In this document: positions 1 to 64,000 of the stretch, in pieces
Position numbering within the stretch: the stretch's first letter is position 1
Layout of the letters: every line of letters begins with the position of its first letter
Made by a program: the position numbers and the translations under genes
Notes under the pieces: model-generated
Told to the model about the DNA's origin: nothing
The model's input: the letters and a program-made list of their open reading frames with translations, nothing else
The model's database searches: none
DNA from: an uncultured delta proteobacterium
Lineage (GTDB): Bacteria; Desulfobacterota; Binatia; UBA9968
Assembly (NCBI GenBank): GCA_963767275.1
Contig: CAVYDL010000006.1
Span: 296,379-360,378, forward strand
DNA length: 64,000 nt
Direction of reading: 5' to 3'

Positions 1-71
1 TACTGGCGATGGTCAGGGCGGCAGTGCCGTGGTATGCATTAACCAATTTCACCGCGGGATGGAGAATCCTC

Positions 72-1502
72 ATGGCTCAAGACATGCGCAGTTGGATCGA
101 TCAACTCGAGAAAGCGGGGCTGTTGGCGCGCATCACCAAACCTGTCGACCCGCGCACGCAAATGGGCGCGTTGCTCTGGCAGGCGCGTGATCGGGGCTTA
201 CTGTTTGAAAATCTGCCGGGTTATCCGGGTTGGCGTTGTTTAGGGCAGGCGCCCGGGGACGTGGCGTTGGCGCCGGTGGCGTTCGGCTGTGAACGCGATC
301 AAATGATTCCCGAATTTGTCCGGCGCACGGAAACTTTGGGCAAGACGCGGCTGGTAGAAACCGGGCCGGTGCAGCAAAAAGTTTTACTCGGCGACGCGGT
401 TGATATCACCAAGATGCCGATTCATCAGGCCGGCATTCGCGACGGCGGGCCATTCATCGGCTCGGGTTTGATGATCACGAAAAATCCTGAGACCGGCCAG
501 CGCAACCTGAGCTTTCATCGGTTACAGATGAAGGAACCGAAGAAGACCGGCATTTTGCTCTATCCGCGCCACGCCTGGGCCAACTATCAGATGTATGAAG
601 CGCAGGACAAACCGATGCCGGTGGCGATCATGATCGGCCACCATCCGATGTATTACTTCGCGGCGGCGACGACGACGCAGTACGGCGTCGATGAATTTGA
701 GATCGCTGCGGCTCTGCTGCAAGAAGATGTCGAGCTCGTCAAATGCCGTACCGTCGATCTTGAAGTTCCCGCCTGGGCCGAGATCGTGCTCGAAGGCGAA
801 ATCCCGCCGAAGATTCGCGAACCGGAAGGACCGTTCAGTGAGTTTCAGGACTACTATCTCACCGGCTCCGGGCAAAATCCCATTGTCAACATCAAAGCGA
901 TCACCATGCGCAACGATGCGATCTTCAAAAACGTCCAGAATGGCACCGAAGTCGAGGGCTGCGTCTATCACAAAGTGCCGATGTCGGCGCAGATCCTGCG
1001 CCGGGCGCGCAGCGTTGGCGGCCTCGCCGATGTGCGCAACGTGTTAGTCATGCCGGGCATCTTTGGTGTGGTGGTGCAGATGAAGCCGCGCTACTTCGGC
1101 GAGGCGAAAAATGTCTTGATGTCGGTGCTATCGAGCGAGTACCAGCATCCCAAGATCGCCATTGCAGTCGATGTCGACGTGGATATTTTCAACTATGCGG
1201 AAGTCTTGTGGTCGATCAACACCCGGGTCAACCCGTCGGAGGATATCGTGACGATACCCGGCGCGAAGATCCACGCCATGGACCCGTCTTGTCCAGAGTT
1301 CGGCCATCCGGGTGCCCCGGGCTGGCATCGGGTCGGCGGCAAGATGATTATCGACGCGACCAAGCCGCCGGAGTGCGACGCCCAACGGCGCAAGGAATTC
1401 GAAAGGCTCAAACCTGTGGGCTGGGAAACTGTGAAGCTAGAGGATTTCTTGCCGGCAGGGGCGCCGCCATTGCGGATTAAACCGAAAATACCGATGGATT
1501 AA
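72..1502 (+). CDS. UbiD-family aromatic-acid / 3-polyprenyl-4-hydroxybenzoate decarboxylase
   Basis: ORF 9..1502. First ATG is at 72, preceded by GGAGAA at 61-66. The roughly 480-aa product has UbiD-family sequence blocks (recognised by eye, no search run). Confidence 0.8.
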   Translation: MAQDMRSWIDQLEKAGLLARITKPVDPRTQMGALLWQARDRGLLFENLPGYPGWRCLGQAPGDVALAPVAFGCERDQMIPEFVRRTETLGKTRLVETGPVQQKVLLGDAVDITKMPIHQAGIRDGGPFIGSGLMITKNPETGQRNLSFHRLQMKEPKKTGILLYPRHAWANYQMYEAQDKPMPVAIMIGHHPMYYFAAATTTQYGVDEFEIAAALLQEDVELVKCRTVDLEVPAWAEIVLEGEIPPKIREPEGPFSEFQDYYLTGSGQNPIVNIKAITMRNDAIFKNVQNGTEVEGCVYHKVPMSAQILRRARSVGGLADVRNVLVMPGIFGVVVQMKPRYFGEAKNVLMSVLSSEYQHPKIAIAVDVDVDIFNYAEVLWSINTRVNPSEDIVTIPGAKIHAMDPSCPEFGHPGAPGWHRVGGKMIIDATKPPECDAQRRKEFERLKPVGWETVKLEDFLPAGAPPLRIKPKIPMD

Positions 1503-1507
1503 AAATA

Positions 1508-1591
1508 CTGGTTCAAGGTTCGAGGGTTCAAACGTTCAAGGTCGGATGGGAGTTCTGTTTGATCCCTTGAACTTTTGAACCTTGAACCAAG
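1508..1591. terminator. Long imperfect inverted repeat (GGTTCAAGGTTC ... GAACCTTGAACC) between convergent genes; likely bidirectional terminator
   Basis: Left arm 1508-1541 and right arm 1565-1591 are reverse complements with a few mismatches. It sits right after the UbiD stop (1500-1502) and after the stop of the minus-strand gene ending at 1606. Confidence 0.45.
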
Positions 1592-1605
1592 AGCCGCGGG
1601 TGCGC

Positions 1606-1851
1606 CTATTCATCCGGTTCGCCGAAGTAGTCTCTGACGATTCTTTCCTTGACATATTCGATGGCGCCCAGGTCTTGGATGATGTCACCGCCGGTATCGT
1701 AGAAAAAGATATCGCCATTTTTATTGCGACCGATGGCGACCAGCCAGTCCAGCTCGTCGCGGTCTTCCAATAAATAATTGATGGCCTGATTGGCACCTTT
1801 GCTGGCGATAATGGTTACTTTCGGATTGGCGGTTTTTTTTACCTGGGTCAT
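1606..1851 (-). CDS. Hypothetical small protein (81 aa)
   Basis: ORF 1606..1905. Internal ATG at 1851 (MTQVKK...) has GGAGG 7 nt upstream on the minus strand (plus-strand CCTCC at 1859-1863). No family recognised. Confidence 0.5.
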   Translation of the reverse strand: MTQVKKTANPKVTIIASKGANQAINYLLEDRDELDWLVAIGRNKNGDIFFYDTGGDIIQDLGAIEYVKERIVRDYFGEPDE

Positions 1852-2250
1852 TGAGCGGCCTCCTGGACCGAACGGAAGCTTATAACAGTTGTGACGGCTA
1901 AACAACTTGCAAGCCGGCAGGGGAACCTGAGAATTTTGCCTCGTCTATTTCATATTTTAACATGTGCGAAAAAATTATGGCGTTTATTTTCAAGCAGATG
2001 CGGCGCTTAGCACGTCGGAGTCATTTCTTTAAGATAAATTTCGGACCAGCACAGCGGCGGATTCACAAAACCGGCTCGCTCGAAAGCAGTGCCTAGTTGG
2101 GGATCGTCGAATTCACATAGCCAATTCCATGGACGCCGGACGGCTATGACCGCTCGCAATCCAGATCGCAGCGCGTGCTACGCCAAGATCGCCAGCGCTG
2201 AACAGGGCGGTCGACCGTCCCGCGCCCAGGGGTCAAGCCTTCAGCGCAGA

Positions 2251-2967
2251 CTAATTCTTGGTAATGCGATGCGTTTTCAGCCAAAAGTCGACAATATATT
2301 GGCTGGGATTGGAAAGTCCTTTTTTGATACTTTGTATTTCCTTCAGCGCTAACCGTACTTGGGTAAGCATGTGGGAAGCTCGTCGTCCATACGCACGTAA
2401 CGACCCGAGATGATTCTGTCTGGCGATTTTATAATTTTCCGGGTCTGAGACACTAAACATCAAGCGCATACTCTCATTTAACACTTGAGTTTCAGCATGG
2501 AGTAAAGACGATTGCCATCTAACATCGATCAATGCCTTGATTTCATTGGCTGAAAGCGTTGGAGATGTCGGCGCAGCCAGGATCGAATTAATAACCGGAA
2601 TGGGAAGCTCGGCAGCCAAATTGCCATGGCGAAAACTTTGCACGAATCTTTCCAAATCTCGATCAGAAAGCTTGAGAATTTTTTCTTTATCTCCGAGGAC
2701 TCCTGCCGGCAAATCATCGGTTAAGTTACGCTCAAAGCCTTCATCTAAAAGCCAGCGCATCTCTCTTGCGGCTTGAGGAACAATATCCGACTGCACGCCG
2801 CACTTGAGTACTATAATACTCAACAAAGACTCTAATAGTTTTAATTCCGCAATTAGTGACTGCCGTGCGAACTTCGCGGTCCGGCGCCGTGTGCCCCACT
2901 GTTGCACTTCAAAGAGGATAAAGGCGGATATGAAGCCTAGAATTGGACCGGCTGATTCAAGCGTCAT
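2251..2967 (-). CDS. Hypothetical membrane-anchored protein in a low-GC islet
   Basis: ORF 2251..3234. The ATG at 2967 (MTLESAGPILGFISAFILF...) gives an N-terminal TM helix. Local GC is clearly lower than the rest of the window. No recognisable family and no clear SD. Confidence 0.35.
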   Translation of the reverse strand: MTLESAGPILGFISAFILFEVQQWGTRRRTAKFARQSLIAELKLLESLLSIIVLKCGVQSDIVPQAAREMRWLLDEGFERNLTDDLPAGVLGDKEKILKLSDRDLERFVQSFRHGNLAAELPIPVINSILAAPTSPTLSANEIKALIDVRWQSSLLHAETQVLNESMRLMFSVSDPENYKIARQNHLGSLRAYGRRASHMLTQVRLALKEIQSIKKGLSNPSQYIVDFWLKTHRITKN

Positions 2968-3159
2968 ACAATGGACAGTCGAAGGCTGTTTATCGATGGT
3001 GCGACGCTCGTTTGTGCCATAGGGTGCCGTATAGCCTAAAACCGATCCCGACCACAAGAAGCAATAGCGCAACGCCGGTTTCCTTTTGCTTGACCTCTCT
3101 TGGCAGCGCTGGTCAGTTGCATGCGGAAAACGTGACGACAGTAAAGTGAATCTTACGAT

Positions 3160-3185
3160 ACCAGTAGTCTTGACCAGTAGTCTTG
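3160..3185. repeat. Perfect 13-bp tandem duplication (ACCAGTAGTCTTG x2)
   Basis: Read directly at 3160-3172 and 3173-3185. Confidence 0.6.
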
Positions 3186-3415
3186 CCGGACAGTCGTGAC
3201 CAACCGGCAACAGCAGCGGCCCGCATACATCCACATGAGTCGACGCGATTCTCGGCTGAAGACTTTTGACCAGATTTTTGGGGCAAGAAAAAGCCTGCCA
3301 GAATACGGCTGAATATGCGCGAATGTTTCAAACCTGAATGAATTCGTCAAAGCAAGAAAAGCAACGTCGGGGAGTTGCGGTAAAGTCCGCGACTTTGTTG
3401 AGATCGGGACGCCTG

Positions 3416-6400
3416 TCACTTCATGTTGAAGTCGACGCGATTGGGTTTGCCTTTGACCTTGGCTTGTTCCTCGTTGCTCAGCGGTTTGGCGGCGACGATG
3501 AAGAGGCGGTCGGCGCCGACTTGGCCGCTAGCCAGCAAGGCGTCGCGCACCGCTTGGGCGCGCTGATTTGCCAATACCCCAAGGTCATCGTCAGTCGCTT
3601 TGGCATGTTGCATCATCAGCCTTTCCATCTCCGCCACCGGTAAGTCGACCGCCAGGCCGATTACGTTGCGCGGTTTGGGAAAATTTTCTTCGCCATAGGC
3701 GGCCTTCAAATATTTCGCGTACTCGTCCTTGTCGAACTGAATGTCGTCGAGCGATCGTTGTGCCTGTCCCTGGCGCACCAGGTCGCGCAGCTTTTGCGCC
3801 TTGGCCTTGCGCTCGATGCCGACTCGCTTCAATCCTTCGAGATCGCTCGCCGGATCGGCTCTCCCGGTCAATTCCAATTTGATCGACGGGCGATTGTTGA
3901 GGCCCTTGGCCAGGGCGGCGATTTTAGTCTGCGCGGCTTGATTCAAGTTGGCGCGGCCGTTGTCGAATTCAACGTAACTCAACTCCTCGCCGCTGCCACT
4001 GCCGCCGCTGAACGCCGCGCCGAGCAGCGAGAAGGGCGCGGTGACGGCTCTGGTAAGAATGTTAACGATCATGCGCCAGATGATGCCGCCGACGCTGAAC
4101 TGCGGATCGTCCAGCGACCCGCTGATGGGCAGGTCGATATCGATGACACCATTGCGGTCCTTTAACAGCGCCACGGCAAGCAGCACCGGTAGTTTAGTCG
4201 CATCGGGGCTTTCGATTTTGGGGCCGAAAGTGAGCTGGTTTAAGATGATTTTGTTTTGGGCGGTCAACTTGCGATTCTCCAGTTTGTATTTGACGTTGAA
4301 CGATAGCTTGCCTTTCTCGATACCGTAACCGACGTAGCGCCCAGAATAAGGAGTCATCGGGCTCAGCTCGATCTCCTTGGCATCGGCGACTATGTCGAGA
4401 AATAAGTCTTTCGAGAGTGGGTTGAGCTTGCCTTTAATTTCCACTGGGGCGGTGTTGTCGAGCCGGGCTTTGATGTCGATATCGCCGGGCGCCTCCGGCT
4501 TGAGCTCGGAAATCGTTCCCTGGACGCCGGTGAGATTGGCGTTGTAGTTGGGCTTGATGAAAAGGTCGCTGAAATCAATGTTGCCGGCGGTCAGATTGAT
4601 TTTGCCGATGGTGATAGCTTTGTCTGGACCGGTGGCGGGAGCACTTGGGAGTTCAGACTTTTCCGGTGATTTTCCCGCCGTCTTCTCTGTTGCGGCGGGA
4701 TCGATTTTCTTTTCCTCGGCCTGCGGCGTGAGTTTCTGCAGGTTGATCTTACCGTCGGCGCCGAGAATCAGCCGGGAGTAGAAATCGCCAAGATTGATCT
4801 CGCCGATGTTCAGCGTAAAAGGCTCGAGATTGAATTGGACGGCATTCAAGTTGAGGGACTTCCATTTGATCAAGTCGCTGGAATTGCTTTTTTCGACGGT
4901 CGCAAAGTCGGCGACGTCGACGCTGCCGGCGTAATTTACTTTTGCCGGGCCGGCGCCGCTGGCATCGAAAACCAGATTGCCCTTGGTGCCAATATTGCCG
5001 CTGGTGAGCAAGAAGTTAACGCGGTCCTCTAGATAAGGCCAAAATGGCAGGACGTCGATCCCCTGGGCATCGACCTCCAGCTGAGCGGCAACGGGGCGAG
5101 TTCCCACAGTCCCGGCAAATTTCAAGTTCCCTTTGTCGTTGATCGTGGCTTGGAAGGTCGCTTTGCCTCGCGATTTTTCCACGTTGGAAAAATTCTCGCC
5201 GCGGATTGTTGTATTGGATACGACGATACGTGTCGGAGCCGCCAGGGAGCGATCTTCGTAAACAATTCTAAAACGATTGAAAACCACACGCTTGGTTTCG
5301 ACGGTCCAAGACGCCTGTTCTGCTTTCGCCGGTTGCTTGGTTGCGTTTTCAGGTCCGCGCGTCTTGATCAGGCGGGCGTAGCTGATCGTCCCGTCCTTTT
5401 CCCGCTGGACATAGCCGTTGCCATCCCGGGTTTCCACGGAACCAATGACGACCGAACGCTTGCCGACGTCGACCGTGGTGTCTTTCACGGTCAGGAGCGG
5501 AACGCGCCAAAGGGGTTCGGATTCTCCCGGCACGTCCATTCGCAATGATCGCAGGGCTGCGGTCAGCTCGGTAAGTTTTATCTCCGGCTCGTCTGCTTTC
5601 TGCGCGAAGGCGACCTGAGTCGAAAGGTCGAGAAGTCCGTCCTTGAATTCGACGCCGAGCAAATCTTCGTAATACGGTCGGAGCTTCTTGAGTTGCAGTG
5701 CCCGGATTTCCAATTTGCCGTCTGCCAGCATCGGCGTCAGTTGTACGGTACCGGCGTGAGAGAATGATTCTTTTGCGTCAGAGTCAAACGACAGTTCGAC
5801 ATGGGCCTTTTTATCGGCTTCATTGTTGAGTCCCGTGACTTTGAGGCGGACATTGTCAAGGCGTGTCTGGTAGGGCTGCTGCGGTTGTTCGTCGTTGAAG
5901 TGGATCGTTGCGCCATCGATGGCGATCTCTTCGACTTGATACAGGAATGGCTTACCGTCCTCTTTTTTTGCCGTTGCCGTTGCCGGCTGACTGTTGGTCG
6001 ATGGCGTCACCAGATTGGCCAGATTGATTTCGCCCTTGCGATCGCGGCCGACGTGGAGTTCGAGGCCTTGCGACTTGATGGATTTGACCGTCGCTTTGCT
6101 GGCAAAGACATCGAAGGATTCGACCACGACATCGAAGTTGGGCAGCTTGAGCAGCGGCGCGGCGCTTGTTTGCTGCATCTCCAACGCGTTTACGTTGAGA
6201 TCGCCTGACAACGCCAGCACCGGCGCGGCTTTGGGCGCCGACTTGAAGCTCACGGTGACCTTGCCGTTGAGTTGTCCCGAGGGCATTCTGAAATTAAGCG
6301 CTACCGGCGAGTATTTCAGAAATTTGGCGATCTCCAGTTTATCGATCTTGATCCCCAGCGTGCTTTCCAGGGAATCCTTGAACGGCGTGGTGGAGTCGCC

Positions 6401-7051
6401 GCCGAGGTAAAATGGCGCGCCGTTGATCACCGCTGCGAATTCCGGTTTGATCTTGATCGCCAAATGCGCCGGCAAGCTGGATATAAACGGCAGGCCGATC
6501 TTAAGCGAAGTGACCGAATGTTTGATCTGCTCGGGCTGGTCGTCAAAATCGATCTTGCCGCCGATAATTTGAACGTTGTAGAGGGCGAAACGCGGCGTCG
6601 GCCCGGGCGGCCCGCCGGTAAATTCGTCGATTAAATCTTGAAAACTGTATTTGAAATCCGGCTGGCGCGCGACATGGACATAGGGATTGACTAGGCGCAG
6701 CTCTTCGATCACCGGCGCCAGGCGAAGCAGTGACTGCAAGTCCAGATTGACGAACAGCTCATCGAAAGACAGGGCCGCGGTCTGGCCTTGTTTTTCCTGC
6801 ATCACGAAGCCGCGCACCGAAACGGTGAGCGCGTAGGGATTGATCTTGATCTGCTCGATGGTGACGGGGCGGTGCAGTTTCTTCGACAGATCGCTGGCAA
6901 TCTTACCGCGCAAGAGCGGCGGCGCGGCCAGACCCAGAAGCACACCGAAACCGATAACGATCGCGGCGAGCCAAATAGCTATCTTACGGGTCCGCGGATG
7001 GCGAACGATGCGGGCGGTTTTTGTGCGCAGATCGGCAGCGTCTGACGCCAT
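3416..7051 (-). CDS. Giant AsmA/DUF748-like envelope protein with C-terminal OmpA-like segment
   Basis: Uninterrupted 1211-aa ORF with an N-terminal TM anchor (IAIWLAAIVIGFGVLLGLAAPPLL). The body is long and beta-rich with repetitive DUF748/AsmA-like sequence. The C-terminus (LANQRAQAVRDAL...NRVDF) resembles an OmpA-like peptidoglycan-binding motif. Confidence 0.8.
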   Translation of the reverse strand: MASDAADLRTKTARIVRHPRTRKIAIWLAAIVIGFGVLLGLAAPPLLRGKIASDLSKKLHRPVTIEQIKINPYALTVSVRGFVMQEKQGQTAALSFDELFVNLDLQSLLRLAPVIEELRLVNPYVHVARQPDFKYSFQDLIDEFTGGPPGPTPRFALYNVQIIGGKIDFDDQPEQIKHSVTSLKIGLPFISSLPAHLAIKIKPEFAAVINGAPFYLGGDSTTPFKDSLESTLGIKIDKLEIAKFLKYSPVALNFRMPSGQLNGKVTVSFKSAPKAAPVLALSGDLNVNALEMQQTSAAPLLKLPNFDVVVESFDVFASKATVKSIKSQGLELHVGRDRKGEINLANLVTPSTNSQPATATAKKEDGKPFLYQVEEIAIDGATIHFNDEQPQQPYQTRLDNVRLKVTGLNNEADKKAHVELSFDSDAKESFSHAGTVQLTPMLADGKLEIRALQLKKLRPYYEDLLGVEFKDGLLDLSTQVAFAQKADEPEIKLTELTAALRSLRMDVPGESEPLWRVPLLTVKDTTVDVGKRSVVIGSVETRDGNGYVQREKDGTISYARLIKTRGPENATKQPAKAEQASWTVETKRVVFNRFRIVYEDRSLAAPTRIVVSNTTIRGENFSNVEKSRGKATFQATINDKGNLKFAGTVGTRPVAAQLEVDAQGIDVLPFWPYLEDRVNFLLTSGNIGTKGNLVFDASGAGPAKVNYAGSVDVADFATVEKSNSSDLIKWKSLNLNAVQFNLEPFTLNIGEINLGDFYSRLILGADGKINLQKLTPQAEEKKIDPAATEKTAGKSPEKSELPSAPATGPDKAITIGKINLTAGNIDFSDLFIKPNYNANLTGVQGTISELKPEAPGDIDIKARLDNTAPVEIKGKLNPLSKDLFLDIVADAKEIELSPMTPYSGRYVGYGIEKGKLSFNVKYKLENRKLTAQNKIILNQLTFGPKIESPDATKLPVLLAVALLKDRNGVIDIDLPISGSLDDPQFSVGGIIWRMIVNILTRAVTAPFSLLGAAFSGGSGSGEELSYVEFDNGRANLNQAAQTKIAALAKGLNNRPSIKLELTGRADPASDLEGLKRVGIERKAKAQKLRDLVRQGQAQRSLDDIQFDKDEYAKYLKAAYGEENFPKPRNVIGLAVDLPVAEMERLMMQHAKATDDDLGVLANQRAQAVRDALLASGQVGADRLFIVAAKPLSNEEQAKVKGKPNRVDFNMK

Positions 7052-7110
7052 GGCAACCTTCGTGAGACTGAACTTGAGGCGATCCTATCGCAGGGGTAGA
7101 TGCTTGTCCA

Positions 7111-7575
7111 TCAAACTTGGCGATCTAATGGACGATCTTCGCCGGTTTCGATGGTTTCCAACCTGGCGATGTACGTACTCGGCATGCGCCAGTGGCGTGC
7201 GCCTTCGAGGATCAAGCGTTTGTATTCGGGGTTGGGCAGCGGCACGTCGGTTTCTATTGCGGCGACATAAACCAGGACCTGCAGCGGTATGTTGCTGTCG
7301 TCGGGCCGGTAGACCGGTATGATTTCACGGTGGTAGCCGTCTTCGAAGCCGTCCATCACGGCAAGATCGGCGTCGCTGACGTCGTACACGGCGCCCCAGA
7401 CTTCCTGGTCCGCTACCGGGTACACATTAGCGGTGCCGCACTCGCGCAGGCGCGAGTGACGGGTAATGCCAAATTCGTAGCCGGGGAGTTTGGCAATGGT
7501 GACGAATTTCGCCGAAGGGCAGCGCCGCTGCATTTGCGGCCAGTGTAGATTCGATCCATAAGCGAAATAGTACAC
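7111..7575 (-). CDS. Gamma-glutamylcyclotransferase (GGCT/AIG2-like) family protein
   Basis: N-terminal motif MYYFAYGSNL and roughly 150-aa size are typical of the GGCT fold. Same strand and directly upstream of the AsmA-like gene. Confidence 0.75.
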   Translation of the reverse strand: MYYFAYGSNLHWPQMQRRCPSAKFVTIAKLPGYEFGITRHSRLRECGTANVYPVADQEVWGAVYDVSDADLAVMDGFEDGYHREIIPVYRPDDSNIPLQVLVYVAAIETDVPLPNPEYKRLILEGARHWRMPSTYIARLETIETGEDRPLDRQV

Positions 7576-7758
7576 GAAATCCTCGCCTCCAATTCGTCGG
7601 CCATATTAAGTAAATATTTTCTCGGCTACAAGCTGCCGGAATTACTCTCAAGGCCGCATGCTTACGGCGGAGCGGCGGCGAATCCATTGTCCGCTTCTTG
7701 CGTTAAAGAAAGAGTCGTGTAATAGAATCTTCTTTCCTGATGGGAGCTGAAAAAATAT

Positions 7759-8340
7759 ATGAAACGATTATCCATTTTAGTGATGTTTGTGGTGCTAGCG
7801 GTGTTGCCGAGCGGAACTTTTGCGGGCGATGCGACTGTGCAACTGAGTGCGACGATTAATGAGTTCGTGACGATAATGGTCAACACGCCGGTGTCTGAGC
7901 TGCGCACCACGGGGTTGCCCGACAAAGCCCTGAAGCTAATCCATAGCCGCTTCGACTTCACCGAAATGACCAAGCGTTCTTTGGGACCGCATTGGAAAAC
8001 TCTCGCGCCGGCGGAGCAGGGCGAGTTCGTCGATGGCTTGACTCATCGATTGCTCGTAACCTACGGGCGCACCATCCGCGCCTCGGGAGACGAGAAGGTG
8101 GTGTTTAAAAAGGAAACGTTGGACGGCGTCTACGCCAACGTGGAATCTACCGTGGTCGGCGGCAAATCGGACACGTCCATCGATTACCGCTTGCATGATG
8201 TGGACGGCCAATGGCGCGTCTATGATATGGTCATCGAGCATGTGAGCATCGTCAGCAACTTTCGCGCCCAGTTCGAGCGCGAAATCTCGCGTACTTCGGT
8301 GAAAGCGTTACTCGAGAAGATCAAGCAGCGCCAGTCCTAG
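7759..8340 (+). CDS. MlaC/Ttg2D-family periplasmic phospholipid-binding protein
   Basis: Signal peptide (MKRLSILVMFVVLAVLPSGTFAG), 193 aa, MlaC-like blocks (SRFDFTEMTKRSLG..., YRLHDVDGQWRVYD). GGGAG SD upstream. Confidence 0.75.
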   Translation: MKRLSILVMFVVLAVLPSGTFAGDATVQLSATINEFVTIMVNTPVSELRTTGLPDKALKLIHSRFDFTEMTKRSLGPHWKTLAPAEQGEFVDGLTHRLLVTYGRTIRASGDEKVVFKKETLDGVYANVESTVVGGKSDTSIDYRLHDVDGQWRVYDMVIEHVSIVSNFRAQFEREISRTSVKALLEKIKQRQS

Positions 8341-8392
8341 AACCCTCCGCGCCGGTAATCCGGCGCCGGCCCATCGATCGACTAACTTCAAT

Positions 8393-8433
8393 CGGCCTAA
8401 GCGCGTCACTGCGCTTAGGCCGATGTTTTTTTT
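8393..8433 (+). terminator. Rho-independent terminator after the mlaC-like gene
   Basis: Perfect 12-bp stem CGGCCTAAGCGC/GCGCTTAGGCCG with 6-nt loop, followed by a T run at 8426-8433. Confidence 0.7.
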
Positions 8434-8496
8434 AATCATTGTGACGCCGTGCTGTTGAGCGAAGCGAGAATTCCATTGAACTGGATTCGTCAAGCG

Positions 8497-8524
8497 TTGA
8501 CGAACGTGGCGTAGTTGGATAATT
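8497..8524 (+). promoter_or_regulatory. Candidate sigma70 promoter (TTGACG-16-ATAATT)
   Basis: Read directly. The predicted TSS is only a few nt upstream of the ATG at 8534, which suggests a leaderless or near-leaderless mRNA. Confidence 0.35.
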
Positions 8525-8533
8525 GGGTCAACC

Positions 8534-9570
8534 ATGACCAAAGTTAAGATCACGTTGGCCCTAGGCTCCTATGACCGGCACGCTCCTTTGCTCGAAGGCA
8601 CTGATTAGTCATTCCGATATCGACATCGAATATATCGAGTGCGACCCGCAGCAGGGGCGCCATGAGCGATTCTTGCAACATTTCGAATTCGATGCAGCGG
8701 AGTTGTCGTTCTCGTCCTACTGCATTGCCATCGACCAAGGCATGCCGGTGCATGCTGTGCCGATCTTTCCGCGCCGGCTGTTCAGCCAGTCGCAGATGTA
8801 TAAAAACGTCAACTGCGCCATCCAATCGGCGAAAGACTTGTTCGGTAAGCGCATCGGCTTGAGTGGCTATCAGAATACTTTAGGCGTGCGCGCCAAAGGC
8901 GACCTGACGCACTTTTACGGCGTGGATCGAAAATCGATTACTTGGATCACGCCGGGAAAAGAGGTGGTCGATGTCGAGTTGCCCGGTGATTTGAAAATTG
9001 AAACCCGAGACAGTATGGCCGAGATCGAGGAGGAGTTTGTCGACGGCAAAATTCAAGCGATGTTCGTGTCGCGCCTGCCCAAGCCCTTCCGCGACGGCAA
9101 TAAGAACTTGGCTCGCTTGTTCGCCGATCCGCAAGCCGAAGAGGAGCGCTATTTGCGCGAGGAAGGCTACTTCCCGATCATGCATGTGCTGGCTTACAAA
9201 AAAGATTTGGCCGAGAAACATCCCGAGGCGCCGCGCGCGCTTTTCGATATTTTCGAACAAGCCCGCGGCCGCGCTATGCAGCGCTGGGTCGATCCCAACT
9301 GGTCCATGGTGATGTGGGGCAGGAAAGAGCTGGAGCGGCAGAATAGGGTTGTGTAGCTTCGATCCGTGGAAGAACGGCCTAGAAGCCAATCGCAAGAACA
9401 TCGAACGCTTCGCGCTCTATAGCCATGAGCAGGGACTGACCAAGCGGCGGCTCACGCCGGAGGAATTATTTGTCGGCGATCGAATAGCTCTATTGCGGTT
9501 TTCCTGTGCGAGTTTTAAGACAGCAGGCTATGCGGCTTTTTCGCCAACAAAACCAAAAATGCCGAGGTAA
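8534..9570 (+). pseudogene. 4,5-dihydroxyphthalate-decarboxylase-like (periplasmic-binding-fold decarboxylase family) gene interrupted by frameshifts
   Basis: N-terminus MTKVKITLALGSYDRHAPLLEGT runs into TAG at 8606-8608. The protein continues in the +1 frame (ISHSDIDIEYIEC...). Deleting one base at about 8604 restores EGTVSHSDIDIEYIEC. The main ORF is 8571..9356. The family C-terminus (GLEANRKNIERFALYSHEQGLTKRRLTPEELF) lies in a third frame at 9349..9570. Confidence 0.6.
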
Positions 9571-9620
9571 AAAGGGCGCAGGAAAAGAGCGTGAACGAGA
9601 GATCGTAACTGCCGGTGCGG

Positions 9621-10817
9621 TCATGCAGGAAACCAAAGAAACGGCGCGCCGCTGGCGGCGAACAGATGCGAGAACAGCATCGATAGTCCGCGCACGGTGC
9701 CGAGGGAATTGCGACCGAAGAAATTAGCCCAAATCACTTCGCGCAATACAAAGCTCCCCGCCAGGCCGGTGCCATAAAGAAAAAAGCCAATATAGGTAAC
9801 ATAAATTTGCCGGCTAGTGATGGCGGTGATCAGGCCGACGCCCTGAATCAGGAACTGGATACAAGACACCTTTCGGATGTCGAATCGGTCGGCGAGCATG
9901 CCCCAGACCAGTGTGGAACCTAGTTGGGTTATTGCGATGGTGCTCATAAACGACGCGGCGACGAGCGGGGAATGGCCGATGTCGGTGACGTAAGAGAATA
10001 TATGAAGATTCAATCCGGCGATGCCGACGCTGGCGATGCCGAAGGTGATGACCAGTACCCAAAACGTCGGCAAGCGTATCGCTTGAGCGCGGGTCCACAC
10101 GGTTTCATTCGAGCTTTGCGCTGCTTCCGTGGGACTTTCATCGGTGCTCTGCCGGGACGAAGCGGGCGTCAGCGGCGGGTCGCCATCTGGTCGGAGTCCT
10201 AAATCTTCGGGTTGGCGGCGCACGAAGATCAGCGCGGGGGCGACCACTAGCAGCGGCGCGATGATGCCGAAGATCGCCCAAGTGTAGCGCCAACCGACCA
10301 GCACGAACAGCGACGCGGCGGCGATCGGAATGCCCAGCTTGGCGACACCGGTGCCGAGGTTGGCGATGCCCATGGCGCGGCCGCGCTTGCGCACGAACCA
10401 TTGGGCGATGGTGACGTTGATCACCAGCGAACCAAGCAGCGCTTCGCCGGCGATGACCAATGAACAGCGCACGACGACGAACTGCCAAAAACTCTGCACC
10501 AAGCTCGAAAGCAATAGCCCCGCGCCTTCCATGAGCACGCCAAGGACGAGCACGCCGCGCCCGCCATGGCGATCGATCCAAGAACCGAGCATGGGCACGA
10601 TCAGCGCGGCGACACCGATCTCGAATGTACGAATCAGTGAAAACGCCCCGCGCGTTACACCCAGTTCTTCGGTAATCGGCTTGAGAAAAATGCTCAACGT
10701 GCTGGAAAAGGCGAAAGTGCCGGCGATGTTGACGAGAATGCCGACGGCGACGATGTACCAGCCGTAGAAAAAACGCGGTGGCCTGCGGCTTTCCGCTGGT
10801 TCAGTCAAATTGTGCAT
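9621..10817 (-). CDS. MFS transporter
   Basis: 398 aa with about 12 predicted TM helices and a central hydrophilic loop. MFS-type motifs (GxxxDRxGRR-like: GSWIDRHGGRG). Confidence 0.8.
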   Translation of the reverse strand: MHNLTEPAESRRPPRFFYGWYIVAVGILVNIAGTFAFSSTLSIFLKPITEELGVTRGAFSLIRTFEIGVAALIVPMLGSWIDRHGGRGVLVLGVLMEGAGLLLSSLVQSFWQFVVVRCSLVIAGEALLGSLVINVTIAQWFVRKRGRAMGIANLGTGVAKLGIPIAAASLFVLVGWRYTWAIFGIIAPLLVVAPALIFVRRQPEDLGLRPDGDPPLTPASSRQSTDESPTEAAQSSNETVWTRAQAIRLPTFWVLVITFGIASVGIAGLNLHIFSYVTDIGHSPLVAASFMSTIAITQLGSTLVWGMLADRFDIRKVSCIQFLIQGVGLITAITSRQIYVTYIGFFLYGTGLAGSFVLREVIWANFFGRNSLGTVRGLSMLFSHLFAASGAPFLWFPA

Positions 10818-10968
10818 GCGGGTGAAAACAATTGTTTCGGGCGAGGATGTGTCGGTTAATTGTCCACTGATTAGCAGATTAAATAGCTGGAGTAGGATTT
10901 TTTAATGTGCGAGGAATGAATCGCCTCGATCCCCTTTTTCAAACGGGATGCTTAAGGTACATGCGTGA

Positions 10969-11811
10969 CTAGGCAATGGCGTGACTGATCTCCCACCAGT
11001 TGCCGTTTAAGTCGGCAAACAAAAACGACGCTGCATTACTCGATTCTCGTATCGTTTCAAGTTCGCGCAGTTGCCAACTTTCGCGATTAGCGGTGAATTC
11101 ACGATGAGCGTCGTGCACCGCTGTCGGCGACTCTAATGCGACGGTGAAGCGTTGGTAGCGCGAGAGTCTCGGACGGTTGGGATTTTGCGCTTGGATGCAG
11201 ACGATGTACCAGGGCGTGTCGGCATGTTTGACGTAGCAGGAGCTGGGCCACAGTTTGACTACTTCCAAACCGAGGGCGTCTCTGTAGAAGCGTTCGGATG
11301 CGGCGAGGTCGTCGTTCTCTAACGTTCCGTGGGTCAGCGCTTGGGGTACGTAGCCTTTGCCGGCGAAGGCTTCTTTGGGCAGCGGTTTTGTCCAGTGCGG
11401 GTTGGTGGTTTTGCCCATGCCGTGCTCGACGGCGTGTTCGTAGGACTCGATTTCCCAATAGTTGCCGCCGGGCTCGTAGAAATGGACCGAGTAGGCGTTG
11501 TGGTTCTCACGCGGCTTGATCACTTTGATGCCGAACTGGCTCTTGCGGCTCTCCAAATATTCCGTCGCGGTATCCACTTCGGCGTTGGTGGCGACACGCA
11601 CACCATAGTGGTTGCGCATGGATTTGATCGGCGCGGCGGAGCCGTTGGCGTGGACTACGAGCTGCCAGCCGGTGTTTGGATGTCGGAGAATTTTCTCGCC
11701 GGCTTTTTCATCAACCACGCTCAGGGCGAGAAACTCCTTGAGGATCGGTAGGGATTCGGCGAACGATCGACATTCATAATGGCCGCTTACCAGACCGGAT
11801 GGTTGTAGCAT
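10969..11811 (-). CDS. VOC-family (glyoxalase/bleomycin-resistance/extradiol-dioxygenase) two-domain protein
   Basis: 280 aa with two tandem glyoxalase-like modules (HFYEPGGNYWE..., FADLNGNWWEI). SD GGAGAAG upstream. Probably co-transcribed with the upstream SBP gene. Confidence 0.7.
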   Translation of the reverse strand: MLQPSGLVSGHYECRSFAESLPILKEFLALSVVDEKAGEKILRHPNTGWQLVVHANGSAAPIKSMRNHYGVRVATNAEVDTATEYLESRKSQFGIKVIKPRENHNAYSVHFYEPGGNYWEIESYEHAVEHGMGKTTNPHWTKPLPKEAFAGKGYVPQALTHGTLENDDLAASERFYRDALGLEVVKLWPSSCYVKHADTPWYIVCIQAQNPNRPRLSRYQRFTVALESPTAVHDAHREFTANRESWQLRELETIRESSNAASFLFADLNGNWWEISHAIA

Positions 11812-11826
11812 GGGTCTTCTCCAAAA

Positions 11827-12876
11827 TTAATTGGGCAGCTTTCCGCCCCATAGCTCCTTCAAAAATCCGCTCTTCTGCAGATTTTCAGCGAAACTGTTGT
11901 CGACGATCTCATTGGCTTTCTTGCTGACTTTGGCGCCGGCGTCGCGCGCCACTTCCACGGAATCCGCCACGGCGTCGAGCGGCACGATCAGGCGCCGGTT
12001 CACATGCTTCTTGGCATAGGCATCGTAAGAGGATTGCAACGCCTCTTCGTCGTTGACTCTGAGGATTTTCGCCACCGACGCCTTGGCCTTTTCGGGATTG
12101 TTTTCAACAAAAGCGACGGCTTCCGCCAGCGCCGCGACGAAGCGCTGGACGGTCTGCCGGCGCTCTCGCAAGGATTTGGCGTTGGTGTGCAGCGAGCTGT
12201 ATATCGCCGGCAGCCCCAAGTCATTCATATGGTAGATCAGATTGAATCCATCTTTTTTGCCGCGCGCGTCCATTGGCGGTGTGAATGGCCCGGAATCGAT
12301 AACGCCCTGCATCATGGCGTTGTAGCGCTCCGGCTGGCTACCGCCTACGGGGCGGATCTGCGTGTCGTTAAGCCCGAACTTCTTCACGAAAATTCTTAGC
12401 AGGCGGTAGGGCAGGCCGGCGACGCTGCCGACGCCGATGGACTTTCCTTTCAAATCTTGCACCGTGCGGATTTCCTTGCGCGCGATGATTACGTAGGGCA
12501 AACCGACCAAGGGCGAAGCGACCAGGATGGCGTCGCGGCCCACGGCCATACCCGGCAGGGTCGAGTCGGCGGCGCAATAGAGGAACTGCACTTCGTCGGC
12601 GCCGAGGGCGGCGAGATTGATATTCGTGCCGCCGCGGATGACGACATGTTTGATCGCGATGCCGTATTTTTCAAACAGGTTCTGATCGAGGGCGGCGTAG
12701 AGTTGGATAAAGCCGCCGGTAACAGCGCAGGTGGCCACATACACGGTGACCGGCGCTTCGCCCGGCTTTGCTAGATAGGGGTTGGCGCGGGCGAAGGGCG
12801 CGGCGAAAATGGCCGCGACGAGGAAGCCGATAAATGAAAAACGTCTTACGGTCTTGGCGTTCAGGTGTAATGACAT
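11827..12876 (-). CDS. NMT1/THI5-like ABC transporter substrate-binding protein (orphan), paralogue 1
   Basis: ORF 11827..12957. The ATG at 12876 has AAGGTAA upstream and gives signal peptide MSLHLNAKTVRRFSFIGFLVAAIFAAPFARA. SsuA/TauA/NMT1-like blocks are present. No adjacent permease or ATPase. Confidence 0.7.
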   Translation of the reverse strand: MSLHLNAKTVRRFSFIGFLVAAIFAAPFARANPYLAKPGEAPVTVYVATCAVTGGFIQLYAALDQNLFEKYGIAIKHVVIRGGTNINLAALGADEVQFLYCAADSTLPGMAVGRDAILVASPLVGLPYVIIARKEIRTVQDLKGKSIGVGSVAGLPYRLLRIFVKKFGLNDTQIRPVGGSQPERYNAMMQGVIDSGPFTPPMDARGKKDGFNLIYHMNDLGLPAIYSSLHTNAKSLRERRQTVQRFVAALAEAVAFVENNPEKAKASVAKILRVNDEEALQSSYDAYAKKHVNRRLIVPLDAVADSVEVARDAGAKVSKKANEIVDNSFAENLQKSGFLKELWGGKLPN

Positions 12877-13025
12877 GATTACCTTGGCTGAAGTTGCGAG
12901 TTTTGGAAGTCTGATAAGACAACAGCGCTGCCGGGCTGTCAACCGCTTGATGGGCATAGAGGCTCCTTGAAAAGCGCACCGGACAGCACTAACAATGGCT
13001 GCGCGCTGGGCTCAGGAGGTTGGTC

Positions 13026-14105
13026 ATGCTGATTCTTTCCAACGATGAGATCGAAAAAATTCTGCCGGTGGGCGCTTGCCTCGACGTGCTCGAAGACGCC
13101 TATCGCGATCTCGGCAACGGCATGGCGGCGACGGTGCCGCGCTATGACGTCTTCAGCCCGACGAAGTCATCAAATGAGTTCTACGAGTACAAGACTATGA
13201 GCGGCGTGCTGCCCAATCGCGGCATCGCCGCGCTGCGGCTCAACTCCAGCGTGGTCAAGTGGTACGAGAAGGCGGGCGGTATACGCAAGGACAAACTGCC
13301 GGTAGCCGGCGGCGACCGCTACGTCGGGCTAATCATGCTGTTCAGCACCGAGACCGGCGAGCCGCTGGCGATTTTTCCCGACGGCTATGTGCAGAAGTTG
13401 CGTGTCGCCGGCGCCAGCGCGATCGCAGCGCGCTATCTGGCGCGCAAGAATTCCACCAGGATGGCTTTACTCGGTTCTGGCTGGCAGGCGAGCGCGCATC
13501 TGGTCACGATGGCGATGGTTCGAGATCTGAAACAGGTCCGAGTGTTCAGCCCGACGCCGGAATCGCGCCGCAGGTTTGTCGATGAATGGCGCGGCCAGGT
13601 TAATGCCGAATTGATCGAGTCGGCTAGCGCCGCCGAAGCGATCAAAGACGCCGACATGGTCGTGTGCACGACCAACTCGATCTCGGCATTATTTCCCGGC
13701 GAGATCTTGGAGCCGGGAATGCACGTCTCATGCGTCAAGCCGTGCGAGCTCGACGCTTTGACTTACAAGCGCTCCGATCCGCTGATTATTCACTGGCGCG
13801 AAGCGAAACCGTTTCAAATCGCCATCGGCGTCGATCCGCAGTCGATTCCCGATGTCGCTGAGGGTTGGCACCATCCGATCACCCGCGAAGACGCGCCGAT
13901 CTGGGATTTGCCGGCGATCTCGCAGTTGGTCAACGGCGAGCACCCCGGACGCACTCGAGAAGATGCCATCACGTGCTTTTGCAATAACGTCGGCCTTGGT
14001 TTGCAGTTCGCCGCCGTCGGCAGTGAAGTATTGGCACGCGCGCGTGAGGCGCGAGTAGGTCGGGAGATTCCGACGGATTGGTTTTTGGAAGATGTGCATC
14101 CGTAG
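13026..14105 (+). CDS. Ornithine cyclodeaminase / mu-crystallin family protein
   Basis: ORF 13020..14105. The ATG at 13026 is 6 nt after AGGAGG (13014-13019). An OCD-family Rossmann segment (MALLGSGWQASAHL) is present. Confidence 0.8.
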   Translation: MLILSNDEIEKILPVGACLDVLEDAYRDLGNGMAATVPRYDVFSPTKSSNEFYEYKTMSGVLPNRGIAALRLNSSVVKWYEKAGGIRKDKLPVAGGDRYVGLIMLFSTETGEPLAIFPDGYVQKLRVAGASAIAARYLARKNSTRMALLGSGWQASAHLVTMAMVRDLKQVRVFSPTPESRRRFVDEWRGQVNAELIESASAAEAIKDADMVVCTTNSISALFPGEILEPGMHVSCVKPCELDALTYKRSDPLIIHWREAKPFQIAIGVDPQSIPDVAEGWHHPITREDAPIWDLPAISQLVNGEHPGRTREDAITCFCNNVGLGLQFAAVGSEVLARAREARVGREIPTDWFLEDVHP

Positions 14106-14437
14106 AATTTCGTTGAGATGCAAACCGCAAAGTTCAACGCCAGATCCATTTAGTAACGATCAAGCACCGCGAATATCATTCTGCGCAGCTACTTGCCCCA
14201 GAGATGCAGACACTTGATCTAACGATTGTCGAAGCTGCACACAACAAAAAAGTATTAGCTGCTGCGCCGCGGCCCTTTCGGAGCCGAGATAAGCGCTAAA
14301 CTCTAAGTTAATTCCGTACAGAAACTGTAAAGTAAATTTACAGAAAAAGTCACACTGTGCATGGAGTCTCAAGCTGTTTCACGATCTATATGATCGAGCG
14401 GCCGCATTGGCGATTGTCTTTTAATTTTCAAGACTTT

Positions 14438-14579
14438 CCCTAGCAGGCTGCTGAAAAACTCCTAGGAGTCCTTCGCCGTCGCTCAGGACGAACGGAGGGG
14501 AGATGATATCATTGATGTTTTTCCGTTCATGCTGAGGTACTCGAAGCATTCCGGACCTTTTTTCAGCACCCTGCTAGGG
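14438..14579. repeat. MITE-like element: 21-22-bp terminal inverted repeats (CCCTAGCAGGCTGCTGAAAAA / TTTTTTCAGCACCCTGCTAGGG) flanking about 100 bp
   Basis: Arms at 14438-14458 and 14558-14579 are reverse complements with one mismatch. An internal 10-bp perfect palindrome CTCCTAGGAG lies at 14460-14469. It sits in a noncoding, AT-richer region. Confidence 0.45.
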
Positions 14580-14732
14580 CGCAGTCGAGCTTTCGGTTCC
14601 ACTGGCGTTTTCGATTGAGCAATTTCAAGCCGTTGATAATTCGACGGATGCACACACAGCCTGCGTGCGCGGTCGCACGACGGGAGTGTAACGTTAAATC
14701 AATTTATTTTTTTCCATCGCTCTATTATCTTA

Positions 14733-14761
14733 TTGACAGAGAAAAAACACTTTCGTAAACT
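14733..14761 (+). promoter_or_regulatory. Near-consensus sigma70 promoter (TTGACA-17-TAAACT) with AT-rich UP-like tract
   Basis: -35 TTGACA at 14733-14738, 17-nt spacer, -10 TAAACT at 14756-14761. Upstream 14701-14730 is about 75% A/T. Confidence 0.55.
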
Positions 14762-14793
14762 AATTGTCAGCAGGGAAAGGAGGTGGTCCAGAC

Positions 14794-14835
14794 ATGATTG
14801 ATTTAAGTACTGGCTGTGAGGTGGCTGAGACTTAG
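14794..14835 (+). CDS. 13-codon small ORF (MIDLSTGCEVAET) with strong SD
   Basis: AAAGGAGGTG at 14776-14785 lies 10 nt before the ATG at 14794. Stop TAG at 14833-14835. Within the ORF, GAGGTGGCTGAG is complementary to the downstream CTCAGCCACC (14890-14899), which allows alternative pairing. Confidence 0.3.
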   Translation: MIDLSTGCEVAET

Positions 14836-14903
14836 GCTCTAGGCGGCGACTCTGAATGGAGATTCGGGCCTAGAACCTGAGAATCTCCCTCAGCCACCGC
14901 AGT

Positions 14904-14956
14904 GGCCCGCTGCACCGGTCGCGCAAGCTGCCGAGTGTAGCGGGCCTTTTTATTTT
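14904..14956 (+). terminator. Rho-independent terminator (GGCCCGCT...AGCGGGCC + TTTTTATTTTT)
   Basis: 8-bp GC-rich stem at 14904-14911 / 14939-14946, followed by a T run to 14956. The T run overlaps the stop codon of the convergent HEAT-repeat gene. Confidence 0.6.
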
Positions 14957-15654
14957 TGCAGCATCTTAAGTGCTGCATCGGCGCTTTTTTTGATCTGCCC
15001 ATTGCCGCTCCGGCTCGCTTCATTCAACGCCCGCATAAATTCTCCGCTTGGCGACCCTAAACTGGCCAAGGTTACGGCGACCACATTCTTCACGCGGTCA
15101 TCTGCATCATGCAAATAAGTCGCTAGCAGCTTTTGCCGGACGGCAGCATCGACATCGGTTCTTACTTTCAGACTGGTTGCGGCGGCGACCCGCACCGTCG
15201 GTTCCGGATCTTCCAGGGATTTCAACATGGCCGCGCGGCTTTGCTCGTCGTTCAGCGCCAAATCACGCAGGCAGTAAAGCGCCATGCGTTTCTGGTTGGC
15301 GCTGCCGGTTGCACACAGCTCGGTCAGCAAAGGGACCACGGCGCCGACCTGTTGAGCGATGCGGACTAGCAGAAGGCCGTTAGCCCAGCGAATATCCGGC
15401 TCGCGGTGATCGAGGGCGCCGAGCAGCGTGCGAATCACCACTGCCGAAGGCTGGGCTTGATGGCCGAGAACGTAGGCGACCGGCCAATAGTTTCCGTGCT
15501 CCGCTTCGCTCAGGCGATTATGAAGCGCTTGTCTAACAGTTTCAGAAGTCTCCGCCAATGCGATTAGTTTGTCGACGGCGGCGCGGATCGTCGGCTTGTC
15601 GGGATGATCGAGGGCGGCGATGAGATCGGCAATCTCGCGTGGTTCGGTTGCCAT
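14950..15654 (-). CDS. HEAT/PBS-lyase-repeat protein
   Basis: 234 aa of repeated helical HEAT-like units (DPEPTVRVAAATSL, DADDRVKNVVAVTLASLG). Confidence 0.65.
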   Translation of the reverse strand: MATEPREIADLIAALDHPDKPTIRAAVDKLIALAETSETVRQALHNRLSEAEHGNYWPVAYVLGHQAQPSAVVIRTLLGALDHREPDIRWANGLLLVRIAQQVGAVVPLLTELCATGSANQKRMALYCLRDLALNDEQSRAAMLKSLEDPEPTVRVAAATSLKVRTDVDAAVRQKLLATYLHDADDRVKNVVAVTLASLGSPSGEFMRALNEASRSGNGQIKKSADAALKMLQK

Positions 15655-15685
15655 GAGCGAATTGCAACGCGGGAATATAGCCGGT

Positions 15686-16879
15686 TTAGATTTCTAAAAA
15701 CTGCGGGCAGTCGGTCAAATTGCGGTTACCCTTGGGCTTGACCACGACGACATCTTCCAATCTGACGCCGCCGACGCCGATGTAATAGAGTCCCGGTTCG
15801 ACCGTGACAACATGGCCGGTGCGCAGAGTTGCGTCTATCGGCGCGATGCGCGGCGGCTCGTGAATGTCCAAACCCAAACCATGGCCGGTGCCGTGGAAAA
15901 AGCCCTGCATGCGGCCGTTAATTCTCCCAGTCGGAAAGCCGCGGGCGGCGAACATGTCGAGAATATTTTGGTGGACTTCCTTGCCGTTGACGCCATCGCG
16001 GATCTGCGCGTAGCCGATCTGCTGCCCGGCTTGGACCGTGGCGTAGATAGCCTTTAGTTTTTCCGACGCCCGGCCGCGCACTACGGTGCGGCTCAAGTCA
16101 CCGAAATAACCATTGTGCTGGGAACGCGGGAAGATGTCGAAGATGATCGAGGTGTTGGCGCGAATTGGGCCCGTGCCTTCGTGGTGCGGATCGACGCATT
16201 GGTTCCCCGACGAGATGATCGTGTGGCTCGGCAGCCAACCTTGCGCCATGATCGTCGTGTTGACCGCGGTCTTGAGCATTTCGGATGTGAGCCGCGTGCC
16301 GTGGAGATAAAGATAGCCGTCGCGTTTTGTCTTGGTCCGTTTGAGCATGCGGATGCCCGCTTCCAAGCCCAGCCGGGCGATACGCAGGGATTCGGTGATT
16401 TGTTTTACCTCGAGATTATTCTTAGTCTCGCGCTGGGGCCAGAACGGGTCGCGTTTGATTTGCACGCTGTAGCCCTTGGCGCGCAGCTGATCCAACAGGA
16501 GCGCGGAAAAATTCGCCGGCACGATCAGCGAGCGAATGGCGCGTTCGCGAAATATCATGTCGACGATGTCGATGACCGCGGCCGGCGACTTGCCGAGCTT
16601 GCGCAGCTTCTTTTGATACAACGACAATGACAGAACCCGATCGGCATGGGCTTGCTTCTTGGCGCGGTCGATCTCCAGATCGCTCATGACGATGTGGCGA
16701 TGGTTTTTGTGCTGAAAGAAAATAAACGGATCGGGGACGAAGAAACCGGTGGCGTAAAGCATGTTGGCGTCGCCTTCGCTGGCGGCGTAAAGCAGGATTG
16801 CCTGGTTCGGTTTGAGTTGGATCGGTTGCGGCGCCGAGCCGCTCGATAGGGTTTGTGGCTTTGCCTTGGCTTCGAACAT
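15686..16879 (-). CDS. M24-family metallopeptidase (Xaa-Pro aminopeptidase/creatinase-like)
   Basis: 397 aa. The C-terminal pita-bread catalytic domain has metal-ligand blocks (HGTGHGLGLDIHE, VVTVEPGLY). The N-terminal creatinase-like domain is present. Confidence 0.8.
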   Translation of the reverse strand: MFEAKAKPQTLSSGSAPQPIQLKPNQAILLYAASEGDANMLYATGFFVPDPFIFFQHKNHRHIVMSDLEIDRAKKQAHADRVLSLSLYQKKLRKLGKSPAAVIDIVDMIFRERAIRSLIVPANFSALLLDQLRAKGYSVQIKRDPFWPQRETKNNLEVKQITESLRIARLGLEAGIRMLKRTKTKRDGYLYLHGTRLTSEMLKTAVNTTIMAQGWLPSHTIISSGNQCVDPHHEGTGPIRANTSIIFDIFPRSQHNGYFGDLSRTVVRGRASEKLKAIYATVQAGQQIGYAQIRDGVNGKEVHQNILDMFAARGFPTGRINGRMQGFFHGTGHGLGLDIHEPPRIAPIDATLRTGHVVTVEPGLYYIGVGGVRLEDVVVVKPKGNRNLTDCPQFLEI

Positions 16880-16990
16880 GATTGCTTGATCGCCTCGATT
16901 CGCGTCGTTTATGGTTTTCCGAGAGTTCGTTCACGCTAACAACTTAGCTCTGGAACTGCAAGTTTTTCCTCGTGAATTCGCTTCATTCGG

Positions 16991-17018
16991 TTGACAGTCC
17001 AAGGGCTTTTGTTATGAT
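16991..17018 (+). promoter_or_regulatory. Candidate sigma70 promoter (TTGACA-16-TATGAT) for the acyl-CoA carboxylase operon
   Basis: -35 at 16991-16996 and -10 at 17013-17018, about 60 nt upstream of the ATG at 17081, in a divergent intergenic region. Confidence 0.45.
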
Positions 17019-17080
17019 GCCGCGATTCGCTGGCGAAACTATTTTCGACTTCGCGTCCTAACCAATTTCTCTCGACGACG

Positions 17081-18625
17081 ATGGCTAATAATCTCGACAA
17101 ACTCCGCGAACTCAACGACAAAGCCGAAGCTGGCGGCGGCGCCGATCGCGCCCGGCGCCAACATGAACAAGGCAAACTTTTGGCGCGCGAGCGTCTCGAC
17201 ATTCTGCTCGACAGCGGCAGTTTCATCGAGATCGACCGCCTGCGCACGCATCACAGCACTGACTTCGGCCTGGATAAACAAAAATTTTTGGGCGACGCCG
17301 TGGTCACCGGCTACGGCGCCATCGACGGCCGGCTCGTTTACGTCTACTCACAGGACTTCACTGTTTTTGGCGGCAGCCTGAGCCGCGTGGTTGCCGACAA
17401 AATCTGTAAAGTCATGGACATGGCGATCAAGAACGGCGCGCCGCTAATCGGCATCAACGACTCCGGCGGCGCGCGCATTCAAGAGGGCGTCGACAGCCTC
17501 GCCGGCTATGGCGATATATTTCAACGCAACGTGATGGCGTCGGGAGTAGTGCCGCAGCTCACCGCGATCATGGGACCCTGCGCCGGCGGCGCGGTCTATT
17601 CGCCGGCGATCACCGATTTCATCTTCATGGTCAAGACCAACAGTTACATGTTCATCACCGGTCCGGACGTGATCAAGACGGTGACCCACGAAGAGGTAAG
17701 TAAAGAAGACTTGGGCGGCGCGGAGACCCATACGGCCAGGAGCGGAGTGGCGCATTTTACCGCCAATACCGAAAAGGATTGCTTGCTGATGATGCGTGAG
17801 CTGGTCAGTTTTTTGCCCAGCAACAATCAGGAGGATCCGCCGTTTCGCCCGACCTCTGACGATCCGCTGCGGCGCGACAAGCGGCTCAAAGACATTATCC
17901 CCGATAATCCCAACCGCCCGTACGACATGAAAGAGTTGATCGGCGCGGTGGTGGATGAAGGCTATTTCTACGAAATCCAACCGGAATTCGCACGCAATAT
18001 TCTTATCGGCTTCGCCCATATCGGCGGCCGTTCCATCGGTATTGTTGCCAATCAGCCGAATCATTTGGCCGGCTGTCTCGACATCAATGCCTCGGTGAAG
18101 GCGGCGCGCTTTATTCGTTTCTGTGACTGTTTCAATATTCCGATCGTTACTTTTGTCGACGTGCCGGGTTTTTTACCCGGCACCGAACAGGAATATAACG
18201 GGATCATTCGCCACGGCGCGAAGTTGCTGTACGCCTACGCCGAAGCGACGGTGCCGAAGGTGACTATCGTGACGCGCAAGGCTTACGGGGGCGGCTACAT
18301 CGTCATGTCGAGCAAACATCTGCGCGGCGATGTCAACCTGGTCTATCCCACCGGCGAGATCGCCGTCATGGGTCCGGAAGGGGCGATCAACATCGTCTTC
18401 CGCGGTGAATTGGAAAAATCGGCCGACCCGACCAAGACCCGCGACGAGCTGGTCAACAACTATCGCGAGACCTTTGCCAATCCGTTCAAAGCCGCCGAGT
18501 CAGGCTACGTCGACGGCATCGTTTATCCCGAGGACACGAGACCGACTTTGATCCGCGCCTTGGAAATGCTCAAGAACAAGCAAGATCACAATCCACCCAA
18601 GAAACATGGGAATCTTCCGCTGTAG
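17081..18625 (+). CDS. Acyl-CoA carboxylase carboxyltransferase (beta) subunit (propionyl-CoA carboxylase beta / methylmalonyl-CoA carboxyltransferase family)
   Basis: 514 aa with strong family blocks throughout ([48 protein letters not shown]). Confidence 0.9.
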
Positions 18626-18684
18626 ATACCTCACGATGCGAGCGCCAGGGCAGGGCGAGCCTGGCTTCGATATCCCTTCGCAAA

Positions 18685-20217
18685 ATGTTTAAGCGAATCC
18701 TCATCGCCAATCGCGGCGAGATCGCCGTGCGCATCGCGCGGGCTTGCCGCGAACTCGATATCGAATCCATCGCGGTCTATTCGGACGCCGACCGCGAGTC
18801 GCTGCACGTCAAATACGCCGATTACGCCTATGCGATTGGTCCGGCGCCGTCTGCGCAGAGTTATTTGGTCATCGATCGGATAATCGACGTCTGCAAGAAA
18901 AGCGGCGCCGAAGCGGTGCATCCGGGTTACGGCTTCTTGGCGGAGAATGCCAAGTTCGCCCAACGCTGCAAAGACGAAGGCATCGTCTTCATCGGCCCTT
19001 CGCCCGAAGTCATCGATCAGATGGGCGACAAAGTTAAAGCCCGCCAGCTCATGAAAGCCGCCGGCGTACCGGTGGTGCCCGGGTCCGACGGCATTCTTAC
19101 TTCCGAAGAGGAAGTGCAGCAGACCATGGAAATGATCGGTTATCCTTGCATGTTGAAAGCGGTGGCCGGTGGCGGTGGCAAAGGGCTCAGGCTGGTGCGC
19201 TCGCGGCGCGAGGTGTCATCGGCTTATCGTGCCGTCGGTTCCGAAGCCAAGTCGTCCTTCGGCGATCCGCGCCTGTACGTCGAAAAGTTCATCGTCAAGC
19301 CGCGTCATGTCGAGATCCAGGTGCTCGCCGACAGCTATGGCCGGGTGATTCATCTCTACGACCGCGAGTGTTCGATCCAGCGGCGCCACCAGAAAGTCAT
19401 CGAAGAATCGCCCGCGCCGGGGCTGGAAGACCGCACCCGCCGGCGCATCGGCCGGATCGCCATTCAAGGCGCCCGCTCGGTCGGTTACGTCGGCGCCGGA
19501 ACCCTGGAATTTTTGCTCGACAGCGAGCAGAATTTTTATTTTTTGGAAATGAACACTCGCTTGCAAGTCGAGCATGCGGTCACCGAGCGGGTGGTCGGCA
19601 TCGATTTGGTCAAAGCGCAGATCGAAATCGCCGCCGGCGGTTATTTGCCGTGGCGTCAACGCCATATTACGCAGACCGGCCATGCCATTGAATGCCGGAT
19701 TTATGCCGAAGATCCCGAGCGTGACTTCATGCCGTGCCCCGGCCGGATCGAAGGCTTGCGACTGCCCGAAGGGCTCGGCTTGAGAAACGATAACGGCGTC
19801 TACGAAGGCGCCGAGGTGCCCATCTACTACGATCCGATGATCGCCAAGTTGATTGTATGGGGCGAGAATCGCGTCGAGGCGATTCTGCGTATGCGCCGGG
19901 CATTACGCGAGTACCAGGTGCGCGGCATCAAGACCAATATTTCATTTCATCAATGGATCTTGCGCCATCCCCGTTTCATGTCCGGCGACGTCAATACCGG
20001 ATTTATCGAGGAAGAATTTAAACCCAAGGCCAACGAAGAAGTCTATCCGCACAAGGAGATCGCGCTCGCCTCGGCAGCTATCGCGGCGCTGCACGGTGAA
20101 CATGAACGAACCATCGGCCTGCTTGCCAAAGGCGCAGCCGAGCCGTCCAAATGGCGCCAGCAGCGCGCGGCATTGCGCCGTCCGGCCGCGCCCGGCAATC
20201 GCGGCTGGCGCCGCTAA
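18685..20217 (+). CDS. accC: Biotin carboxylase subunit of acetyl/propionyl-CoA carboxylase
   Basis: 510 aa with an ATP-grasp biotin carboxylase (MFKRILIANRGEIAVRI, GYPCMLKAVAGGGGKG, EMNTRLQVEH). It ends after the BC C-terminal domain with no fused BCCP. Confidence 0.9.
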   Translation: MFKRILIANRGEIAVRIARACRELDIESIAVYSDADRESLHVKYADYAYAIGPAPSAQSYLVIDRIIDVCKKSGAEAVHPGYGFLAENAKFAQRCKDEGIVFIGPSPEVIDQMGDKVKARQLMKAAGVPVVPGSDGILTSEEEVQQTMEMIGYPCMLKAVAGGGGKGLRLVRSRREVSSAYRAVGSEAKSSFGDPRLYVEKFIVKPRHVEIQVLADSYGRVIHLYDRECSIQRRHQKVIEESPAPGLEDRTRRRIGRIAIQGARSVGYVGAGTLEFLLDSEQNFYFLEMNTRLQVEHAVTERVVGIDLVKAQIEIAAGGYLPWRQRHITQTGHAIECRIYAEDPERDFMPCPGRIEGLRLPEGLGLRNDNGVYEGAEVPIYYDPMIAKLIVWGENRVEAILRMRRALREYQVRGIKTNISFHQWILRHPRFMSGDVNTGFIEEEFKPKANEEVYPHKEIALASAAIAALHGEHERTIGLLAKGAAEPSKWRQQRAALRRPAAPGNRGWRR

Positions 20218-20228
20218 AAGATATCCCC

Positions 20229-20732
20229 ATGGCGTTTGTCGGAAAACTTGGCGATCAAACTTTCACCGTGGACATCGAGGAAACGGCTCCCTCGGTTTAC
20301 CGGGTTTCGGTGGACGGTAATGAATTCATCGTCGATGGCAAGAAGACCGGCCGGACCAATTATTCGCTGATCGTCGACAATCGTTCCTTCGAGATCGAAG
20401 TCGACAACACCGACGATGACTACCGGGTGCTGGTCGATGGGCGCAATTACCACGTCAACCTGGTCGATGAGCGACGTGTGCGCGTCGGCGGGGCTCAGGG
20501 CGGCCTTGAGCTCCAGGGACGTCAGAAGGTTGTCGTGCCGATGCCGGGGAAAATTCTCGCGGTCCTAGTTTCCGACGGCGACCAGGTTGAAAAGGGCCAG
20601 GGGTTGGTGATCGTCGAAGCGATGAAGATGGAAAACGAAGTGCATAGCCCAATCGCCGGCGAAGTCAAAGAGATCAAAGTAAAGCCGGGCGACACCGTCG
20701 AGAGCGGCGCCTTGTTGTTGATCGTCGAGTAG
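20229..20732 (+). CDS. Biotin carboxyl carrier protein (biotinyl domain with EAMKM motif)
   Basis: ORF 20151..20732. The ATG at 20229 follows the accC stop. The C-terminal biotinyl domain has the AMKM lysine (VIVEAMKMENEVHSP). No clear SD, so the start is uncertain. Confidence 0.75.
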   Translation: MAFVGKLGDQTFTVDIEETAPSVYRVSVDGNEFIVDGKKTGRTNYSLIVDNRSFEIEVDNTDDDYRVLVDGRNYHVNLVDERRVRVGGAQGGLELQGRQKVVVPMPGKILAVLVSDGDQVEKGQGLVIVEAMKMENEVHSPIAGEVKEIKVKPGDTVESGALLLIVE

Positions 20733-20802
20733 ACACAAATTAATCAAGATTTCTAAAGTCGATTGTTGTCAGCCTATTTCTTTCATGTTATAGCAGCGCA
20801 CC

Positions 20803-21354
20803 ATGGTACCGAAAAAATGTTTTTTTACCAAAGGCGTTGGTGTCCATAAAGAAAAGTTGGCGTCCTTCGAGCTGGCATTGCGGCAAGCGGGTCTGGCTTA
20901 TTGCAACTTGGTGCTGGTGTCGAGCATCTTCCCGCCCTACTGCAAGCGACTTTCCAGGGAAGAGGGCGCCAAGCTACTCCGTCCAGGGGAGGTTGTGTTC
21001 AGTGTCTACGACCGGGAGAGCACCAATGAGCCGAACCGTTTGGTGGCGGCCTCGGTGGGTGTGGCGATTCCATCGGATGAGAGCCAATACGGTTACCTGT
21101 CGGAGCACCATTCATTCGGCGAGACAGACGAAAAGGCCGGCGATTACGCCGAGGATCTCGCCGCCAGCATGTTAGCGACCACTCTCGGCATCGAGTTCAA
21201 TCCCGATACCGCCTGGGACGAGCGCGAGCAGCTGTTCAAAATGTCCGAAAAAATCGTTCGTACTTCCAACATCACCCAGTCCGCCATCGGCAACAAAGAC
21301 GGCCTATGGACTACGGTGTTTGCCGCCTGCGCGTTTATCAACGACGATAACTAG
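20803..21354 (+). CDS. pdaD: Pyruvoyl-dependent arginine decarboxylase
   Basis: 183 aa. The hallmark self-cleavage region [10 protein letters not shown] is present (Ser-Ser cleavage generates the pyruvoyl group). The N-terminal FFTKGVG block is also present. The size matches PdaD. Confidence 0.8.
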
Positions 21355-21375
21355 ATTTTTAGCTTCACAGTGATC

Positions 21376-21410
21376 AGGGGTGTTGCCTTCGGGTGCGCCT
21401 CTTTTTTATT
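21376..21410 (+). terminator. Possible terminator after pdaD (GC-rich stem + TCTTTTTTATTT)
   Basis: A T-rich run follows a GC-rich segment (GGGGTGTTGCCTTCGGGTGCGCC). The stem pairing is imperfect. Confidence 0.35.
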
Positions 21411-21628
21411 TGGGATTCAGGCTTTTGTTGGCCAGCGTGTCGGCTTCCGCTCGTTTGTTTACAGCAAAATTAGCCTTCAACCGCGGCCAGGCAAGCTCCG
21501 TACGCGCTGGGTTCGGACGATTGATTTAGAGGGAAAATCTTTCGCCGCGACAACGAACGCTTGAGCTAGTTCGGATCATGATTCACCCCTTGGTGAAAAT
21601 TTCTTTACAGTAAGCCAAAAATAAATAT

Positions 21629-22402
21629 TCATTGCCCCTCTCGTTCGCGCCGGTGCATGCGGAAGCGCGCCAGGTAGGCGACGGCGATGCTGAGGCCGTA
21701 GAGCAATAGCAGCGGCACCATCAGGAAGATTTGCGAGATCAAATCGGGCGGCGTCAGGATGGCCGCCAAGAGCGCGATGGCGATCAATGCGTAGCGGCTG
21801 TGGCGGATCAAGAAGCGATGGTCGATCAGGCCCACCCGAGCGGTGAAAAAAGCGATCACCGGCAGTTCGAACATGGCGCCGGAGACCAAAAGGAGCCGGG
21901 ACACCGTTGACAGATAGTCGGCGATTTGCAGCATCGGCGCGACGCCGATGACCTCATAACGATGCAGCAAAAAATTCAATCCATGTTGCACGACGACCGC
22001 GTAACTGAAAGCCGCTCCGAGGCAAAAGCACAGTGAACCGGCGAAGACGAAACTGCGCGTATGGCGCTTCTCATGCTCGTACAGGCCGGGGGCGACGAAT
22101 TGCCAACCCTGCCACAAGAGCACCGGTAGAGCGACCACCAGCGCCGCGACGAAGCCGAGTTTCATTCTGGTAAAGAACGCTTCGGTCACCCCGGTGCCGA
22201 TGATTGTCAGCCCTGGAATGTTGAGACGGCGCACTGGCGCGGCGAGTATCGCGAATATGGTGTCGACGAAGTAGAAGCAGGCTGAGAACGCGATGGCGAC
22301 GGCGAGGACCGACTTGATCAGCCGCGAGCGCAATTCTCCCAAGTGCGAGGTAAAGGGCATTTGGACATCGGCGTGATGCCCTTTGCCGTCCGGCGTTGTC
22401 AC
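21629..22402 (-). CDS. tatC: Sec-independent protein translocase subunit TatC
   Basis: 257 aa with six TM helices and the N-terminal TatC motif [14 protein letters not shown]. Its start overlaps the tatA stop (ATGA at 22399-22402), indicating translational coupling. Confidence 0.85.
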
Positions 22403-22680
22403 TTTTTCTCGGCGTTGGGATTGACGTCGGTTTGCGGCGCTTCAGCGAATTGCGCAGGAACGGGATCGGGATCGGTCGTCACCGGCTCGGCTGGCGGCGG
22501 CGGCTCGTCGAGATCGGCCTCCACTTTGCGAAATTCATCCTTGAGCTCATCGGTGGCGCGGCGAAACTCGGCCAAACCTTTGCCCAAGGTCTTGGCCAGT
22601 TCCGGCAGCTTCTTGGGTCCGAGAACGATCAAAGCCAGTCCCAAGATCATGAGTAATTCCGGCATGCCGATACCAAACAT
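22399..22680 (-). CDS. tatA: Twin-arginine translocase TatA/TatB-family protein
   Basis: 93 aa. N-terminal TM helix plus amphipathic helix ([35 protein letters not shown]) and an acidic/Pro-rich tail. Confidence 0.8.
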
Positions 22681-23002
22681 GCAACTAAGCTAAGCGATTT
22701 CATTCGGCTCCGCAAGATTGCGCGTGGACCACGTTTGTTTGCCGAGCGAGAGCGAATTTCTCGCTGCTCCTGACCGACAACCGCACAGCGCCGCAGCGAA
22801 GAACCCCAAAGAGCATGCGCATTCGGAAAATCAGCGGCAACGAACCCAAAAGCGATGCACGAAGCAGGGTGTGAAACCCGCCCCGGTTGGTTACCAAAGA
22901 AAAATATTAAGAACGTTGTGGTCCCAAGTGAAGCGCGGGATCGCGACCGAATTGCGGCGAAATTGCTTTGCAGCGCCTGGGCGTCGGTGTTAGGTTCTTA
23001 TT

Positions 23003-24028
23003 ATGGCGAAGACGGCGGTGGTAGTCGATAAAGAGTATCTGAAACACCAGCCCGGCGAGTCTCATCCGGAGCGGCCGGAGCGCATCAAAGTGTTGCTCGA
23101 CTTGGCGGGCGGACTCGATCCCGAGAAATTTCAGTTGCTGCCGCCCCAGCCTGCCAAACGCGCCGATCTCATTGCCACCCATGGAGAAGCTCACGTCAAA
23201 CTTATCGAAGCGACGGCGCGGCATAATCGCTACGCCTTGGACGGCGACACCATCACCAGCCGCGATTCGTTTGCTGTTAGTTTATTGGCCGTGGGCGGAT
23301 TCATTGGTCTGCTCGATGCGATCGCTGCTAAAGATTGCCGTAACGGTTTTGCTCTGGTGCGGCCGCCGGGCCATCATGCCCTGCGCAACCATGCCATGGG
23401 GTTTTGTCTGTTCAACACCATGGCGATCGGCGCAGAATATTTGCAGCGCACCTACGGCGCGAAAAAAATTCTCATCATGGATTGGGATGTGCACCACGGC
23501 AACGGCACACAGGATGCTTTCTACGCGGACCCCCGCGTGCTGTTTATTTCCAGCCATCAATATCCCTATTATCCCGGCAGCGGTGCGGCCAACGAAGTCG
23601 GCAGCGGCGCGGGCGAAGGATTTACGGTCAATATTCCGCTGCCCGCCGGTTGTGCCGATCCGGAATACGCCCAGGCGTTTCACGATATCGTCGTACCGGC
23701 GGCGGAAAAATTCGCACCCGATTGGATTCTGGTGTCCGCCGGTTTCGATCCGCACCGGCGCGATCCCCTCGGCGGCATGGGGGTGACGGATGGAGGTTTC
23801 GCGCTCATGGCACACCGCTTACTCGGGCTCGCCGACAAATTCACCGACGGCAAAATCGCTTTCCTGCTCGAAGGCGGGTATGATCTCGCCGGTTTGCGCG
23901 GTTCGGTGGCGGCAGTGCTGGCGGCCATGCAATCCGCCGCCGTCCCGGCCGTTGACGCCGCCCAATTGGGTGCCAGTCAGATCGCCCCGCTGATTCGGCA
24001 CATTCGAGAGCTTCATGAGCGTTATTGA
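23003..24028 (+). CDS. Histone-deacetylase-family amidohydrolase (acetoin utilisation AcuC / acetylpolyamine amidohydrolase-like)
   Basis: 341 aa with HDAC-fold signatures (RPPGHHA, DWDVHHGNGTQ, EGGY). Confidence 0.8.
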   Translation: MAKTAVVVDKEYLKHQPGESHPERPERIKVLLDLAGGLDPEKFQLLPPQPAKRADLIATHGEAHVKLIEATARHNRYALDGDTITSRDSFAVSLLAVGGFIGLLDAIAAKDCRNGFALVRPPGHHALRNHAMGFCLFNTMAIGAEYLQRTYGAKKILIMDWDVHHGNGTQDAFYADPRVLFISSHQYPYYPGSGAANEVGSGAGEGFTVNIPLPAGCADPEYAQAFHDIVVPAAEKFAPDWILVSAGFDPHRRDPLGGMGVTDGGFALMAHRLLGLADKFTDGKIAFLLEGGYDLAGLRGSVAAVLAAMQSAAVPAVDAAQLGASQIAPLIRHIRELHERY

Positions 24029-24109
24029 TGACTTGACAGTCCTATTGATTCACCGGTAAGTCTCCTTTATCGTGATGTTTCAAATCCATTAAAGATTGGT
24101 TAGGTATTT

Positions 24110-25360
24110 GTGAACTCAACTGAAGCACGCCGAGTTGTCGTGACGGGTATTGGTCTGGTCACGCCATTGGGTACCGGAGTCGAAAAGAATTGGCAGGCGT
24201 TGATGGCCGGCCGCTCGGGTATCCGCAAGATCAGCCGCTTCAACGCTGATGCGTTTGCCTCGCGTATCGCCGGCGAAGTGCCTGACTTCAAAGCCGAAGA
24301 TTATATCGAAGCGAAAGAGATCAAAAAAATGGATCTCTTCATTCACTACGCGATGGGTGCTTCGGCCCAGGCCATGGCCGACAGCGGTCTTAAAATCGAA
24401 GGCGAGTTCGCCGAGAACGTCGGCGTCATCATCGGCGTCGGCATGAACGGCCTCGATACGCTCGAAGTTACCAAAGAAGCGCTGATGGCCGGCGGGCCCC
24501 GCAAGATATCGCCATTTTTCATTCCCAAAGTCATTTCCAATCTAGCCCCTGGCCATGTGGCGATTCGTTACGGCGCCAAGGGCATCAATTTAACCCCGAC
24601 CTCGGCCTGTGCTTCGGGCACCCATGCGATCGGCGAGGCGTATCATATGATTCGCCGCGGCTTGCAGGATGCGGTGATCGCCGGCGGCGCCGAAGCGGCG
24701 ATCACACCGCTGGGCGTGGGCGGGTTTGCCGCCATGAAAGCGCTGTCGACGCGCAACGACGAGCCCGAGCGCGCCAGCCGGCCCTTCGACAAAGAGCGCG
24801 ACGGCTTCGTCATCGGCGAGGGCTCCGGGATTTTGATCCTCGAAGAACTCCAGCATGCGCTCGAGCGCGGCGCCAAAATCTATGCCGAAGTGCTCGGCTA
24901 CGCGGCTAACGGCGATGCCTATCATATGACCGCGCCGGCGCCAGAGGGCGAAGGAGCGGCGCGCTGCATGCGCTTGGCCTTGAAAGACGCCGGCATTGCG
25001 CCGAGCGACGTCAGTTACATCAATGCCCACGGCACGTCGACGGAATATAACGACGCCAACGAAACCACGGCGATTAAAACCGTTTTCGGCGAAGCCGCGG
25101 CGAAAGTGGCGGTGAGTTCGACCAAGTCGATGACCGGCCATTTGCTCGGCGCCGCCGGCGCGGTGGAGGGCGTCTACTCGGCGCTGGCGCTGCATCACGG
25201 CATGCTGCCGCCGACGATCAACTATGAAAATCCCGATCCAGCTTGCGATCTGGACTATGTTCCCAACCATGCGCGCAAAGCCGACATCAAGATCGTGCTG
25301 TCCAACTCCTTCGGTTTTGGCGGCACCAACGCCTGCGTGATTTTCGGGAGGTGCGCATGA
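24110..25360 (+). CDS. fabF: 3-oxoacyl-ACP synthase II
   Basis: 416 aa. GTG start at 24110. KAS II blocks are present ([14 protein letters not shown], active-site Cys in [24 protein letters not shown]). Its stop overlaps the fabH start (ATGA). Confidence 0.9.
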
Positions 25361-26350
25361 GCCGTTCCGAACGCCGCAGCGTGATCCTCGGTACCGGCTC
25401 CGAACTGCCGTCGAAAATAGTCACCAATCATGACTTGGAACAAATCGTCGACACCAGCGACGAGTGGATCACCGTGCGCACGGGCATCAAAGAACGGCGG
25501 ATTCTTGAAGATGGCAAGGGCAATGCCGATATGGCCTATGAAGCCGCCAAGCGCGCTCTCAACGACGCCGCGTCGATGCGCAAGATCTCGATGCCATCAT
25601 CATGGGAACGGTTTCGGCCGATTACCTTTAATCCCAGTTCCGCCTGTGTGCTCGAGGACAAGCTCGGTGCGCGCAATGCGTTTTCCTTTGACGTCGGCGC
25701 CGCCTGTGCCGGCTTTCTCAATGCCCTTGCCGTGGCGCGATTTATTCGTGCGCAGCGGCAAAGATCAATAAGGCTCTGGTGGTCGGCTCCGACGCCCTAA
25801 GCCGCATGCTCAATTGGAAGGATCGCGGCACCTGCATTCTTTTTGGCGACGCCGCTGGCGCGGTGGTGTTGGGCGCGTCCGAAAACGGCTCCGGTGTCTT
25901 GAGCACCAAACTGCGCACCGACGGTTCCTACGTTAAGCAGCTCTACGTTCCCGCCGGCGGTTCGCTCAAACCTCCCGTCGGGAGACGGTGCGCAACAACG
26001 AGCACACGATCACCATGAACGGCAAAGAGGTATTCAAGATCGCCGTGCGTTCCATGGAAGAGATCAGCCGGCAAGCGCTCGACGAAGCCGGTGTCAGCAT
26101 CGATCAAGTGGCTCTGGTGATTCCCCACCAAGCCAACAAACGCATCATCGTTGCGCTGGCCGAACGGCTCGGCGTGCCGATGGACAAAGTCATGATCAAT
26201 GTCGACAAATACGGCAATACGTCGGCGGCATCGATACCGGTCGCCCTCGACGAAGCCAGACGCGCCGGCCGCATCAAGGCCGGCGACATTGTTTTGTTGA
26301 ATGCTTTCGGTGCCGGCTTCGCTTGGGGCGCGGCGGTGGTCAGATTCTGA
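25357..26350 (+). pseudogene. fabH: 3-oxoacyl-ACP synthase III (fabH) interrupted by about four frameshifts
   Basis: The start ATG at 25357 overlaps the fabF stop. FabH sequence is spread over three frames (ORFs 25243..25800, 25779..26018, 25988..26350). There is also an internal excursion at about 25571-25628, where DAQDLDAIIMGTVSADYL is read in another frame. The apparent indels are a missing G near 25570 and a T-run length change at 25627-25629. Confidence 0.75.
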
Positions 26351-26390
26351 ACTTGTTCAAGCCGTTCAAAACGTTCAAGTGGTTCAAGCT
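26351..26390. repeat. GTTCAAG-rich direct-repeat element (4 copies of GTTCAA[G/A] in 40 bp)
   Basis: Read directly after the fabH stop. The same motif family appears at 1511-1541, 1565-1591 and 61591-61600. Confidence 0.4.
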
Positions 26391-26411
26391 GTCTAGGTTT
26401 CTCGCTCACAT

Positions 26412-27763
26412 TCAATTCTTGTTTGCGATACTGCTTTCTACTTCAGCGCGCAGCTTTTTCAGGGCGGGAGAAAAGTCCACCGGATAGCGCGCGGGATTAC
26501 AAATTGCTTTGACGGCTTCCGGCAGGCGCTTAAATTCTTCCAAGAATGCCGAGCGGCTCTCTGCCAAATTCGCCAGTCGCAGCGCTTTTCCTCGATCCAT
26601 TACTTTTCTCAGCAGCGGTTCGGCACCGGCAATATTGTCGGCGCGCAGGCCGATGAGATCGCTGTTAAGATGACCCTCGGCGTCGAGGTGGCGATATACC
26701 TGTTTCTTTGCCGGCCAGGAAATTTTTCCGGTGCTTAGTTTTTGCACGGGCCGTTCGGCGTATTCGACCAGTTTATAAGACATGTCGGTCCACGGTGCAT
26801 CGGCCGAAGTGCCCATCTTGGTGCCGACGCCGTAGCTGTCGAAGGGAACTTGTGCAAGGGAAAAATCGCCAAGATCGAATTCATCCAAGCCGCCGCTGCC
26901 GAGTATTTTGACCTCGCCAAGCCCGGCTTCATCGAGAATCTGCCGCACGGCGCGAGCCTGTGCCGGCAGATCACCGCTGTCGATGCGCACGCCGATGAGT
27001 TTTTCGCCACGACTGGCCATTTCTCCGGCGACGTTGAGCAGCGTTGCGCGCGCCGGCGAGAGTATCGTAGGTGTCGATTAACAGGATCGTCGCGTGCGGA
27101 AAACTTGCGGCGTAGGCGCGAAAGGCGTCGATCTCGCGCTCGAAGGTCGATGACAAACGAGTGCGCCATGGTGCCGACGATCGGCACGCCGTAGTTTTTT
27201 CCGGCCATGACGTTGCTGGTGCCGGTAAAACCGGCGAGATAGCTGGCGCGCGCCACCTTCATGCCGGCGTCGATGCCATGGGTGCGGCGCAGCGCGAAGT
27301 CGACCACCGGCCGCCCGCCCGCGGCATGAACGCATCGGGCGGCTTTGGCGGCGATCAGGCTTTGCAGATGAACTTGATTGATGACGAAGGTCTCGGCGAT
27401 CTGCGCCTGGATCATCGGCGCGGTGATTTCGAGGACCGGTTCGTCCGTGAAAAATATCCGTCCTTCGGGGATCGCCCACACTTCCCCGGTGAATTGGAGA
27501 TCGACCAAGTAATGGAGAAAGTCATCGTTGAAAAGATTCTGCGCCGCGAGATAATCGAGAGCGGCGTTATCGAAGGATAGACTTTGCAGATAATCGAGGA
27601 CGTCGTGAACCCCGGCACAGACGAAATAGCCGCGATTGGGTGGATAACTGCGGATAAATAGACTGAACGTCGCCGTGCCGAGCCGTTGCTCGCGAAAATA
27701 GCCTTGCGCCATGGTGAGCTGGTAGAGGTCGGTGAGCAGTGTGAGATTTTCCTGGTTTGCCAT
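26412..27763 (-). pseudogene. pncB: Nicotinate phosphoribosyltransferase (pncB) interrupted by two frameshifts
   Basis: PncB sequence runs through three minus-strand ORFs: 26735..27763 (N-terminus to MAHSFV), 26971..27156 (FEREIDAFRAYAASFPHATILLIDTYDTLAGARNAAQ) and 26412..27020 (MASRGEKLIGVRIDSGDL... to the C-terminus). The shifts lie near 27160 and 27030. Confidence 0.75.
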
Positions 27764-27906
27764 GGATGGCTTTTGAGCACCTTTGCTCAGTCAGTCAATA
27801 GCCGGTTCGGGTAATCCTGGCAAGCCACTCCGGTTGATTTGTCGAAACCGTTTTGTTAAGAATTTCTGTATAGCTTACGCATAATTACATCCCATAGGAG
27901 GCATCG

Positions 27907-28629
27907 ATGTTTACCGACAAGGTCGATCTCAAGGATTTCGAAAAACAGGATCCTGAATACCAGGATCTGATTCGCCGCGTGCTTGCGATTCAAGCCGATT
28001 GCGAGATCGGTGGCCCGAATCTTTATGTCAAGCATATTTTGCCGACGGCGCCGACCAAGTTGGACCAGCTGATCGTGGCGCGCACGGCTGCCGAAGAGAT
28101 GGACCATTTCCGAAAAATGGCAAAGTTGGCCGGCGATATCGGAGTCGATGTTTCGTATACGCTCAGCCGGACCAATCAGGAACGGTACGTCGAAGCGTTT
28201 CGCGGCGAGATCAAAACCTGGGAAGATTATGCCGTCTTCGGTTTCTTGATCGATCGCGTCGGCCGCTTTCAGCTCGAAGAGTTTCTTGACTGCACCTATG
28301 TGCCGCTCGCCCGCGTGGTCGAGGATCCGGATATCATCCGCGAAGAAGAAGGTCATCTCGACTTCGGCACCAACGCCACCGCCGATTTCGCCGCCAAAGG
28401 CGGCGAGTATAAGGACAGAGTGCAAAAGGCTGTCGACTACTGGTACGTCAAAGGGCTCGACATGTTCGGCAACAGCAAGTCGTACCGTTCCGAACGCTAT
28501 ATGCATTGGGGGCTTAAACGGCGGTCCAATTCAGTGGCGCGCCAGCAGTACAAGGACGAAATCGACGCACTGATCCTAAAGATGGGTCTCACGCTTCCCG
28601 ATCCTAACAAGGGCCGGCTTTATACATAA
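27907..28629 (+). CDS. Ferritin-like diiron protein of the PaaA/PaaC (phenylacetyl-CoA oxygenase) family, short form
   Basis: 240 aa. AGGAGG lies 5 nt before the ATG. Two ExxH diiron motifs are present (AAEEMDHF and IREEEGHLDF). The C-terminal block KMGLTLPDP resembles the PaaA LGMTVPDP block. Confidence 0.55.
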   Translation: MFTDKVDLKDFEKQDPEYQDLIRRVLAIQADCEIGGPNLYVKHILPTAPTKLDQLIVARTAAEEMDHFRKMAKLAGDIGVDVSYTLSRTNQERYVEAFRGEIKTWEDYAVFGFLIDRVGRFQLEEFLDCTYVPLARVVEDPDIIREEEGHLDFGTNATADFAAKGGEYKDRVQKAVDYWYVKGLDMFGNSKSYRSERYMHWGLKRRSNSVARQQYKDEIDALILKMGLTLPDPNKGRLYT

Positions 28630-28691
28630 TTAACACGAGCGTCGCTTTCGCGTTTCACTCGAGACGCATACCGCGACCCGCGAGGAGTGTC

Positions 28692-28883
28692 ATGGAAGCA
28701 GCAGCAAATACCGAAGCGTTGGACCAGCAGTTCAAAGAATTCATTCAAGGCATAAAGAAAGCGGTGGGCGCCGGCATACCGCACCTGAAAGACGATCCAA
28801 AAATCGTCGACCAGGCGATCGCCGACTGCAAGGAAATTCTTGACGTCGTCATAGAAGGCGATGTCAAGCAGTGGCTTTCGTGA
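28692..28883 (+). CDS. Hypothetical small protein (63 aa)
   Basis: GAGGAG lies 4 nt before the ATG at 28692. Acidic, helical-looking, no recognised family. Sits between the PaaA-like gene and etfB. Confidence 0.4.
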   Translation: MEAAANTEALDQQFKEFIQGIKKAVGAGIPHLKDDPKIVDQAIADCKEILDVVIEGDVKQWLS

Positions 28884-29001
28884 GCCGCTGAGCGGCAAAA
28901 CTTAAGCGCATCAAATTAGTCTCGCGACCAGAGGCGCCTTGTCCCAAAGGCGCCTTTGTCGTATCTGTAACAGGCGAATTCATGCACGGGAGAGCAAAAC
29001 A

Positions 29002-29781
29002 TTGAACGTCGTCGTCTGCGGTAAAGTCATTCCCGCGAGCACGGTCATCATCGAGCTCGACGCCAATACCAAACGCATGGTGCGCAAGGGTGTCCCCCAC
29101 GAGTTGGACCCGGCAGCCGCCAGCGCCGTCGAAGAAGGCTTGCGCCTCACGGAAAAGCATGGCGGCACTGTCGTGCTCATCACCATGGGCACCAGCGATG
29201 TGACCATTGGCATACGCAACGCGCTGGCGATGGGGGTGACGTCGGCGGTGCACATACTTGACGACGCGGTGGCGGGTTCCGACACGCTGGCGACGGCAAA
29301 GCTGTTGGCCGCGGCGATAAAAAAACAGCAATTCGATATCGTGCTGTGCGCCACTGAAAGCGGCGATAGTTATTCCGGTATCGTTCACGGACAGATCGCT
29401 CAGCTCTTGGGCATTCCGCCACTCACTTTTGCCAAGGAAATCACCGTCGATGGCGGCAACGTCACGATCAAACGCCAGAGCGAGGCGGGCTATGATCTGG
29501 TCGGATCGACGTTGCCGGTATTGGTGGCCTGCAGTAGCGGCATCAACGAACCGCGTTATCCGCAGTTGAAGGGAATCATGGCGGCGAAGAAAAAAGAGAT
29601 CAAAGTCTATAGCGCCGCCGATCTCGGTCTAGCGCCGGACCAGGTGGGCGAAAAAGGCGCGCGGGAAAAAGTTTTAACAGTAGGCCGGCCACCCAAGCGG
29701 CAAGCCGGTAAAGCGGTAACCGACGAAGGGGAAGGCGGCAAGCAAATCGCGGACTTTCTTGCTGAAATCAAGGTGATTTAA
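29002..29781 (+). CDS. etfB: Electron transfer flavoprotein beta subunit
   Basis: ORF 28939..29781. Probable TTG start at 29002 after GGGAGAG (LNVVVCGKVIP...). EtfB blocks are present (VVLITMGTSD, QFDIVLCATESGDSYSG). Confidence 0.85.
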   Translation: MNVVVCGKVIPASTVIIELDANTKRMVRKGVPHELDPAAASAVEEGLRLTEKHGGTVVLITMGTSDVTIGIRNALAMGVTSAVHILDDAVAGSDTLATAKLLAAAIKKQQFDIVLCATESGDSYSGIVHGQIAQLLGIPPLTFAKEITVDGGNVTIKRQSEAGYDLVGSTLPVLVACSSGINEPRYPQLKGIMAAKKKEIKVYSAADLGLAPDQVGEKGAREKVLTVGRPPKRQAGKAVTDEGEGGKQIADFLAEIKVI

Positions 29782-30750
29782 GTGGCGGAGACAATCTGGG
29801 TATACGCGGAAGTTGGCGACGACAAGATAACCACCACCTCATTGGAGATGCTCGCCAAAGCCTCCGAAGCCGGCAAAGCCGAGGTGGTGCTCCTCGGCCC
29901 GGCGCCTGAGGATGCCGTGCAGACGCTGGCCAATCACGGTGCCAGCAAAATCTACCGCTCCGCCGACCCAGTTTACAAAGATTATCTGACATTGCCCGCG
30001 GCCGAGACCGTCGCCGGCCTGATTCAAAAGCATAATCCCGCGGTCATGTTGTTCGCGTCGAGTTATGCCGGCCGCGATTTGGTCGCCAATCTGAGCGCCC
30101 GGCTCGACTGCGGGGCGATCACCGATGTCGGCGATTTCGAGCTGAAAGACGGCAGCGTGGTGGCGACTATTCCAGCCCTCGGGGCCAGCTACGAGAATAC
30201 CAGCACCTTGCTCAATCCGGGAACCAAGCTTCTAGTCGTCCGTCCGAAGTCTTTCGAACCGAAAGAAAACCCGCAAGCTCTGGCTGTCGAAGAAGTGCCG
30301 GCGCCGGCGGACGAAGGCTTGCGCAAAGTCCACCTGAAGGAACGGGTCGTGGTCAAACGCGAAGGCCCGTCGCTGGAAGGCGCCAAGATCGTCATCTCCG
30401 GCGGCCGCGGCCTCAAGGGCGAAGAGCAATTCAGTCTGCTCAAAGATCTCGCCGATGTTCTCGGCGGCGCCGTCGGCGCCAGCCGCGCCGCAGTCGATGC
30501 CGGCTGGGTGCCCTACGCCATGCAGATCGGCCAGACCGGCAAGACGGTCAAGCCGGATATTTATTTTGCCGTCGGCATCTCCGGCGCCGTGCAGCATCTT
30601 TCGGGAATGAAGACCGCCAAATACATCATCACCATCAACAAAGACCCGGACGCGCCGATCTTCCAGTACTCCGACTTCGGCGTCGTCGGCGACCTCTTCA
30701 AAATCGTCCCGCAGCTGATCGAAGAGCTGAAGAAGCGCAAGGGCGCGTAG
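29782..30750 (+). CDS. etfA: Electron transfer flavoprotein alpha subunit
   Basis: 322 aa. GTG start immediately after the etfB stop (TAAGTG). FAD-binding C-terminal blocks are present ([31 protein letters not shown]). Confidence 0.85.
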
Positions 30751-30834
30751 TTCTGGGTTCGATTAGCCGCACCCTTCGACAGCTGCTCAGGGTGATCGGG
30801 ACGCAAAGGACGCAAAAAACAATATGGCTTGGTA

Positions 30835-30864
30835 GGGCGGGTTTCAAACCCGCCCTTTTTTTTG
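30835..30864 (+). terminator. Rho-independent terminator formed by palindrome GGGCGGGTTTCAAACCCGCCC + T9 (REP-like copy 1)
   Basis: Perfect 7-bp GC stem with a TTTCAAA loop at 30835-30855, followed by TTTTTTTTT at 30856-30864. About 85 nt after the etfA stop. Confidence 0.7.
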
Positions 30865-30915
30865 TCAAAATATCAGCGCTACGATGATTTAACCCGCGCC
30901 ACGACTACAACATAG

Positions 30916-31983
30916 TCACAGCAACCGGCCGCCGGGCATGTGCGGAAAGGCGCTCATTTCATGGGCCGGAGCTAACGGTTGAACTTTGTCCAAATAGGCG
31001 GCGGTGAGTTGATCGAGCCGCGTGATGCCGAGCAGTCCCATGGTGATGATGATCTCGCTTTTAAGTATTTCGAGCACCCGCACCAAGCCAGCTTGACCGG
31101 CGGCGGCAAGTCCCCAGCCCTGCAGTTTGCCGATGGCCACGGCGTGTGCCCCAAGCGCGATGGCCTTGAGTACGTCGCTGCCGCGAACGATACCGCCGTC
31201 GAGTAGGATCTTCGCTTCGCCGCGGACTGCAGCGACGATTTCCGGCAGCATATCGATGGTGGCCCGCCCATGGTCAAGCTGCCGCCCGCCATGATTGGAC
31301 ACGTAAATCGTCCCGACGCCATGGGCCACGGCGATGGCTGCATCTTCGGCTGTGGCTATACCCTTTAAAATAAACGGTAGTCCGGCCATCTCCTTGATGG
31401 CGTCCAAAGTATCCCACGTAAGGCCGGCGCGGTATTCGTAACCGACACCGCGGCGGCTTGGCGGCAGCCAGCGGTCCATCATCTGGCGCTCGCGGTGGCC
31501 GTAGTGCGCGGTGTCGACAGTCAGGCAGATCGCAGAATAGCCAGCCTGCTTCACTCGGGTCACAAGATTGCCGACCCACTGCAAGTCGCCTTGCACGTAG
31601 AGTTGAAAGATTTTGGGGTTGCGGCTGGCCGCGGCGATCTCTTCCAGGCTGGGTTGGGTCACCGAGCTGACAAAGTTCACGGTGCCGAATGCTTCAGCGG
31701 CTTTGGCGACCGCGACTCCGCCCGCGGGCGTAATCGACTGCAGCGAACCGATCGGCGCGAGCATGACGGGGATGGCAAGTTTATGTCCGAGAAAAGTTGT
31801 CGAGGGGTCTATCTTGGATACATCGACGAGCACCCGCGGGCGAAAGGCGAGACTATCCAGGCCGACGCGGTTGCGCCGCATGGTTGTTTCGGACTCGGCG
31901 CCGCCGGTCAAGTAGTGCCATACGTTGTCGCTCAGATTGCGCCGCGCCGCCACGATAATCTCTTGGTTGGAAACAAAATCCAT
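30916..31983 (-). CDS. FMN-dependent alpha-hydroxy-acid dehydrogenase/oxidase (L-lactate dehydrogenase / glycolate oxidase family), paralogue A
   Basis: ORF 30916..32016 (GTG). The ATG at 31983 (MDFVSNQEI...) aligns with the start of paralogue B. TIM-barrel FMN blocks are present (SNHGGRQLD, LDGGIVRGSDVLKA). Confidence 0.8.
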   Translation of the reverse strand: MDFVSNQEIIVAARRNLSDNVWHYLTGGAESETTMRRNRVGLDSLAFRPRVLVDVSKIDPSTTFLGHKLAIPVMLAPIGSLQSITPAGGVAVAKAAEAFGTVNFVSSVTQPSLEEIAAASRNPKIFQLYVQGDLQWVGNLVTRVKQAGYSAICLTVDTAHYGHRERQMMDRWLPPSRRGVGYEYRAGLTWDTLDAIKEMAGLPFILKGIATAEDAAIAVAHGVGTIYVSNHGGRQLDHGRATIDMLPEIVAAVRGEAKILLDGGIVRGSDVLKAIALGAHAVAIGKLQGWGLAAAGQAGLVRVLEILKSEIIITMGLLGITRLDQLTAAYLDKVQPLAPAHEMSAFPHMPGGRLL

Positions 31984-32145
31984 TAGCCTAACGTAATCTT
32001 TCTGTTTCTCCGCCACCCGAGGGCGTATCGTGATATGCCCCTACACTCGGAATTTCTCTGGGAATTTCTTTGCACTCTTTGCACTGCTGTCCGTGAGAAT
32101 TTGCGCAGCTTGAGCAAACTTTTCGCAATTGCCGATGGCAGAAGA

Positions 32146-32166
32146 GGGCGGGTTTCAAACCCGCCC
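32146..32166. repeat. Second exact copy of palindrome GGGCGGGTTTCAAACCCGCCC (REP-like copy 2)
   Basis: Identical 21-mer to 30835-30855. This copy lacks the T-run. It lies between the alpha-hydroxy-acid dehydrogenase gene and the ABC ATPase gene. Confidence 0.6.
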
Positions 32167-32242
32167 CTACAATTACAGAGTCTTTTTTGTGCTCTTTGCG
32201 TTCTTTGTGGCCATTCTTCTTTTCGGTTGTCGCTTTGCCGCG

Positions 32243-33337
32243 TCAATCCTCACTCACGATGACGCAATTTTCGGCATGGGCCGCGGCGCAGATCGACTGG
32301 CCGGGCTCGAATCGTTGGGATGGCGGCGCGATCACGTGTAAAACTCTTCCCGAAGCGAGTTCCACCGTATAGTCCACTGCATCGCCGAAATAGATCGAAC
32401 GGCGAACGATACCGGGAAACAGGTTGTAACCTTGATCGGCGAGCTGCCGCACAGCGTCTCGCCCGGCGACCAACTTGATATTATGCGGACGCAAGCACAC
32501 TGACACTTCGCTCGCCGGCGCGACAGCGCCGCCGTCAGCCAGACGAATCTTTACGCCATCAGATAGAATGGAGCGGCCATCGCCATCGCTGTTGACGCGT
32601 CCGCTCAAAATATTCGCTTTGCCGACAAACTCCGCGACGAACCGGGTTTGCGGTCGGTCGAATATCTCCGCCGGCGGTCCAACCTGAACGAGACGGCCGC
32701 GGTTGAGCACGGCGATCCGGTCGGAGGTCGCCATCGCCTCCGCCTGGTCGTGGGTGACATAGATGGTGGTAATTTTGAATTCTTCATGCAGCCGGCGGAT
32801 CTCGAAGCGCATCTCTTCGCGTAAATTGGCGTCGAGGTTGCTCAGGGGCTCATCCATTAGGAGAATATGCGGTTCGACCACCAGCGCGCGGGCCAAGGCC
32901 ACCCGTTGCTGTTGACCGCCAGACAGTTCCGCCGAATAGCGATCTTTCAACTCCGCCAGACGCACCACGCCAAGCAGCTTGGTGACCTTGGCGGCAGTTT
33001 CCGCTTTCGTAAGTTTTTTGAATTTGAGGCCATAGGCAACGTTTTGCGTCACCGTCATGTGCGGCCAGACGGCGTAGCTTTGAAAGATCATCGACATGTT
33101 GCGCCGCTCCGGCGGCACCAGAATGCTCGGTGATGAGATTACTTCCCCCGCGACGCGGATCTCTCCGCCGTCGGGCTGTAAGAAGCCGGCGAGCAATCTT
33201 AGGGTCGTGGTCTTGCCGCAGCCGGACGGACCGAGGAGCGACACGAATTCGCCGTCGCCGATATCCAAATGGAGATTGTCGACCGCTGCGGCGCCGGTGA
33301 AATGTTTGCTGAGACCTCGAATCGAAACTATGGCCAT
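32243..33337 (-). CDS. ABC transporter ATP-binding protein (PotA/FbpC/MalK-like importer ATPase)
   Basis: 364 aa with Walker A (GPSGCGKTT), signature (LSGGQQQRVALARAL) and Walker B (LLMDEPLSNLD), plus a C-terminal TOBE-like domain. Confidence 0.85.
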   Translation of the reverse strand: MAIVSIRGLSKHFTGAAAVDNLHLDIGDGEFVSLLGPSGCGKTTTLRLLAGFLQPDGGEIRVAGEVISSPSILVPPERRNMSMIFQSYAVWPHMTVTQNVAYGLKFKKLTKAETAAKVTKLLGVVRLAELKDRYSAELSGGQQQRVALARALVVEPHILLMDEPLSNLDANLREEMRFEIRRLHEEFKITTIYVTHDQAEAMATSDRIAVLNRGRLVQVGPPAEIFDRPQTRFVAEFVGKANILSGRVNSDGDGRSILSDGVKIRLADGGAVAPASEVSVCLRPHNIKLVAGRDAVRQLADQGYNLFPGIVRRSIYFGDAVDYTVELASGRVLHVIAPPSQRFEPGQSICAAAHAENCVIVSED

Positions 33338-33575
33338 GAGCTATCCTGGACTATTCAGCAGGAAAATGAACGATAATTTATCGACGGAGAATCCTGTAGG
33401 CGCGAAGACATCAGCGCCAATATTCGTCATGATCGGTGCTGGGCAAAATGTTTGACCTTTTAGCAGTTAACTTCATAGCAGATCGCTTCGCTTGCGGCTT
33501 ACAGCCAGCGCCGCTTTGCCTTCGCGCCGAAAGGGTTACGCCGCCTCGACCCGGTTTTACCGCCAAAAATCCGGA

Positions 33576-35303
33576 CTATTCCCGCGTCGCCACCACCTCC
33601 CGTCCGCCGAACCACTGGACCGCAAGTATGACCGCGAAGGAGACCAGCAGCAAAAGAATTCCTAAAACGGCGATGACTCCCACTTGTCCTTCTTCTTTCA
33701 GATCGAAAATGACCACCGAGACAACCTTCGACTTCGGCGCGAATAACAGGATCGCGGCGCTGAGTTCGCGGATTACGCCGATAAAGATGAAAGACCAGGC
33801 GGCGATTAGGCCCGAGCGCGCCAGCGGCGCGGTTACATCTTTGAGGGACATGAGCCGGTTGGCGCCGATAATCCGGCTGGCGTCTTCAAGTTCCGGGTGA
33901 ATGCTCTTGAAGGTGGACTCCGCCTGGGAAAATCCAATCGGCATTTCTTTGGTCAGGAATGCCACGAAGAGAATCCATATCGTGCCATAGAGCACCAAAG
34001 GCGGCCGCGAGTAGGCGATAAACAAGCCGACGGCCAGGACAATGCCGGGAATGACCAATGGCGCCAGGGCGAAAAAACTGAGATAGCGCGCGCCGCGAAA
34101 CAGATTGCGATTGGTAATGTAGGCGATCAGCGTCGCTAACAGCGTGCCGAGTGTCGCGGTGATCAGGCCCAATTTGAAAGTATTGTAAATCGCCAACTGG
34201 GTATCGCCGTACTCGAAAAAACTAAAATAAAGATTATGGAGCGTGAAATTATCCCAGGTCAACGGCAGCGCCCAGGCTTTCGAGAGTGCCGCCTTCAGCA
34301 GGATCCAATAGGGCAGGAAGACCGAAAGCGAAAGGATTCCGAACACCAAAAGCAGCACCGGAATACGGCTCCAGCCGAGCCGGATCAACCGTTTCTGTCC
34401 GCCTTTGCCGCCGACCGTGCTGTAGCCTTTGCGCCCGAGGATTCTTTTTTGCACGGCGAGCAACAGCATCGTTGCCAGCAGCAGCGGTACGGAAAAGGCG
34501 GCGGCCATATCCAAGCGCGGCGGATATTGAAACAGCGTCCAGATCTGCGTCGTGATCGTGTGCAGGCCGGCAGGCAAGCCGAGAATCGCCGGCGCGCCGA
34601 AGAGCGACAAAGATTGTAGGAAGGCCAGGATGAAGCCGCCGATCAGGGCTGGCAGCGCCAGCGGCAAGGTAACCGTCCAGGCGGTTTGCCACTTGCTCGC
34701 GCCCAATATCTCCGCGGCATCTTCTAGATCCGACGAAATCAGTTCACAGACGTTGGCGATCATTGAGAAGACATAGGGGAAGCTGTAGAGAGCCATGACG
34801 AAAATCAGCCCGGGCATCGAAAAAATATTGAAAAGCGCATCTTCCGAACCGGTCACAGAGCGGTAGAGTTTGTTCAGCGAACCGGCATTGGGCCCGGCAA
34901 GCAGCGTCCAGGCAAACGCCCCCAAGAACGGCGGCGTCACAAACGAAGCCATCACCAGCGCACGAATCGGTTTTTTCCACGGCAGATCCGTCCGGGTCAC
35001 CAACCAGGCAAGCAGTGCGCCGATGATCACCGCGATCCCTGCGACCCAGGTGGAGATGATCAAGGTGTTCCAGATCGCCTTGAGAAATTGTTGGTTGGTA
35101 AAGACTTCAAGATATCTGCTGAGCGTGATGCCGCTGTCATCCCACAGACTGGCCCGGAAAATCGCGCCGAGGGGGAAAAGCATCAAGAAAACCAGAAGCA
35201 GCGCCGCGCCGATCCACAGGGGCAGAGTCGGGTCCGTGAATCGAAGCGCGGCCCAACCCCTGTGTTCCCCTCGATCGAGGGTCGATGTCTGCAAAGCCGG
35301 CAT
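33576..35303 (-). CDS. ABC transporter permease, fused double-domain (iron(III)/thiamine-type FbpB-like)
   Basis: 575 aa with two tandem 6-TM permease modules, each carrying an EAA-like loop. Confidence 0.8.
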   Translation of the reverse strand: MPALQTSTLDRGEHRGWAALRFTDPTLPLWIGAALLLVFLMLFPLGAIFRASLWDDSGITLSRYLEVFTNQQFLKAIWNTLIISTWVAGIAVIIGALLAWLVTRTDLPWKKPIRALVMASFVTPPFLGAFAWTLLAGPNAGSLNKLYRSVTGSEDALFNIFSMPGLIFVMALYSFPYVFSMIANVCELISSDLEDAAEILGASKWQTAWTVTLPLALPALIGGFILAFLQSLSLFGAPAILGLPAGLHTITTQIWTLFQYPPRLDMAAAFSVPLLLATMLLLAVQKRILGRKGYSTVGGKGGQKRLIRLGWSRIPVLLLVFGILSLSVFLPYWILLKAALSKAWALPLTWDNFTLHNLYFSFFEYGDTQLAIYNTFKLGLITATLGTLLATLIAYITNRNLFRGARYLSFFALAPLVIPGIVLAVGLFIAYSRPPLVLYGTIWILFVAFLTKEMPIGFSQAESTFKSIHPELEDASRIIGANRLMSLKDVTAPLARSGLIAAWSFIFIGVIRELSAAILLFAPKSKVVSVVIFDLKEEGQVGVIAVLGILLLLVSFAVILAVQWFGGREVVATRE

Positions 35304-35321
35304 GAACGAATCTATTCGCTG

Positions 35322-36344
35322 CTACGCGCCAAAATATTCAATGAAACGTTTTCTCATCTCGGCGTTGCGCTTTTCCAATTCGTCGGCGTCCGCCGCCAAC
35401 AGTTTCAAGTCCTTGAGCTTGGGCTTGTCCGCCGGATAGGTCACCTCTGGATGGCCGGTATAAAGTCCTTCCTTATCCGCCAACAATTGCTGCGACTCCT
35501 TGGCGAAAATAAACTCAGTGAAGAGTTTTGCCGCATTGGGATGGGGCGCGTCTTTGGCGATGGCCACCGGCGATACCACTAGCGGCACGCCCTCTTTGGG
35601 ATAGATGATCTTGATCGGGTTACCCTGTTTTTGGGTTTTGTAATAAAAATATTCCGCGCCGTTTACGCCCACCGGCCGTTCTCCCGATGCGACCACACCG
35701 GCAGGATCGTTGGCCGACTGGACGATATGCAATTTGTTTTTTGCCAGATCGCGAAAGTAGTCCCAACCGTAAAGGTTCACCAAGGTCAGCACATGAGTCA
35801 TGATGATGCCGCTGTAACCGGGATGGGCGGTGACCATCTTGCCGCTCCATTTGGGATTCAAAAGATCCTTCCAGGTTTGCGGCGCGTCCTTGTCCGCGAC
35901 TATTTTTGGGTTATGAGCGATCACCGAAAGCGTCGCCCGCATACCATAGTAAAAACCGGCCTTGTCCTTAAACCCCTCCGGAAAACTGGCGACGCCCTGG
36001 GGCGTGAACTTCAAGAGCATCCCTTTGTCCTTGAGCAACTCGAAGTGGCCGGCATCCGAAGTATGCACGATATCGGCGTTTTTCAATCCCGCAGAGGCTT
36101 CCTGCATGAATCGTTGCAGCACCCTCTGGGAGCCGTTGCGGTGCACTTCCACTTCGATGCCTTTGTATTTGTTTTGAAAATAGTGCGCGATCGCAGTAGA
36201 AGACGGAATTGCCAGCGAAGTATACCAGACGACCTTGCCTTCCTTTCGCGCCGCCTGAATTAGGGCGGCGTCTTGCGCCGCAGCCAGCGACGCCAGGGCG
36301 AAAATCCCGTTGAGAATGACGAAGTAAATACCAATCTTTTTCAT
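35322..36344 (-). CDS. ABC transporter periplasmic substrate-binding protein (Fe3+/polyamine-type, family 1)
   Basis: 340 aa with a signal peptide (MKKIGIYFVILNGIFALASLAAA). SBP family-1 topology. First gene of the SBP-permease-ATPase operon. Confidence 0.75.
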   Translation of the reverse strand: MKKIGIYFVILNGIFALASLAAAQDAALIQAARKEGKVVWYTSLAIPSSTAIAHYFQNKYKGIEVEVHRNGSQRVLQRFMQEASAGLKNADIVHTSDAGHFELLKDKGMLLKFTPQGVASFPEGFKDKAGFYYGMRATLSVIAHNPKIVADKDAPQTWKDLLNPKWSGKMVTAHPGYSGIIMTHVLTLVNLYGWDYFRDLAKNKLHIVQSANDPAGVVASGERPVGVNGAEYFYYKTQKQGNPIKIIYPKEGVPLVVSPVAIAKDAPHPNAAKLFTEFIFAKESQQLLADKEGLYTGHPEVTYPADKPKLKDLKLLAADADELEKRNAEMRKRFIEYFGA

Positions 36345-36539
36345 GATGGCCTCCTAGTCCTTCAATTAGATCCTCGCGGTTTCAAGTTACTTCCGGGCCG
36401 GCACAATATCGCGGAATTCGATTTTCAGTCAATACGGCGATCGCGGCAATCCCGATCAACGCGTATCATCGAAACTGCAGTGTCTCCGGTCTAGCGCTCC
36501 TAGAGGGTCACATCAGGCGCGGAGGTTTCCGCAAGATCA

Positions 36540-37997
36540 TCAAACACTTCGTCGTGGATGCCCCTTCACAGGTGTCCCAGAAGATTTAGGTTTTTTGCCC
36601 TTCTTGGCGCGCCGACTGGTCAGAGCGCGGAGCAGGGGGCTCAAACTTTTTAGCTTTTCCATGCGGGCGACCAATTGGATCACCGTCTCGGCGTCCTTGT
36701 CCGCCAGCACGAGGCCGGCACAGTCGCGAAATTTGTCGCTCAACTCAGCCCAGCTCATCGGTTTTTCCGGGTGTCCACGGGCGACGTCATAGCGACCTTC
36801 AATCACCCGCCCATTCTTCAGCCGGATGCGAATCCGCGAACGCACCTGATCGTAGCCGAGCCTTTCGAGTTCATCATCGACACGAAGCGTCACCCGCTTC
36901 ATCAACCCGATGACCTTCTTGTCGCGCACTTTGCGGTCCTGGAACTGCGCGATGCCGGCCTTGTGCTCGAGGATGGCGATTGCCATGCAGAATGGAATGC
37001 TGAATTTTCCTTCCAGCGCGGTCGTGGGCATCGGATAGATCAAGGCGTTGGGCACGTTGGAATTGGTGCCGACTTCGACGTGATCGATTTCGGCCGCGCT
37101 AAGAGCATGCTGTTTGACCAGGTCGAGCATCAAATCTTGCGCCGGGTGAGACAGTGAGCCGGATGGATATGGCTTGATGGAAATTCCCGGCTGCTTCATG
37201 AAGTAAGGCGAACCCAGGCGCCCGGTAATCTTGCTCTCGTCGCAACCGCCGGCCATGGCGTTGAAAAAGCCGCGGCGGGCTTCGAGAATATTCGCCGCCG
37301 CAGTGAAGCCGTCGCGCGCCAACAAGGCGGCGCTCACACCGTTCTCGGCAGCGCGTCCGGCGTGCAGCGGCTTGGTCATGGTGCCGAAGTTTTCGCGCAG
37401 GCCCGATGCCATGCTGGCGGCAATACCCAATGTTTGAATCAACTTCCGCTCGTTGAGTCGAAGGATTTTGCCCACCGCCATGGCGGCGCCGATGCCGCCC
37501 ATGGTCGCGGTGGAGTGAAACCCATCCTGATAGTGGCGTGGGTTGATCGCATCGGCGATGCGGCACTCGACCTCGACGCCTAACAGATAGGCCAAAACGA
37601 ACGCCTCGCCGTTGATTTTTTCTTTCTCACCGATCGCCAACACGGCGGCGAGCACCGGCGTGGTCGGATGCGTCAAGAGCCCGTAAACGGCTTGCTTGGA
37701 GGTCGATAGTTGGGTGTCGTCGTAATCCATCGCATGGCCGGCTACGCCGTTGGCCAGAGCTGCTTTGGGTGCCGGCGCAGAGAGCATGGTGCCGACAATC
37801 GACGACTCGCCCGTGCCGTACATCAGCCGGACCTGGGTTTGAATAATCCGCGAGCACTCGTCGGTGGAACCGGCCACGGCGACGCCGAGTCCATCCAGGA
37901 TGAAGCCGCGCGCCAGTTGGACGACCTCTTTGGGAATATCGCGGTAGTGTGTCCGCGCGACAAAGTGCGCAACTTCTTGCGTCAGTCCCATCGACAC
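36540..37997 (-). CDS. MmgE/PrpD-family protein (2-methylcitrate dehydratase-like)
   Basis: 485 aa with PrpD-family blocks along the whole length (GLGVAVAGS, HAMDYDDT, TMGGIGAAMAVGK). Confidence 0.8.
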   Translation of the reverse strand: MSMGLTQEVAHFVARTHYRDIPKEVVQLARGFILDGLGVAVAGSTDECSRIIQTQVRLMYGTGESSIVGTMLSAPAPKAALANGVAGHAMDYDDTQLSTSKQAVYGLLTHPTTPVLAAVLAIGEKEKINGEAFVLAYLLGVEVECRIADAINPRHYQDGFHSTATMGGIGAAMAVGKILRLNERKLIQTLGIAASMASGLRENFGTMTKPLHAGRAAENGVSAALLARDGFTAAANILEARRGFFNAMAGGCDESKITGRLGSPYFMKQPGISIKPYPSGSLSHPAQDLMLDLVKQHALSAAEIDHVEVGTNSNVPNALIYPMPTTALEGKFSIPFCMAIAILEHKAGIAQFQDRKVRDKKVIGLMKRVTLRVDDELERLGYDQVRSRIRIRLKNGRVIEGRYDVARGHPEKPMSWAELSDKFRDCAGLVLADKDAETVIQLVARMEKLKSLSPLLRALTSRRAKKGKKPKSSGTPVKGHPRRSV

Positions 37998-38263
37998 TCT
38001 CCTGCGGCTCCTTCGCTGAGAAAAAAATTTTCAGGTTTTTGCGTGGCTAATATGTTTCGTTCGCTTTAGTTTTGAACATCATGGAGTGGACAAATGACAC
38101 GAAGGTTCAGTCAATTTATGACTCCAGGCTTCGTGCTCTGGGTGTCCTTCGGGGTGCGAGCATTTTCACAATAAACCCGGAAGAAGCTTTGGAGTTGACC
38201 GCGGGGCATGTCTTTGATGTTGGCGACTCCGAAACAATATTCGGCGACGCATTTGTCGGTTGA

Positions 38264-39037
38264 TCATTCCCACAGGCCTTGCGGCAGAGGTAGACCGGCG
38301 AGATCTTCAGCCGTGAGCCGCCCCTGTGGCTCGATACCGAAGCGCTCGAGTACGGCCATCAGCTGGCGCGTGTGCTGCGCGGAGTGCCAAGTGGAGCGCT
38401 CGAAAAGCTGATGCATCGGCGGCGTGCCATAGAAGGTATTCACCGGTTGCTGGCAAGTTCTGTCCGTGAGTTGGCTCCACCAGCTCTCAAGTCGCGCAAC
38501 AATGCCGTCACCGTAGACGGCAATTTCCTCTGCCGCCGTGCAGGTTCCGTCCGCCGGCGGCGTGTTGGCATTGTTGGTCCGGTATTCGACGCCATCAATG
38601 GCGGTTTCGAGAAATGCTTCGCCGATGCGAAAGATGTGGTGGCTCAAGAGTCGAAGTGAGCGGTCGCGATTATCGATCGCCCGCTCGACTAACCGTTCGC
38701 GGGGGAGTTGACGAGTGTACCGCTGTGCCGCGCGCAGCACCGTTAGCCATTTCGCTATCAACGAGGTTGGGGCGAGCGGCGTATGTCCGCTGCCTTGCAA
38801 GCCGACGAACTCGGCGACATCTTCCAGGTTCTGGCAAAAGATGAATTGATCATCGCTAGCCAAAACCGGTACGGTGCGAACGCCAAGTTTGCCCAAGCGC
38901 GCTAGGGCGGTGGGATCATTCAAGATATCGAGCGCGATGAAGTCGATGCCTTTTTTCGAAAGAAACTCTTTCGTTCGTAGGCAACTGCTTCAACCGGGCT
39001 GGGTGAAAAGGACGAATTTAGCTTCGACGTTTTCCAT
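38264..39037 (-). CDS. Glutaredoxin-like / DinB(YfiT)-like fusion protein with in-frame TGA at the redox motif (candidate selenoprotein; alternatively Cys-to-stop error)
   Basis: ATG at 39037. Reading in frame gives MENVEAKFVLFTQPG-[TGA, minus-strand 38992..38990]-SSCLRTKEFLSKKGIDFIALDILNDPTALARLGKLGVRTVPVLASDDQFIF. This is a Grx/NrdH fold with U/stop at the first Cys of the CxxC motif. It continues into the tool ORF 38264..38923, which carries a DinB-like HxxxHxxQ tail (HSAQHTRQL). The mRNA hairpin CGAAAGA-GUU-UCUUUCG (plus 38957-38973) starts 17 nt after the UGA. Confidence 0.5.
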
Positions 39038-39145
39038 AGGTTATTGTCAAATGAACCGCTCAGTCGATGGCACAGCTATCAACGGTAGGCACAACTGTCA
39101 ACCTTAATAAGGGGCCGGCAGAGGGATCTAGGATGAATGCTTGAG

Positions 39146-40105
39146 TCACCGGCTCTTCTGTTGAAACAACCCTTCCTTCTCCAACTCTTGCACCAAGGAT
39201 CCGTCGACAAACTGGCTGGGGTTGGCGGCGGCGGCTTCCTTGCCCAGCGCTTTCAACAATTGCCGGACGCCTTCCAAATCCACCGTGATGGTTTTCTGCA
39301 AATGTTTCTGGCCGTAGATACGGTAGGACTCGGCAAGGATTTCGGGCTCGGTGACGCGGGTGTATTTGGCAAGGATTTTCATGGCGCCGTCGCGGTCGTT
39401 GTGGGTTTCTTGGACGGCTTGATAGTAAGCGCGCAGCACTTTGAGCACGGTGTCGCGATTGGTCTTGATGAAGGCCCGCCGGGTGCTGAGCGGTGAATTG
39501 AGATAAGGCACGCCTAGGTCGGCGGAGTCGATGAGCTCGCGCAGGCCCAACTTCATGCCGCGCAGGTTGCTGGGCGCCGAGATCATGGCGCCGTCGACGA
39601 AACCTTTGCTGACGGCGAGGATCATGTCGGGCATGCCGCCGCGAATCGCCATAACGGTGACATCCCGGCCGCGCTGCAAGCCGAACCTATCCAATATCAT
39701 GCTCAGCACTAAATCCGGCGAATCGCCCAGGCTGGTTACGCCAATTTTTTTACCGCGCAGATCTTCCGGACGCCGTAGGTCGGCGCGGGTCATCAAGGAA
39801 AACACCGGCACGTTAATCGTATTGGCGATGACTGCGAGATCCGCGCCGCGCAGCGTGGCGCCGACCACGGTCGGCGGCGAGGCGCGGGTGAATTGCACTT
39901 CATTGGCAATTAAAGCTTCGATGGCAATGCCGCGGATGTAGGTTATTTCAATGTCGACGCCCTGTTTGTCGAAAAGCTTTTTGTCTTTGGCGACAAATAG
40001 CGGCAGCATGGCGGCGCTGATGGAGCTGTAGGCGATGCGAATGGGCGCGGCGTGACTGGATTGTAATCGGATGAGCAAGATTACGCACGTGAGTAGAAAT
40101 GTCAT
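39146..40105 (-). CDS. NMT1/THI5-like ABC transporter substrate-binding protein (orphan), paralogue 2
   Basis: ORF 39146..40204. Signal-peptide-like start at ATG 40105 (MTFLLTCVILLIRLQSSHAAP). The upstream 33 codons are encoded by an inverted-repeat element. The C-terminal tail LVQELEKEGLFQQ is shared with the other two paralogues. Confidence 0.65.
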   Translation of the reverse strand: MTFLLTCVILLIRLQSSHAAPIRIAYSSISAAMLPLFVAKDKKLFDKQGVDIEITYIRGIAIEALIANEVQFTRASPPTVVGATLRGADLAVIANTINVPVFSLMTRADLRRPEDLRGKKIGVTSLGDSPDLVLSMILDRFGLQRGRDVTVMAIRGGMPDMILAVSKGFVDGAMISAPSNLRGMKLGLRELIDSADLGVPYLNSPLSTRRAFIKTNRDTVLKVLRAYYQAVQETHNDRDGAMKILAKYTRVTEPEILAESYRIYGQKHLQKTITVDLEGVRQLLKALGKEAAAANPSQFVDGSLVQELEKEGLFQQKSR

Positions 40106-40183
40106 TCCGAGGCGGAGCCGAGGAATCTCATCTTTTTTGTATGCGGCAGACGGGACGAGATCCCTCGCTTCACTCGGGATGAC
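40101..40183. repeat. 83-bp imperfect inverted repeat (GTCATTCCGAGGCGGAGCCGAGGAATCTC ... GAGATCCCTCGCTTCACTCGGGATGAC)
   Basis: Arms of 27-29 bp at 40101-40129 and 40157-40183 with about 80% complementarity and a T-rich 27-nt spacer. It overlaps the predicted 5' end of the SBP gene. Confidence 0.45.
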
Positions 40184-40208
40184 GGAAGCGGAAGATCGGC
40201 GCATAGGC

Positions 40209-40958
40209 CTAAGCCGCTGCCGCGGCGTTATTGGTCAGCTTCATGGCGCGGACGACGTACTCCATGTAAATGCAGTCGGCCATCACCCAGCGCATGCTGT
40301 TTTTCATCAGCTGGGCGTTGATGCAGGCTTCTTGGAGTTCTTTAGTGTCGGCGTATTTTTTTAGAATTTCCTTGCGGAGCAGGCCATGTTCCTGATCGAC
40401 TTCGGCGTGGAGCTTGTAAAACGTCAGGGCGTCGTCGGGCACCCATTGGTAGTGTTTGCGGAAAACATCCAAGTCCCGCGCCATCGCCTTGGCGGTATCG
40501 TCGCCTTCGGATACCGCGACGCCCAGGAGCCATGAGGTTTTGAAGGCGGCGTTGGCGAAGCTGTCGACGGCGAACTTGACGCCATAGAGCGGCTCGGAGT
40601 TTTTCACGTACTCCCGCTCCATGCCCATGCCGACGCAGACATCGAGCCAATACTCCGGATGAGGTTTGCCGGATTTGCCGATCAGATCTTCGCCTTCTTC
40701 TTCGATCGCTTTCGGCAGCCACAGGCGGCGCACATCGGTGTGCGGGCAGTTATACAGGATCGAATATTCCTTCACCGGCACTTGCTTGGTGAAATAATAG
40801 CGTTCCTTGCCCCAACCCTGGAGTTGCTCCTTGGTGCATTTGCCGTTGCGAAATATTTCTTCCCAAGGGTGGGCCGGCCGTTGGTGGTCTTGCCGGTTGA
40901 CTTCGAAGAAGGTCGTGATGAAGGCGTCAGGACTCAATTTATGATCGAGCGTGAACAT
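40209..40958 (-). CDS. PqqC-like / TenA-PqqC-family protein
   Basis: 249 aa. It follows the PqqC pattern throughout (NGKCTKEQLQGWGKERYYFTKQVPVKE...NCPHTDVRRLW, GVKFAVDSFANAAF). No other pqq genes are nearby. Confidence 0.7.
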   Translation of the reverse strand: MFTLDHKLSPDAFITTFFEVNRQDHQRPAHPWEEIFRNGKCTKEQLQGWGKERYYFTKQVPVKEYSILYNCPHTDVRRLWLPKAIEEEGEDLIGKSGKPHPEYWLDVCVGMGMEREYVKNSEPLYGVKFAVDSFANAAFKTSWLLGVAVSEGDDTAKAMARDLDVFRKHYQWVPDDALTFYKLHAEVDQEHGLLRKEILKKYADTKELQEACINAQLMKNSMRWVMADCIYMEYVVRAMKLTNNAAAAA

Positions 40959-41028
40959 GAACGGGCTCCTTTAGAAATTTTTTCTCCCGGGCGCTGGGCG
41001 CGGGTGCGTTACATTTCGCTGCGCGAGA

Positions 41029-42045
41029 TTATCCGGCCTCGGCTTCTTCGCGGTAATGGCCGATGGCGTCCATCAGCGGCTTGTCATTCATGACGAAGAA
41101 GATCGCCGGATCCTTCGAGGTGTTCTCATGGCGGTGGTTTTGCCAGAGCGGCACGACGAAGGAATCGCCTTGCTCCCATTCGAAGCGCTTGTCGCCGACA
41201 TAACTGACGCCGCTGCCACGCCAGACATGATAGATATCCGAACTGGTATGGCGATGGCCTTTGGTTTTTTCGCCGGCGCGGAGCATATGAATCTGGCAGT
41301 TCATAGTCGGCAGGGTCGGACCGCCGTTCAAGGGATTGGCATAGTCGAGGACGATGCCATTGAACGGGTCGCCGGGCTGCTCGCCGACTTTATTCAAGGC
41401 GCTTTCGGTGTCGGCCCATTTGTAGCAAAAGGCCGGCGGTTGAATAGCATTCGGTTTGACCCACGCCGGGCGTAGCGGGCCGGTGGTGGCGAGCGTGTAG
41501 CCGTCGGGCCGGGTCACGGTTTGTTTCTTGCGCGGATCGGGTTCATGAAAGTCGGTTTCGAGTAATCGCACCAACGGCGCGTCGAGACCGTCGAGCCACA
41601 TCATGTTTTCGCCGCGATTTTCATGATCGTGCCAAGTCCAGCTCGGCGTGGTGACGAAATCGCCTTCGCCGATCTCGAAGGATTCGCCCTCGACGATCAA
41701 CCGGGTGCCATGGCCTTTCAAAATAAATCGGATCGCGCCTGCGATATGGCGGTGCGAGCCCGCGTTCTCACCGGGCTTGAGCAACTGCAGATTCAACACC
41801 AGGGTGCGCGATGTGCCGTTTTTCAGAGCTGGGTTCCACAGTTGGATGACGCGGCGGAATGATACATCGAGGCCGACGACATCGCCGGCTTTTTCCATGG
41901 CGGCGAAGAGATCCTTGCCTTTCCAGTGGCAGGCGTCGAAAGACGCCACCGGCTGGCGTGCGGCATCGCCCTGAATGTTTTGCCAGTAGCCTTTGAAGTT
42001 TTTACTTTCCAGCTCTTTCTCGAATTGTTTCAGTACTTCCGACAT
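41029..42045 (-). CDS. Bicupin ring-cleavage dioxygenase (gentisate 1,2-dioxygenase-like)
   Basis: 338 aa with two cupin modules carrying metal-His motifs (GSHRHIAGAIRFILKGHG, GHRHTSSDIYHV). Confidence 0.75.
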   Translation of the reverse strand: MSEVLKQFEKELESKNFKGYWQNIQGDAARQPVASFDACHWKGKDLFAAMEKAGDVVGLDVSFRRVIQLWNPALKNGTSRTLVLNLQLLKPGENAGSHRHIAGAIRFILKGHGTRLIVEGESFEIGEGDFVTTPSWTWHDHENRGENMMWLDGLDAPLVRLLETDFHEPDPRKKQTVTRPDGYTLATTGPLRPAWVKPNAIQPPAFCYKWADTESALNKVGEQPGDPFNGIVLDYANPLNGGPTLPTMNCQIHMLRAGEKTKGHRHTSSDIYHVWRGSGVSYVGDKRFEWEQGDSFVVPLWQNHRHENTSKDPAIFFVMNDKPLMDAIGHYREEAEAG

Positions 42046-42160
42046 AGCGTCACCTCCAGCTAAATCTGGTCTTATCTAGCGCGATTCGAGCGAGGGTTGC
42101 AAGACGATGACGGCAATGGTTCCCGCGCCTTTATGCACTCTGAAGTGAAAAAAACCGCGT

Positions 42161-43564
42161 TTATTCGAGCACCTTGGCGGTGATCATGTTGGTGGTGCCG
42201 GACTGGTGCAGGGGTAAACCTGCGGTGATGGCGACCAGATCACCGCGTTTGACGATGCCGGAAGCGAGCGCTTTTTCTTGCAGCACGCGGACCATTTCAT
42301 CGGTGTTCTTAAAACCCCGGGCCGGCTGTGGATAGACTCCCCAGACCAGGCAGAGCATTTTGACGGTTTGGCGATCGGGGCTCACGGCAATGATCGGTTG
42401 CGCCGGCCGGTAGCGCGCGATCAGGCGCGCCGTGCTGCCGGAGGTCGTCGGAATCAGAAACGCTTTGACTTCCAGATCACGGGCCAATGAGATCGCGCTG
42501 ACACTAATCGCTTCGGGAATGGTCTTGGGCAGGCCGGTGAATCGTTGGCGCGGTTCGAGAATGGTTTCGGTTTCCTCGGCGACTTGGGCCATGATCCGCA
42601 CCGCTTCCAACGGATAATCGCCGGCAGCGGTTTCTTCGGACAGCATGAGCGCGTCGGTGCCGTCGAGAATCGCATTGGCAATGTCGGCGACCTCCGCTCG
42701 CGTCGGCCGCGGATTCCACACCATCGAGCGCAGCATCTGGGTCGCGGTGATGACCGGCTTGCCCAAATGATTGGCTTCGCGAATCATATGTTTTTGCACC
42801 TTCGGTATGCGCTGCTGGGCAATCTCCAGTCCCAAGTCGCCGCGTGCCACCATGATGCCGTCGACGCTTTGCAAAATGCTGTCGAGGTTGTCCAAGGCTT
42901 CGTGTTTTTCGATCTTGGCGATCAGCGGGATATTGGCGCCGAGCTTATGCATCTCGCGGCGGGCGTAGAGAATATCCTGACTGTTGCGCACGAAGGACAA
43001 TGCCACCAGGTCGACCTTGTTGGCGATGCCAAACGCCAGGTCTTTTTTGTCTTCGGCGGTCAGGGCGCGAATGTTGAGCGAGCTACGCGGAAAGTGAATG
43101 CCCTTGTGCGAACCCAAGATGCCGCCGACGATGATGCGGCATTGGATCTCGTTCTTGCCGACTTGCAGCGCTTCGAGCTCGATCTCGCCGTCGCCGAGCA
43201 GAATCGGATCGCCTTTTTTCACTGCATGAGCCAGACCCGGAAAATCCACCGGCACGGCATGCTCATTGCCAAGAATTTTGCGGGTCGTCAGGACCAGGCG
43301 GCCGCGGGTTTGCAAACGCACACGGTCGCCGGCTATGGCGCCGATGCGAATCTTCGGCCCCGGCAGATCTTGCAGGATCGCCACCGGCGTAGCGAGTTTA
43401 CGTTCGAGCTTGCGGATCGTCCGAATCACCCGGCGATGCGAGGTATAGTCGCCATGGCTGAAGTTTAGCCGGGCGACGTTCATGCCGGCGCGGATCAAAC
43501 CTTCGATCATTTTCTCGGCTGAGCTGGCAGGGCCAATGGTGCAAACAATTTTTGTGCGGCGCAT
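42161..43564 (-). CDS. pyk: Pyruvate kinase
   Basis: MRRTKIVCTIGPAS start. PK blocks are present (NFSHG, MVARGDLG), with the C-terminal allosteric domain. Confidence 0.85.
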   Translation of the reverse strand: MRRTKIVCTIGPASSAEKMIEGLIRAGMNVARLNFSHGDYTSHRRVIRTIRKLERKLATPVAILQDLPGPKIRIGAIAGDRVRLQTRGRLVLTTRKILGNEHAVPVDFPGLAHAVKKGDPILLGDGEIELEALQVGKNEIQCRIIVGGILGSHKGIHFPRSSLNIRALTAEDKKDLAFGIANKVDLVALSFVRNSQDILYARREMHKLGANIPLIAKIEKHEALDNLDSILQSVDGIMVARGDLGLEIAQQRIPKVQKHMIREANHLGKPVITATQMLRSMVWNPRPTRAEVADIANAILDGTDALMLSEETAAGDYPLEAVRIMAQVAEETETILEPRQRFTGLPKTIPEAISVSAISLARDLEVKAFLIPTTSGSTARLIARYRPAQPIIAVSPDRQTVKMLCLVWGVYPQPARGFKNTDEMVRVLQEKALASGIVKRGDLVAITAGLPLHQSGTTNMITAKVLE

Positions 43565-43686
43565 TCCGAACAATTTACACGAGACCGTGGGGGAATCAAC
43601 GCGAGTAAGAGTAAGAAGGGGTCTAATGCGCGAGCGTTGGAACTACCGATCCGATTGCTCCATCACTCCAGTGTTCGAATATCGCT

Positions 43687-44595
43687 TCACAATCCCGAGC
43701 CGGTTCGCTTGAGCCTCGGATCGAGGATGTCACGCAGGGCGTCACCCAGGAGATTGATGCCCAACACCGTGATGAAGATACAGAGGCCGGGAAACAGCGG
43801 CAGCCACCAAGCCGTGCTGATATAAATGCGCGCGTCGGCGAGCATGGTGCCCCAGGTTGGGATATGCGGCGGCACGCCGACGCCGAGAAAGCTCAGGCTT
43901 GCTTCGGCGATGATCGACGACGCCATCGCGAAGGTGCCGATGACGAGAGAAGTTTGAATCAGGTTGGGAATGATATGGCGGAGGATGATTTGACAGTGAC
44001 CCGAGCCCAAGGATTGCGCCGCGGTGACAAAGTCGCGCGAGCGCAGCGATAAGGCCTGGCCGCGCACCACCCGGCAGTAGGGAATCCAACGCTGCGCCAC
44101 CAGCGCCAGGATTAAATTAAACAATCCCTGGCCGAGGAAGGCCATGATCGTGATGCCGAGCAACAGTGGCGGAAAGGCCCAGATGACTTCGACTAATTTT
44201 TGAATCAGAAAGTCGATCTTGCCGCCGAAATAGCCTGACACCGCCCCCAGCGTGATGCCGATAAACCCCGAGACAAACACCACGGCAAAGGCGACCAACA
44301 GCGACACCCGCGAGCCGTGAACCACCCGACTAAAAATATCGCGGCCGAGATTGTCGGTGCCTAAGACATGCTTGGCGCCGAGACCGGCGGGCGGCTTCAT
44401 CATGGTGGCCAGTTCCTGTTTGTTGGGATCATGGGGCGCGATGTATGGCCCGAAGATGCCGACCAGGATGAACGTCAAGACGATCACTCCGCCGGTAAAT
44501 GCTTTGGCATGAAGCCGCGGCAATAGCAGAGCCAGAGCGCCGGCGCTCTTGTCAGTAACGGATTCGTGGGTCAACGACTGCATAAAGCCCATCAA
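43687..44595 (-). CDS. ABC transporter permease (DppC/OppC-like)
   Basis: 302 aa with 6 TM helices and an N-terminal DppC-like region. Overlaps the upstream permease gene by about 40 nt. Confidence 0.75.
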   Translation of the reverse strand: MMGFMQSLTHESVTDKSAGALALLLPRLHAKAFTGGVIVLTFILVGIFGPYIAPHDPNKQELATMMKPPAGLGAKHVLGTDNLGRDIFSRVVHGSRVSLLVAFAVVFVSGFIGITLGAVSGYFGGKIDFLIQKLVEVIWAFPPLLLGITIMAFLGQGLFNLILALVAQRWIPYCRVVRGQALSLRSRDFVTAAQSLGSGHCQIILRHIIPNLIQTSLVIGTFAMASSIIAEASLSFLGVGVPPHIPTWGTMLADARIYISTAWWLPLFPGLCIFITVLGINLLGDALRDILDPRLKRTGSGL

Positions 44596-45553
44596 TAATT
44601 AAATTGATCGCGACGAACGCCGTGGTGTAGGTCAGCACCAGACCGGTGACCAGCGGATAGTCGCGGGCATTGAGCGCGGTGATCAGCAAACTGCCGCCGC
44701 CAGGCCAGGCGAACACGGTTTCCACGATGATCGAGCCGCTGAGCAAGGTGCCGAGCTCTAAGCCGACCACGGTAATGACCGGGATCAAGGCGTTGCTGCT
44801 GACATGACGCCAGACGACGTTTTTTTCGCGCAACCCTTTGGCGCGCGCCGTGCGCACGTAGTCCTCGTTCATCACCTCCAAGATCGACGATCGGGTGACG
44901 CGCATGAGGATGCCGAGCATGTTCATGCCGAGGGCGAGTGCGGGCAGAAATAAATGCGTCAATGCATCCCAAACCGCTTGCCAGTTTTTCTCCATGATGC
45001 TGTCGAGAATATAAAAACCGGTCCGCTCCGGTCCGGCGATGCCGTAGGTGCTGCGGCCGGAGGTGGGTAAAATATTCAACACGCCGGCGAGTAACAGGAT
45101 CAACATGATCGCCAGCCAAAAGCTCGGCATGCTGATACCGAAAAGGCCGCATGTGGTGCCCAAATTGTCGATCCACGAGTTCGGCCTGGCGCCGGCCCAA
45201 ACTCCCAGCGGGATGGCCAACAGCGTGGCGATGAAAATGGCGCAGAGCGCCAGCTCGATGGTGGCGGGCAAGCGCGATAGAATGACGCTTGTGACCGGCT
45301 CGGCATACTTGAATGATTTGCCGAAATCGCCGGCGGCCACGGATTTTAAAAATTTCCAATACTGCACGTAAAGCGGTTGATCGAGTCCCCAGCGCGCTTT
45401 CGACTTGGCGATTTCAGCGGCGTTGGTTTCTTCGCCGAGGAGCATGAGCGTCGGATCGCCGGGCGCGGCGTGGATCAACAGGAACACCAATAGGCTGATC
45501 AGCACCAGCACCGGGATCGTGCCGGCCAGGCGGCGCAGGAGATAGCTAAGCAT
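44552..45553 (-). CDS. ABC transporter permease (DppB/OppB-like)
   Basis: ORF 44552..45721. The ATG at 45553 (MLSYLLRRLAGTIPVLV...) is a typical DppB start with GGAG upstream. EAA-loop block present. Confidence 0.75.
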   Translation of the reverse strand: MLSYLLRRLAGTIPVLVLISLLVFLLIHAAPGDPTLMLLGEETNAAEIAKSKARWGLDQPLYVQYWKFLKSVAAGDFGKSFKYAEPVTSVILSRLPATIELALCAIFIATLLAIPLGVWAGARPNSWIDNLGTTCGLFGISMPSFWLAIMLILLLAGVLNILPTSGRSTYGIAGPERTGFYILDSIMEKNWQAVWDALTHLFLPALALGMNMLGILMRVTRSSILEVMNEDYVRTARAKGLREKNVVWRHVSSNALIPVITVVGLELGTLLSGSIIVETVFAWPGGGSLLITALNARDYPLVTGLVLTYTTAFVAINLIIDGLYAVVDPRIRY

Positions 45554-45599
45554 GTGGTGCCAGACGCTCCGTGCAATGCGCGCTATCTGCGGTGCCTCG

Positions 45600-46493
45600 C
45601 TAGACGACGCGCTGGATGAAGCTGCGCAGCATCTCGTTAAACTCCGCGGGATGCTCGCGGTAGGAAAAATGGCCGGCGCGGTTGTAAATATACATGCGCG
45701 AGTCCGGCGTGCTGCGGGCAATCAAGTCGAACAGGGCATAGCCTTGATCGATGGTCGCAGTCGGGTCTTGATAGGACCAGGCGAGCAACGTCGGCTTGCC
45801 CAACCCGCGGTCACGAATAATTCCCAACGTCTCGTCTTTTTGCCGCGCCAAGTGGGGCAGAAACCGGGTTGTGCGCAGGCCGACATCTTCCATCTTGCGT
45901 ACCGCCTCTTGATATTTCGCGGTCGCCGCCACACGCATCATCACGTCCAACCATTCCTCGGTAATATGCTCGTGGCCGTAGGAGTATTTCTCCAAGATCC
46001 AGCGCTGGCTTTTGCGGCTCAAGCGCGGCTCGGGCGGATTGGCCATCACGGTTTCGTTTTTACTGATACCCGGAGCCAGCGTGTTGGTGTCGACGAGAAT
46101 ACAAGTGGTGAACAGCTCGGGATGCTCAATCACCAAGCGCCCCACCAGATAGGCGCCGCGCGAATGACCGACGGGGTGGGCATTGCGCACCCCGAGGGTT
46201 TGCAAAAAATGATAGGCGTGCTGCACGACCGAAGCCATCGTATAGTCTTCGTCCTTTTGTGGATTGTCTGTGAAGCCCTGGCCGATCTTGTCGACGGCGA
46301 TGACGTGGAACCATTGCGCCAGCTCATCGAAATTGAGGCTCCAATCCTCGGCGCAGTCGGCGGCATCGTGGGAACCGAAGTGGCCGCCGTGAAACAACAC
46401 CAGGTCGGGGCCGCTGCCGGCTTCGAAATAACGGGTGCGGATGCCGCCAACGTCGACAAATTTTTCCTTCTGCATGACTTTACTCCGCGACAA
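45600..46493 (-). CDS. Alpha/beta-hydrolase fold protein (meta-cleavage-product hydrolase-like)
   Basis: 297 aa. Nucleophile elbow GHSRGA. HGG oxyanion-hole region (VLFHGGHFGS). Lies between the SBP and permease genes. Confidence 0.75.
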   Translation of the reverse strand: MSRSKVMQKEKFVDVGGIRTRYFEAGSGPDLVLFHGGHFGSHDAADCAEDWSLNFDELAQWFHVIAVDKIGQGFTDNPQKDEDYTMASVVQHAYHFLQTLGVRNAHPVGHSRGAYLVGRLVIEHPELFTTCILVDTNTLAPGISKNETVMANPPEPRLSRKSQRWILEKYSYGHEHITEEWLDVMMRVAATAKYQEAVRKMEDVGLRTTRFLPHLARQKDETLGIIRDRGLGKPTLLAWSYQDPTATIDQGYALFDLIARSTPDSRMYIYNRAGHFSYREHPAEFNEMLRSFIQRVV

Positions 46494-46521
46494 ATTACGC
46501 CGTATTGCGGTTCGGCCTGAT

Positions 46522-48051
46522 CTATTTTTTTACCGCTATCTCGATGGCATAGACGCGTGAGTCCGGCAGCGGCTTATAATCGACGCGGCTGTGCATGCCC
46601 CATAGCAATTTATGCCGCCACATGAAGCAGGCCGGCGCGTCCTCGGTGATCAGGCTCATCGCTTGGGACAAGTATTGGCGGCGTTTTTTCGGATCGAATT
46701 CCTGTTGTTCCTTGTCGAGAAGTTCGTCGACCTTGGGATTGGAATAGCCGATGCGGGGCGTCTCGCCGGTGTGGAAATACTGATGCAGCGCGGCGCTCGG
46801 GTCCTGGACCGAACCGCGGCCCATATAATAGAAAGGCACGGTGCCTTTTTGCACGTTGGCCCAGAGCGTCGCCCACTCCGGAGTCGCCAACTTGGCGCGA
46901 ATGCCGACGGCGTTGAGCATCGGGATCATCGCTTCGGTGAGTTGCTTGTCCAGGGTGTAGCGCCCCACTGGAGTTTGCAGCTCCGCATCGATGCCGTTTG
47001 GAAAACCGGCCTGCGCTAAAAGCTTCTTGGCTTTTTCCGGATCGTAGTTAAGTTTGGGCTTCAGAGTTGGATCGTAACCATACTGTCCCGGCCCGAGCGG
47101 GCCGTCGAGGCGGCTGGCGAAACTCTCCAGTAACGTTGCGATGATCTGGTCGCGGTTGATGGCCTGGCACACCGCCTGGCGGACTTCCTTCTTGTCAAAG
47201 GGAGGTTTGGGTTGCATCGCCAGAAACATGATCTCGACGGAATCCACCGGCGTGATGCGCAGACTCTTATTGGTCTCGACCCGCTGGCGCATATGCGGCG
47301 GCACGAACTGGCCGATCTGAATCTCATCGTTCAACAAAGCGGTGACGCGTTGCTCCGGTTCGCGCATGATCCGATAGATCACTTCGTCCGGCGCGCGGGG
47401 ATTTCGTTTTGCCTCGGGATGATTGGGGTTTTTCGCCATGACCAGACGCTGTCCAGGGATCAATTCTTTCAAGCGATAGGGGCCGGCGCCGATCATGTGC
47501 TCTTTGTCGGCGACATCGCGGCCGTATTTGTCGAACATCGCTTTACTGGTAACGATCAACCGGTCGCAGAGAAACGACAACAGCGGCGCTGTCGGTTTGT
47601 CGGTGGTGATCTTGACGGTGAGCTTGTCGATAACCTCGGCATTGACGATCGACGGCGCGACGGACGCTTTCTGCTTGGACTGCGGGTCCTTGATCACCCG
47701 GTTGACGATGGAATGGACGACGTCGTCGGCGCTCACCGGGGAACCGTCGTTGAATTTGTAGTTCTTGTTCAACGAGAATATCCAGGTGGTGGGATTCTCC
47801 ACTTTCCACTTCTCGGCAAGCCGCCCTTCAAAATCGCCCTTGGCGTAGCTATAAGTGCAAAACGGGCCGGTGATTTCGCTCCAGATGCCGTACATGAGTG
47901 AAACGCTGTCGCCGTAGGGGTTGTGAGTATCGATGGTCTCGGTGACGCCGACGGTGATGCGGGTTTGGGAGCCGGCGAAACTTGAATTGCCCAGGATTGC
48001 GGCAGCTGCCAAAAAAATAATCAACGTGAGTTTTGCGTTCGCTGCGAGCAT
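46522..48051 (-). CDS. ABC transporter substrate-binding protein, family 5 (DppA/OppA-like)
   Basis: 509 aa with a signal peptide (MLAANAKLTLIIFLAAAAILGNSSFA). Size and blocks match SBP family 5. Confidence 0.8.
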   Translation of the reverse strand: MLAANAKLTLIIFLAAAAILGNSSFAGSQTRITVGVTETIDTHNPYGDSVSLMYGIWSEITGPFCTYSYAKGDFEGRLAEKWKVENPTTWIFSLNKNYKFNDGSPVSADDVVHSIVNRVIKDPQSKQKASVAPSIVNAEVIDKLTVKITTDKPTAPLLSFLCDRLIVTSKAMFDKYGRDVADKEHMIGAGPYRLKELIPGQRLVMAKNPNHPEAKRNPRAPDEVIYRIMREPEQRVTALLNDEIQIGQFVPPHMRQRVETNKSLRITPVDSVEIMFLAMQPKPPFDKKEVRQAVCQAINRDQIIATLLESFASRLDGPLGPGQYGYDPTLKPKLNYDPEKAKKLLAQAGFPNGIDAELQTPVGRYTLDKQLTEAMIPMLNAVGIRAKLATPEWATLWANVQKGTVPFYYMGRGSVQDPSAALHQYFHTGETPRIGYSNPKVDELLDKEQQEFDPKKRRQYLSQAMSLITEDAPACFMWRHKLLWGMHSRVDYKPLPDSRVYAIEIAVKK

Positions 48052-48286
48052 GAAAACCTCCCGAAATTTATTCGTGACGTCAATGCGCTGCGGAATCTTT
48101 TACAGCTCCCCGCGGTGTTGTCAAGATGAACCTTGGCCCCAGGTTGCGCTCGGCGCGCCGGGACTTTTTAGTTGACATGGCGCCGGGCTGAGACTAGTCA
48201 TGGGCCAAGTTACGACTCGTTGTTATCCAATCCTTGTTGCCAGGATGAAGAAAGTCTTCGGCGATTAGAAATGCGGAGGTTACCCC

Positions 48287-49438
48287 ATGGCGCGCGACGG
48301 TTACAAGATCCTCGACAGCGATATGCATGTTTTCGAACCCTACGATCTTTACGAGAAATACATGGACGCCAAATGGGGTGAGCGCATACCCCGGGGCAAG
48401 CCGCGCACCAAGCATGGGCAAATAAAATTTACTTACTCTGACGGCCGGCTGCTGCGTCCTTCGGGCACCCAAGCGTTAGCCGCGACCGCGCCCAATCCCA
48501 ACAGCGGCGAAAGCTCGCCCGGAGAAGCCCAGGTCGCGCATCGTTATGCCAAGCCTCTGGCGCGCGATTATGATGCCGTATCGCAGCTGGCAGCGATGGA
48601 CGACGAAGGGTTGGACGTCGCGGTGTTGTTCAGGACTTTTCCGCTTCACTGCGACGATAGTTTGGAGCCCGAATACGCCAACGCGCTGTGCCGTGCATGG
48701 AATGACTGGATGGCGGATTTTTGCAGGGTGAATCCTGAACGGCTGCGGCCATCGGCGCTGATCACCCTGCACGATGTCGATCTGGCGGTGGACGAGACCC
48801 GGCGCGCGATTAACCAGTTGGGCGCCATTTGTCTTTGTCTCGTCCCCGAGCCGAGCAATGGCAAACATATCCATGACCGTTATTACGACCCGGTATGGCG
48901 CGAAGCGGAAAAGCTCGGCGTGCCGGTCTGTTTCCATCCAGCGGCGAGCCCCAATCAGGATCAAGCGGTGCACCGTTTTCGCGGCCACGCCAACGAGGCG
49001 GTGCTGATCAATGCGTTTCGCAATCCCGTCGAACTCATGTTCGCCGTCGGCAGCTTCTGCGCCGGCGGTGTCCTCGAAAGATTTCCCAATCTCCGGGTGG
49101 CGTTTCTCGAGGGCAACTGCGGTTGGCTGCCCTGGGCGCTGTATCGTTTGGACGAGCGCTGGGAGATGCGCAAAGAGTACTGCAATGAAACCATGAGCAT
49201 GAAGCCGAGCGACTATTTCCTGCGCCAGTGTTTCATCTCCGTCGATGTCGAAGAGGATCTGCTCGGCGACGTGATTAACCGGATCGGCGATGATAACGTC
49301 GTGCTCTCGACCGATTATCCCCACGCAGACTCGCACTGGCCCGACGCCGTCAACCACTTCATGGCGATGGAAATGCCGAGCGGCGCGCGCAAGAAGATTC
49401 TGTGGGACAACTGCGCGCGGCTGTATGGCGTGAGTTAA
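48287..49438 (+). CDS. Amidohydrolase-2 family (ACMSD-like metal-dependent hydrolase/decarboxylase)
   Basis: 383 aa. GGAGG upstream. N-terminal HxF-type metal motif (ILDSDMHVFEP) and C-terminal DYPHAD block. Confidence 0.75.
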   Translation: MARDGYKILDSDMHVFEPYDLYEKYMDAKWGERIPRGKPRTKHGQIKFTYSDGRLLRPSGTQALAATAPNPNSGESSPGEAQVAHRYAKPLARDYDAVSQLAAMDDEGLDVAVLFRTFPLHCDDSLEPEYANALCRAWNDWMADFCRVNPERLRPSALITLHDVDLAVDETRRAINQLGAICLCLVPEPSNGKHIHDRYYDPVWREAEKLGVPVCFHPAASPNQDQAVHRFRGHANEAVLINAFRNPVELMFAVGSFCAGGVLERFPNLRVAFLEGNCGWLPWALYRLDERWEMRKEYCNETMSMKPSDYFLRQCFISVDVEEDLLGDVINRIGDDNVVLSTDYPHADSHWPDAVNHFMAMEMPSGARKKILWDNCARLYGVS

Positions 49439-49807
49439 GAATAAATCGGCTGCAAATAACGCAAAGGGAGAAAAACGCGGAGGGAAAGACTCACCACGAA
49501 GGATATGAAAAGCACGAAATTCGGCGTTTCAATTCCCGAAACCTTGGTGTCCTTCGTGCCTCCTTCGAAAATATATGTAATGGTCGCCGATATGAACAGG
49601 GTATCTGCGTTTCGTCATACCCGCTAAAGCGTGTATCCAGGCTAATTGGGCGCAGATCAAACCTGGATTCCGCGTGCGCGGGAATGACGCGTCGAGTAGA
49701 CTGCCTATGGAGCGAATCCCATGCATTTTCATATTCTGTAGACGAGCGTAGATCATGATTCACTTCGTGGTGAAACGGAAGGTTATTGATCAAGGAGACA
49801 CTACTGC

Positions 49808-50737
49808 ATGGCAAATCATATTCCCTGCGGCATTGAGCTGCCGCAAGTATTTTTCGACGGACCTGCTGACATGGAACATATCCGCAAGTTCGCGGCGCGG
49901 GCGGAGGCTCTGGGCTTCGACAGCCTGTGGTTGCAAGAGCGCATCATCGGCGATTTCACCATGCTCGAACCGGTAACGCTGCTCAGCTACGTCGCGGCGA
50001 TTACAACGAAATTAAAATTAGGCACTTCGGTGATTCTTTTACCGCTGCGCAATCCGGTGCAATTGGCCAAGGCCTATTCCACTCTCGACGTCATGAGCGG
50101 CGGACGGGCGGTGATGGGTGTCGGTCTTGGTGGCGGTCATTTGGGCTCTCACGAGGACGTGTTCGGCTACACGCGCGAAGGACGGGTGACGCGATTCACC
50201 GAGGCTGTGCAGATCATGAAACTTCTTTGGACCGAATCTAAAGCGAGCTTTCATGGCCGTTACTGGAATTTTGACGACGTTTCGATGGAACCTAAGCCAA
50301 TGCAAAAACCCCATCTGCCGATCATCTTCGGCGGCCATCATGAGAACGCCCTGCGCCGCGCGGTGAAATACGCCAATGGCTGGATGGGCGCGGGTTCGTC
50401 TTCAGCCGTTTCATTTATTCGCGAGTCGACGCGGATTCGCGACATGCTCGCCGAATCCAAGCGAGATCCGGCAACATTCCATTTTGCCAAACGGGTTTAC
50501 ATGGCGGTGGACAACGACGAAGCGCGCGGCGAACGGCGCATCCGTGACTGGTTTGGCCGGCGTTACAAAAATGCCGAGCTTGGCCCGAAGGTTTCAGTCT
50601 GGGGCAGCGCCGCCAAGTGCACGGAGCAAATCCAAGCCATCGTCAAGGCCGGCGCGCAACAGATCGTCTTCAACCCGATGTTCGATGAGGCGGAGCATTT
50701 AGAAATCTGCGCCAAGGAGATCATGCCGCAATTGTGA
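49808..50737 (+). CDS. LLM-class (luciferase-like) flavin/F420-dependent oxidoreductase
   Basis: 309 aa. TIM-barrel LLM blocks (FDSLWLQER, LGTSVILLPLRNPVQLAK). AAGGAG upstream. Confidence 0.8.
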   Translation: MANHIPCGIELPQVFFDGPADMEHIRKFAARAEALGFDSLWLQERIIGDFTMLEPVTLLSYVAAITTKLKLGTSVILLPLRNPVQLAKAYSTLDVMSGGRAVMGVGLGGGHLGSHEDVFGYTREGRVTRFTEAVQIMKLLWTESKASFHGRYWNFDDVSMEPKPMQKPHLPIIFGGHHENALRRAVKYANGWMGAGSSSAVSFIRESTRIRDMLAESKRDPATFHFAKRVYMAVDNDEARGERRIRDWFGRRYKNAELGPKVSVWGSAAKCTEQIQAIVKAGAQQIVFNPMFDEAEHLEICAKEIMPQL

Positions 50738-51125
50738 AAGTTTTTTTATTAGCGATTTCTCCGATCATTGGCAAGGCGCGGTTATCGGACTAAAATGAGA
50801 CCTAACGCTTGCCTGTACACTGAGTACGCTGACGGGGCCGGTGAATTTTTCGACCATAACCTTCAGCGCTAATCATACTGTTTGAGTGAATGATTGTTGT
50901 CGCCGCTTTTCAATCCGTTCAGATATCTGTTTTCAATGCGTTGCACACTAGGTGGTGGCATTTTCACTGGACGAATCGACTTTGAGCGCGTCCGCTGAGG
51001 CGAACGAGCCATATGAGCGATGGGGGCAAGGATTTCCCGGGGAATTTCTTGCTAATAACTTAAATGCAGGCTAATTCAATAAATAGTTTTGCCGATTAAA
51101 AGTACCTCTGTATCTCAACGCGGCC

Positions 51126-54100
51126 TTGGCTCACCGGCATTCCCTGGCCGTTGGTATGGCTAAACGGGCTTCGATGGCGGCGAACAAATCTCTCAAACAT
51201 TTATCGACGGGGCAGCGCCCAAACCCGAAACGACAAAGCGCTCCCGGTGAAATCAAGCGGGCGATGGTATCAATCGTCGGCATTGGCGCATCGGCCGGCG
51301 GGCTCAAAGCCTTTGAGGGGTTTTTTGCCAGCATGCCGGCCGCCAGCGGCGCCGGGTTCGTTTTGATTCCTCATCTCGACCCGAACCATGTGAGCATGCT
51401 GCCCGAGCTGCTCAAAAATTACACCGAGATGGCGATCGTCCAGGCCGCTCAGGGCATGAGGGTCGAGCCCAACCGAATCCATGTGATTCCACCCAATAAC
51501 TCAATGACGATCGCCGATGGCGTGTTGCAGTTGCAGGTGCTCAAAGAGCCGAGGGGCCTGCGCTTGCCGATCGATGTTTTCTTCACCTCCCTGGCGGGGG
51601 ATCGCGGCGCGCGCGCGGTCGGGATTATTCTCTCAGGCAACGGCAGGGACGGAACACTGGGGCTCGCAGCGATCAAAGCGCGCTCCGGCATGGCGATGGC
51701 CCAGGAGCCGGCAACCGCGGAGTATGATGGCATGCCGCGCAGCGCCATCGAGTCGCAATCGGTGGACTATGTGCTGCCACCCGAGAAGCTGGCGCGGCAA
51801 CTCATGGACTACTTGCAAGGCGCGGTACCCCTTCCCGTCTTCACCGGCGACAAAAAATCCGAGCCGCTGCAACGCATCTTCCAATTGCTGCACGCGCGCA
51901 CCGGTCATGATTTTTCCTTGTACAAAAGCAATATTATCGGCCGGCGCATCGAACGGCGCATGAATCTGCACCAGCTCGACAAGACGGCCCATTATGCCAG
52001 TTATGTGGCGCGCCGGCCGCAGGAATGCGACGCGCTTTTCAAAGAGCTGTTGATCGGCGTGACGAGTTTTTTTCGCGATCGGGAAGCCTTTGAAGTATTA
52101 CGCGGCGATGTCTTACCGCGTCTGCTCGCCAACCGTGCTGACGGCGACCCCGTGCGGGTTTGGGTGGCCGGCTGTGCGAGCGGCGAAGAGGTTTATTCGA
52201 TCGCCATGGTCTTACGCGAGTGCATGGAAACGCTCAAAAAAAATTTTAATCTGCAAATTTTCGCCAGTGATATCGACACCGATGCATTGACAGTGGCACG
52301 CGCCGGGTTATACCCCGCCAGCATCGCCGCGGATGTCGGTCCCGAGCGTTTGAAACGGTTTTTCACCGCCGAAGGGAATGGCTTTCGGATCATCAAAGAT
52401 ATCCGGCAGGCGGTGACATTTGCGCTCCATGACGTGCTCAAAGATCCGCCGTTTACCAAACTCGATCTGCTGAGCTGCCGTAATCTGCTGATTTATCTCG
52501 ATGCCGAGGCGCAAAGAAAACTTTTGCCGCTGTTCCATTTCGCCATCAAATCAGGCGGCATTTTATTGCTGGGTTCGTCCGAGAGTATCGACCAGCACGC
52601 CGATCTGTTCACGGCCATCGGCAAAAAATCGAAGTCCTTCAAACGCCGGCCGAGCGCGGTCGCCGCCGCGCTGGTGCAGTTTCCGTCGGCGCGGCCGCTC
52701 CTGAAAAGGGATGATCTCATGGCTGTGTCTCCCAACCCGCCGGCAAAAAAACCCCGGCTCTCCGCAGTCACGGAAAAGCTATTGGCGCGGATCGCCAATA
52801 GCGCGCCGCCCTGCGTATTTGTCGATACGAGCGACGAGATTTTCTTTGCCCACGGCAAAACCGGGAAATATCTTGAAATCGCCCAAGGGCTCGCTCATTT
52901 CAATGTTCTTGAAATGGCGCGGCGGGAAATCCGCCATCCATTGGCCATCGCGATCCGCAGGGCCAGAGCGCAAGCCAAGCGCCATGCCGGTGGCGCGGTC
53001 CGGCTCCAGGTCAACGGCGGCAACCAAGAGATCGCCTTGACCGTCGCCCCCGTGGCCGAGATTGGCGACAATGGCGACCTGCTGATGGTGACCTTCGAAG
53101 ACATCGCTGCCAAGCCAGTTAAAGTTGGCAGGGGGCGGAACGCATCGAACGCCACGGTAAGCCATCGTATCGCCCAGCTCGAGCAGGAGCTGGACTATAG
53201 CCGGCAAGACTTGCAGGCCAGCATCGAGGAGCTGCAAATGTCCAACCAAGAGCTGAAATCGTCGAACGAAGACTTGCAGTCCACGAACGAGGAGCTGCAG
53301 AGCGCCAACGAGGAATTGGAAACTTCCAAGGAGGAAATGCAGTCTTTGAACGAAGAACTGATTTCGGTCAACGCCGAACTGCATGAAAAATTCGCTGAGC
53401 TGGCCGGCGCGAACGACGACATGAAGAATTATCTCGACAGCACGAGGATCGCCACCGTGTTTCTTGACCGCCACCTTTCGATCAAGCGCTTTACCGCCGC
53501 GGCGAGCAGTGTCATCAATTTGATCCCAAGCGACATCGGCCGGCCGTTCCATCATATCGCCACCAAGCTGGAGGAGGATAATCTGCACGCGGACGCGGCG
53601 CAGGTCTTGGACTCTTCGGTGGCAAAGGAAAGACAGGTACGAAGCACGAATGGGCGCTGGTATCTATGCCGGACGATTCCCTACCGCACCCAGGATAACA
53701 GGGTTGACGGCGTGGTCATGACCTTGACCGACATGACCGAGCTGAAACTAGCCGAGTCCGCGGCCGCAGCCAAAAATCTCGCCGAGGGAATCGTCGACAC
53801 CGTGCGCGAGCCGTTGGTGGCGCTCGACGGCAAGCTTAACGTGGTCGCCGCTAACGACGCTTTTTACCGGCTGTTTCAGGTGGAGAGCGGGACGACGTTG
53901 GCGCAATCCTTTCTCGAGCTGGGCAATCGCCAGTGGGACATCCCCGCACTGCGCGAGTTGTTGGAGAAGGTTTTGCCGCAAAACGGCCAAGTCGAAGATT
54001 TCGTCGTCGAGCATGACTTTCCAAAAATTGGCAGAAAAAAAATGATCGTCAATGCACGGCGCATTTTTCGCGCGGGCGTTGGCACGGAGACTATTCTTTT

Positions 54101-54131
54101 GGCGATCAACCAAGCCATTCCAAACATTTGA
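51126..54131 (+). CDS. CheB methylesterase - CheR methyltransferase - coiled-coil - PAS fusion signalling protein
   Basis: 1001 aa. The CheB domain comes first (VVGIGASAGGLKAFEGFF...HLDPNH), followed by the CheR SAM-MTase (VWVAGCASGEEVYSIAM). A heptad coiled coil follows (LEQELDYSRQDLQASIEELQMSNQELKSSNEDLQSTNEELQSANEELETS), then a C-terminal PAS-like region. Confidence 0.8.
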   Translation: MAHRHSLAVGMAKRASMAANKSLKHLSTGQRPNPKRQSAPGEIKRAMVSIVGIGASAGGLKAFEGFFASMPAASGAGFVLIPHLDPNHVSMLPELLKNYTEMAIVQAAQGMRVEPNRIHVIPPNNSMTIADGVLQLQVLKEPRGLRLPIDVFFTSLAGDRGARAVGIILSGNGRDGTLGLAAIKARSGMAMAQEPATAEYDGMPRSAIESQSVDYVLPPEKLARQLMDYLQGAVPLPVFTGDKKSEPLQRIFQLLHARTGHDFSLYKSNIIGRRIERRMNLHQLDKTAHYASYVARRPQECDALFKELLIGVTSFFRDREAFEVLRGDVLPRLLANRADGDPVRVWVAGCASGEEVYSIAMVLRECMETLKKNFNLQIFASDIDTDALTVARAGLYPASIAADVGPERLKRFFTAEGNGFRIIKDIRQAVTFALHDVLKDPPFTKLDLLSCRNLLIYLDAEAQRKLLPLFHFAIKSGGILLLGSSESIDQHADLFTAIGKKSKSFKRRPSAVAAALVQFPSARPLLKRDDLMAVSPNPPAKKPRLSAVTEKLLARIANSAPPCVFVDTSDEIFFAHGKTGKYLEIAQGLAHFNVLEMARREIRHPLAIAIRRARAQAKRHAGGAVRLQVNGGNQEIALTVAPVAEIGDNGDLLMVTFEDIAAKPVKVGRGRNASNATVSHRIAQLEQELDYSRQDLQASIEELQMSNQELKSSNEDLQSTNEELQSANEELETSKEEMQSLNEELISVNAELHEKFAELAGANDDMKNYLDSTRIATVFLDRHLSIKRFTAAASSVINLIPSDIGRPFHHIATKLEEDNLHADAAQVLDSSVAKERQVRSTNGRWYLCRTIPYRTQDNRVDGVVMTLTDMTELKLAESAAAAKNLAEGIVDTVREPLVALDGKLNVVAANDAFYRLFQVESGTTLAQSFLELGNRQWDIPALRELLEKVLPQNGQVEDFVVEHDFPKIGRKKMIVNARRIFRAGVGTETILLAINQAIPNI

Positions 54132-54134
54132 GGT

Positions 54135-55883
54135 GTGCAAATGGCCGCGGACGACAGCAAGAAAAAAGCCGGGAGCGATCTACGTGAAAAGGCCGTGCGA
54201 CAAATCACCCGGCTCGAGCAAGAGCCGGGCTCGCATGTGAACGCCGGGGTTTCCGAACTGATTCATGAACTTCAAGTGCATCAGATCGAGCTGGAAATGC
54301 AGAACGAGGAACTGCAACGCAGCCAGGCCGACCTTGCGGCGGCGAAAAACAAATATTTCGATCTCTATGAATTGGCGCCGGTTGGTTATGCGACTCTCGA
54401 CCGGCTCGGGACGATCCAGGAGATCAATCTGGCCGGTGCGGAGCTGCTTGGCACAGAGCGGCGTTACCTCAAAGGCCGCCGCTTTGCCACCTCGGTGACC
54501 GGCGCCGACCGCAATGAATTTCAAAGTTTCTTCCGGCGTCTTTTTGAGAATTCGGGGCGGGAAGAAGTGGATCTCCGGCTGGCGCCCGCCGAGCGGCCGC
54601 CGTTGAATGTTTTGCTGTCGGCTGTGGCGGTTCCTGACATCGAGGGGAAGCTGGTTCATTGCCAGGTCGCCATCACCGATATCAGCACGCGCATAAAAGC
54701 CGAAAATGCCTTGCGCAAAATGACCGAAGACTTAGATCGCCGCGTCGTCGAACGGACACGAGAGCTGGCGGAGTCCCAAGCGCGCTTGCGCGCCTTGGTA
54801 GCCGAGTTGTCGCGGGCCGAGGAGCGCGAGCGGCGCCGCCTGGCGGTGGAGTTACACGATCATCTGGCGCAGATGCTCACCCTCAGCCGGTTGAATATCG
54901 GCCGGGCGGAAAAGCTTGCACTGGATGGCACTTTGAAGGATCGGCTGGCCGAAGCGCAACGGGCACTGGACGAATCGATCTCCTATACGCGTTCGCTGAT
55001 GACCCAACTCCATCCGCGCGTGCTCGATCATCAGGGACTGCCACAGGCGCTCGCATGGCTCGGCGCCCAACAGCAGGAACGGCATGGACTCAATGTCGAG
55101 CTCCGCGGTGAGGCTGAAGAATTTCCCTTGGACGCGGCGCGTGCCGATCTAGCCTTCCAATGTGCCCGTGAGCTTTTGTGGAACGTCGTCAAGCATGCCC
55201 AGGCAAACCAGGCGACTGTTACCTATGCGCTGGCGGACGGCGAGTTGACGGTCGAAGTCGCCGACGATGGCCGGGGATTCGATCCTGACAGCGTGCGCGG
55301 CGATGACCAGGGCGGCGACAATTTTGGACTTTTCATCATCCGCGAGCGCGTCAAGCGGGTTGGCGGCGCGTTTGAAATTGTCGCGCAGCCGGGGCGGGGC
55401 GCGCGGGTACGATTTAGCTTGCCGCCGCCTACAGAAGCAGCGCAGGCGGCGAGCCATCCTCTTATACCAGCGAGGGCGGTGCTGACGACGGGAAAACGGT
55501 TAAGCGTGGTGCTGGTGGACGATCACGATGTGGTGCGCTGGGGCCTACGGCAAATACTCGATGAGTTCGCCGACCTTACAGTAGTCGGCGAAGCCAAAGA
55601 CGGTAAAGCAGGCGTCGAGTTGGCGCGCCGGCTTAAACCCGACGTGGTCGTGATGGATATCAACATGCCGCGCATGAACGGCATCGAAGCGACCAAGTTA
55701 ATTACCCAGGAGCTGCCGTCGACGATCGTCGTTGGGCTGTCCTTTGATATCGGAGCCGAGATAACCCAAACGATGAAAGACGCTGGCGCCTTCACCTGCG
55801 TTAACAAGGAACGGGCGGTGGAGAATATTTACCAAGCGATCAAGGACGCGGTGGAGGACCGGCGGGAGACGGCGGCAGAATAA
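54135..55883 (+). CDS. Hybrid sensor histidine kinase (PAS - HisKA_3 - HATPase - receiver)
   Basis: 582 aa. An N-terminal coiled-coil/PAS region is followed by the H-box ELHDHLAQ and the ATPase G-boxes (DDGRGF, GLFIIRERV). A C-terminal REC domain is present (VVLVDDHDVVR...VVMDINMP). Starts 3 nt after the upstream gene. Confidence 0.8.
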   Translation: MQMAADDSKKKAGSDLREKAVRQITRLEQEPGSHVNAGVSELIHELQVHQIELEMQNEELQRSQADLAAAKNKYFDLYELAPVGYATLDRLGTIQEINLAGAELLGTERRYLKGRRFATSVTGADRNEFQSFFRRLFENSGREEVDLRLAPAERPPLNVLLSAVAVPDIEGKLVHCQVAITDISTRIKAENALRKMTEDLDRRVVERTRELAESQARLRALVAELSRAEERERRRLAVELHDHLAQMLTLSRLNIGRAEKLALDGTLKDRLAEAQRALDESISYTRSLMTQLHPRVLDHQGLPQALAWLGAQQQERHGLNVELRGEAEEFPLDAARADLAFQCARELLWNVVKHAQANQATVTYALADGELTVEVADDGRGFDPDSVRGDDQGGDNFGLFIIRERVKRVGGAFEIVAQPGRGARVRFSLPPPTEAAQAASHPLIPARAVLTTGKRLSVVLVDDHDVVRWGLRQILDEFADLTVVGEAKDGKAGVELARRLKPDVVVMDINMPRMNGIEATKLITQELPSTIVVGLSFDIGAEITQTMKDAGAFTCVNKERAVENIYQAIKDAVEDRRETAAE

Positions 55884-56092
55884 CGTCGGCATGTTTGTCA
55901 TAGCGCACCGACAAAGTATTCCAGCAGCCGAAAACATTCCCCTCGCCAAAGCAGGACCGAATCTCTTCACCGAAACGGTCTGACTTGTTGACAGTTCGCG
56001 CCGTGAGAAATCTCATTTAGGTTCTTTAAATTAACCGGGGTGTCGGGTTTGGGCCCTACTTTGCGTCGTTTGCATCAACCTCAACGGCGCGC

Positions 56093-56755
56093 TTACTGGA
56101 TGACGACGATCTTCGTCGGCGAGATCTCTAGCTGGCGAATGTTGGCGGGCAGGTCAAACGGTTTTTCGAGATCGAAACCGTTGGGGTTGCGTCGGGTTTT
56201 ACTGTGGGTCGATAGCAGTTCCAGCGCCAGGTCGCGCGGCAGCGGAATTCCGTTTACCTCGGTCGAATGCAATCTGAATTGCCCCTTGCCATCCCCGGTG
56301 TGTAAATCGCCGCGCACAAGAGCAGGCATCTTGCCGCTGAAATAATTGAGCGGGCCGGGACGCCGGCGCCGGCGTTTGAAGTCATCGATGTCGACGATGA
56401 CTCGTAGGGAGATCCGCGCGTTACCGAGAAGCCGCAATTGGGGCTCGCTAATACCGTTGGGAATCCAGTCTCCGGCAAAGCTGTTCAAGATGGTATTGAT
56501 CTCTGCTTCGGTGAAGCCGGTGGATTTTGCTGGCACTGGATCGAGGGCGCCATTGGCGATCACCTGGTCGATTTTTTCTTTCAGCTTGCCGCGTTCGTCG
56601 AGGGTTGCCGGTTTGGTGTCGATCGCTGAACAACTGACGTTGATCGCGACCAGCCCGGCGAGCGCGACATTAGCAAAAATTTGGCCGAAGAATTGGCGGT
56701 TTAGTCGATGATTCACTGCGTCAGCTGCGTCCGGAACTGCCGATAAAAAATACAC
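56093..56755 (-). CDS. Hypothetical secreted/lipoprotein-like protein
   Basis: 220-aa ORF with a hydrophobic N-terminal segment (FANVALAGLVAINVSCSAI). No family recognised. The start codon is uncertain. Confidence 0.45.
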   Translation of the reverse strand: MYFLSAVPDAADAVNHRLNRQFFGQIFANVALAGLVAINVSCSAIDTKPATLDERGKLKEKIDQVIANGALDPVPAKSTGFTEAEINTILNSFAGDWIPNGISEPQLRLLGNARISLRVIVDIDDFKRRRRRPGPLNYFSGKMPALVRGDLHTGDGKGQFRLHSTEVNGIPLPRDLALELLSTHSKTRRNPNGFDLEKPFDLPANIRQLEISPTKIVVIQ

Positions 56756-56940
56756 GGATTAGACGTCAACGGTTGGGCAGTGCTCTTTTTTGCACCGCGC
56801 TAACCTAAGAACTGCCTAGAAATCACCCACGCCGGGTTTCTATCAATTCAAACCCTTCGAAATTCAAGTACTTACATAAGTGGATCCGTGGCTTGGCTCT
56901 TGCTCCGTAGCTCGAGAGCTGAGCTATTTGGGAGGCAAGC

Positions 56941-57108
56941 ATGATTTTCGATTTAATTACCTATATTTTGTTAGGCAGCATCTTCGTCGTCAATACGCTG
57001 CGCATGTTTTTTGAGAAACCGAAGAACATTTTGCAATCAGCTCCGCTGCCGTGGCAGCGATTGTTGGGGCGGCGCTCCAATGCAGGATCCAAAGCGAACG
57101 GGTTTTAA
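56941..57108 (+). CDS. Small membrane protein (55 aa), not in ORF track
   Basis: GGGAGG at 56930-56935 lies 5 nt before the ATG at 56941. It encodes MIFDLITYILLGSIFVVNTLRMFFEKPKN... with one predicted TM helix and a basic tail. Stop TAA at 57106-57108. Confidence 0.4.
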   Translation: MIFDLITYILLGSIFVVNTLRMFFEKPKNILQSAPLPWQRLLGRRSNAGSKANGF

Positions 57109-57166
57109 CTCACCGACCAATCCGGCGGTCTCCTGGTGTCTGCGCCGTCTGAACCCGCCCGCCGGA

Positions 57167-58168
57167 TCAGTTCTTCTTTTGCAACTGTTTGAAGAAGCCT
57201 TCCTTCTCCAGTTCCTTTAAGAATCGGGTATCGACAAAGTCCTCGGGTTTTTTATTTTTCACCGCGGGCAGGCGGGTGGCAACCTCGTCCATCGCATTGC
57301 GAATGCCTTCCAGGTTGGGCATCGCGCTATAATCGGTCACTTGCAAGAAACTCTTGTGCGTCGCTTCAAGAATCTCCGGATCGTTGGTCTTGAGATACTT
57401 GGTGATGGTCTTCTTGGTTTCGTCTTTATGCGTAGCGGCGTAGTGCACTGCTTCGATGAAGCCCTTCAAGAAATTCTTAACCACCAGCGGTTGTTCACGG
57501 TTGAAGCGCTCGGTGGTCTCGATCACCAATTGCGGATAGGGGATGCCGAGATCGGCGATGTTCACGAGTATCGACAATCCTTGTTTCTTCGCCGTCAGGT
57601 CGAGGGGGGGAGAGACCAAGGTTGCATCGAGAGATCCCGCCGCAACTGCTTGCAAACGGCTCGGCTGAGTACCGCCTTGTAAAATTACCAAATCCTTCAC
57701 CGGGTCTAGACCGTAGCGTTTGACCACCAGGCGCATGGCGGTATCGGTGCCGGAGCCGAAACGGCTGATGCCGACCTTTTTGCCCTTGAGTTGGTTCCAG
57801 GTGGTGATCGACTTGGCGGCGACTACGCTGTAGGGCAGTGTGTTGACCATCGCCGCGATGATGATGGTGTCGGCGCCCTGGCTGCGCGAGGCGATGGTGG
57901 TGGGACCGGAATTGATCGCGAAACTCACTTCGCCTGAGCGGGCCACTTGGGCCAGGGTGGAGCCTGATTCGAATAGCACCACTCGCGCATCGACACCATA
58001 TTTGCGCCATAGACCGGTATCTTGGGCCAAGTAAGCGTAAATCAGATTGACAGCCGGACCGGCGACGCCGATCATCACCGGGTTTTGGGCGTGCGTCGGA
58101 CGCGGCGCGATTAAGATAAGCACGGCTAGAGTAAGGGATTGAAAAAACTGTCTAGTAGAATTCCTCAC
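57167..58168 (-). CDS. NMT1/THI5-like ABC transporter substrate-binding protein (orphan), paralogue 3
   Basis: ORF 57167..58213. Likely GTG start at 58168, 6 nt after AGGGAG (plus-strand CTCCCT at 58175-58180). Signal peptide VRNSTRQFFQSLTLAVLILIAPRPTHA. Conserved C-terminal tail FLKELEKEGFFKQ. Confidence 0.7.
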   Translation of the reverse strand: MRNSTRQFFQSLTLAVLILIAPRPTHAQNPVMIGVAGPAVNLIYAYLAQDTGLWRKYGVDARVVLFESGSTLAQVARSGEVSFAINSGPTTIASRSQGADTIIIAAMVNTLPYSVVAAKSITTWNQLKGKKVGISRFGSGTDTAMRLVVKRYGLDPVKDLVILQGGTQPSRLQAVAAGSLDATLVSPPLDLTAKKQGLSILVNIADLGIPYPQLVIETTERFNREQPLVVKNFLKGFIEAVHYAATHKDETKKTITKYLKTNDPEILEATHKSFLQVTDYSAMPNLEGIRNAMDEVATRLPAVKNKKPEDFVDTRFLKELEKEGFFKQLQKKN

Positions 58169-58323
58169 ATGTTTCTCCCTATGAATATTCGCTAGCAACC
58201 ACTCCGGGTCCACTCCTAGTCAAATGAGCACCTCTGTCGCTCGGTGGCAAAACAGCGTGGCAAATTCGTAACAGTTTAGCGAAATGCCGCAGCTTCTGAA
58301 AGAACCAATCGTATAGCGCCAAA

Positions 58324-58749
58324 TCAATACCCGTCTAGTAGGGAATCGGTGGCATTTAGGATCCAGGCGCTGCCGTGTTGGGTGAAACCGATCTTCGGGT
58401 AATAATCGACGGCTTTGGGTGCGGCGAGCAACACCAGCATGGCTCCCGGCCCCATACGTGCGCGGGTTTGGTGAATGAGTTTAACGCCGATGCCGTGCCG
58501 CTGATGCGACGCGCGCACAGCGAGATCGGCCAGATAGCCGACGTAAGCGAAATCGGTCAGCGCGCGAGCGATCCCGACCATCGCTTCGCCATCCCACGCG
58601 GTGACCACCAGGTTAGCGTGCTCCAACATATTTTTCATGGTTGCCCGATTATCCACCGGACGACGCTCGCCAAGTGTCGAGGCACGATAGAGCTCGACGA
58701 CCTGGTCGAGATCGAGGTTGTTGCCGTAACGATAATCTATTTTATTCAT
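58324..58749 (-). CDS. GNAT-family N-acetyltransferase
   Basis: 141 aa with acetyl-CoA binding motif A (QRHGIGVKLI) and GNAT core topology. Confidence 0.8.
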   Translation of the reverse strand: MNKIDYRYGNNLDLDQVVELYRASTLGERRPVDNRATMKNMLEHANLVVTAWDGEAMVGIARALTDFAYVGYLADLAVRASHQRHGIGVKLIHQTRARMGPGAMLVLLAAPKAVDYYPKIGFTQHGSAWILNATDSLLDGY

Positions 58750-58867
58750 AATTCGGCCTTTTCATGCGCTCCTGTTCGATATCTAAGTCGAGTCCGCGCT
58801 GCTTGCAAATCCCCAAGTGCCATAGTTAATTGACAGTCTCACGTTTGATTAGGGTTAGGAGACATTC

Positions 58868-60542
58868 ATGGCAGACAATCTCAAGCCGCGCAGCGCAGTG
58901 ATTACCGATGGTCCCGACCGGGCGCCGACCAGGGCGATGCTCAAGGCGGTGGGTTTTTCCGACGAAGATTTACGCCGGCCGATCATCGGCGTGGCTAATA
59001 CCTGGATCGAAATTGGCCCGTGCAACTATCACCTGCGCCGTTTGGCGGTCAAAGTGAAAGAGGGCATCCGCGCCGCCGGCGGCACGCCGATGGAGTTCAA
59101 TACCGTGTCGATCTCCGACGGTATCAGCATGGGCGTCGAAGGCATGAAGTGCTCGTTGATTAGCCGCGAGGTGATCGCCGATTCGATTGAATTAGTCGCA
59201 CGCGGCAATCATTTCGACGGTTTAGTTTGCCTCTCCGGTTGCGATAAAACCAATCCCGGCGTCGTCATGGCACTCGCGCGCCTCGATATTCCCGGTCTGG
59301 CGCTTTACGGCGGTTCCATCGCGCCGGGCCATTTGGCTGATAAAGATCTGACCATTCAAGATGTTTTCGAAGCGGTCGGCGCCTACGCGAGCAAGCGCAT
59401 CGACGCCGAGCAGTTTTTGGCCGTGGAAAACGCCGCCTGTCCAGGCGCGGGCGCCTGCGGGGGGCAGTTCACCGCCAACACCATGTCGACAGTGATGGAA
59501 TTTCTCGGCATCTCACCGATGGGCAGCAACGGGATCCCGGCGACGGTGGCGGAAAAAGATCAAGCGGCGTTCAACGCCGGCAGGCTGGTGATGGATTTAC
59601 TCAAGCGCGATCTGCGCCCGTCGATGATTCTTACGCGGAAGTCGATTGAAAACGCCATCGCGTCGGTGGCAGCCACCGGAGGATCGACCAACGCGGTGTT
59701 GCATTTGCTGGCCATCGCGCGCGAGGCCGGAGTGGAGCTGAACATCGACGATTTCGACAAGATCAGCGACCGGACGCCGCTCATCGCCGATCTCAAGCCC
59801 GGCGGACGGTTCGTCGCCAGCGATCTTTATCATGCCGGCGGCATTCAATTGGTGGCTAAACGCTTGATCGATGCCGGATTGATTCACGGCGATACGATCA
59901 CCGTTACCGGCGAGACGCTTGCCGCGGCGGCGGAGATGACCAAGGAAACTGTTGGACAGGAAGTGGTGCGCGCGGTCAACGATCCGCTCAAGGCCACCGG
60001 CGGTCTGGTAATCCTCAAAGGCAATTTGGCGCCGGAAGGCTGCGTCGTCAAAGTCGCCGGCCATGAACGGCTGACACATCGCGGTCCGGCGCGAGTCTAT
60101 GACCGCGAGGAAGACGCCTTCGCCGCTGTGCAGGCCGGCAAGATCAAAGACAACGATGTGGTGGTGATTCGCTACGAAGGTCCGAAGGGCGGACCGGGTA
60201 TGCGCGAGATGCTAGGCGTCACCGCGGCGCTCGTCGGCGCCGGGCTTGGGCGATTCCGTCGCGTTGCTGACCGACGGCCGCTTCTCCGGCGCGACCCATG
60301 GACTGATGGCGGGGCATGTCGCTCCGGAAGCCGCCCATGGCGGGCCCATCGCCGCGCTGCGCGACGGCGATTCGATCCTATTTGACATCAAGGCGCGGCG
60401 CTTGGACGTGGAGATCTCCGAGCAGGAATTGCAATCGCGCTTGAGCACCTGGAAAGCGCCGGAAGCTCGCTACAAGACCGGTGTCATGGCGAAATACGCC
60501 AAGCTCGTTTCGTCGGCGTCGGAAGGCGCGGTGACGCGGTGA
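58868..60542 (+). CDS. ilvD: Dihydroxy-acid dehydratase, with a +1 frameshift near the C-terminus
   Basis: IlvD/EDD blocks throughout ([24 protein letters not shown]...). The 58868..60385 frame derails after GAGLG. The correct continuation [17 protein letters not shown]...GAVTR* lies in ORF 60246..60542. An extra C at about 60251 explains the shift. Confidence 0.85.
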
Positions 60543-60574
60543 TGGAGATGGATCCACCGAGAACTCGTTCTGCT

Positions 60575-61576
60575 ATGAAGTCACAAATCAAAAGTTTGGC
60601 AGGTCTGACGATTTTGTTAATGGCTATTGCCGGTTGCGCCTTGCAAGAACGCAAACCTACTTACGAAGGTTGGAGCTTGTTAGCTACCATGCCCGTGCCC
60701 AATTCAGAGATCGCCGTGGCCGAGTTAATGGGCAAGATTTATGTCATTGGCGGTTATCCTTGGGATCGCAAGACGGTGGCAACGGTGCAGATGTACGATT
60801 CGGCGACCGACAAATGGCAGATCGTTGCGCCATTGCCGGTGCCGCTCAATCATGTGATGGCGGCGAGCGCCAACGGCAAAGTCTACGCTGTCGGCGGACA
60901 GACCAGTGAGAACAGCGAACCGGATAAAGCCGGTTTCGTCAATACGATTTACGAATACGATCCGGCGGCGAACCAATGGACGGCCAAGGCGCCGATGCCG
61001 ACCCGTCGCGGCGGCGGGGCCGCTGCCGTCGTCGATGGTAAAATCTACGTCGTCGGTGGCCGACCGCCGGGAGGCGCCGACTTCGCGGTTTACGATCCGA
61101 AAGCCAACGTTTGGAAAACCCTGCCCAACCTGCCGACGCAGCGAAATCACTTGGCTGCGGATGCCATCGACGGCAGGATTTATGTCGTCGGAGGACGTTT
61201 CGAAGGCGGCTTTCGCAGCGAACGAACCGATATCGTCGAAGTCTTCGATACCAAAACCAATCAATGGTCGAAACGGCGCTCGATGTTGCGGCCCCGCGGC
61301 GGCGTCAACGGCATCGCCGCCAACGGCTGCTTTCATTTGTTTGGTGGCGAAGGCAACCCGGAGCATCCTTATGGGATTTATGCCGATCATGACTATTACA
61401 ATCCGGTGACGGACAGTTGGCATCGGTTGGAAAACATGCCGATCCCCGTGCACGGCGTGACCGGCATGGCTTTCCTCAAAGGGCTAATCCATCTCACCGG
61501 CGGCGGCACGACCCAGGGCGGCAGCAGCGGCACGACGCTGCATCAGGTGTACAAGCCCCCCATGAGTTGCAAATGA
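60575..61576 (+). CDS. Kelch-repeat (beta-propeller) lipoprotein
   Basis: ORF 60539..61576. The ATG at 60575 gives the lipoprotein signal MKSQIKSLAGLTILLMAIAG-C. Kelch-like repeats recur (GKIYVIGG, GKVYAVGG, GKIYVVGG, GRIYVVGG). Confidence 0.75.
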   Translation: MKSQIKSLAGLTILLMAIAGCALQERKPTYEGWSLLATMPVPNSEIAVAELMGKIYVIGGYPWDRKTVATVQMYDSATDKWQIVAPLPVPLNHVMAASANGKVYAVGGQTSENSEPDKAGFVNTIYEYDPAANQWTAKAPMPTRRGGGAAAVVDGKIYVVGGRPPGGADFAVYDPKANVWKTLPNLPTQRNHLAADAIDGRIYVVGGRFEGGFRSERTDIVEVFDTKTNQWSKRRSMLRPRGGVNGIAANGCFHLFGGEGNPEHPYGIYADHDYYNPVTDSWHRLENMPIPVHGVTGMAFLKGLIHLTGGGTTQGGSSGTTLHQVYKPPMSCK

Positions 61577-61625
61577 CGATTTGTATATAATTTGTTCAAG
61601 GTTAAAAAAGTTCACGGCCGGAAAA

Positions 61626-61653
61626 GGGGAGGCGCAAGCCTCCCTTTTTATTT
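61626..61653 (+). terminator. Rho-independent terminator (GGGGAGGC-GCAA-GCCTCCCC + TTTTTATTT)
   Basis: Perfect 8-bp stem with a tetraloop at 61626-61645, then a T-run. About 50 nt after the Kelch gene stop. Confidence 0.75.
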
Positions 61654-61752
61654 CGGTAGTGAAATGTTTGACAGGTCGCCGGACGGTTCGATAGGTTACG
61701 TTCGGCCTAGAGCAGAGCAGGATTATTGCATGGAATAGAAGGAGATGAACTC

Positions 61753-62832
61753 ATGAGCCTTGACTACGTCAGCAATCAAGAAATTATTCAGGCGGCACAC
61801 CGCAATCTGCCGCAGGATGTGTGGGACTATCTCACCGGCGGCGCGGAGTCGGAGACCACCATGCGGCGCAATCGCTTGGGCTTCGACAGTTTGGGGTTGC
61901 GGCCGCGGGTACTGGTGGACGTATCGAAAGTCGACACGTCGTCGGCCTTTCTTGGTCAGAAGCTACGTATACCCGTGATGATGGCGCCGATCGGCTCGCT
62001 GCAAACGATCACGCCGGAAGGCGGCGTGGCGGTGGCCAAGGCGGCGGCGGAATTCGGCACGATGAACTTTGTCAGCTCGGTGACCCAGCCAAGCCTCGAA
62101 GATATCGCCGCGAGCACAAATCATCCGAAAATTTTTCAACTCTATATTCGCGGCGGCTTGGACTGGTGCGCCGAGATCGTTGGGCGGGTGAAGCAAGCGG
62201 GCTACATGGCGCTTTGCCTTACCGTCGACACGGCGCACTACAGCCGGCGGGAGCGGCCGCTGCTCAACCGCTGGCAGCCGCCGAGCCGCAGAACCGAGAC
62301 CGGGCGCATTTATCAGGCAATGCTCACATGGGAAATGGCCGATGCGATCAAAAAAATCGCCGGCATGCCGCTGATCATCAAAGGCATAGCCACGGCAGAG
62401 GATGCCAAGATCGCCGTCGATCACGGCGTCGATGTGATTTATATTTCCAACCACGGCGGGCGGCAGTTGGATCATGGACTGGGCACCATAGATACCCTGC
62501 CGGAGATCGCCGCCGCGGTCGGCGGTAAAGCAGAAATCGTTCTCGACGGCGGCGTGACCCGCGGTACCGACGTCGTCAAAGCATTGGCGCTGGGCGCCAA
62601 CGCGGTGACCATTGGCAAGCTGCAAGGCTGGGGTTTAGGCGCCGGCGGCAAAGACGGTTTGGTCAAGGTGCTCGAACTCTTGGAGGAGGAGATCGTCGTC
62701 GACATGGCGCTGATGGGCGTGACGCGCATCGATCAGATTACCTCTAAATATGTTTGCAAGGCGGCGCCGGTGACCTCCGCCCACGAGATGAGCGCTTTTG
62801 TTCATATTACCGGCAGCGGGCAGCTGCGTTAA
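61753..62832 (+). CDS. FMN-dependent alpha-hydroxy-acid dehydrogenase/oxidase, paralogue B
   Basis: The ATG at 61753 is 8 nt after AAGGAG. About 70% identical by eye to paralogue A at 30916..31983, with the same block order (SNHGGRQLDHG, LDGGVTRGTDVVKA). Confidence 0.85.
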   Translation: MSLDYVSNQEIIQAAHRNLPQDVWDYLTGGAESETTMRRNRLGFDSLGLRPRVLVDVSKVDTSSAFLGQKLRIPVMMAPIGSLQTITPEGGVAVAKAAAEFGTMNFVSSVTQPSLEDIAASTNHPKIFQLYIRGGLDWCAEIVGRVKQAGYMALCLTVDTAHYSRRERPLLNRWQPPSRRTETGRIYQAMLTWEMADAIKKIAGMPLIIKGIATAEDAKIAVDHGVDVIYISNHGGRQLDHGLGTIDTLPEIAAAVGGKAEIVLDGGVTRGTDVVKALALGANAVTIGKLQGWGLGAGGKDGLVKVLELLEEEIVVDMALMGVTRIDQITSKYVCKAAPVTSAHEMSAFVHITGSGQLR

Positions 62833-62947
62833 GACGATGCGATTTTTCTCGCCAGTTATGCTCGCGGTCGGCGACACTTCGACAACACCGGACAGTGAAG
62901 GTCGTTGCGGAAGATCAGGCGCGGTTATTTGTCGACGAACCACGGCT

Positions 62948-64000
62948 ATGCGGTTATTTACACTGCGTGCTGCGAGCATTCTCTCGCTCATCACGTTGGT
63001 TATCCTGGGCCACGCCCAGCTATTAACAGCTGCGGCGTTTCAGTTGCCTCAACTGCCGCAAATTCCCGGCTTGTCCGGAAAATCGGCGGACTGGCGGCAG
63101 TGGGACTCATTTTTTACCTTTGTCGTGAAGCGGGTCGGTCAGGATTTACCGGCGGACCTGAAAGATCCGTTAGGCGGCGCATTCCTCGATTCACGGTACG
63201 AATTGACCAGCGCCGTTGCGCCCGGGAGGGGCGGCGATCCGGTGCCGCAACTGTTTCTGAATGGTTGGAAAAGACTATCGCCGATCATGAACCAGGCGTT
63301 ACCGGTGTTACCGAAGCAGACCGCGAGCCTGTACGCCAATTTTATCGGTGCCGCGGATAAGCTTGCGGCAACCGGACCGGCCGGCGTGCAATCAGGAATA
63401 GTAAGCCTGTCGCCCGATGTTCTAACGGGCATGGCACGCATTATCGAGCCGACCGGCGGGACGAATCCTCTCGCCTATACCACCAGCGTCGATTCGAGTC
63501 TGCGCGCTCTGCTTGGCTTTGGCGCGCCAGGGTTCAAGCAGTCACGGTTGGATCGCCGTTTCCCCGAGGTGCGGGAAGCATCGCTCCTTGGTTCGTGGCT
63601 CGACCATCGCGCCTTCGCGGCAGAGTCGCCTGGGGGCAAGCCCAATCCGTGGGTGGTGCCCGATGGCAGCGAACTGCATTCTTACCTGATGAAAGTTAGG
63701 GGACTGCTGGAGGGGATGAGCGACAGGCTCGCTGTGAAATCCAAGCTTGGCGCCGAATATCTGCCGACTTATCGGCAGATTGTTTTTGCCGCGGCGTGGC
63801 AGGAAAGCTGCTGGCGCCAATTCATCAAGAAGGGAAACAGTGTAACTCCACTGGCCTCTACCACCGGAGATTTGGGCTTGATGCAAGTTAATCGCAACAC
63901 TTGGCGTAGCGTGTATGACATCAAAGAACTCGGTGGCGACATTCAATACAACGGCAATGCCGGAGGCGAGATACTGCTCTACTATTTAACTCGATATGCT
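62948..64000 (+). CDS. Secreted lytic-transglycosylase (SLT-domain) protein, 3' end truncated by window
   Basis: Open frame from the ATG at 62948 to the window end with no stop (351 codons). N-terminal signal peptide (MRLFTLRAASILSLITLVILGHAQLLTAAA). SLT catalytic block AAAWQESCWRQF...GDLGLMQVN at the C-terminal end. Not in the ORF track because no in-window stop. Confidence 0.6.
   Translation, partial: MRLFTLRAASILSLITLVILGHAQLLTAAAFQLPQLPQIPGLSGKSADWRQWDSFFTFVVKRVGQDLPADLKDPLGGAFLDSRYELTSAVAPGRGGDPVPQLFLNGWKRLSPIMNQALPVLPKQTASLYANFIGAADKLAATGPAGVQSGIVSLSPDVLTGMARIIEPTGGTNPLAYTTSVDSSLRALLGFGAPGFKQSRLDRRFPEVREASLLGSWLDHRAFAAESPGGKPNPWVVPDGSELHSYLMKVRGLLEGMSDRLAVKSKLGAEYLPTYRQIVFAAAWQESCWRQFIKKGNSVTPLASTTGDLGLMQVNRNTWRSVYDIKELGGDIQYNGNAGGEILLYYLTRYA

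Follow-up and report, generated by a model that had tools for sequence, protein, structure and literature searches.

A probable Ms_IGR-5-related small RNA gene with a conserved 13-codon reading frame in soil bacteria labelled Binatia

The window, the whole 64,000-nucleotide stretch of DNA that was analysed, derives from a 467-kb contig of a soil metagenome and has a G+C content of 56.8%. Between positions 14697 and 14957 of its plus strand lies a compact unit composed of a promoter, a Shine-Dalgarno (SD) sequence, a 13-codon open reading frame (ORF), several helices and an intrinsic terminator. The adjacent gene, on the minus strand (14950-15654), encodes a HEAT-repeat protein of 234 residues and its stop codon (14950-14952) is placed inside the T-tract of the terminator. 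It is followed by a gene for an M24 Xaa-Pro peptidase. The sequence-only reading of this DNA had pointed out that the next gene is convergent and that no gene on the same strand lies downstream, and the overlap of the HEAT gene with the terminator bears this out. Proteins at least 90% identical to those of the window are mostly labelled Candidatus Binatia, which indicates that the host is not an actinobacterium. Proteins identical to those of the window also occur in one NCBI metagenome-assembled genome (accessions HYJ...) that bears the label 'Candidatus Limnocylindria bacterium', probably an inconsistency of binning or labelling.

The promoter is of the sigma-70 type, TTGACA-17 bp-TAAACT (14733-14761), with the -35 box at 14733-14738 and the -10 box at 14756-14761. 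The -35 box is perfect and ten of the twelve consensus positions are matched. An A+T-rich tract resembling an UP element, read from the sequence, occupies 14697-14732 on the 5' side of the -35 box. The near-consensus promoter and its A+T-rich tract had been recognized in the sequence-only reading. As a single site the promoter is not above chance, since two promoter-like sites occur in 2.5 kb against 1.6 expected. We judge it to be real because of its conservation in relatives, with TTGACA-17/18-TAnnnT kept in 121 of 126 Binatia-type copies, 14-15 nt to the 5' side of AAGGAGG. Across 85 distinct relatives the 25 nt preceding the -35 box have an A+T content of 67% compared to a background of 44%. 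The predicted transcript of about 183-189 nt (14769-14957, plus strand) would begin 7-8 nt past the -10 box and end in the U-tract after the terminator.

The strong rho-independent terminator that had been proposed is likewise present (14904-14957, plus strand). Its hairpin (14904-14946) is G+C-rich with 18 bp, and TTTTTATTTTT, a T-tract of the form T5-A-T5, comes next. A run of at least four T residues follows the hairpin in 121 of 130 relatives. Promoter and terminator, both part of the self-contained unit proposed earlier, are kept in most copies. A second terminator-like hairpin with a T-run (14968-14986, plus strand) is found 10 nt past the first, in the part of the HEAT gene that encodes the C terminus, and could either serve as a back-up terminator or have arisen by chance.

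A covariance comparison had been suggested as a check on the unit. A scan of positions 14100-15000 evaluated by E-value matched 14769-14953 to the Rfam family RF02471 (Ms_IGR-5, "Actinobacteria sRNA") with a score of 39.9 bits and E = 1.9e-7. The match is full length and collinear, covering positions 1-184 of the 184 in the model. The score is below the curated gathering cut-off of 45 for RF02471, and the Rfam scan at gathering thresholds gave no match within the window. ARAGORN detected no tRNA or tmRNA in the window, nor was there an Rfam match to tmRNA. Binatia-type relatives score from 29.8 to 49.1 bits against RF02471, and one of nine exceeds 45. A scan of GTDB genomes with a 27-base pattern drawn from three shared motifs returned at least 120 loci. 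All 120 of the matches listed are from Actinomycetota, and ten of these loci score from 71.6 to 185 bits against RF02471. In the reverse direction a model, R1, derived from Binatia-type copies only, recovers 27 of 29 actinobacterial loci at E<0.01, a result that is supportive only as the loci had been pre-selected by 27 shared bases.

The sequence comparison argues firmly for homology, and the architecture is shared. Both the window copy and RF02471 present a 5'-terminal extended SD (AAGGAGGUGRUCC), then an ORF of 12-13 codons that ends E-V-A-x-x-stop, a helix (P2) in which GUGAGGUGRCUG pairs with CAGYCACC, one or more variable hairpins starting from the stop codon, a GAAUYC linker and a terminator directly 3' of P2. 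The differences are that the window clade is labelled Binatota rather than Actinomycetota and that its score falls below 45. Its ORF has 13-14 codons with a CxxC motif rather than 12 codons, P2 is closed by A-U and G-C pairs rather than C-G, and an alternative hairpin is specific to it. The clade also displays a consensus sigma-70 promoter, a U-tract terminator and a fixed HEAT neighbour. The taxonomic scope given for RF02471, Actinobacteria, is not matched by the lineage of the window. The window copy represents a branch of a known orphan family that lies below the threshold and in another phylum, and we consider it very probable that the unit is a real, Ms_IGR-5-related gene for a translated small RNA (sRNA).

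The family has been encountered experimentally in Actinobacteria. Ms_IGR-5 corresponds to IGR-5/ncMSMEG15794c of Mycobacterium smegmatis, a member of a set of sRNAs from that organism confirmed by northern blot and 5' RACE. A homologue is expressed in Streptomyces lividans according to RNA-seq, and in S. avermitilis the homologue forms its own sRNA transcription unit that is not cis-regulatory. The family is described as sRNA and has been recovered by Hfq co-immunoprecipitation. Ribosome footprints have been reported on homologues in M. abscessus and M. smegmatis, with the warning from the same authors that footprints on non-coding RNAs can be artefacts of ribonucleoprotein particles. No functional study of Ms_IGR-5/RF02471 was found in the literature searchable here.

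The copy in the window falls in a clade of its own, encountered in metagenomes. Searching metagenomes for the version specific to this clade gave at least 120 loci and, together with others, there are 133 Binatia-type copies of which 104 are distinct. Among the 121 metagenome loci with room for a HEAT gene, 117 have one that is convergent with the element and adjoins it, at HEAT identities of 39-99%, and the same convergent arrangement is observed in every relative fetched by way of the neighbouring genes, down to 58% identity of the HEAT protein. The gene on the other side of the sRNA varies among loci L135-L254. In Actinobacteria the neighbours are different again, with pabC-like and sulfurtransferase genes in mycobacteria, pdxH and citA in Streptomyces, and we found no gene neighbourhood conserved across the actinobacterial loci.

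Does the unit regulate the HEAT gene? It could be an antisense partner with an overlapping 3' end that terminates, stabilizes or interferes with the transcript of the HEAT-repeat/M24-peptidase operon. The stop codon within the T-tract and the persistence of the convergent HEAT gene to 39% identity are in keeping with such a role. However, there is no HEAT neighbour in Actinobacteria or on contigs labelled Terriglobales, the overlap amounts to a few bases only, the hairpin lacks a U-tract on the minus strand, and overlapping 3' ends will stay linked even when they have no function in common. We regard this explanation as improbable.

A leader-peptide transcription attenuator for a downstream gene is very improbable. 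The short ORF does overlap helices directly 5' of a terminator, and a small CCAC-loop-GUGG hairpin could compete with the 5' arm of that terminator. Against this, no same-strand gene lies 3' of the element in any lineage examined, the next gene in the window is convergent and overlaps the terminator, the downstream genes differ in Actinobacteria, and the S. avermitilis data class the homologue as an sRNA unit. That a classic attenuator is unlikely had already been argued from the window, and the relatives, in which homologues were inspected for a position upstream of a regulated gene on the same strand, agree. Rather, the promoter, the terminator, the convergent next gene and the differing actinobacterial neighbours together indicate a stand-alone unit, a genomic independence that the sequence comparison supports well. 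The sequence-only reading had favoured a stand-alone sRNA with a micro-ORF, a view strengthened by homology to a family of independent sRNAs, by the missing same-strand follower and by retention of the ORF in 253 homologues.

Three divergent copies are without a HEAT neighbour, namely L177:3491-3750 (plus strand), L234 (minus strand) and L192 (minus strand). Their ORFs are of 19, 16 and 12 codons, respectively, ending in E-V-A-E-A/T, and RF02471 detects none of the three at E<0.01. Proteins encoded on the contigs of L177 and L234 are labelled Terriglobales (Acidobacteriota), which implies that the family is wider than two phyla. The element in L177 is flanked by a tmRNA gene (1-323, minus strand), cut at the end of the locus, and by a tRNA-Gly gene (3847-3921, plus strand), the latter about 100-200 nt downstream of the element on the same strand. 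No similar DNA was found in the phage and plasmid collections, so a mobile origin is not supported. The sRNA locus is single-copy, syntenic and chromosomal.

The extended SD, GGGAAAGGAGGTGGTCC (14773-14789, plus strand), is complementary over at least 15 nt, with one G-U pair, to the 3' tail of 16S rRNA. We take this conserved tail to be GGAUCACCUCCUUUC, which was not read from the genome of the window. The sequence GAAAGGAGGTGGTCC (14775-14789) is the sole perfect match to the complement of the tail within the 64 kb. Over 15 nt the strong SD said to open the transcript complements the 16S rRNA tail. Bases that flank the core used in the search, AAGGAGGTG, are also conserved, with RTCC next in 87 of 115 actinobacterial copies.

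The ORF begins with ATG at 14794, encodes MIDLSTGCEVAET and ends with TAG at 14833-14835 (plus strand), as had been described, and it is intact in all of the homologues examined (133/133 Binatia-type copies and 120/120 of the actinobacterial copies listed). The genome pattern specified no start codon, stop codon or reading frame. In each of the 120 actinobacterial copies listed the start codon is 10-12 nt past GGAGG. Taking these copies with that of the window, the start codons are ATG (57), TTG (39) and GTG (25), the stop codons TAG (84), TGA (20) and TAA (17), and the length is 12 codons in 116 and 13 in five of the 121. Binatia-type ORFs are mostly of 13-14 codons, with outliers of 12, 16 and 19. 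Across all copies the range is 12-19 codons, and in all but two it is 12-14. Indels within the Binatia-type ORFs are all multiples of three, and synonymous changes (ATT/ATA, GAT/GAC, TGT/TGC) are present. The other two frames are interrupted by stops in 85-100% of copies, a control that is only partly independent as frame 0 is open by construction. The interchange of start and stop codons, the indels in multiples of three and the fixed spacing from SD to start are hard to explain without translation, and we consider this strong comparative evidence that the mini-ORF has been selected for translation.

These observations weigh on the idea of a purely non-coding sRNA, in which the SD-like 5' end and the ORF would be there by chance or act only as pairing or structural sequence. 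That the family is described as sRNA and was recovered with Hfq, and that a GAAUC(C) linker is conserved across phyla, would suit such an RNA. It is difficult to reconcile with start codons confined to ATG, GTG and TTG, stop codons confined to TAG, TGA and TAA, insertions and deletions that preserve the frame, and a spacing from SD to start fixed at 10-12 nt in 253 copies. We judge it somewhat more improbable than a role in partnership with the HEAT gene.

Third-position G+C at codons 2-4 is 9-31% in the high-G+C actinobacterial loci L003-L122, and about 70% of these copies use TAG as the stop codon. A low third-position G+C at these codons and a preference for TAG are believed to be atypical of such genomes. 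The former points to a constraint at the nucleotide level around the start codon. On this comparison, the actinobacterial copies may be under RNA-level constraint near the start codon, or may be decoded slowly by design.

Is the peptide itself the product? A micro-protein gene, with a 3' structure that merely stabilizes the mRNA, would explain an ORF that is universally intact and that accumulates synonymous changes. The Binatia-type peptide is mostly M-I-D-x-C-x-x-C-E-V-A-E-T, well conserved within the clade, and in most copies it offers a CxxC that is possibly metal- or redox-active. The window copy, however, lacks the first cysteine. The actinobacterial peptides, MVSFRTREVTAG and LIDLWTCEVAAR for example, share only E-V-A with it and the codons for these residues fall on the conserved P2 strand GAGGUGGCU. 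In addition, the non-coding 3' part shows conservation and covariation across phyla over about 100 nt, which would be needless for a stabilizer. A micro-protein gene is on balance unlikely.

The peptide MIDLSTGCEVAET is acidic, with 13 residues, a net charge of about -3 and no hydrophobic segment. This does not favour a small toxic ORF of the type I toxin-antitoxin kind, which the sequence-only reading had offered as an alternative on the strength of a small ORF with a strong SD within a structured RNA. The locus is also of the wrong character, being single-copy, syntenic and chromosomal with no counterpart in the plasmid and phage collections, and no repeat, antisense promoter or antisense partner was seen there. 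The toxin alternative is extremely improbable.

The whole RNA folds with a predicted energy of -91.4 kcal/mol (z = -5.4) and none of 200 shuffled sequences is as stable. The first hairpin, P1 (14788-14813, plus strand), is weak, formed by CCAG (14788-14791) with CTGG (14810-14813), and has the start codon in its loop. In Actinobacteria P1 (RUCC.../...GGAY) extends to 4-9 bp with covarying extensions and holds the 3' extension of the SD together with the start codon. Support is weak in the Binatia clade, where 32 of 58 sequences cannot form the middle pair.

P2 brings together GGTGGCTGAG (14820-14829), which covers ORF codons 9-12, and the anti-SD-like strand CTCAGCCACC (14889-14898), both on the plus strand. 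In the window copy the helix is extended by 14813-14817 and 14899-14903. The ORF-internal strand had previously been matched with this downstream partner and the pairing holds in 97.9% of cells among 58 relatives. A change from C-G to A-U between phyla is visible in the alignment. At the free R-Y position the actinobacterial copies have G-U in 74, A-U in 21, G-C in 21 and A-C in none, whilst the tenth pair occurs in U-A, G-C and C-G forms.

P3 (14831-14881, plus strand) is a hairpin of 13-14 bp in which 14831-14844, including the stop codon, pairs with 14868-14881. It is paired in 95.7% of cells in the 58 relatives, with compensatory changes at two pairs, and between phyla both sides have changed in 11 of 12 pairs. 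An alternative hairpin, GGAGATTC/GAATCTCC (14858-14888, plus strand), pairs 14858-14865 with 14881-14888 and carries the conserved GAAUC(C) linker motif in its 3' strand. It is paired in 90.6% of cells in the 58 relatives, with a compensatory change of GC to AU. In the free RNA its predicted stability falls short of that of P3 by about 21 kcal/mol, and constrained folding produces the alternative hairpin when the stop region is covered by a ribosome. The alternative hairpin and full P3 cannot coexist given a linker of 0 nt between them. An H-type pseudoknot coexisting with P3 was considered and is ruled out by geometry, a 0-nt linker being set against the span of a 14-bp helix. Base pairs between the 5' leader and the U-tail at the 3' end, which appear in some minimum-energy folds, were also set aside, as they need bases past the terminated end and are absent in Actinobacteria.

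The sequence-only reading described P2 and the GAGATTC/GAATCTC hairpin as mutually exclusive. They are in fact nested and compatible (14820-14829/14889-14898 and 14858-14865/14881-14888). The second of these pairings does exist, and its conflict is with P3, a helix which that reading had not listed. In Actinobacteria there is no above-chance counterpart of the GGAGAUUC/GAAUCUCC pairing, the complementarity of the P3 interior to the GAAUYC linker being 4.25 nt as opposed to 4.1 nt in shuffled or cross-paired controls. This control-level value indicates that the alternative pairing is specific to the Binatia-type clade.

For P2 and P3 the proportion of paired cells in the 58 Binatia-type relatives is 93.9%, compared with 27-54% for slid partners. 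The cross-phylum alignment has 89% of cells paired compared with 30-47% in slid controls, and 20 of 29 pairs have changed on both sides. Its covariation score is 0.297 compared with 0.112 for shuffles and was reached by none of 500, although the alignment behind it had been fitted to the structure of the model. On comparative grounds P2 and P3 covary across phyla.

How might such an RNA work? We favour a stand-alone translated sRNA that acts as a translation-gated fold switch or ribosome decoy, and rate the chance that this is correct as about even. From the near-consensus promoter, transcription would begin 5-8 nt before a 15-17-nt complement of the 16S 3' tail and, as the complement extends to the whole of that tail, very strong capture of the 30S subunit would be expected. 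In the untranslated fold the last four ORF codons would form P2 with the downstream anti-SD-like strand CUCAGCCACC, and the stop codon would be held in the base of P3. A ribosome translating the ORF would melt P2 and the 5' arm of P3. The freed strands could then form the alternative hairpin GGAGAUUC/GAAUCUCC, whilst the CCACC strand could pair with the 5' SD. When the end of the ORF is masked by a ribosome in constrained folding the 3' strand of P2 does pair with the 5' SD, a pairing of 5-6 bp only. The RNA would flip between untranslated and translated folds in a manner that limits its own reloading, and the signal would be the act of translation, not the peptide. We infer capture of the 30S subunit, the fold switch, which derives from the folding model, and a regulatory output from these features. 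The conserved, unpaired GAAUC(C) motif is the only lead to base-pairing targets.

The arrangement can be compared with three known kinds of system. Dual-function sRNAs such as SgrS/SgrT, RNAIII/hld and SR1/SR1P combine a translated small ORF with a structured non-coding part. The window family resembles these in having a transcript of sRNA size with a small ORF and a conserved, structured non-coding part, but its ORF is far shorter, at 12-14 codons, and lies at the very 5' end, preceded by a complement of the full-length anti-SD. In leader-peptide attenuators such as trpL, hisL and ermCL, translation of a short ORF remodels helices beside an intrinsic terminator. Translation would necessarily do the same here, yet the unit has neither a downstream regulated gene nor a diagnostic run of codons. 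The tmRNA is stable, structured and ribosome-engaging, its very short reading frame lying between helices or pseudoknots. A structured, ribosome-engaging RNA with a very short frame amid helices is what we propose for the window unit, although it lacks a tRNA-like domain and carries its own SD and start codon.

A wider interpretation is that the family represents an ancient, cross-phylum, ribosome-engaging RNA, a decoy for or sensor of anti-SD-competent 30S subunits, found in Actinomycetota and on contigs labelled Binatota and Acidobacteriota. We hold this to be doubtful, and less likely than the micro-protein. Were it correct, the RNA would titrate or report free 30S subunits, shifting the balance between SD-led translation and translation of leaderless or weak-SD messages, or alternatively would couple another process to translational capacity. 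It would then rank with housekeeping RNAs such as 6S RNA and tmRNA and not with ordinary target-specific sRNAs. A ribosome decoy of this kind would amount to a new class of regulator with a global effect on translation.

Until now Ms_IGR-5, an orphan sRNA, has been treated as specific to Actinobacteria. Homologous units occur in abundant uncultured soil lineages of other phyla, and routine annotation misses such units as the scores are just below the Rfam cut-off. Every copy examined has the mini-ORF, and the end of the ORF with its stop codon is locked in covarying helices. The universal mini-ORF, the complement to the full anti-SD tail and the span of several phyla appear not to have been described in the papers searchable here. 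The translation-gated fold switch, or 30S decoy, is a concrete model that can be tested with the Mycobacterium and Streptomyces homologues.

One further structure in the vicinity deserves mention. An imperfect palindrome of 142 nt at 14438-14579 has arms of 38 nt that are 76% complementary. It occurs once in the window, is absent from the 253 other loci and has no match in Rfam. It folds as one long hairpin of -75.8 kcal/mol (z = -6.7), and could be a MITE-like element or a structured RNA.

Follow-up and report, generated by a model that had tools for sequence, protein, structure and literature searches.

Frameshift indels in fabH and pncB of a Binatia contig as probable consensus errors on a strain-variant haplotype

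Disrupted genes of the fabH-pncB locus

The window, that is, the whole 64-kb stretch of DNA analysed, carries genes for beta-ketoacyl-ACP synthase III (KAS III; fabH, 25357-26350, plus strand) and a pncB-type nicotinate phosphoribosyltransferase (pncB, 26412-27763, minus strand), both broken by single-base indels that are present in the sequence, as the first-pass annotation had reported. Uncorrected, fabH measures 994 nt against the 993 expected and pncB 1352 nt against 1350, and in tblastn searches against either of them the match was divided among three frames. Six frameshifts had been proposed across the two genes; we counted seven, five in fabH and two in pncB. The fabF gene and the long ORFs of the window were intact, as had been claimed, and Rfam and tRNA scans of the 64-kb window returned no matches.

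The reading frame of fabH changes by -1 at 25568/9, by +1 at 25630, 25736, and 25764, and by -1 again at 25976. Specifically, the first lesion (25568-25570) is a 1-nt deletion after 25568 with an A>G beside it at 25570, where the window reads GACGC-CGCGTC and the conspecific sequences L086 and L085 read GACGCTCACGTC; the G at 25570 is the base found in 6/6 outgroups. The site had earlier been read as a G missing from GCCGGCGTC near 25570, which did not hold, the conspecifics having GCTCACGTC at 25568. Nor was the second lesion (25627-25631) a T5 run shortened to T3 at 25627-25629, as had been supposed; it is a complex net +1, with the frame change at 25630, in which the window has CCTTTAATCCC and the conspecifics have CCCTTTTCCC, the latter coding for a conserved YPFPS. 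The third is a +1 C at 25736 (GTGG[C]GCGAT), the fourth a +1 with changed neighbouring bases at 25764-25766 (window AAAGATCAAT, conspecifics AAAG-CTAAT), and the fifth a 1-nt deletion at 25976-25977 (window CTCCC-GTCGGG, conspecifics CTCCCTGTCGGG), all five being given on the plus strand. From 25736 to 25764, 28 nt lie in a third frame, the frame-2 peptide being DLFVRSGK, for which homologues have GDLFVRSGK, and it was this stretch that the earlier count of four fabH frame changes had missed.

With the indels corrected, FabH was 330 aa long, as are its homologues throughout (identity up to 89% among cluster representatives), and was identical to that of L086 at 323 of 331 positions (330 residues plus the stop). 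Over its full length it scored 431 bits against NCBIfam NF006829 (cut-off 249) and 420 bits against TIGR00747 (cut-off 292), and matched Pfam PF08545 and PF08541 end to end. Its motifs AACAGF, PHQAN, and YGNTSAAS align with those of the solved KAS III 2ebd, and we take them to be the motifs of the Cys-His-Asn catalytic triad, after C112, H244, and N274 of E. coli FabH.

In pncB, the two closely spaced frame changes noted earlier were recovered as +1 insertions 112 nt apart in this minus-strand gene, at 27037 (with a nearby G>T at 27034) and at 27149 (GGTC[G]ATGAC on the plus strand), each found in the window but in none of L085, L086, and L087. Corrected PncB agreed with L086 at 436 of 450 positions (449 residues plus the stop), reached 579.8 bits in a full-length match to the equivalog NF006696 (cut-off 503), and comprised the domains NAPRTase_N, NAPRTase, and NAPRTase_C. 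The product of intact pncB has 449 aa in both L086 and L087, and one residue fewer (448 aa) in L002 and L003. The identities first given to both genes are thus borne out, their corrected products lying above curated NCBIfam cut-offs.

Programmed ribosomal frameshifting, or some other recoding, would have the cell itself join these frames, and the frame changes are indeed there, but nothing further speaks for it. Five shifts of both signs within 410 nt of fabH, indel sites that share no slippery motif, and orthologues and conspecifics that keep a single frame (330 aa for FabH and 448-449 aa for PncB) reduce its probability to a negligible level. Separately, a GATC methylation motif was considered as a cause of the indel sites and dropped, because GATC was touched at few sites only.

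Conspecific assemblies and other broken genes

Three conspecific assemblies were available for comparison, namely the ENA contigs ERZ25039516 contig_3225 and ERZ25039485 contig_6558 and a Logan contig from ERR11593888, which were 98.0-99.9% identical. An intact fabH (330 aa) was present in contig_3225 and contig_6558, and an intact pncB (449 aa) in contig_3225 and the Logan contig. All seven of the fabH and pncB indels were private to the window, with L085, L086, and L087 agreeing against it wherever they covered the site. The comparison with close relatives that the first-pass annotation had recommended returned intact versions of both genes and, in addition, sister assemblies with private frameshifts of their own elsewhere. 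In contig_3225, private indels broke ORFs at window positions 15251 and 34803, and a private deletion was located in an intergenic region at 57113. In contig_6558, we found 15 private insertions in 12.9 kb, by which fabF was split, accC was fused to the adjoining biotin-carrier gene, and pncB and etfB were broken, along with further private ORF-breaking indels at 43387, 43570, and 52756.

Within the window, frames were followed by a six-frame Viterbi scan, used in place of codon-usage scoring of ORFs, under which antisense frames had also scored well. The scan found the shifts of pncB and ilvD and, in fabH, the larger ones, and is blind to excursions shorter than about 60 nt. Three genes besides fabH and pncB proved to be broken. 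A 304-aa gene, of unassigned family (8571-9487, plus strand), has +1 insertions at 9342 and 9477; it is intact in L090 (contig_3225), and deletion of both insertions made the window gene 304 aa again. In an MFS transporter gene (9515-10817, minus strand), there is a +1 at 9638, near the 3′ end, close to which the scan changes frame, the translations placing the true C-terminus in another frame. This gene is intact at 433 aa in L090, and deleting the base at 9638 restored 433 aa in the window; five substitutions lie in it at 9623-9714. Finally, ilvD, for dihydroxy-acid dehydratase (58868-60542, plus strand), has an extra G (60242) in the GG run at 60241-60243 and appears as two ORFs, 58868-60385 and 60246-60542. 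It was flagged by the frame scan, is intact at 557 aa in L089, and regained 557 aa in the window when the extra G was deleted.

In total, the window holds 11 ORF-breaking indels, of which nine are insertions, and most window indels are outside long homopolymers, the textbook site of nanopore error. Seven of the 11 fall inside 1.6 kb, and such clustering arose in 0 of 1,000,000 uniform simulations. The earlier description of the lesions as clustered thus stands, but they are not confined to fabH and pncB, as had also been claimed, given those at 9342, 9477, 9638, and 60242.

These observations bear on the reading in which fabH and pncB are genuine pseudogenes, decaying in a cell that obtains its KAS III activity and its NAD through other enzymes. 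The indels are truly in the sequence, and pncB is dispensable in many bacteria with de novo NAD synthesis. Against decay, conspecifics with 99.9% identity beyond the affected region have both genes intact, and the disruptions are not reproduced in L085, L086, or L087 wherever the site is covered. Moreover, unrelated genes of the window (ilvD, the MFS transporter, and the 304-aa gene) are broken too and the sister assemblies break different ones, and this difference in the genes broken from assembly to assembly points to a technical cause. The excess of insertions likewise runs contrary to bacterial norm, the usual indel bias in bacteria being toward deletion.

A divergent patch and the origin of its indels

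The fabH and pncB indels lie in a divergent patch (25568-27707, 2140 bp) with 40 window-private substitutions and the seven private indels. Private substitutions reach 18.7 per kb there, versus 1.4 per kb in the flanks (15 in 10.7 kb), and indels 3.3 per kb, versus about 1 per 30 kb elsewhere. The total private difference of the patch is about 2.2%, with indels making up about 0.3%, and its edges are sharp. Away from the indels, 12 private substitutions in fabH were synonymous and 3 non-synonymous, a departure from neutral expectation at P=3e-5, while those of pncB were 6 synonymous to 13 non-synonymous and, on count alone, indistinguishable from neutral (P=0.41). At 34 of 39 sites the window allele also occurs in outgroup species, and of the 17 sites that are informative for the nearest outgroup, 12 have it there, where 1/3 would be expected (P=0.002). 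Judged from these sequence patterns, the substitutions of the patch have the character of a genuine strain allele. When JGI metagenome contigs were scanned for exact matches to two stretches that each hold several private alleles (26269-26303 and 26100-26135), a second, independent copy of this haplotype was not recovered. A FabF search of genome contigs gave, among the matches listed, other species only, at 85% or less, and exact-protein searches with the FabF, kelch-like, and HDAC-like proteins of the window gave no matches, the start codon of the FabF query being probably wrong.

For the pseudogene reading, the patch is of roughly the same extent as fabH plus pncB, and pncB lacks a synonymous bias. 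However, because the fabH substitutions are biased toward synonymous change and their alleles recur in outgroups, fabH would have been under purifying selection until essentially now. This leaves too short a phase of relaxed selection for five indels: given no more than about four substitutions from a neutral phase and a general indel-to-substitution mutation ratio of roughly 1:10, five fabH frameshifts have a probability of P=6e-4. The corrected frames of both genes, moreover, contain zero in-frame stops and zero large deletions. Altogether, we regard genuine decay as very unlikely.

The same substitutions bear on a different artefact, a gap filled from a single read and left unpolished, or a join of two contigs in a hybrid or scaffolded assembly. 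Sharp tract edges would fit such an origin, and a difference of about 2.2% is no more than lightly corrected long reads can show, but random read errors are neither synonymous-biased nor recurrent in outgroups, as the patch alleles are. From the synonymous bias and the outgroup recurrence it follows that the substitutions are not read noise, and only the indels, at about 0.3%, look like error. We therefore hold a gap fill or join to be highly unlikely.

Two further readings take the indels as real. One is a localized mutational burst, for example through error-prone repair synthesis during the recombination that imported the patch, leaving foreign alleles and frameshifts together; the other has a Binatia strain import a 2-kb foreign fabH-pncB segment in which error-prone repair or a recent burst of indels inactivated both genes. 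In keeping with a burst, the foreign-looking SNPs and the indels share the same 2.1 kb, and the smaller cluster at 9342-9714 likewise pairs indels with substitutions. Yet strong counter-selection would be expected on seven frameshifts in two housekeeping genes, and we know of no bacterial process that yields about 3 indels per kb. The sister contigs also tell against it. In contig_3225, a recombinant SNP patch in etfA holds 21 synonymous changes and zero indels, so divergence alone does not generate indels. In contig_6558, a generally noisy contig, indels are about 4 times denser in the part diverged by 1.1% than in the near-identical part (P=0.006), an association of SNPs with indels of the same kind as in the window, which an effect of coverage fits better. 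We consider a burst extremely unlikely and inactivation of an imported segment improbable to a high degree; were the latter true, the cell would need a different condensing enzyme and would have to make its NAD de novo.

The explanation that we favour, with a probability of roughly 0.88, is that no gene has been lost and that the seven indels arose as errors of the consensus at a place where the contig tracks a divergent haplotype, one that was probably mixed or of low coverage. The contig that holds the window would come from the assembly of a long-read metagenome and represent an uncultured Binatia-like bacterium. It is 99.8-99.9% identical to a second assembly from this population, the exceptions being short patches in which the contig would follow another strain allele, either a recombined segment or the less common branch of a strain bubble. 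The patch at 25568-27707, which spans most of fabH and pncB, would then combine base substitutions that are real strain variation with seven single-base indels introduced in the consensus because the haplotype was backed by few or mixed reads. We infer both the sequencing platform of the window assembly and the origin of the indels in low or mixed coverage. Relatives are MFD bins of the Microflora Danica long-read project with Flye-style contig names, and Microflora Danica assemblies are Nanopore-only, built with Flye and one round of Medaka (PMC12313526). Residual indels, and a need to polish below about 40x, are reported in that paper and its predecessor (PMC12313526, PMC9262707), and gene splitting by indels has been reported for low-coverage bins (PMC9262707). 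The nine insertions among the 11 indels of the window resemble the all-insertion error profile of contig_6558, and one-base removals or fills restore full-length FabH, PncB, IlvD, MFS transporter, and 304-aa protein. Three observations weigh against this explanation: most of the indels are outside long homopolymers, the pncB substitution counts on their own fit neutral change, and the comparable etfA patch of contig_3225 holds zero indels. Because the indels are read as consensus errors, the organism most likely has working fabH, pncB, ilvD, and MFS genes.

The first-pass annotation was thus partly confirmed. Its preference for a local tract of low assembly quality over uniform error or real decay is supported by the intact conspecific genes, by the privacy of all seven indels, and by the private frameshifts that sister assemblies have in other genes, and strain heterogeneity, one of the causes it had listed, is specifically favoured, in that the indels coincide with private substitutions behaving as a real strain allele.

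Implications and comparison with known systems

The main value of these results is in quality control, and new biology is not implied. Read literally, the window would describe an uncultured soil bacterium without KAS III, NAD salvage, or dihydroxy-acid dehydratase, and such a reading would skew both metabolic reconstructions and pseudogene counts of the MAG. Indel errors appear to gather where a contig tracks a divergent strain allele, in the window assembly and in contig_6558, and local clusters of private SNPs and frameshifts could serve as a practical flag to show where to re-polish or where gene calling should allow for frameshifts.

Among known systems, the indel errors of Nanopore-only assemblies are alike in being single-base and assembly-private, in splitting conserved genes, in yielding to one-base repairs, and in affecting sister assemblies likewise; genes split by residual indels are the problem that IDEEL scoring and proovframe address. 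The errors of the window differ in that they are strongly clustered, tied to a strain-variant patch, and mostly not miscounts of long homopolymers. Collapsed strain bubbles and microdiversity offer a parallel in the mosaic nature of the contig, which is 99.9% identical to its sister except for patches of alternative alleles of 1-2 kb, although in the window the link from haplotype coverage to indels is one that we infer. Pseudogenes of reductive evolution, as in Mycobacterium leprae and recent symbionts, similarly show several frameshifts in conserved genes, but in the window selection on fabH is not relaxed, stops and large deletions are absent, conspecifics are intact, and the breaks are specific to each assembly. 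Programmed frameshifts of the prfB and dnaX type also involve a frame change within a conserved gene, whereas the shifts in the window are several, of both signs, absent in relatives, and without a slippery site.

Reading-frame breaks in fabH and pncB

The lesions that the first-pass annotation reported for fabH (beta-ketoacyl-ACP synthase III; from 25357, forward strand) and pncB (nicotinate phosphoribosyltransferase; 27763 down to 26412, reverse strand) were truly present in the window sequence, with the protein signal of both genes switching reading frames. When 17 proteins from L002, a related contig, were compared to the window by tblastn, all genes in the 15.7-30.7 kb interval gave single-frame matches apart from these two, each of which was spread over three frames. 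The gene order, comprising an HDAC-like gene, fabF, fabH, pncB (reverse strand), a PaaA/C-like gene, a 63-aa ORF, etfB, and etfA, was also kept in L002 and in L001, another related contig. Homologues of the conceptual FabH were 330 aa long, carried the source label Candidatus Binatia, and were at most 89% identical, as representatives of 90%-identity clusters.

From nucleotide alignments to relatives and conspecific contigs, we placed five indels in fabH (-1 at 25568/9; +1 at 25630, 25736, and 25764; -1 at 25976/7) and two in pncB (+1 at 27037 and 27149). The frame path of fabH was 1>0>1>2>0>2, that is, five changes rather than the four earlier claimed, a count that had overlooked a 28-nt segment encoding ..DLFVRSGK. 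Several lesions were complex, with a neighboring substitution beside them, and plain homopolymer miscounts formed a minority; the repairs originally proposed, a missing G in GCCGGCGTC and T3 for T5, disagreed with the conspecific GCTCACGTC and CCCTTTTCCC. Programmed frameshifting was excluded because frame changes were missing from all relatives. The 61-nt spacer between the convergent stop codons of fabH and pncB held four tandem 9-nt units at 26355-26390 (in order, GTTCAAGCC, GTTCAAAAC, GTTCAAGTG, and GTTCAAGCT), which could be a protein-binding array or a piece of a terminator region.

Broken reading frames across the window

A census by six-frame Viterbi scan, ORF inspection, and conspecific DNA comparison across most of the window exposed four further ORF-breaking insertions, and the description of the lesions as confined to fabH and pncB was therefore wrong. 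Two (both +1, at 9342 and 9477) fell in a 304-aa gene not assigned to a family (8571-9487, forward strand), one (+1, 9638) lay towards the 3′ terminus of the gene for an MFS transporter (9515-10817, reverse strand), and one (60242), which stood alone without a surrounding SNP cluster, was a surplus G in the GG run at 60241-60243 of ilvD (58868-60542). Deleting or filling single bases restored full-length, family-typical proteins in 5/5 affected genes of the window, and insertions made up nine of the 11 ORF-breaking indels. Despite the lesions elsewhere, the clustering is extreme and the earlier claim of it held: seven of the 11 fell inside 1.6 kb (fabH-pncB), matched in 0 of 1,000,000 uniform simulations. 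At 38.6-48.3 kb the noisy contig_6558 was the sole conspecific sequence for comparison, and ORFs there had full-length Pfam matches.

Compared with contig_3225, a second, smaller cluster at 9342-9714 contained three +1 insertions plus five substitutions (9623-9714). Like the fabH/pncB cluster, it spanned the 3′ ends of a convergent gene pair. Low-GC stretches (about 49%, versus 57% overall) were located at 1950-3400, containing a 327-aa ORF (2251-3234, reverse strand), and at 14105-14950, an 850-bp gap in which a convincing ORF was not found. Rfam and tRNA searches of the whole window returned no matches. In the HDAC-like gene, three successive window-private changes (TCG>CGC, 23534-23536) altered one codon (Ser178) and may represent a compensated micro-indel instead of three substitutions. 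The ORF at 38264-38989 (reverse strand) had a glutaredoxin domain whose match opened at position 12 of the 60-position profile, directly at the N-terminal limit of the reading frame; the gene called in the conspecific began further in still, and the start is putative.

Intact and broken copies in conspecific assemblies

A search for exact matches to the intact PaaA/C-like protein retrieved three conspecific contigs, and the suggested comparison with close relatives recovered intact copies of both genes. Contig_3225 (ENA ERZ25039516; 1.75 Mb, 99.4-99.9% identical to the window) had fabH (330 aa), pncB (449 aa), and ilvD (557 aa) intact; contig_6558 (ENA ERZ25039485; 467 kb, about 98.3%) had an intact 330-aa fabH and a pncB broken by its own indels; and a Logan contig (ERR11593888; 2.9 kb, 99.0%), which fabH lies outside, had an intact 449-aa pncB. 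After further look-ups, contig_3225 covered 1-38.6 and 48.3-64 kb of the window and contig_6558 additionally covered 39.2-58.0 kb. In three- and four-way alignments, 7/7 fabH/pncB indels were private to the window, differing from all other assemblies compared.

Each assembly of the species had private breaks in different genes. In contig_3225 these affected a HEAT-repeat protein (window 15251, L090) and an ABC permease (window 34803, L086 16897), and an intergenic private indel lay at window 57113 (L089). Contig_6558 had 15 private insertions within 12.9 kb, with fabF split, accC fused to the adjacent biotin-carrier gene, and pncB and etfB broken, and additional insertions in genes for pyruvate kinase (window 43387, 43570) and a CheB/CheR-PAS protein (window 52756) (L088); its private indels were insertions in every case. 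Their density was ~4x greater in divergent than in near-identical stretches (P=0.006), reproducing, in an assembly independent of the window's, the link between SNPs and indels. In L001, pncB was split by its own private indel. Gene annotations of these sister and related assemblies need frameshift-aware tools. An 8-kb block (30900-39150) encoding an FMN-dependent dehydrogenase, an ABC transporter, and MmgE/PrpD was present in the window and contig_3225 and missing from contig_6558, which in the 3 kb beyond it (39150-42000) was 7-19% divergent with many indels.

A strain-variant patch and the origin of the indels

Window-private substitutions were concentrated where the indels lie, with 40 in 25570-27707 versus 15 in 10.7 kb of flanks. 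Leaving out those adjacent to indels, fabH had 12 synonymous versus three non-synonymous (P=3e-5; neutral synonymous fraction 27%). At 34/39 sites one or more of six outgroup species shared the window allele, and the nearest outgroup did so at 12/17 informative sites versus 1/3 by chance (P=0.002). The pncB counts (6 synonymous, 13 non-synonymous) are uninformative taken alone; its replacements were conservative, most being equal to outgroup residues. Given this fabH bias, the outgroup recurrence, and the character of the pncB replacements, the substitutions of the patch (25568-27707) appear to be a genuine alternative allele, not noise. An unpolished single-read gap fill, which would leave their evolutionary look unexplained, is accordingly very improbable. 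A comparable 1-2-kb mosaic segment without indels occurred in etfA of contig_3225 (21 synonymous versus two non-synonymous), the patch of this contig (L086) at window 29500-30650 (etfA/etfB) holding some 21 private substitutions, of which nearly all were synonymous; this points to a population that is a recombination mosaic of 1-2-kb segments.

The fabH gene bears the signature of purifying selection up to the present. For it to have gained five frameshifts alongside no more than about four substitutions that could date from a neutral phase is improbable at the indel-to-substitution ratios ordinary in bacterial mutation spectra (P of about 6e-4 at 1:10). The intact conspecific copies, this selection signature, and the way in which breaks differ between assemblies make it very unlikely that fabH and pncB are genuine pseudogenes; real mutagenesis associated with recombination is superfluous to explanation and less probable still. 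Because of the selection on fabH, the one-base repairs, the assembly-specific breaks, the SNP-indel association, and the insertion bias, the seven indels are best read as assembly errors, not a biological feature. The local assembly error first suggested is supported, and the reading can be narrowed to consensus errors within a patch of strain variation, of low interest beyond the quality-control pattern.

The contig tracks a divergent haplotype across 25.57-27.71 kb and a smaller one near 9.3-9.7 kb. We infer low or mixed coverage as the cause: this haplotype probably had few reads behind it, or reads blended with those of the dominant strain, and the indels left by the consensus step amount to about 3 per kb there, compared with roughly one in 30 kb over the remaining sequence. 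Among the matches listed, relatives in the genome collection were bins from Microflora Danica whose contigs have Flye-style names, and the window may well derive from similar Nanopore-only data. Microflora Danica assemblies are Nanopore-only, produced with Flye and one Medaka round, and the same group's earlier benchmark advised extra polishing below about 40x (PMC12313526, PMC9262707).
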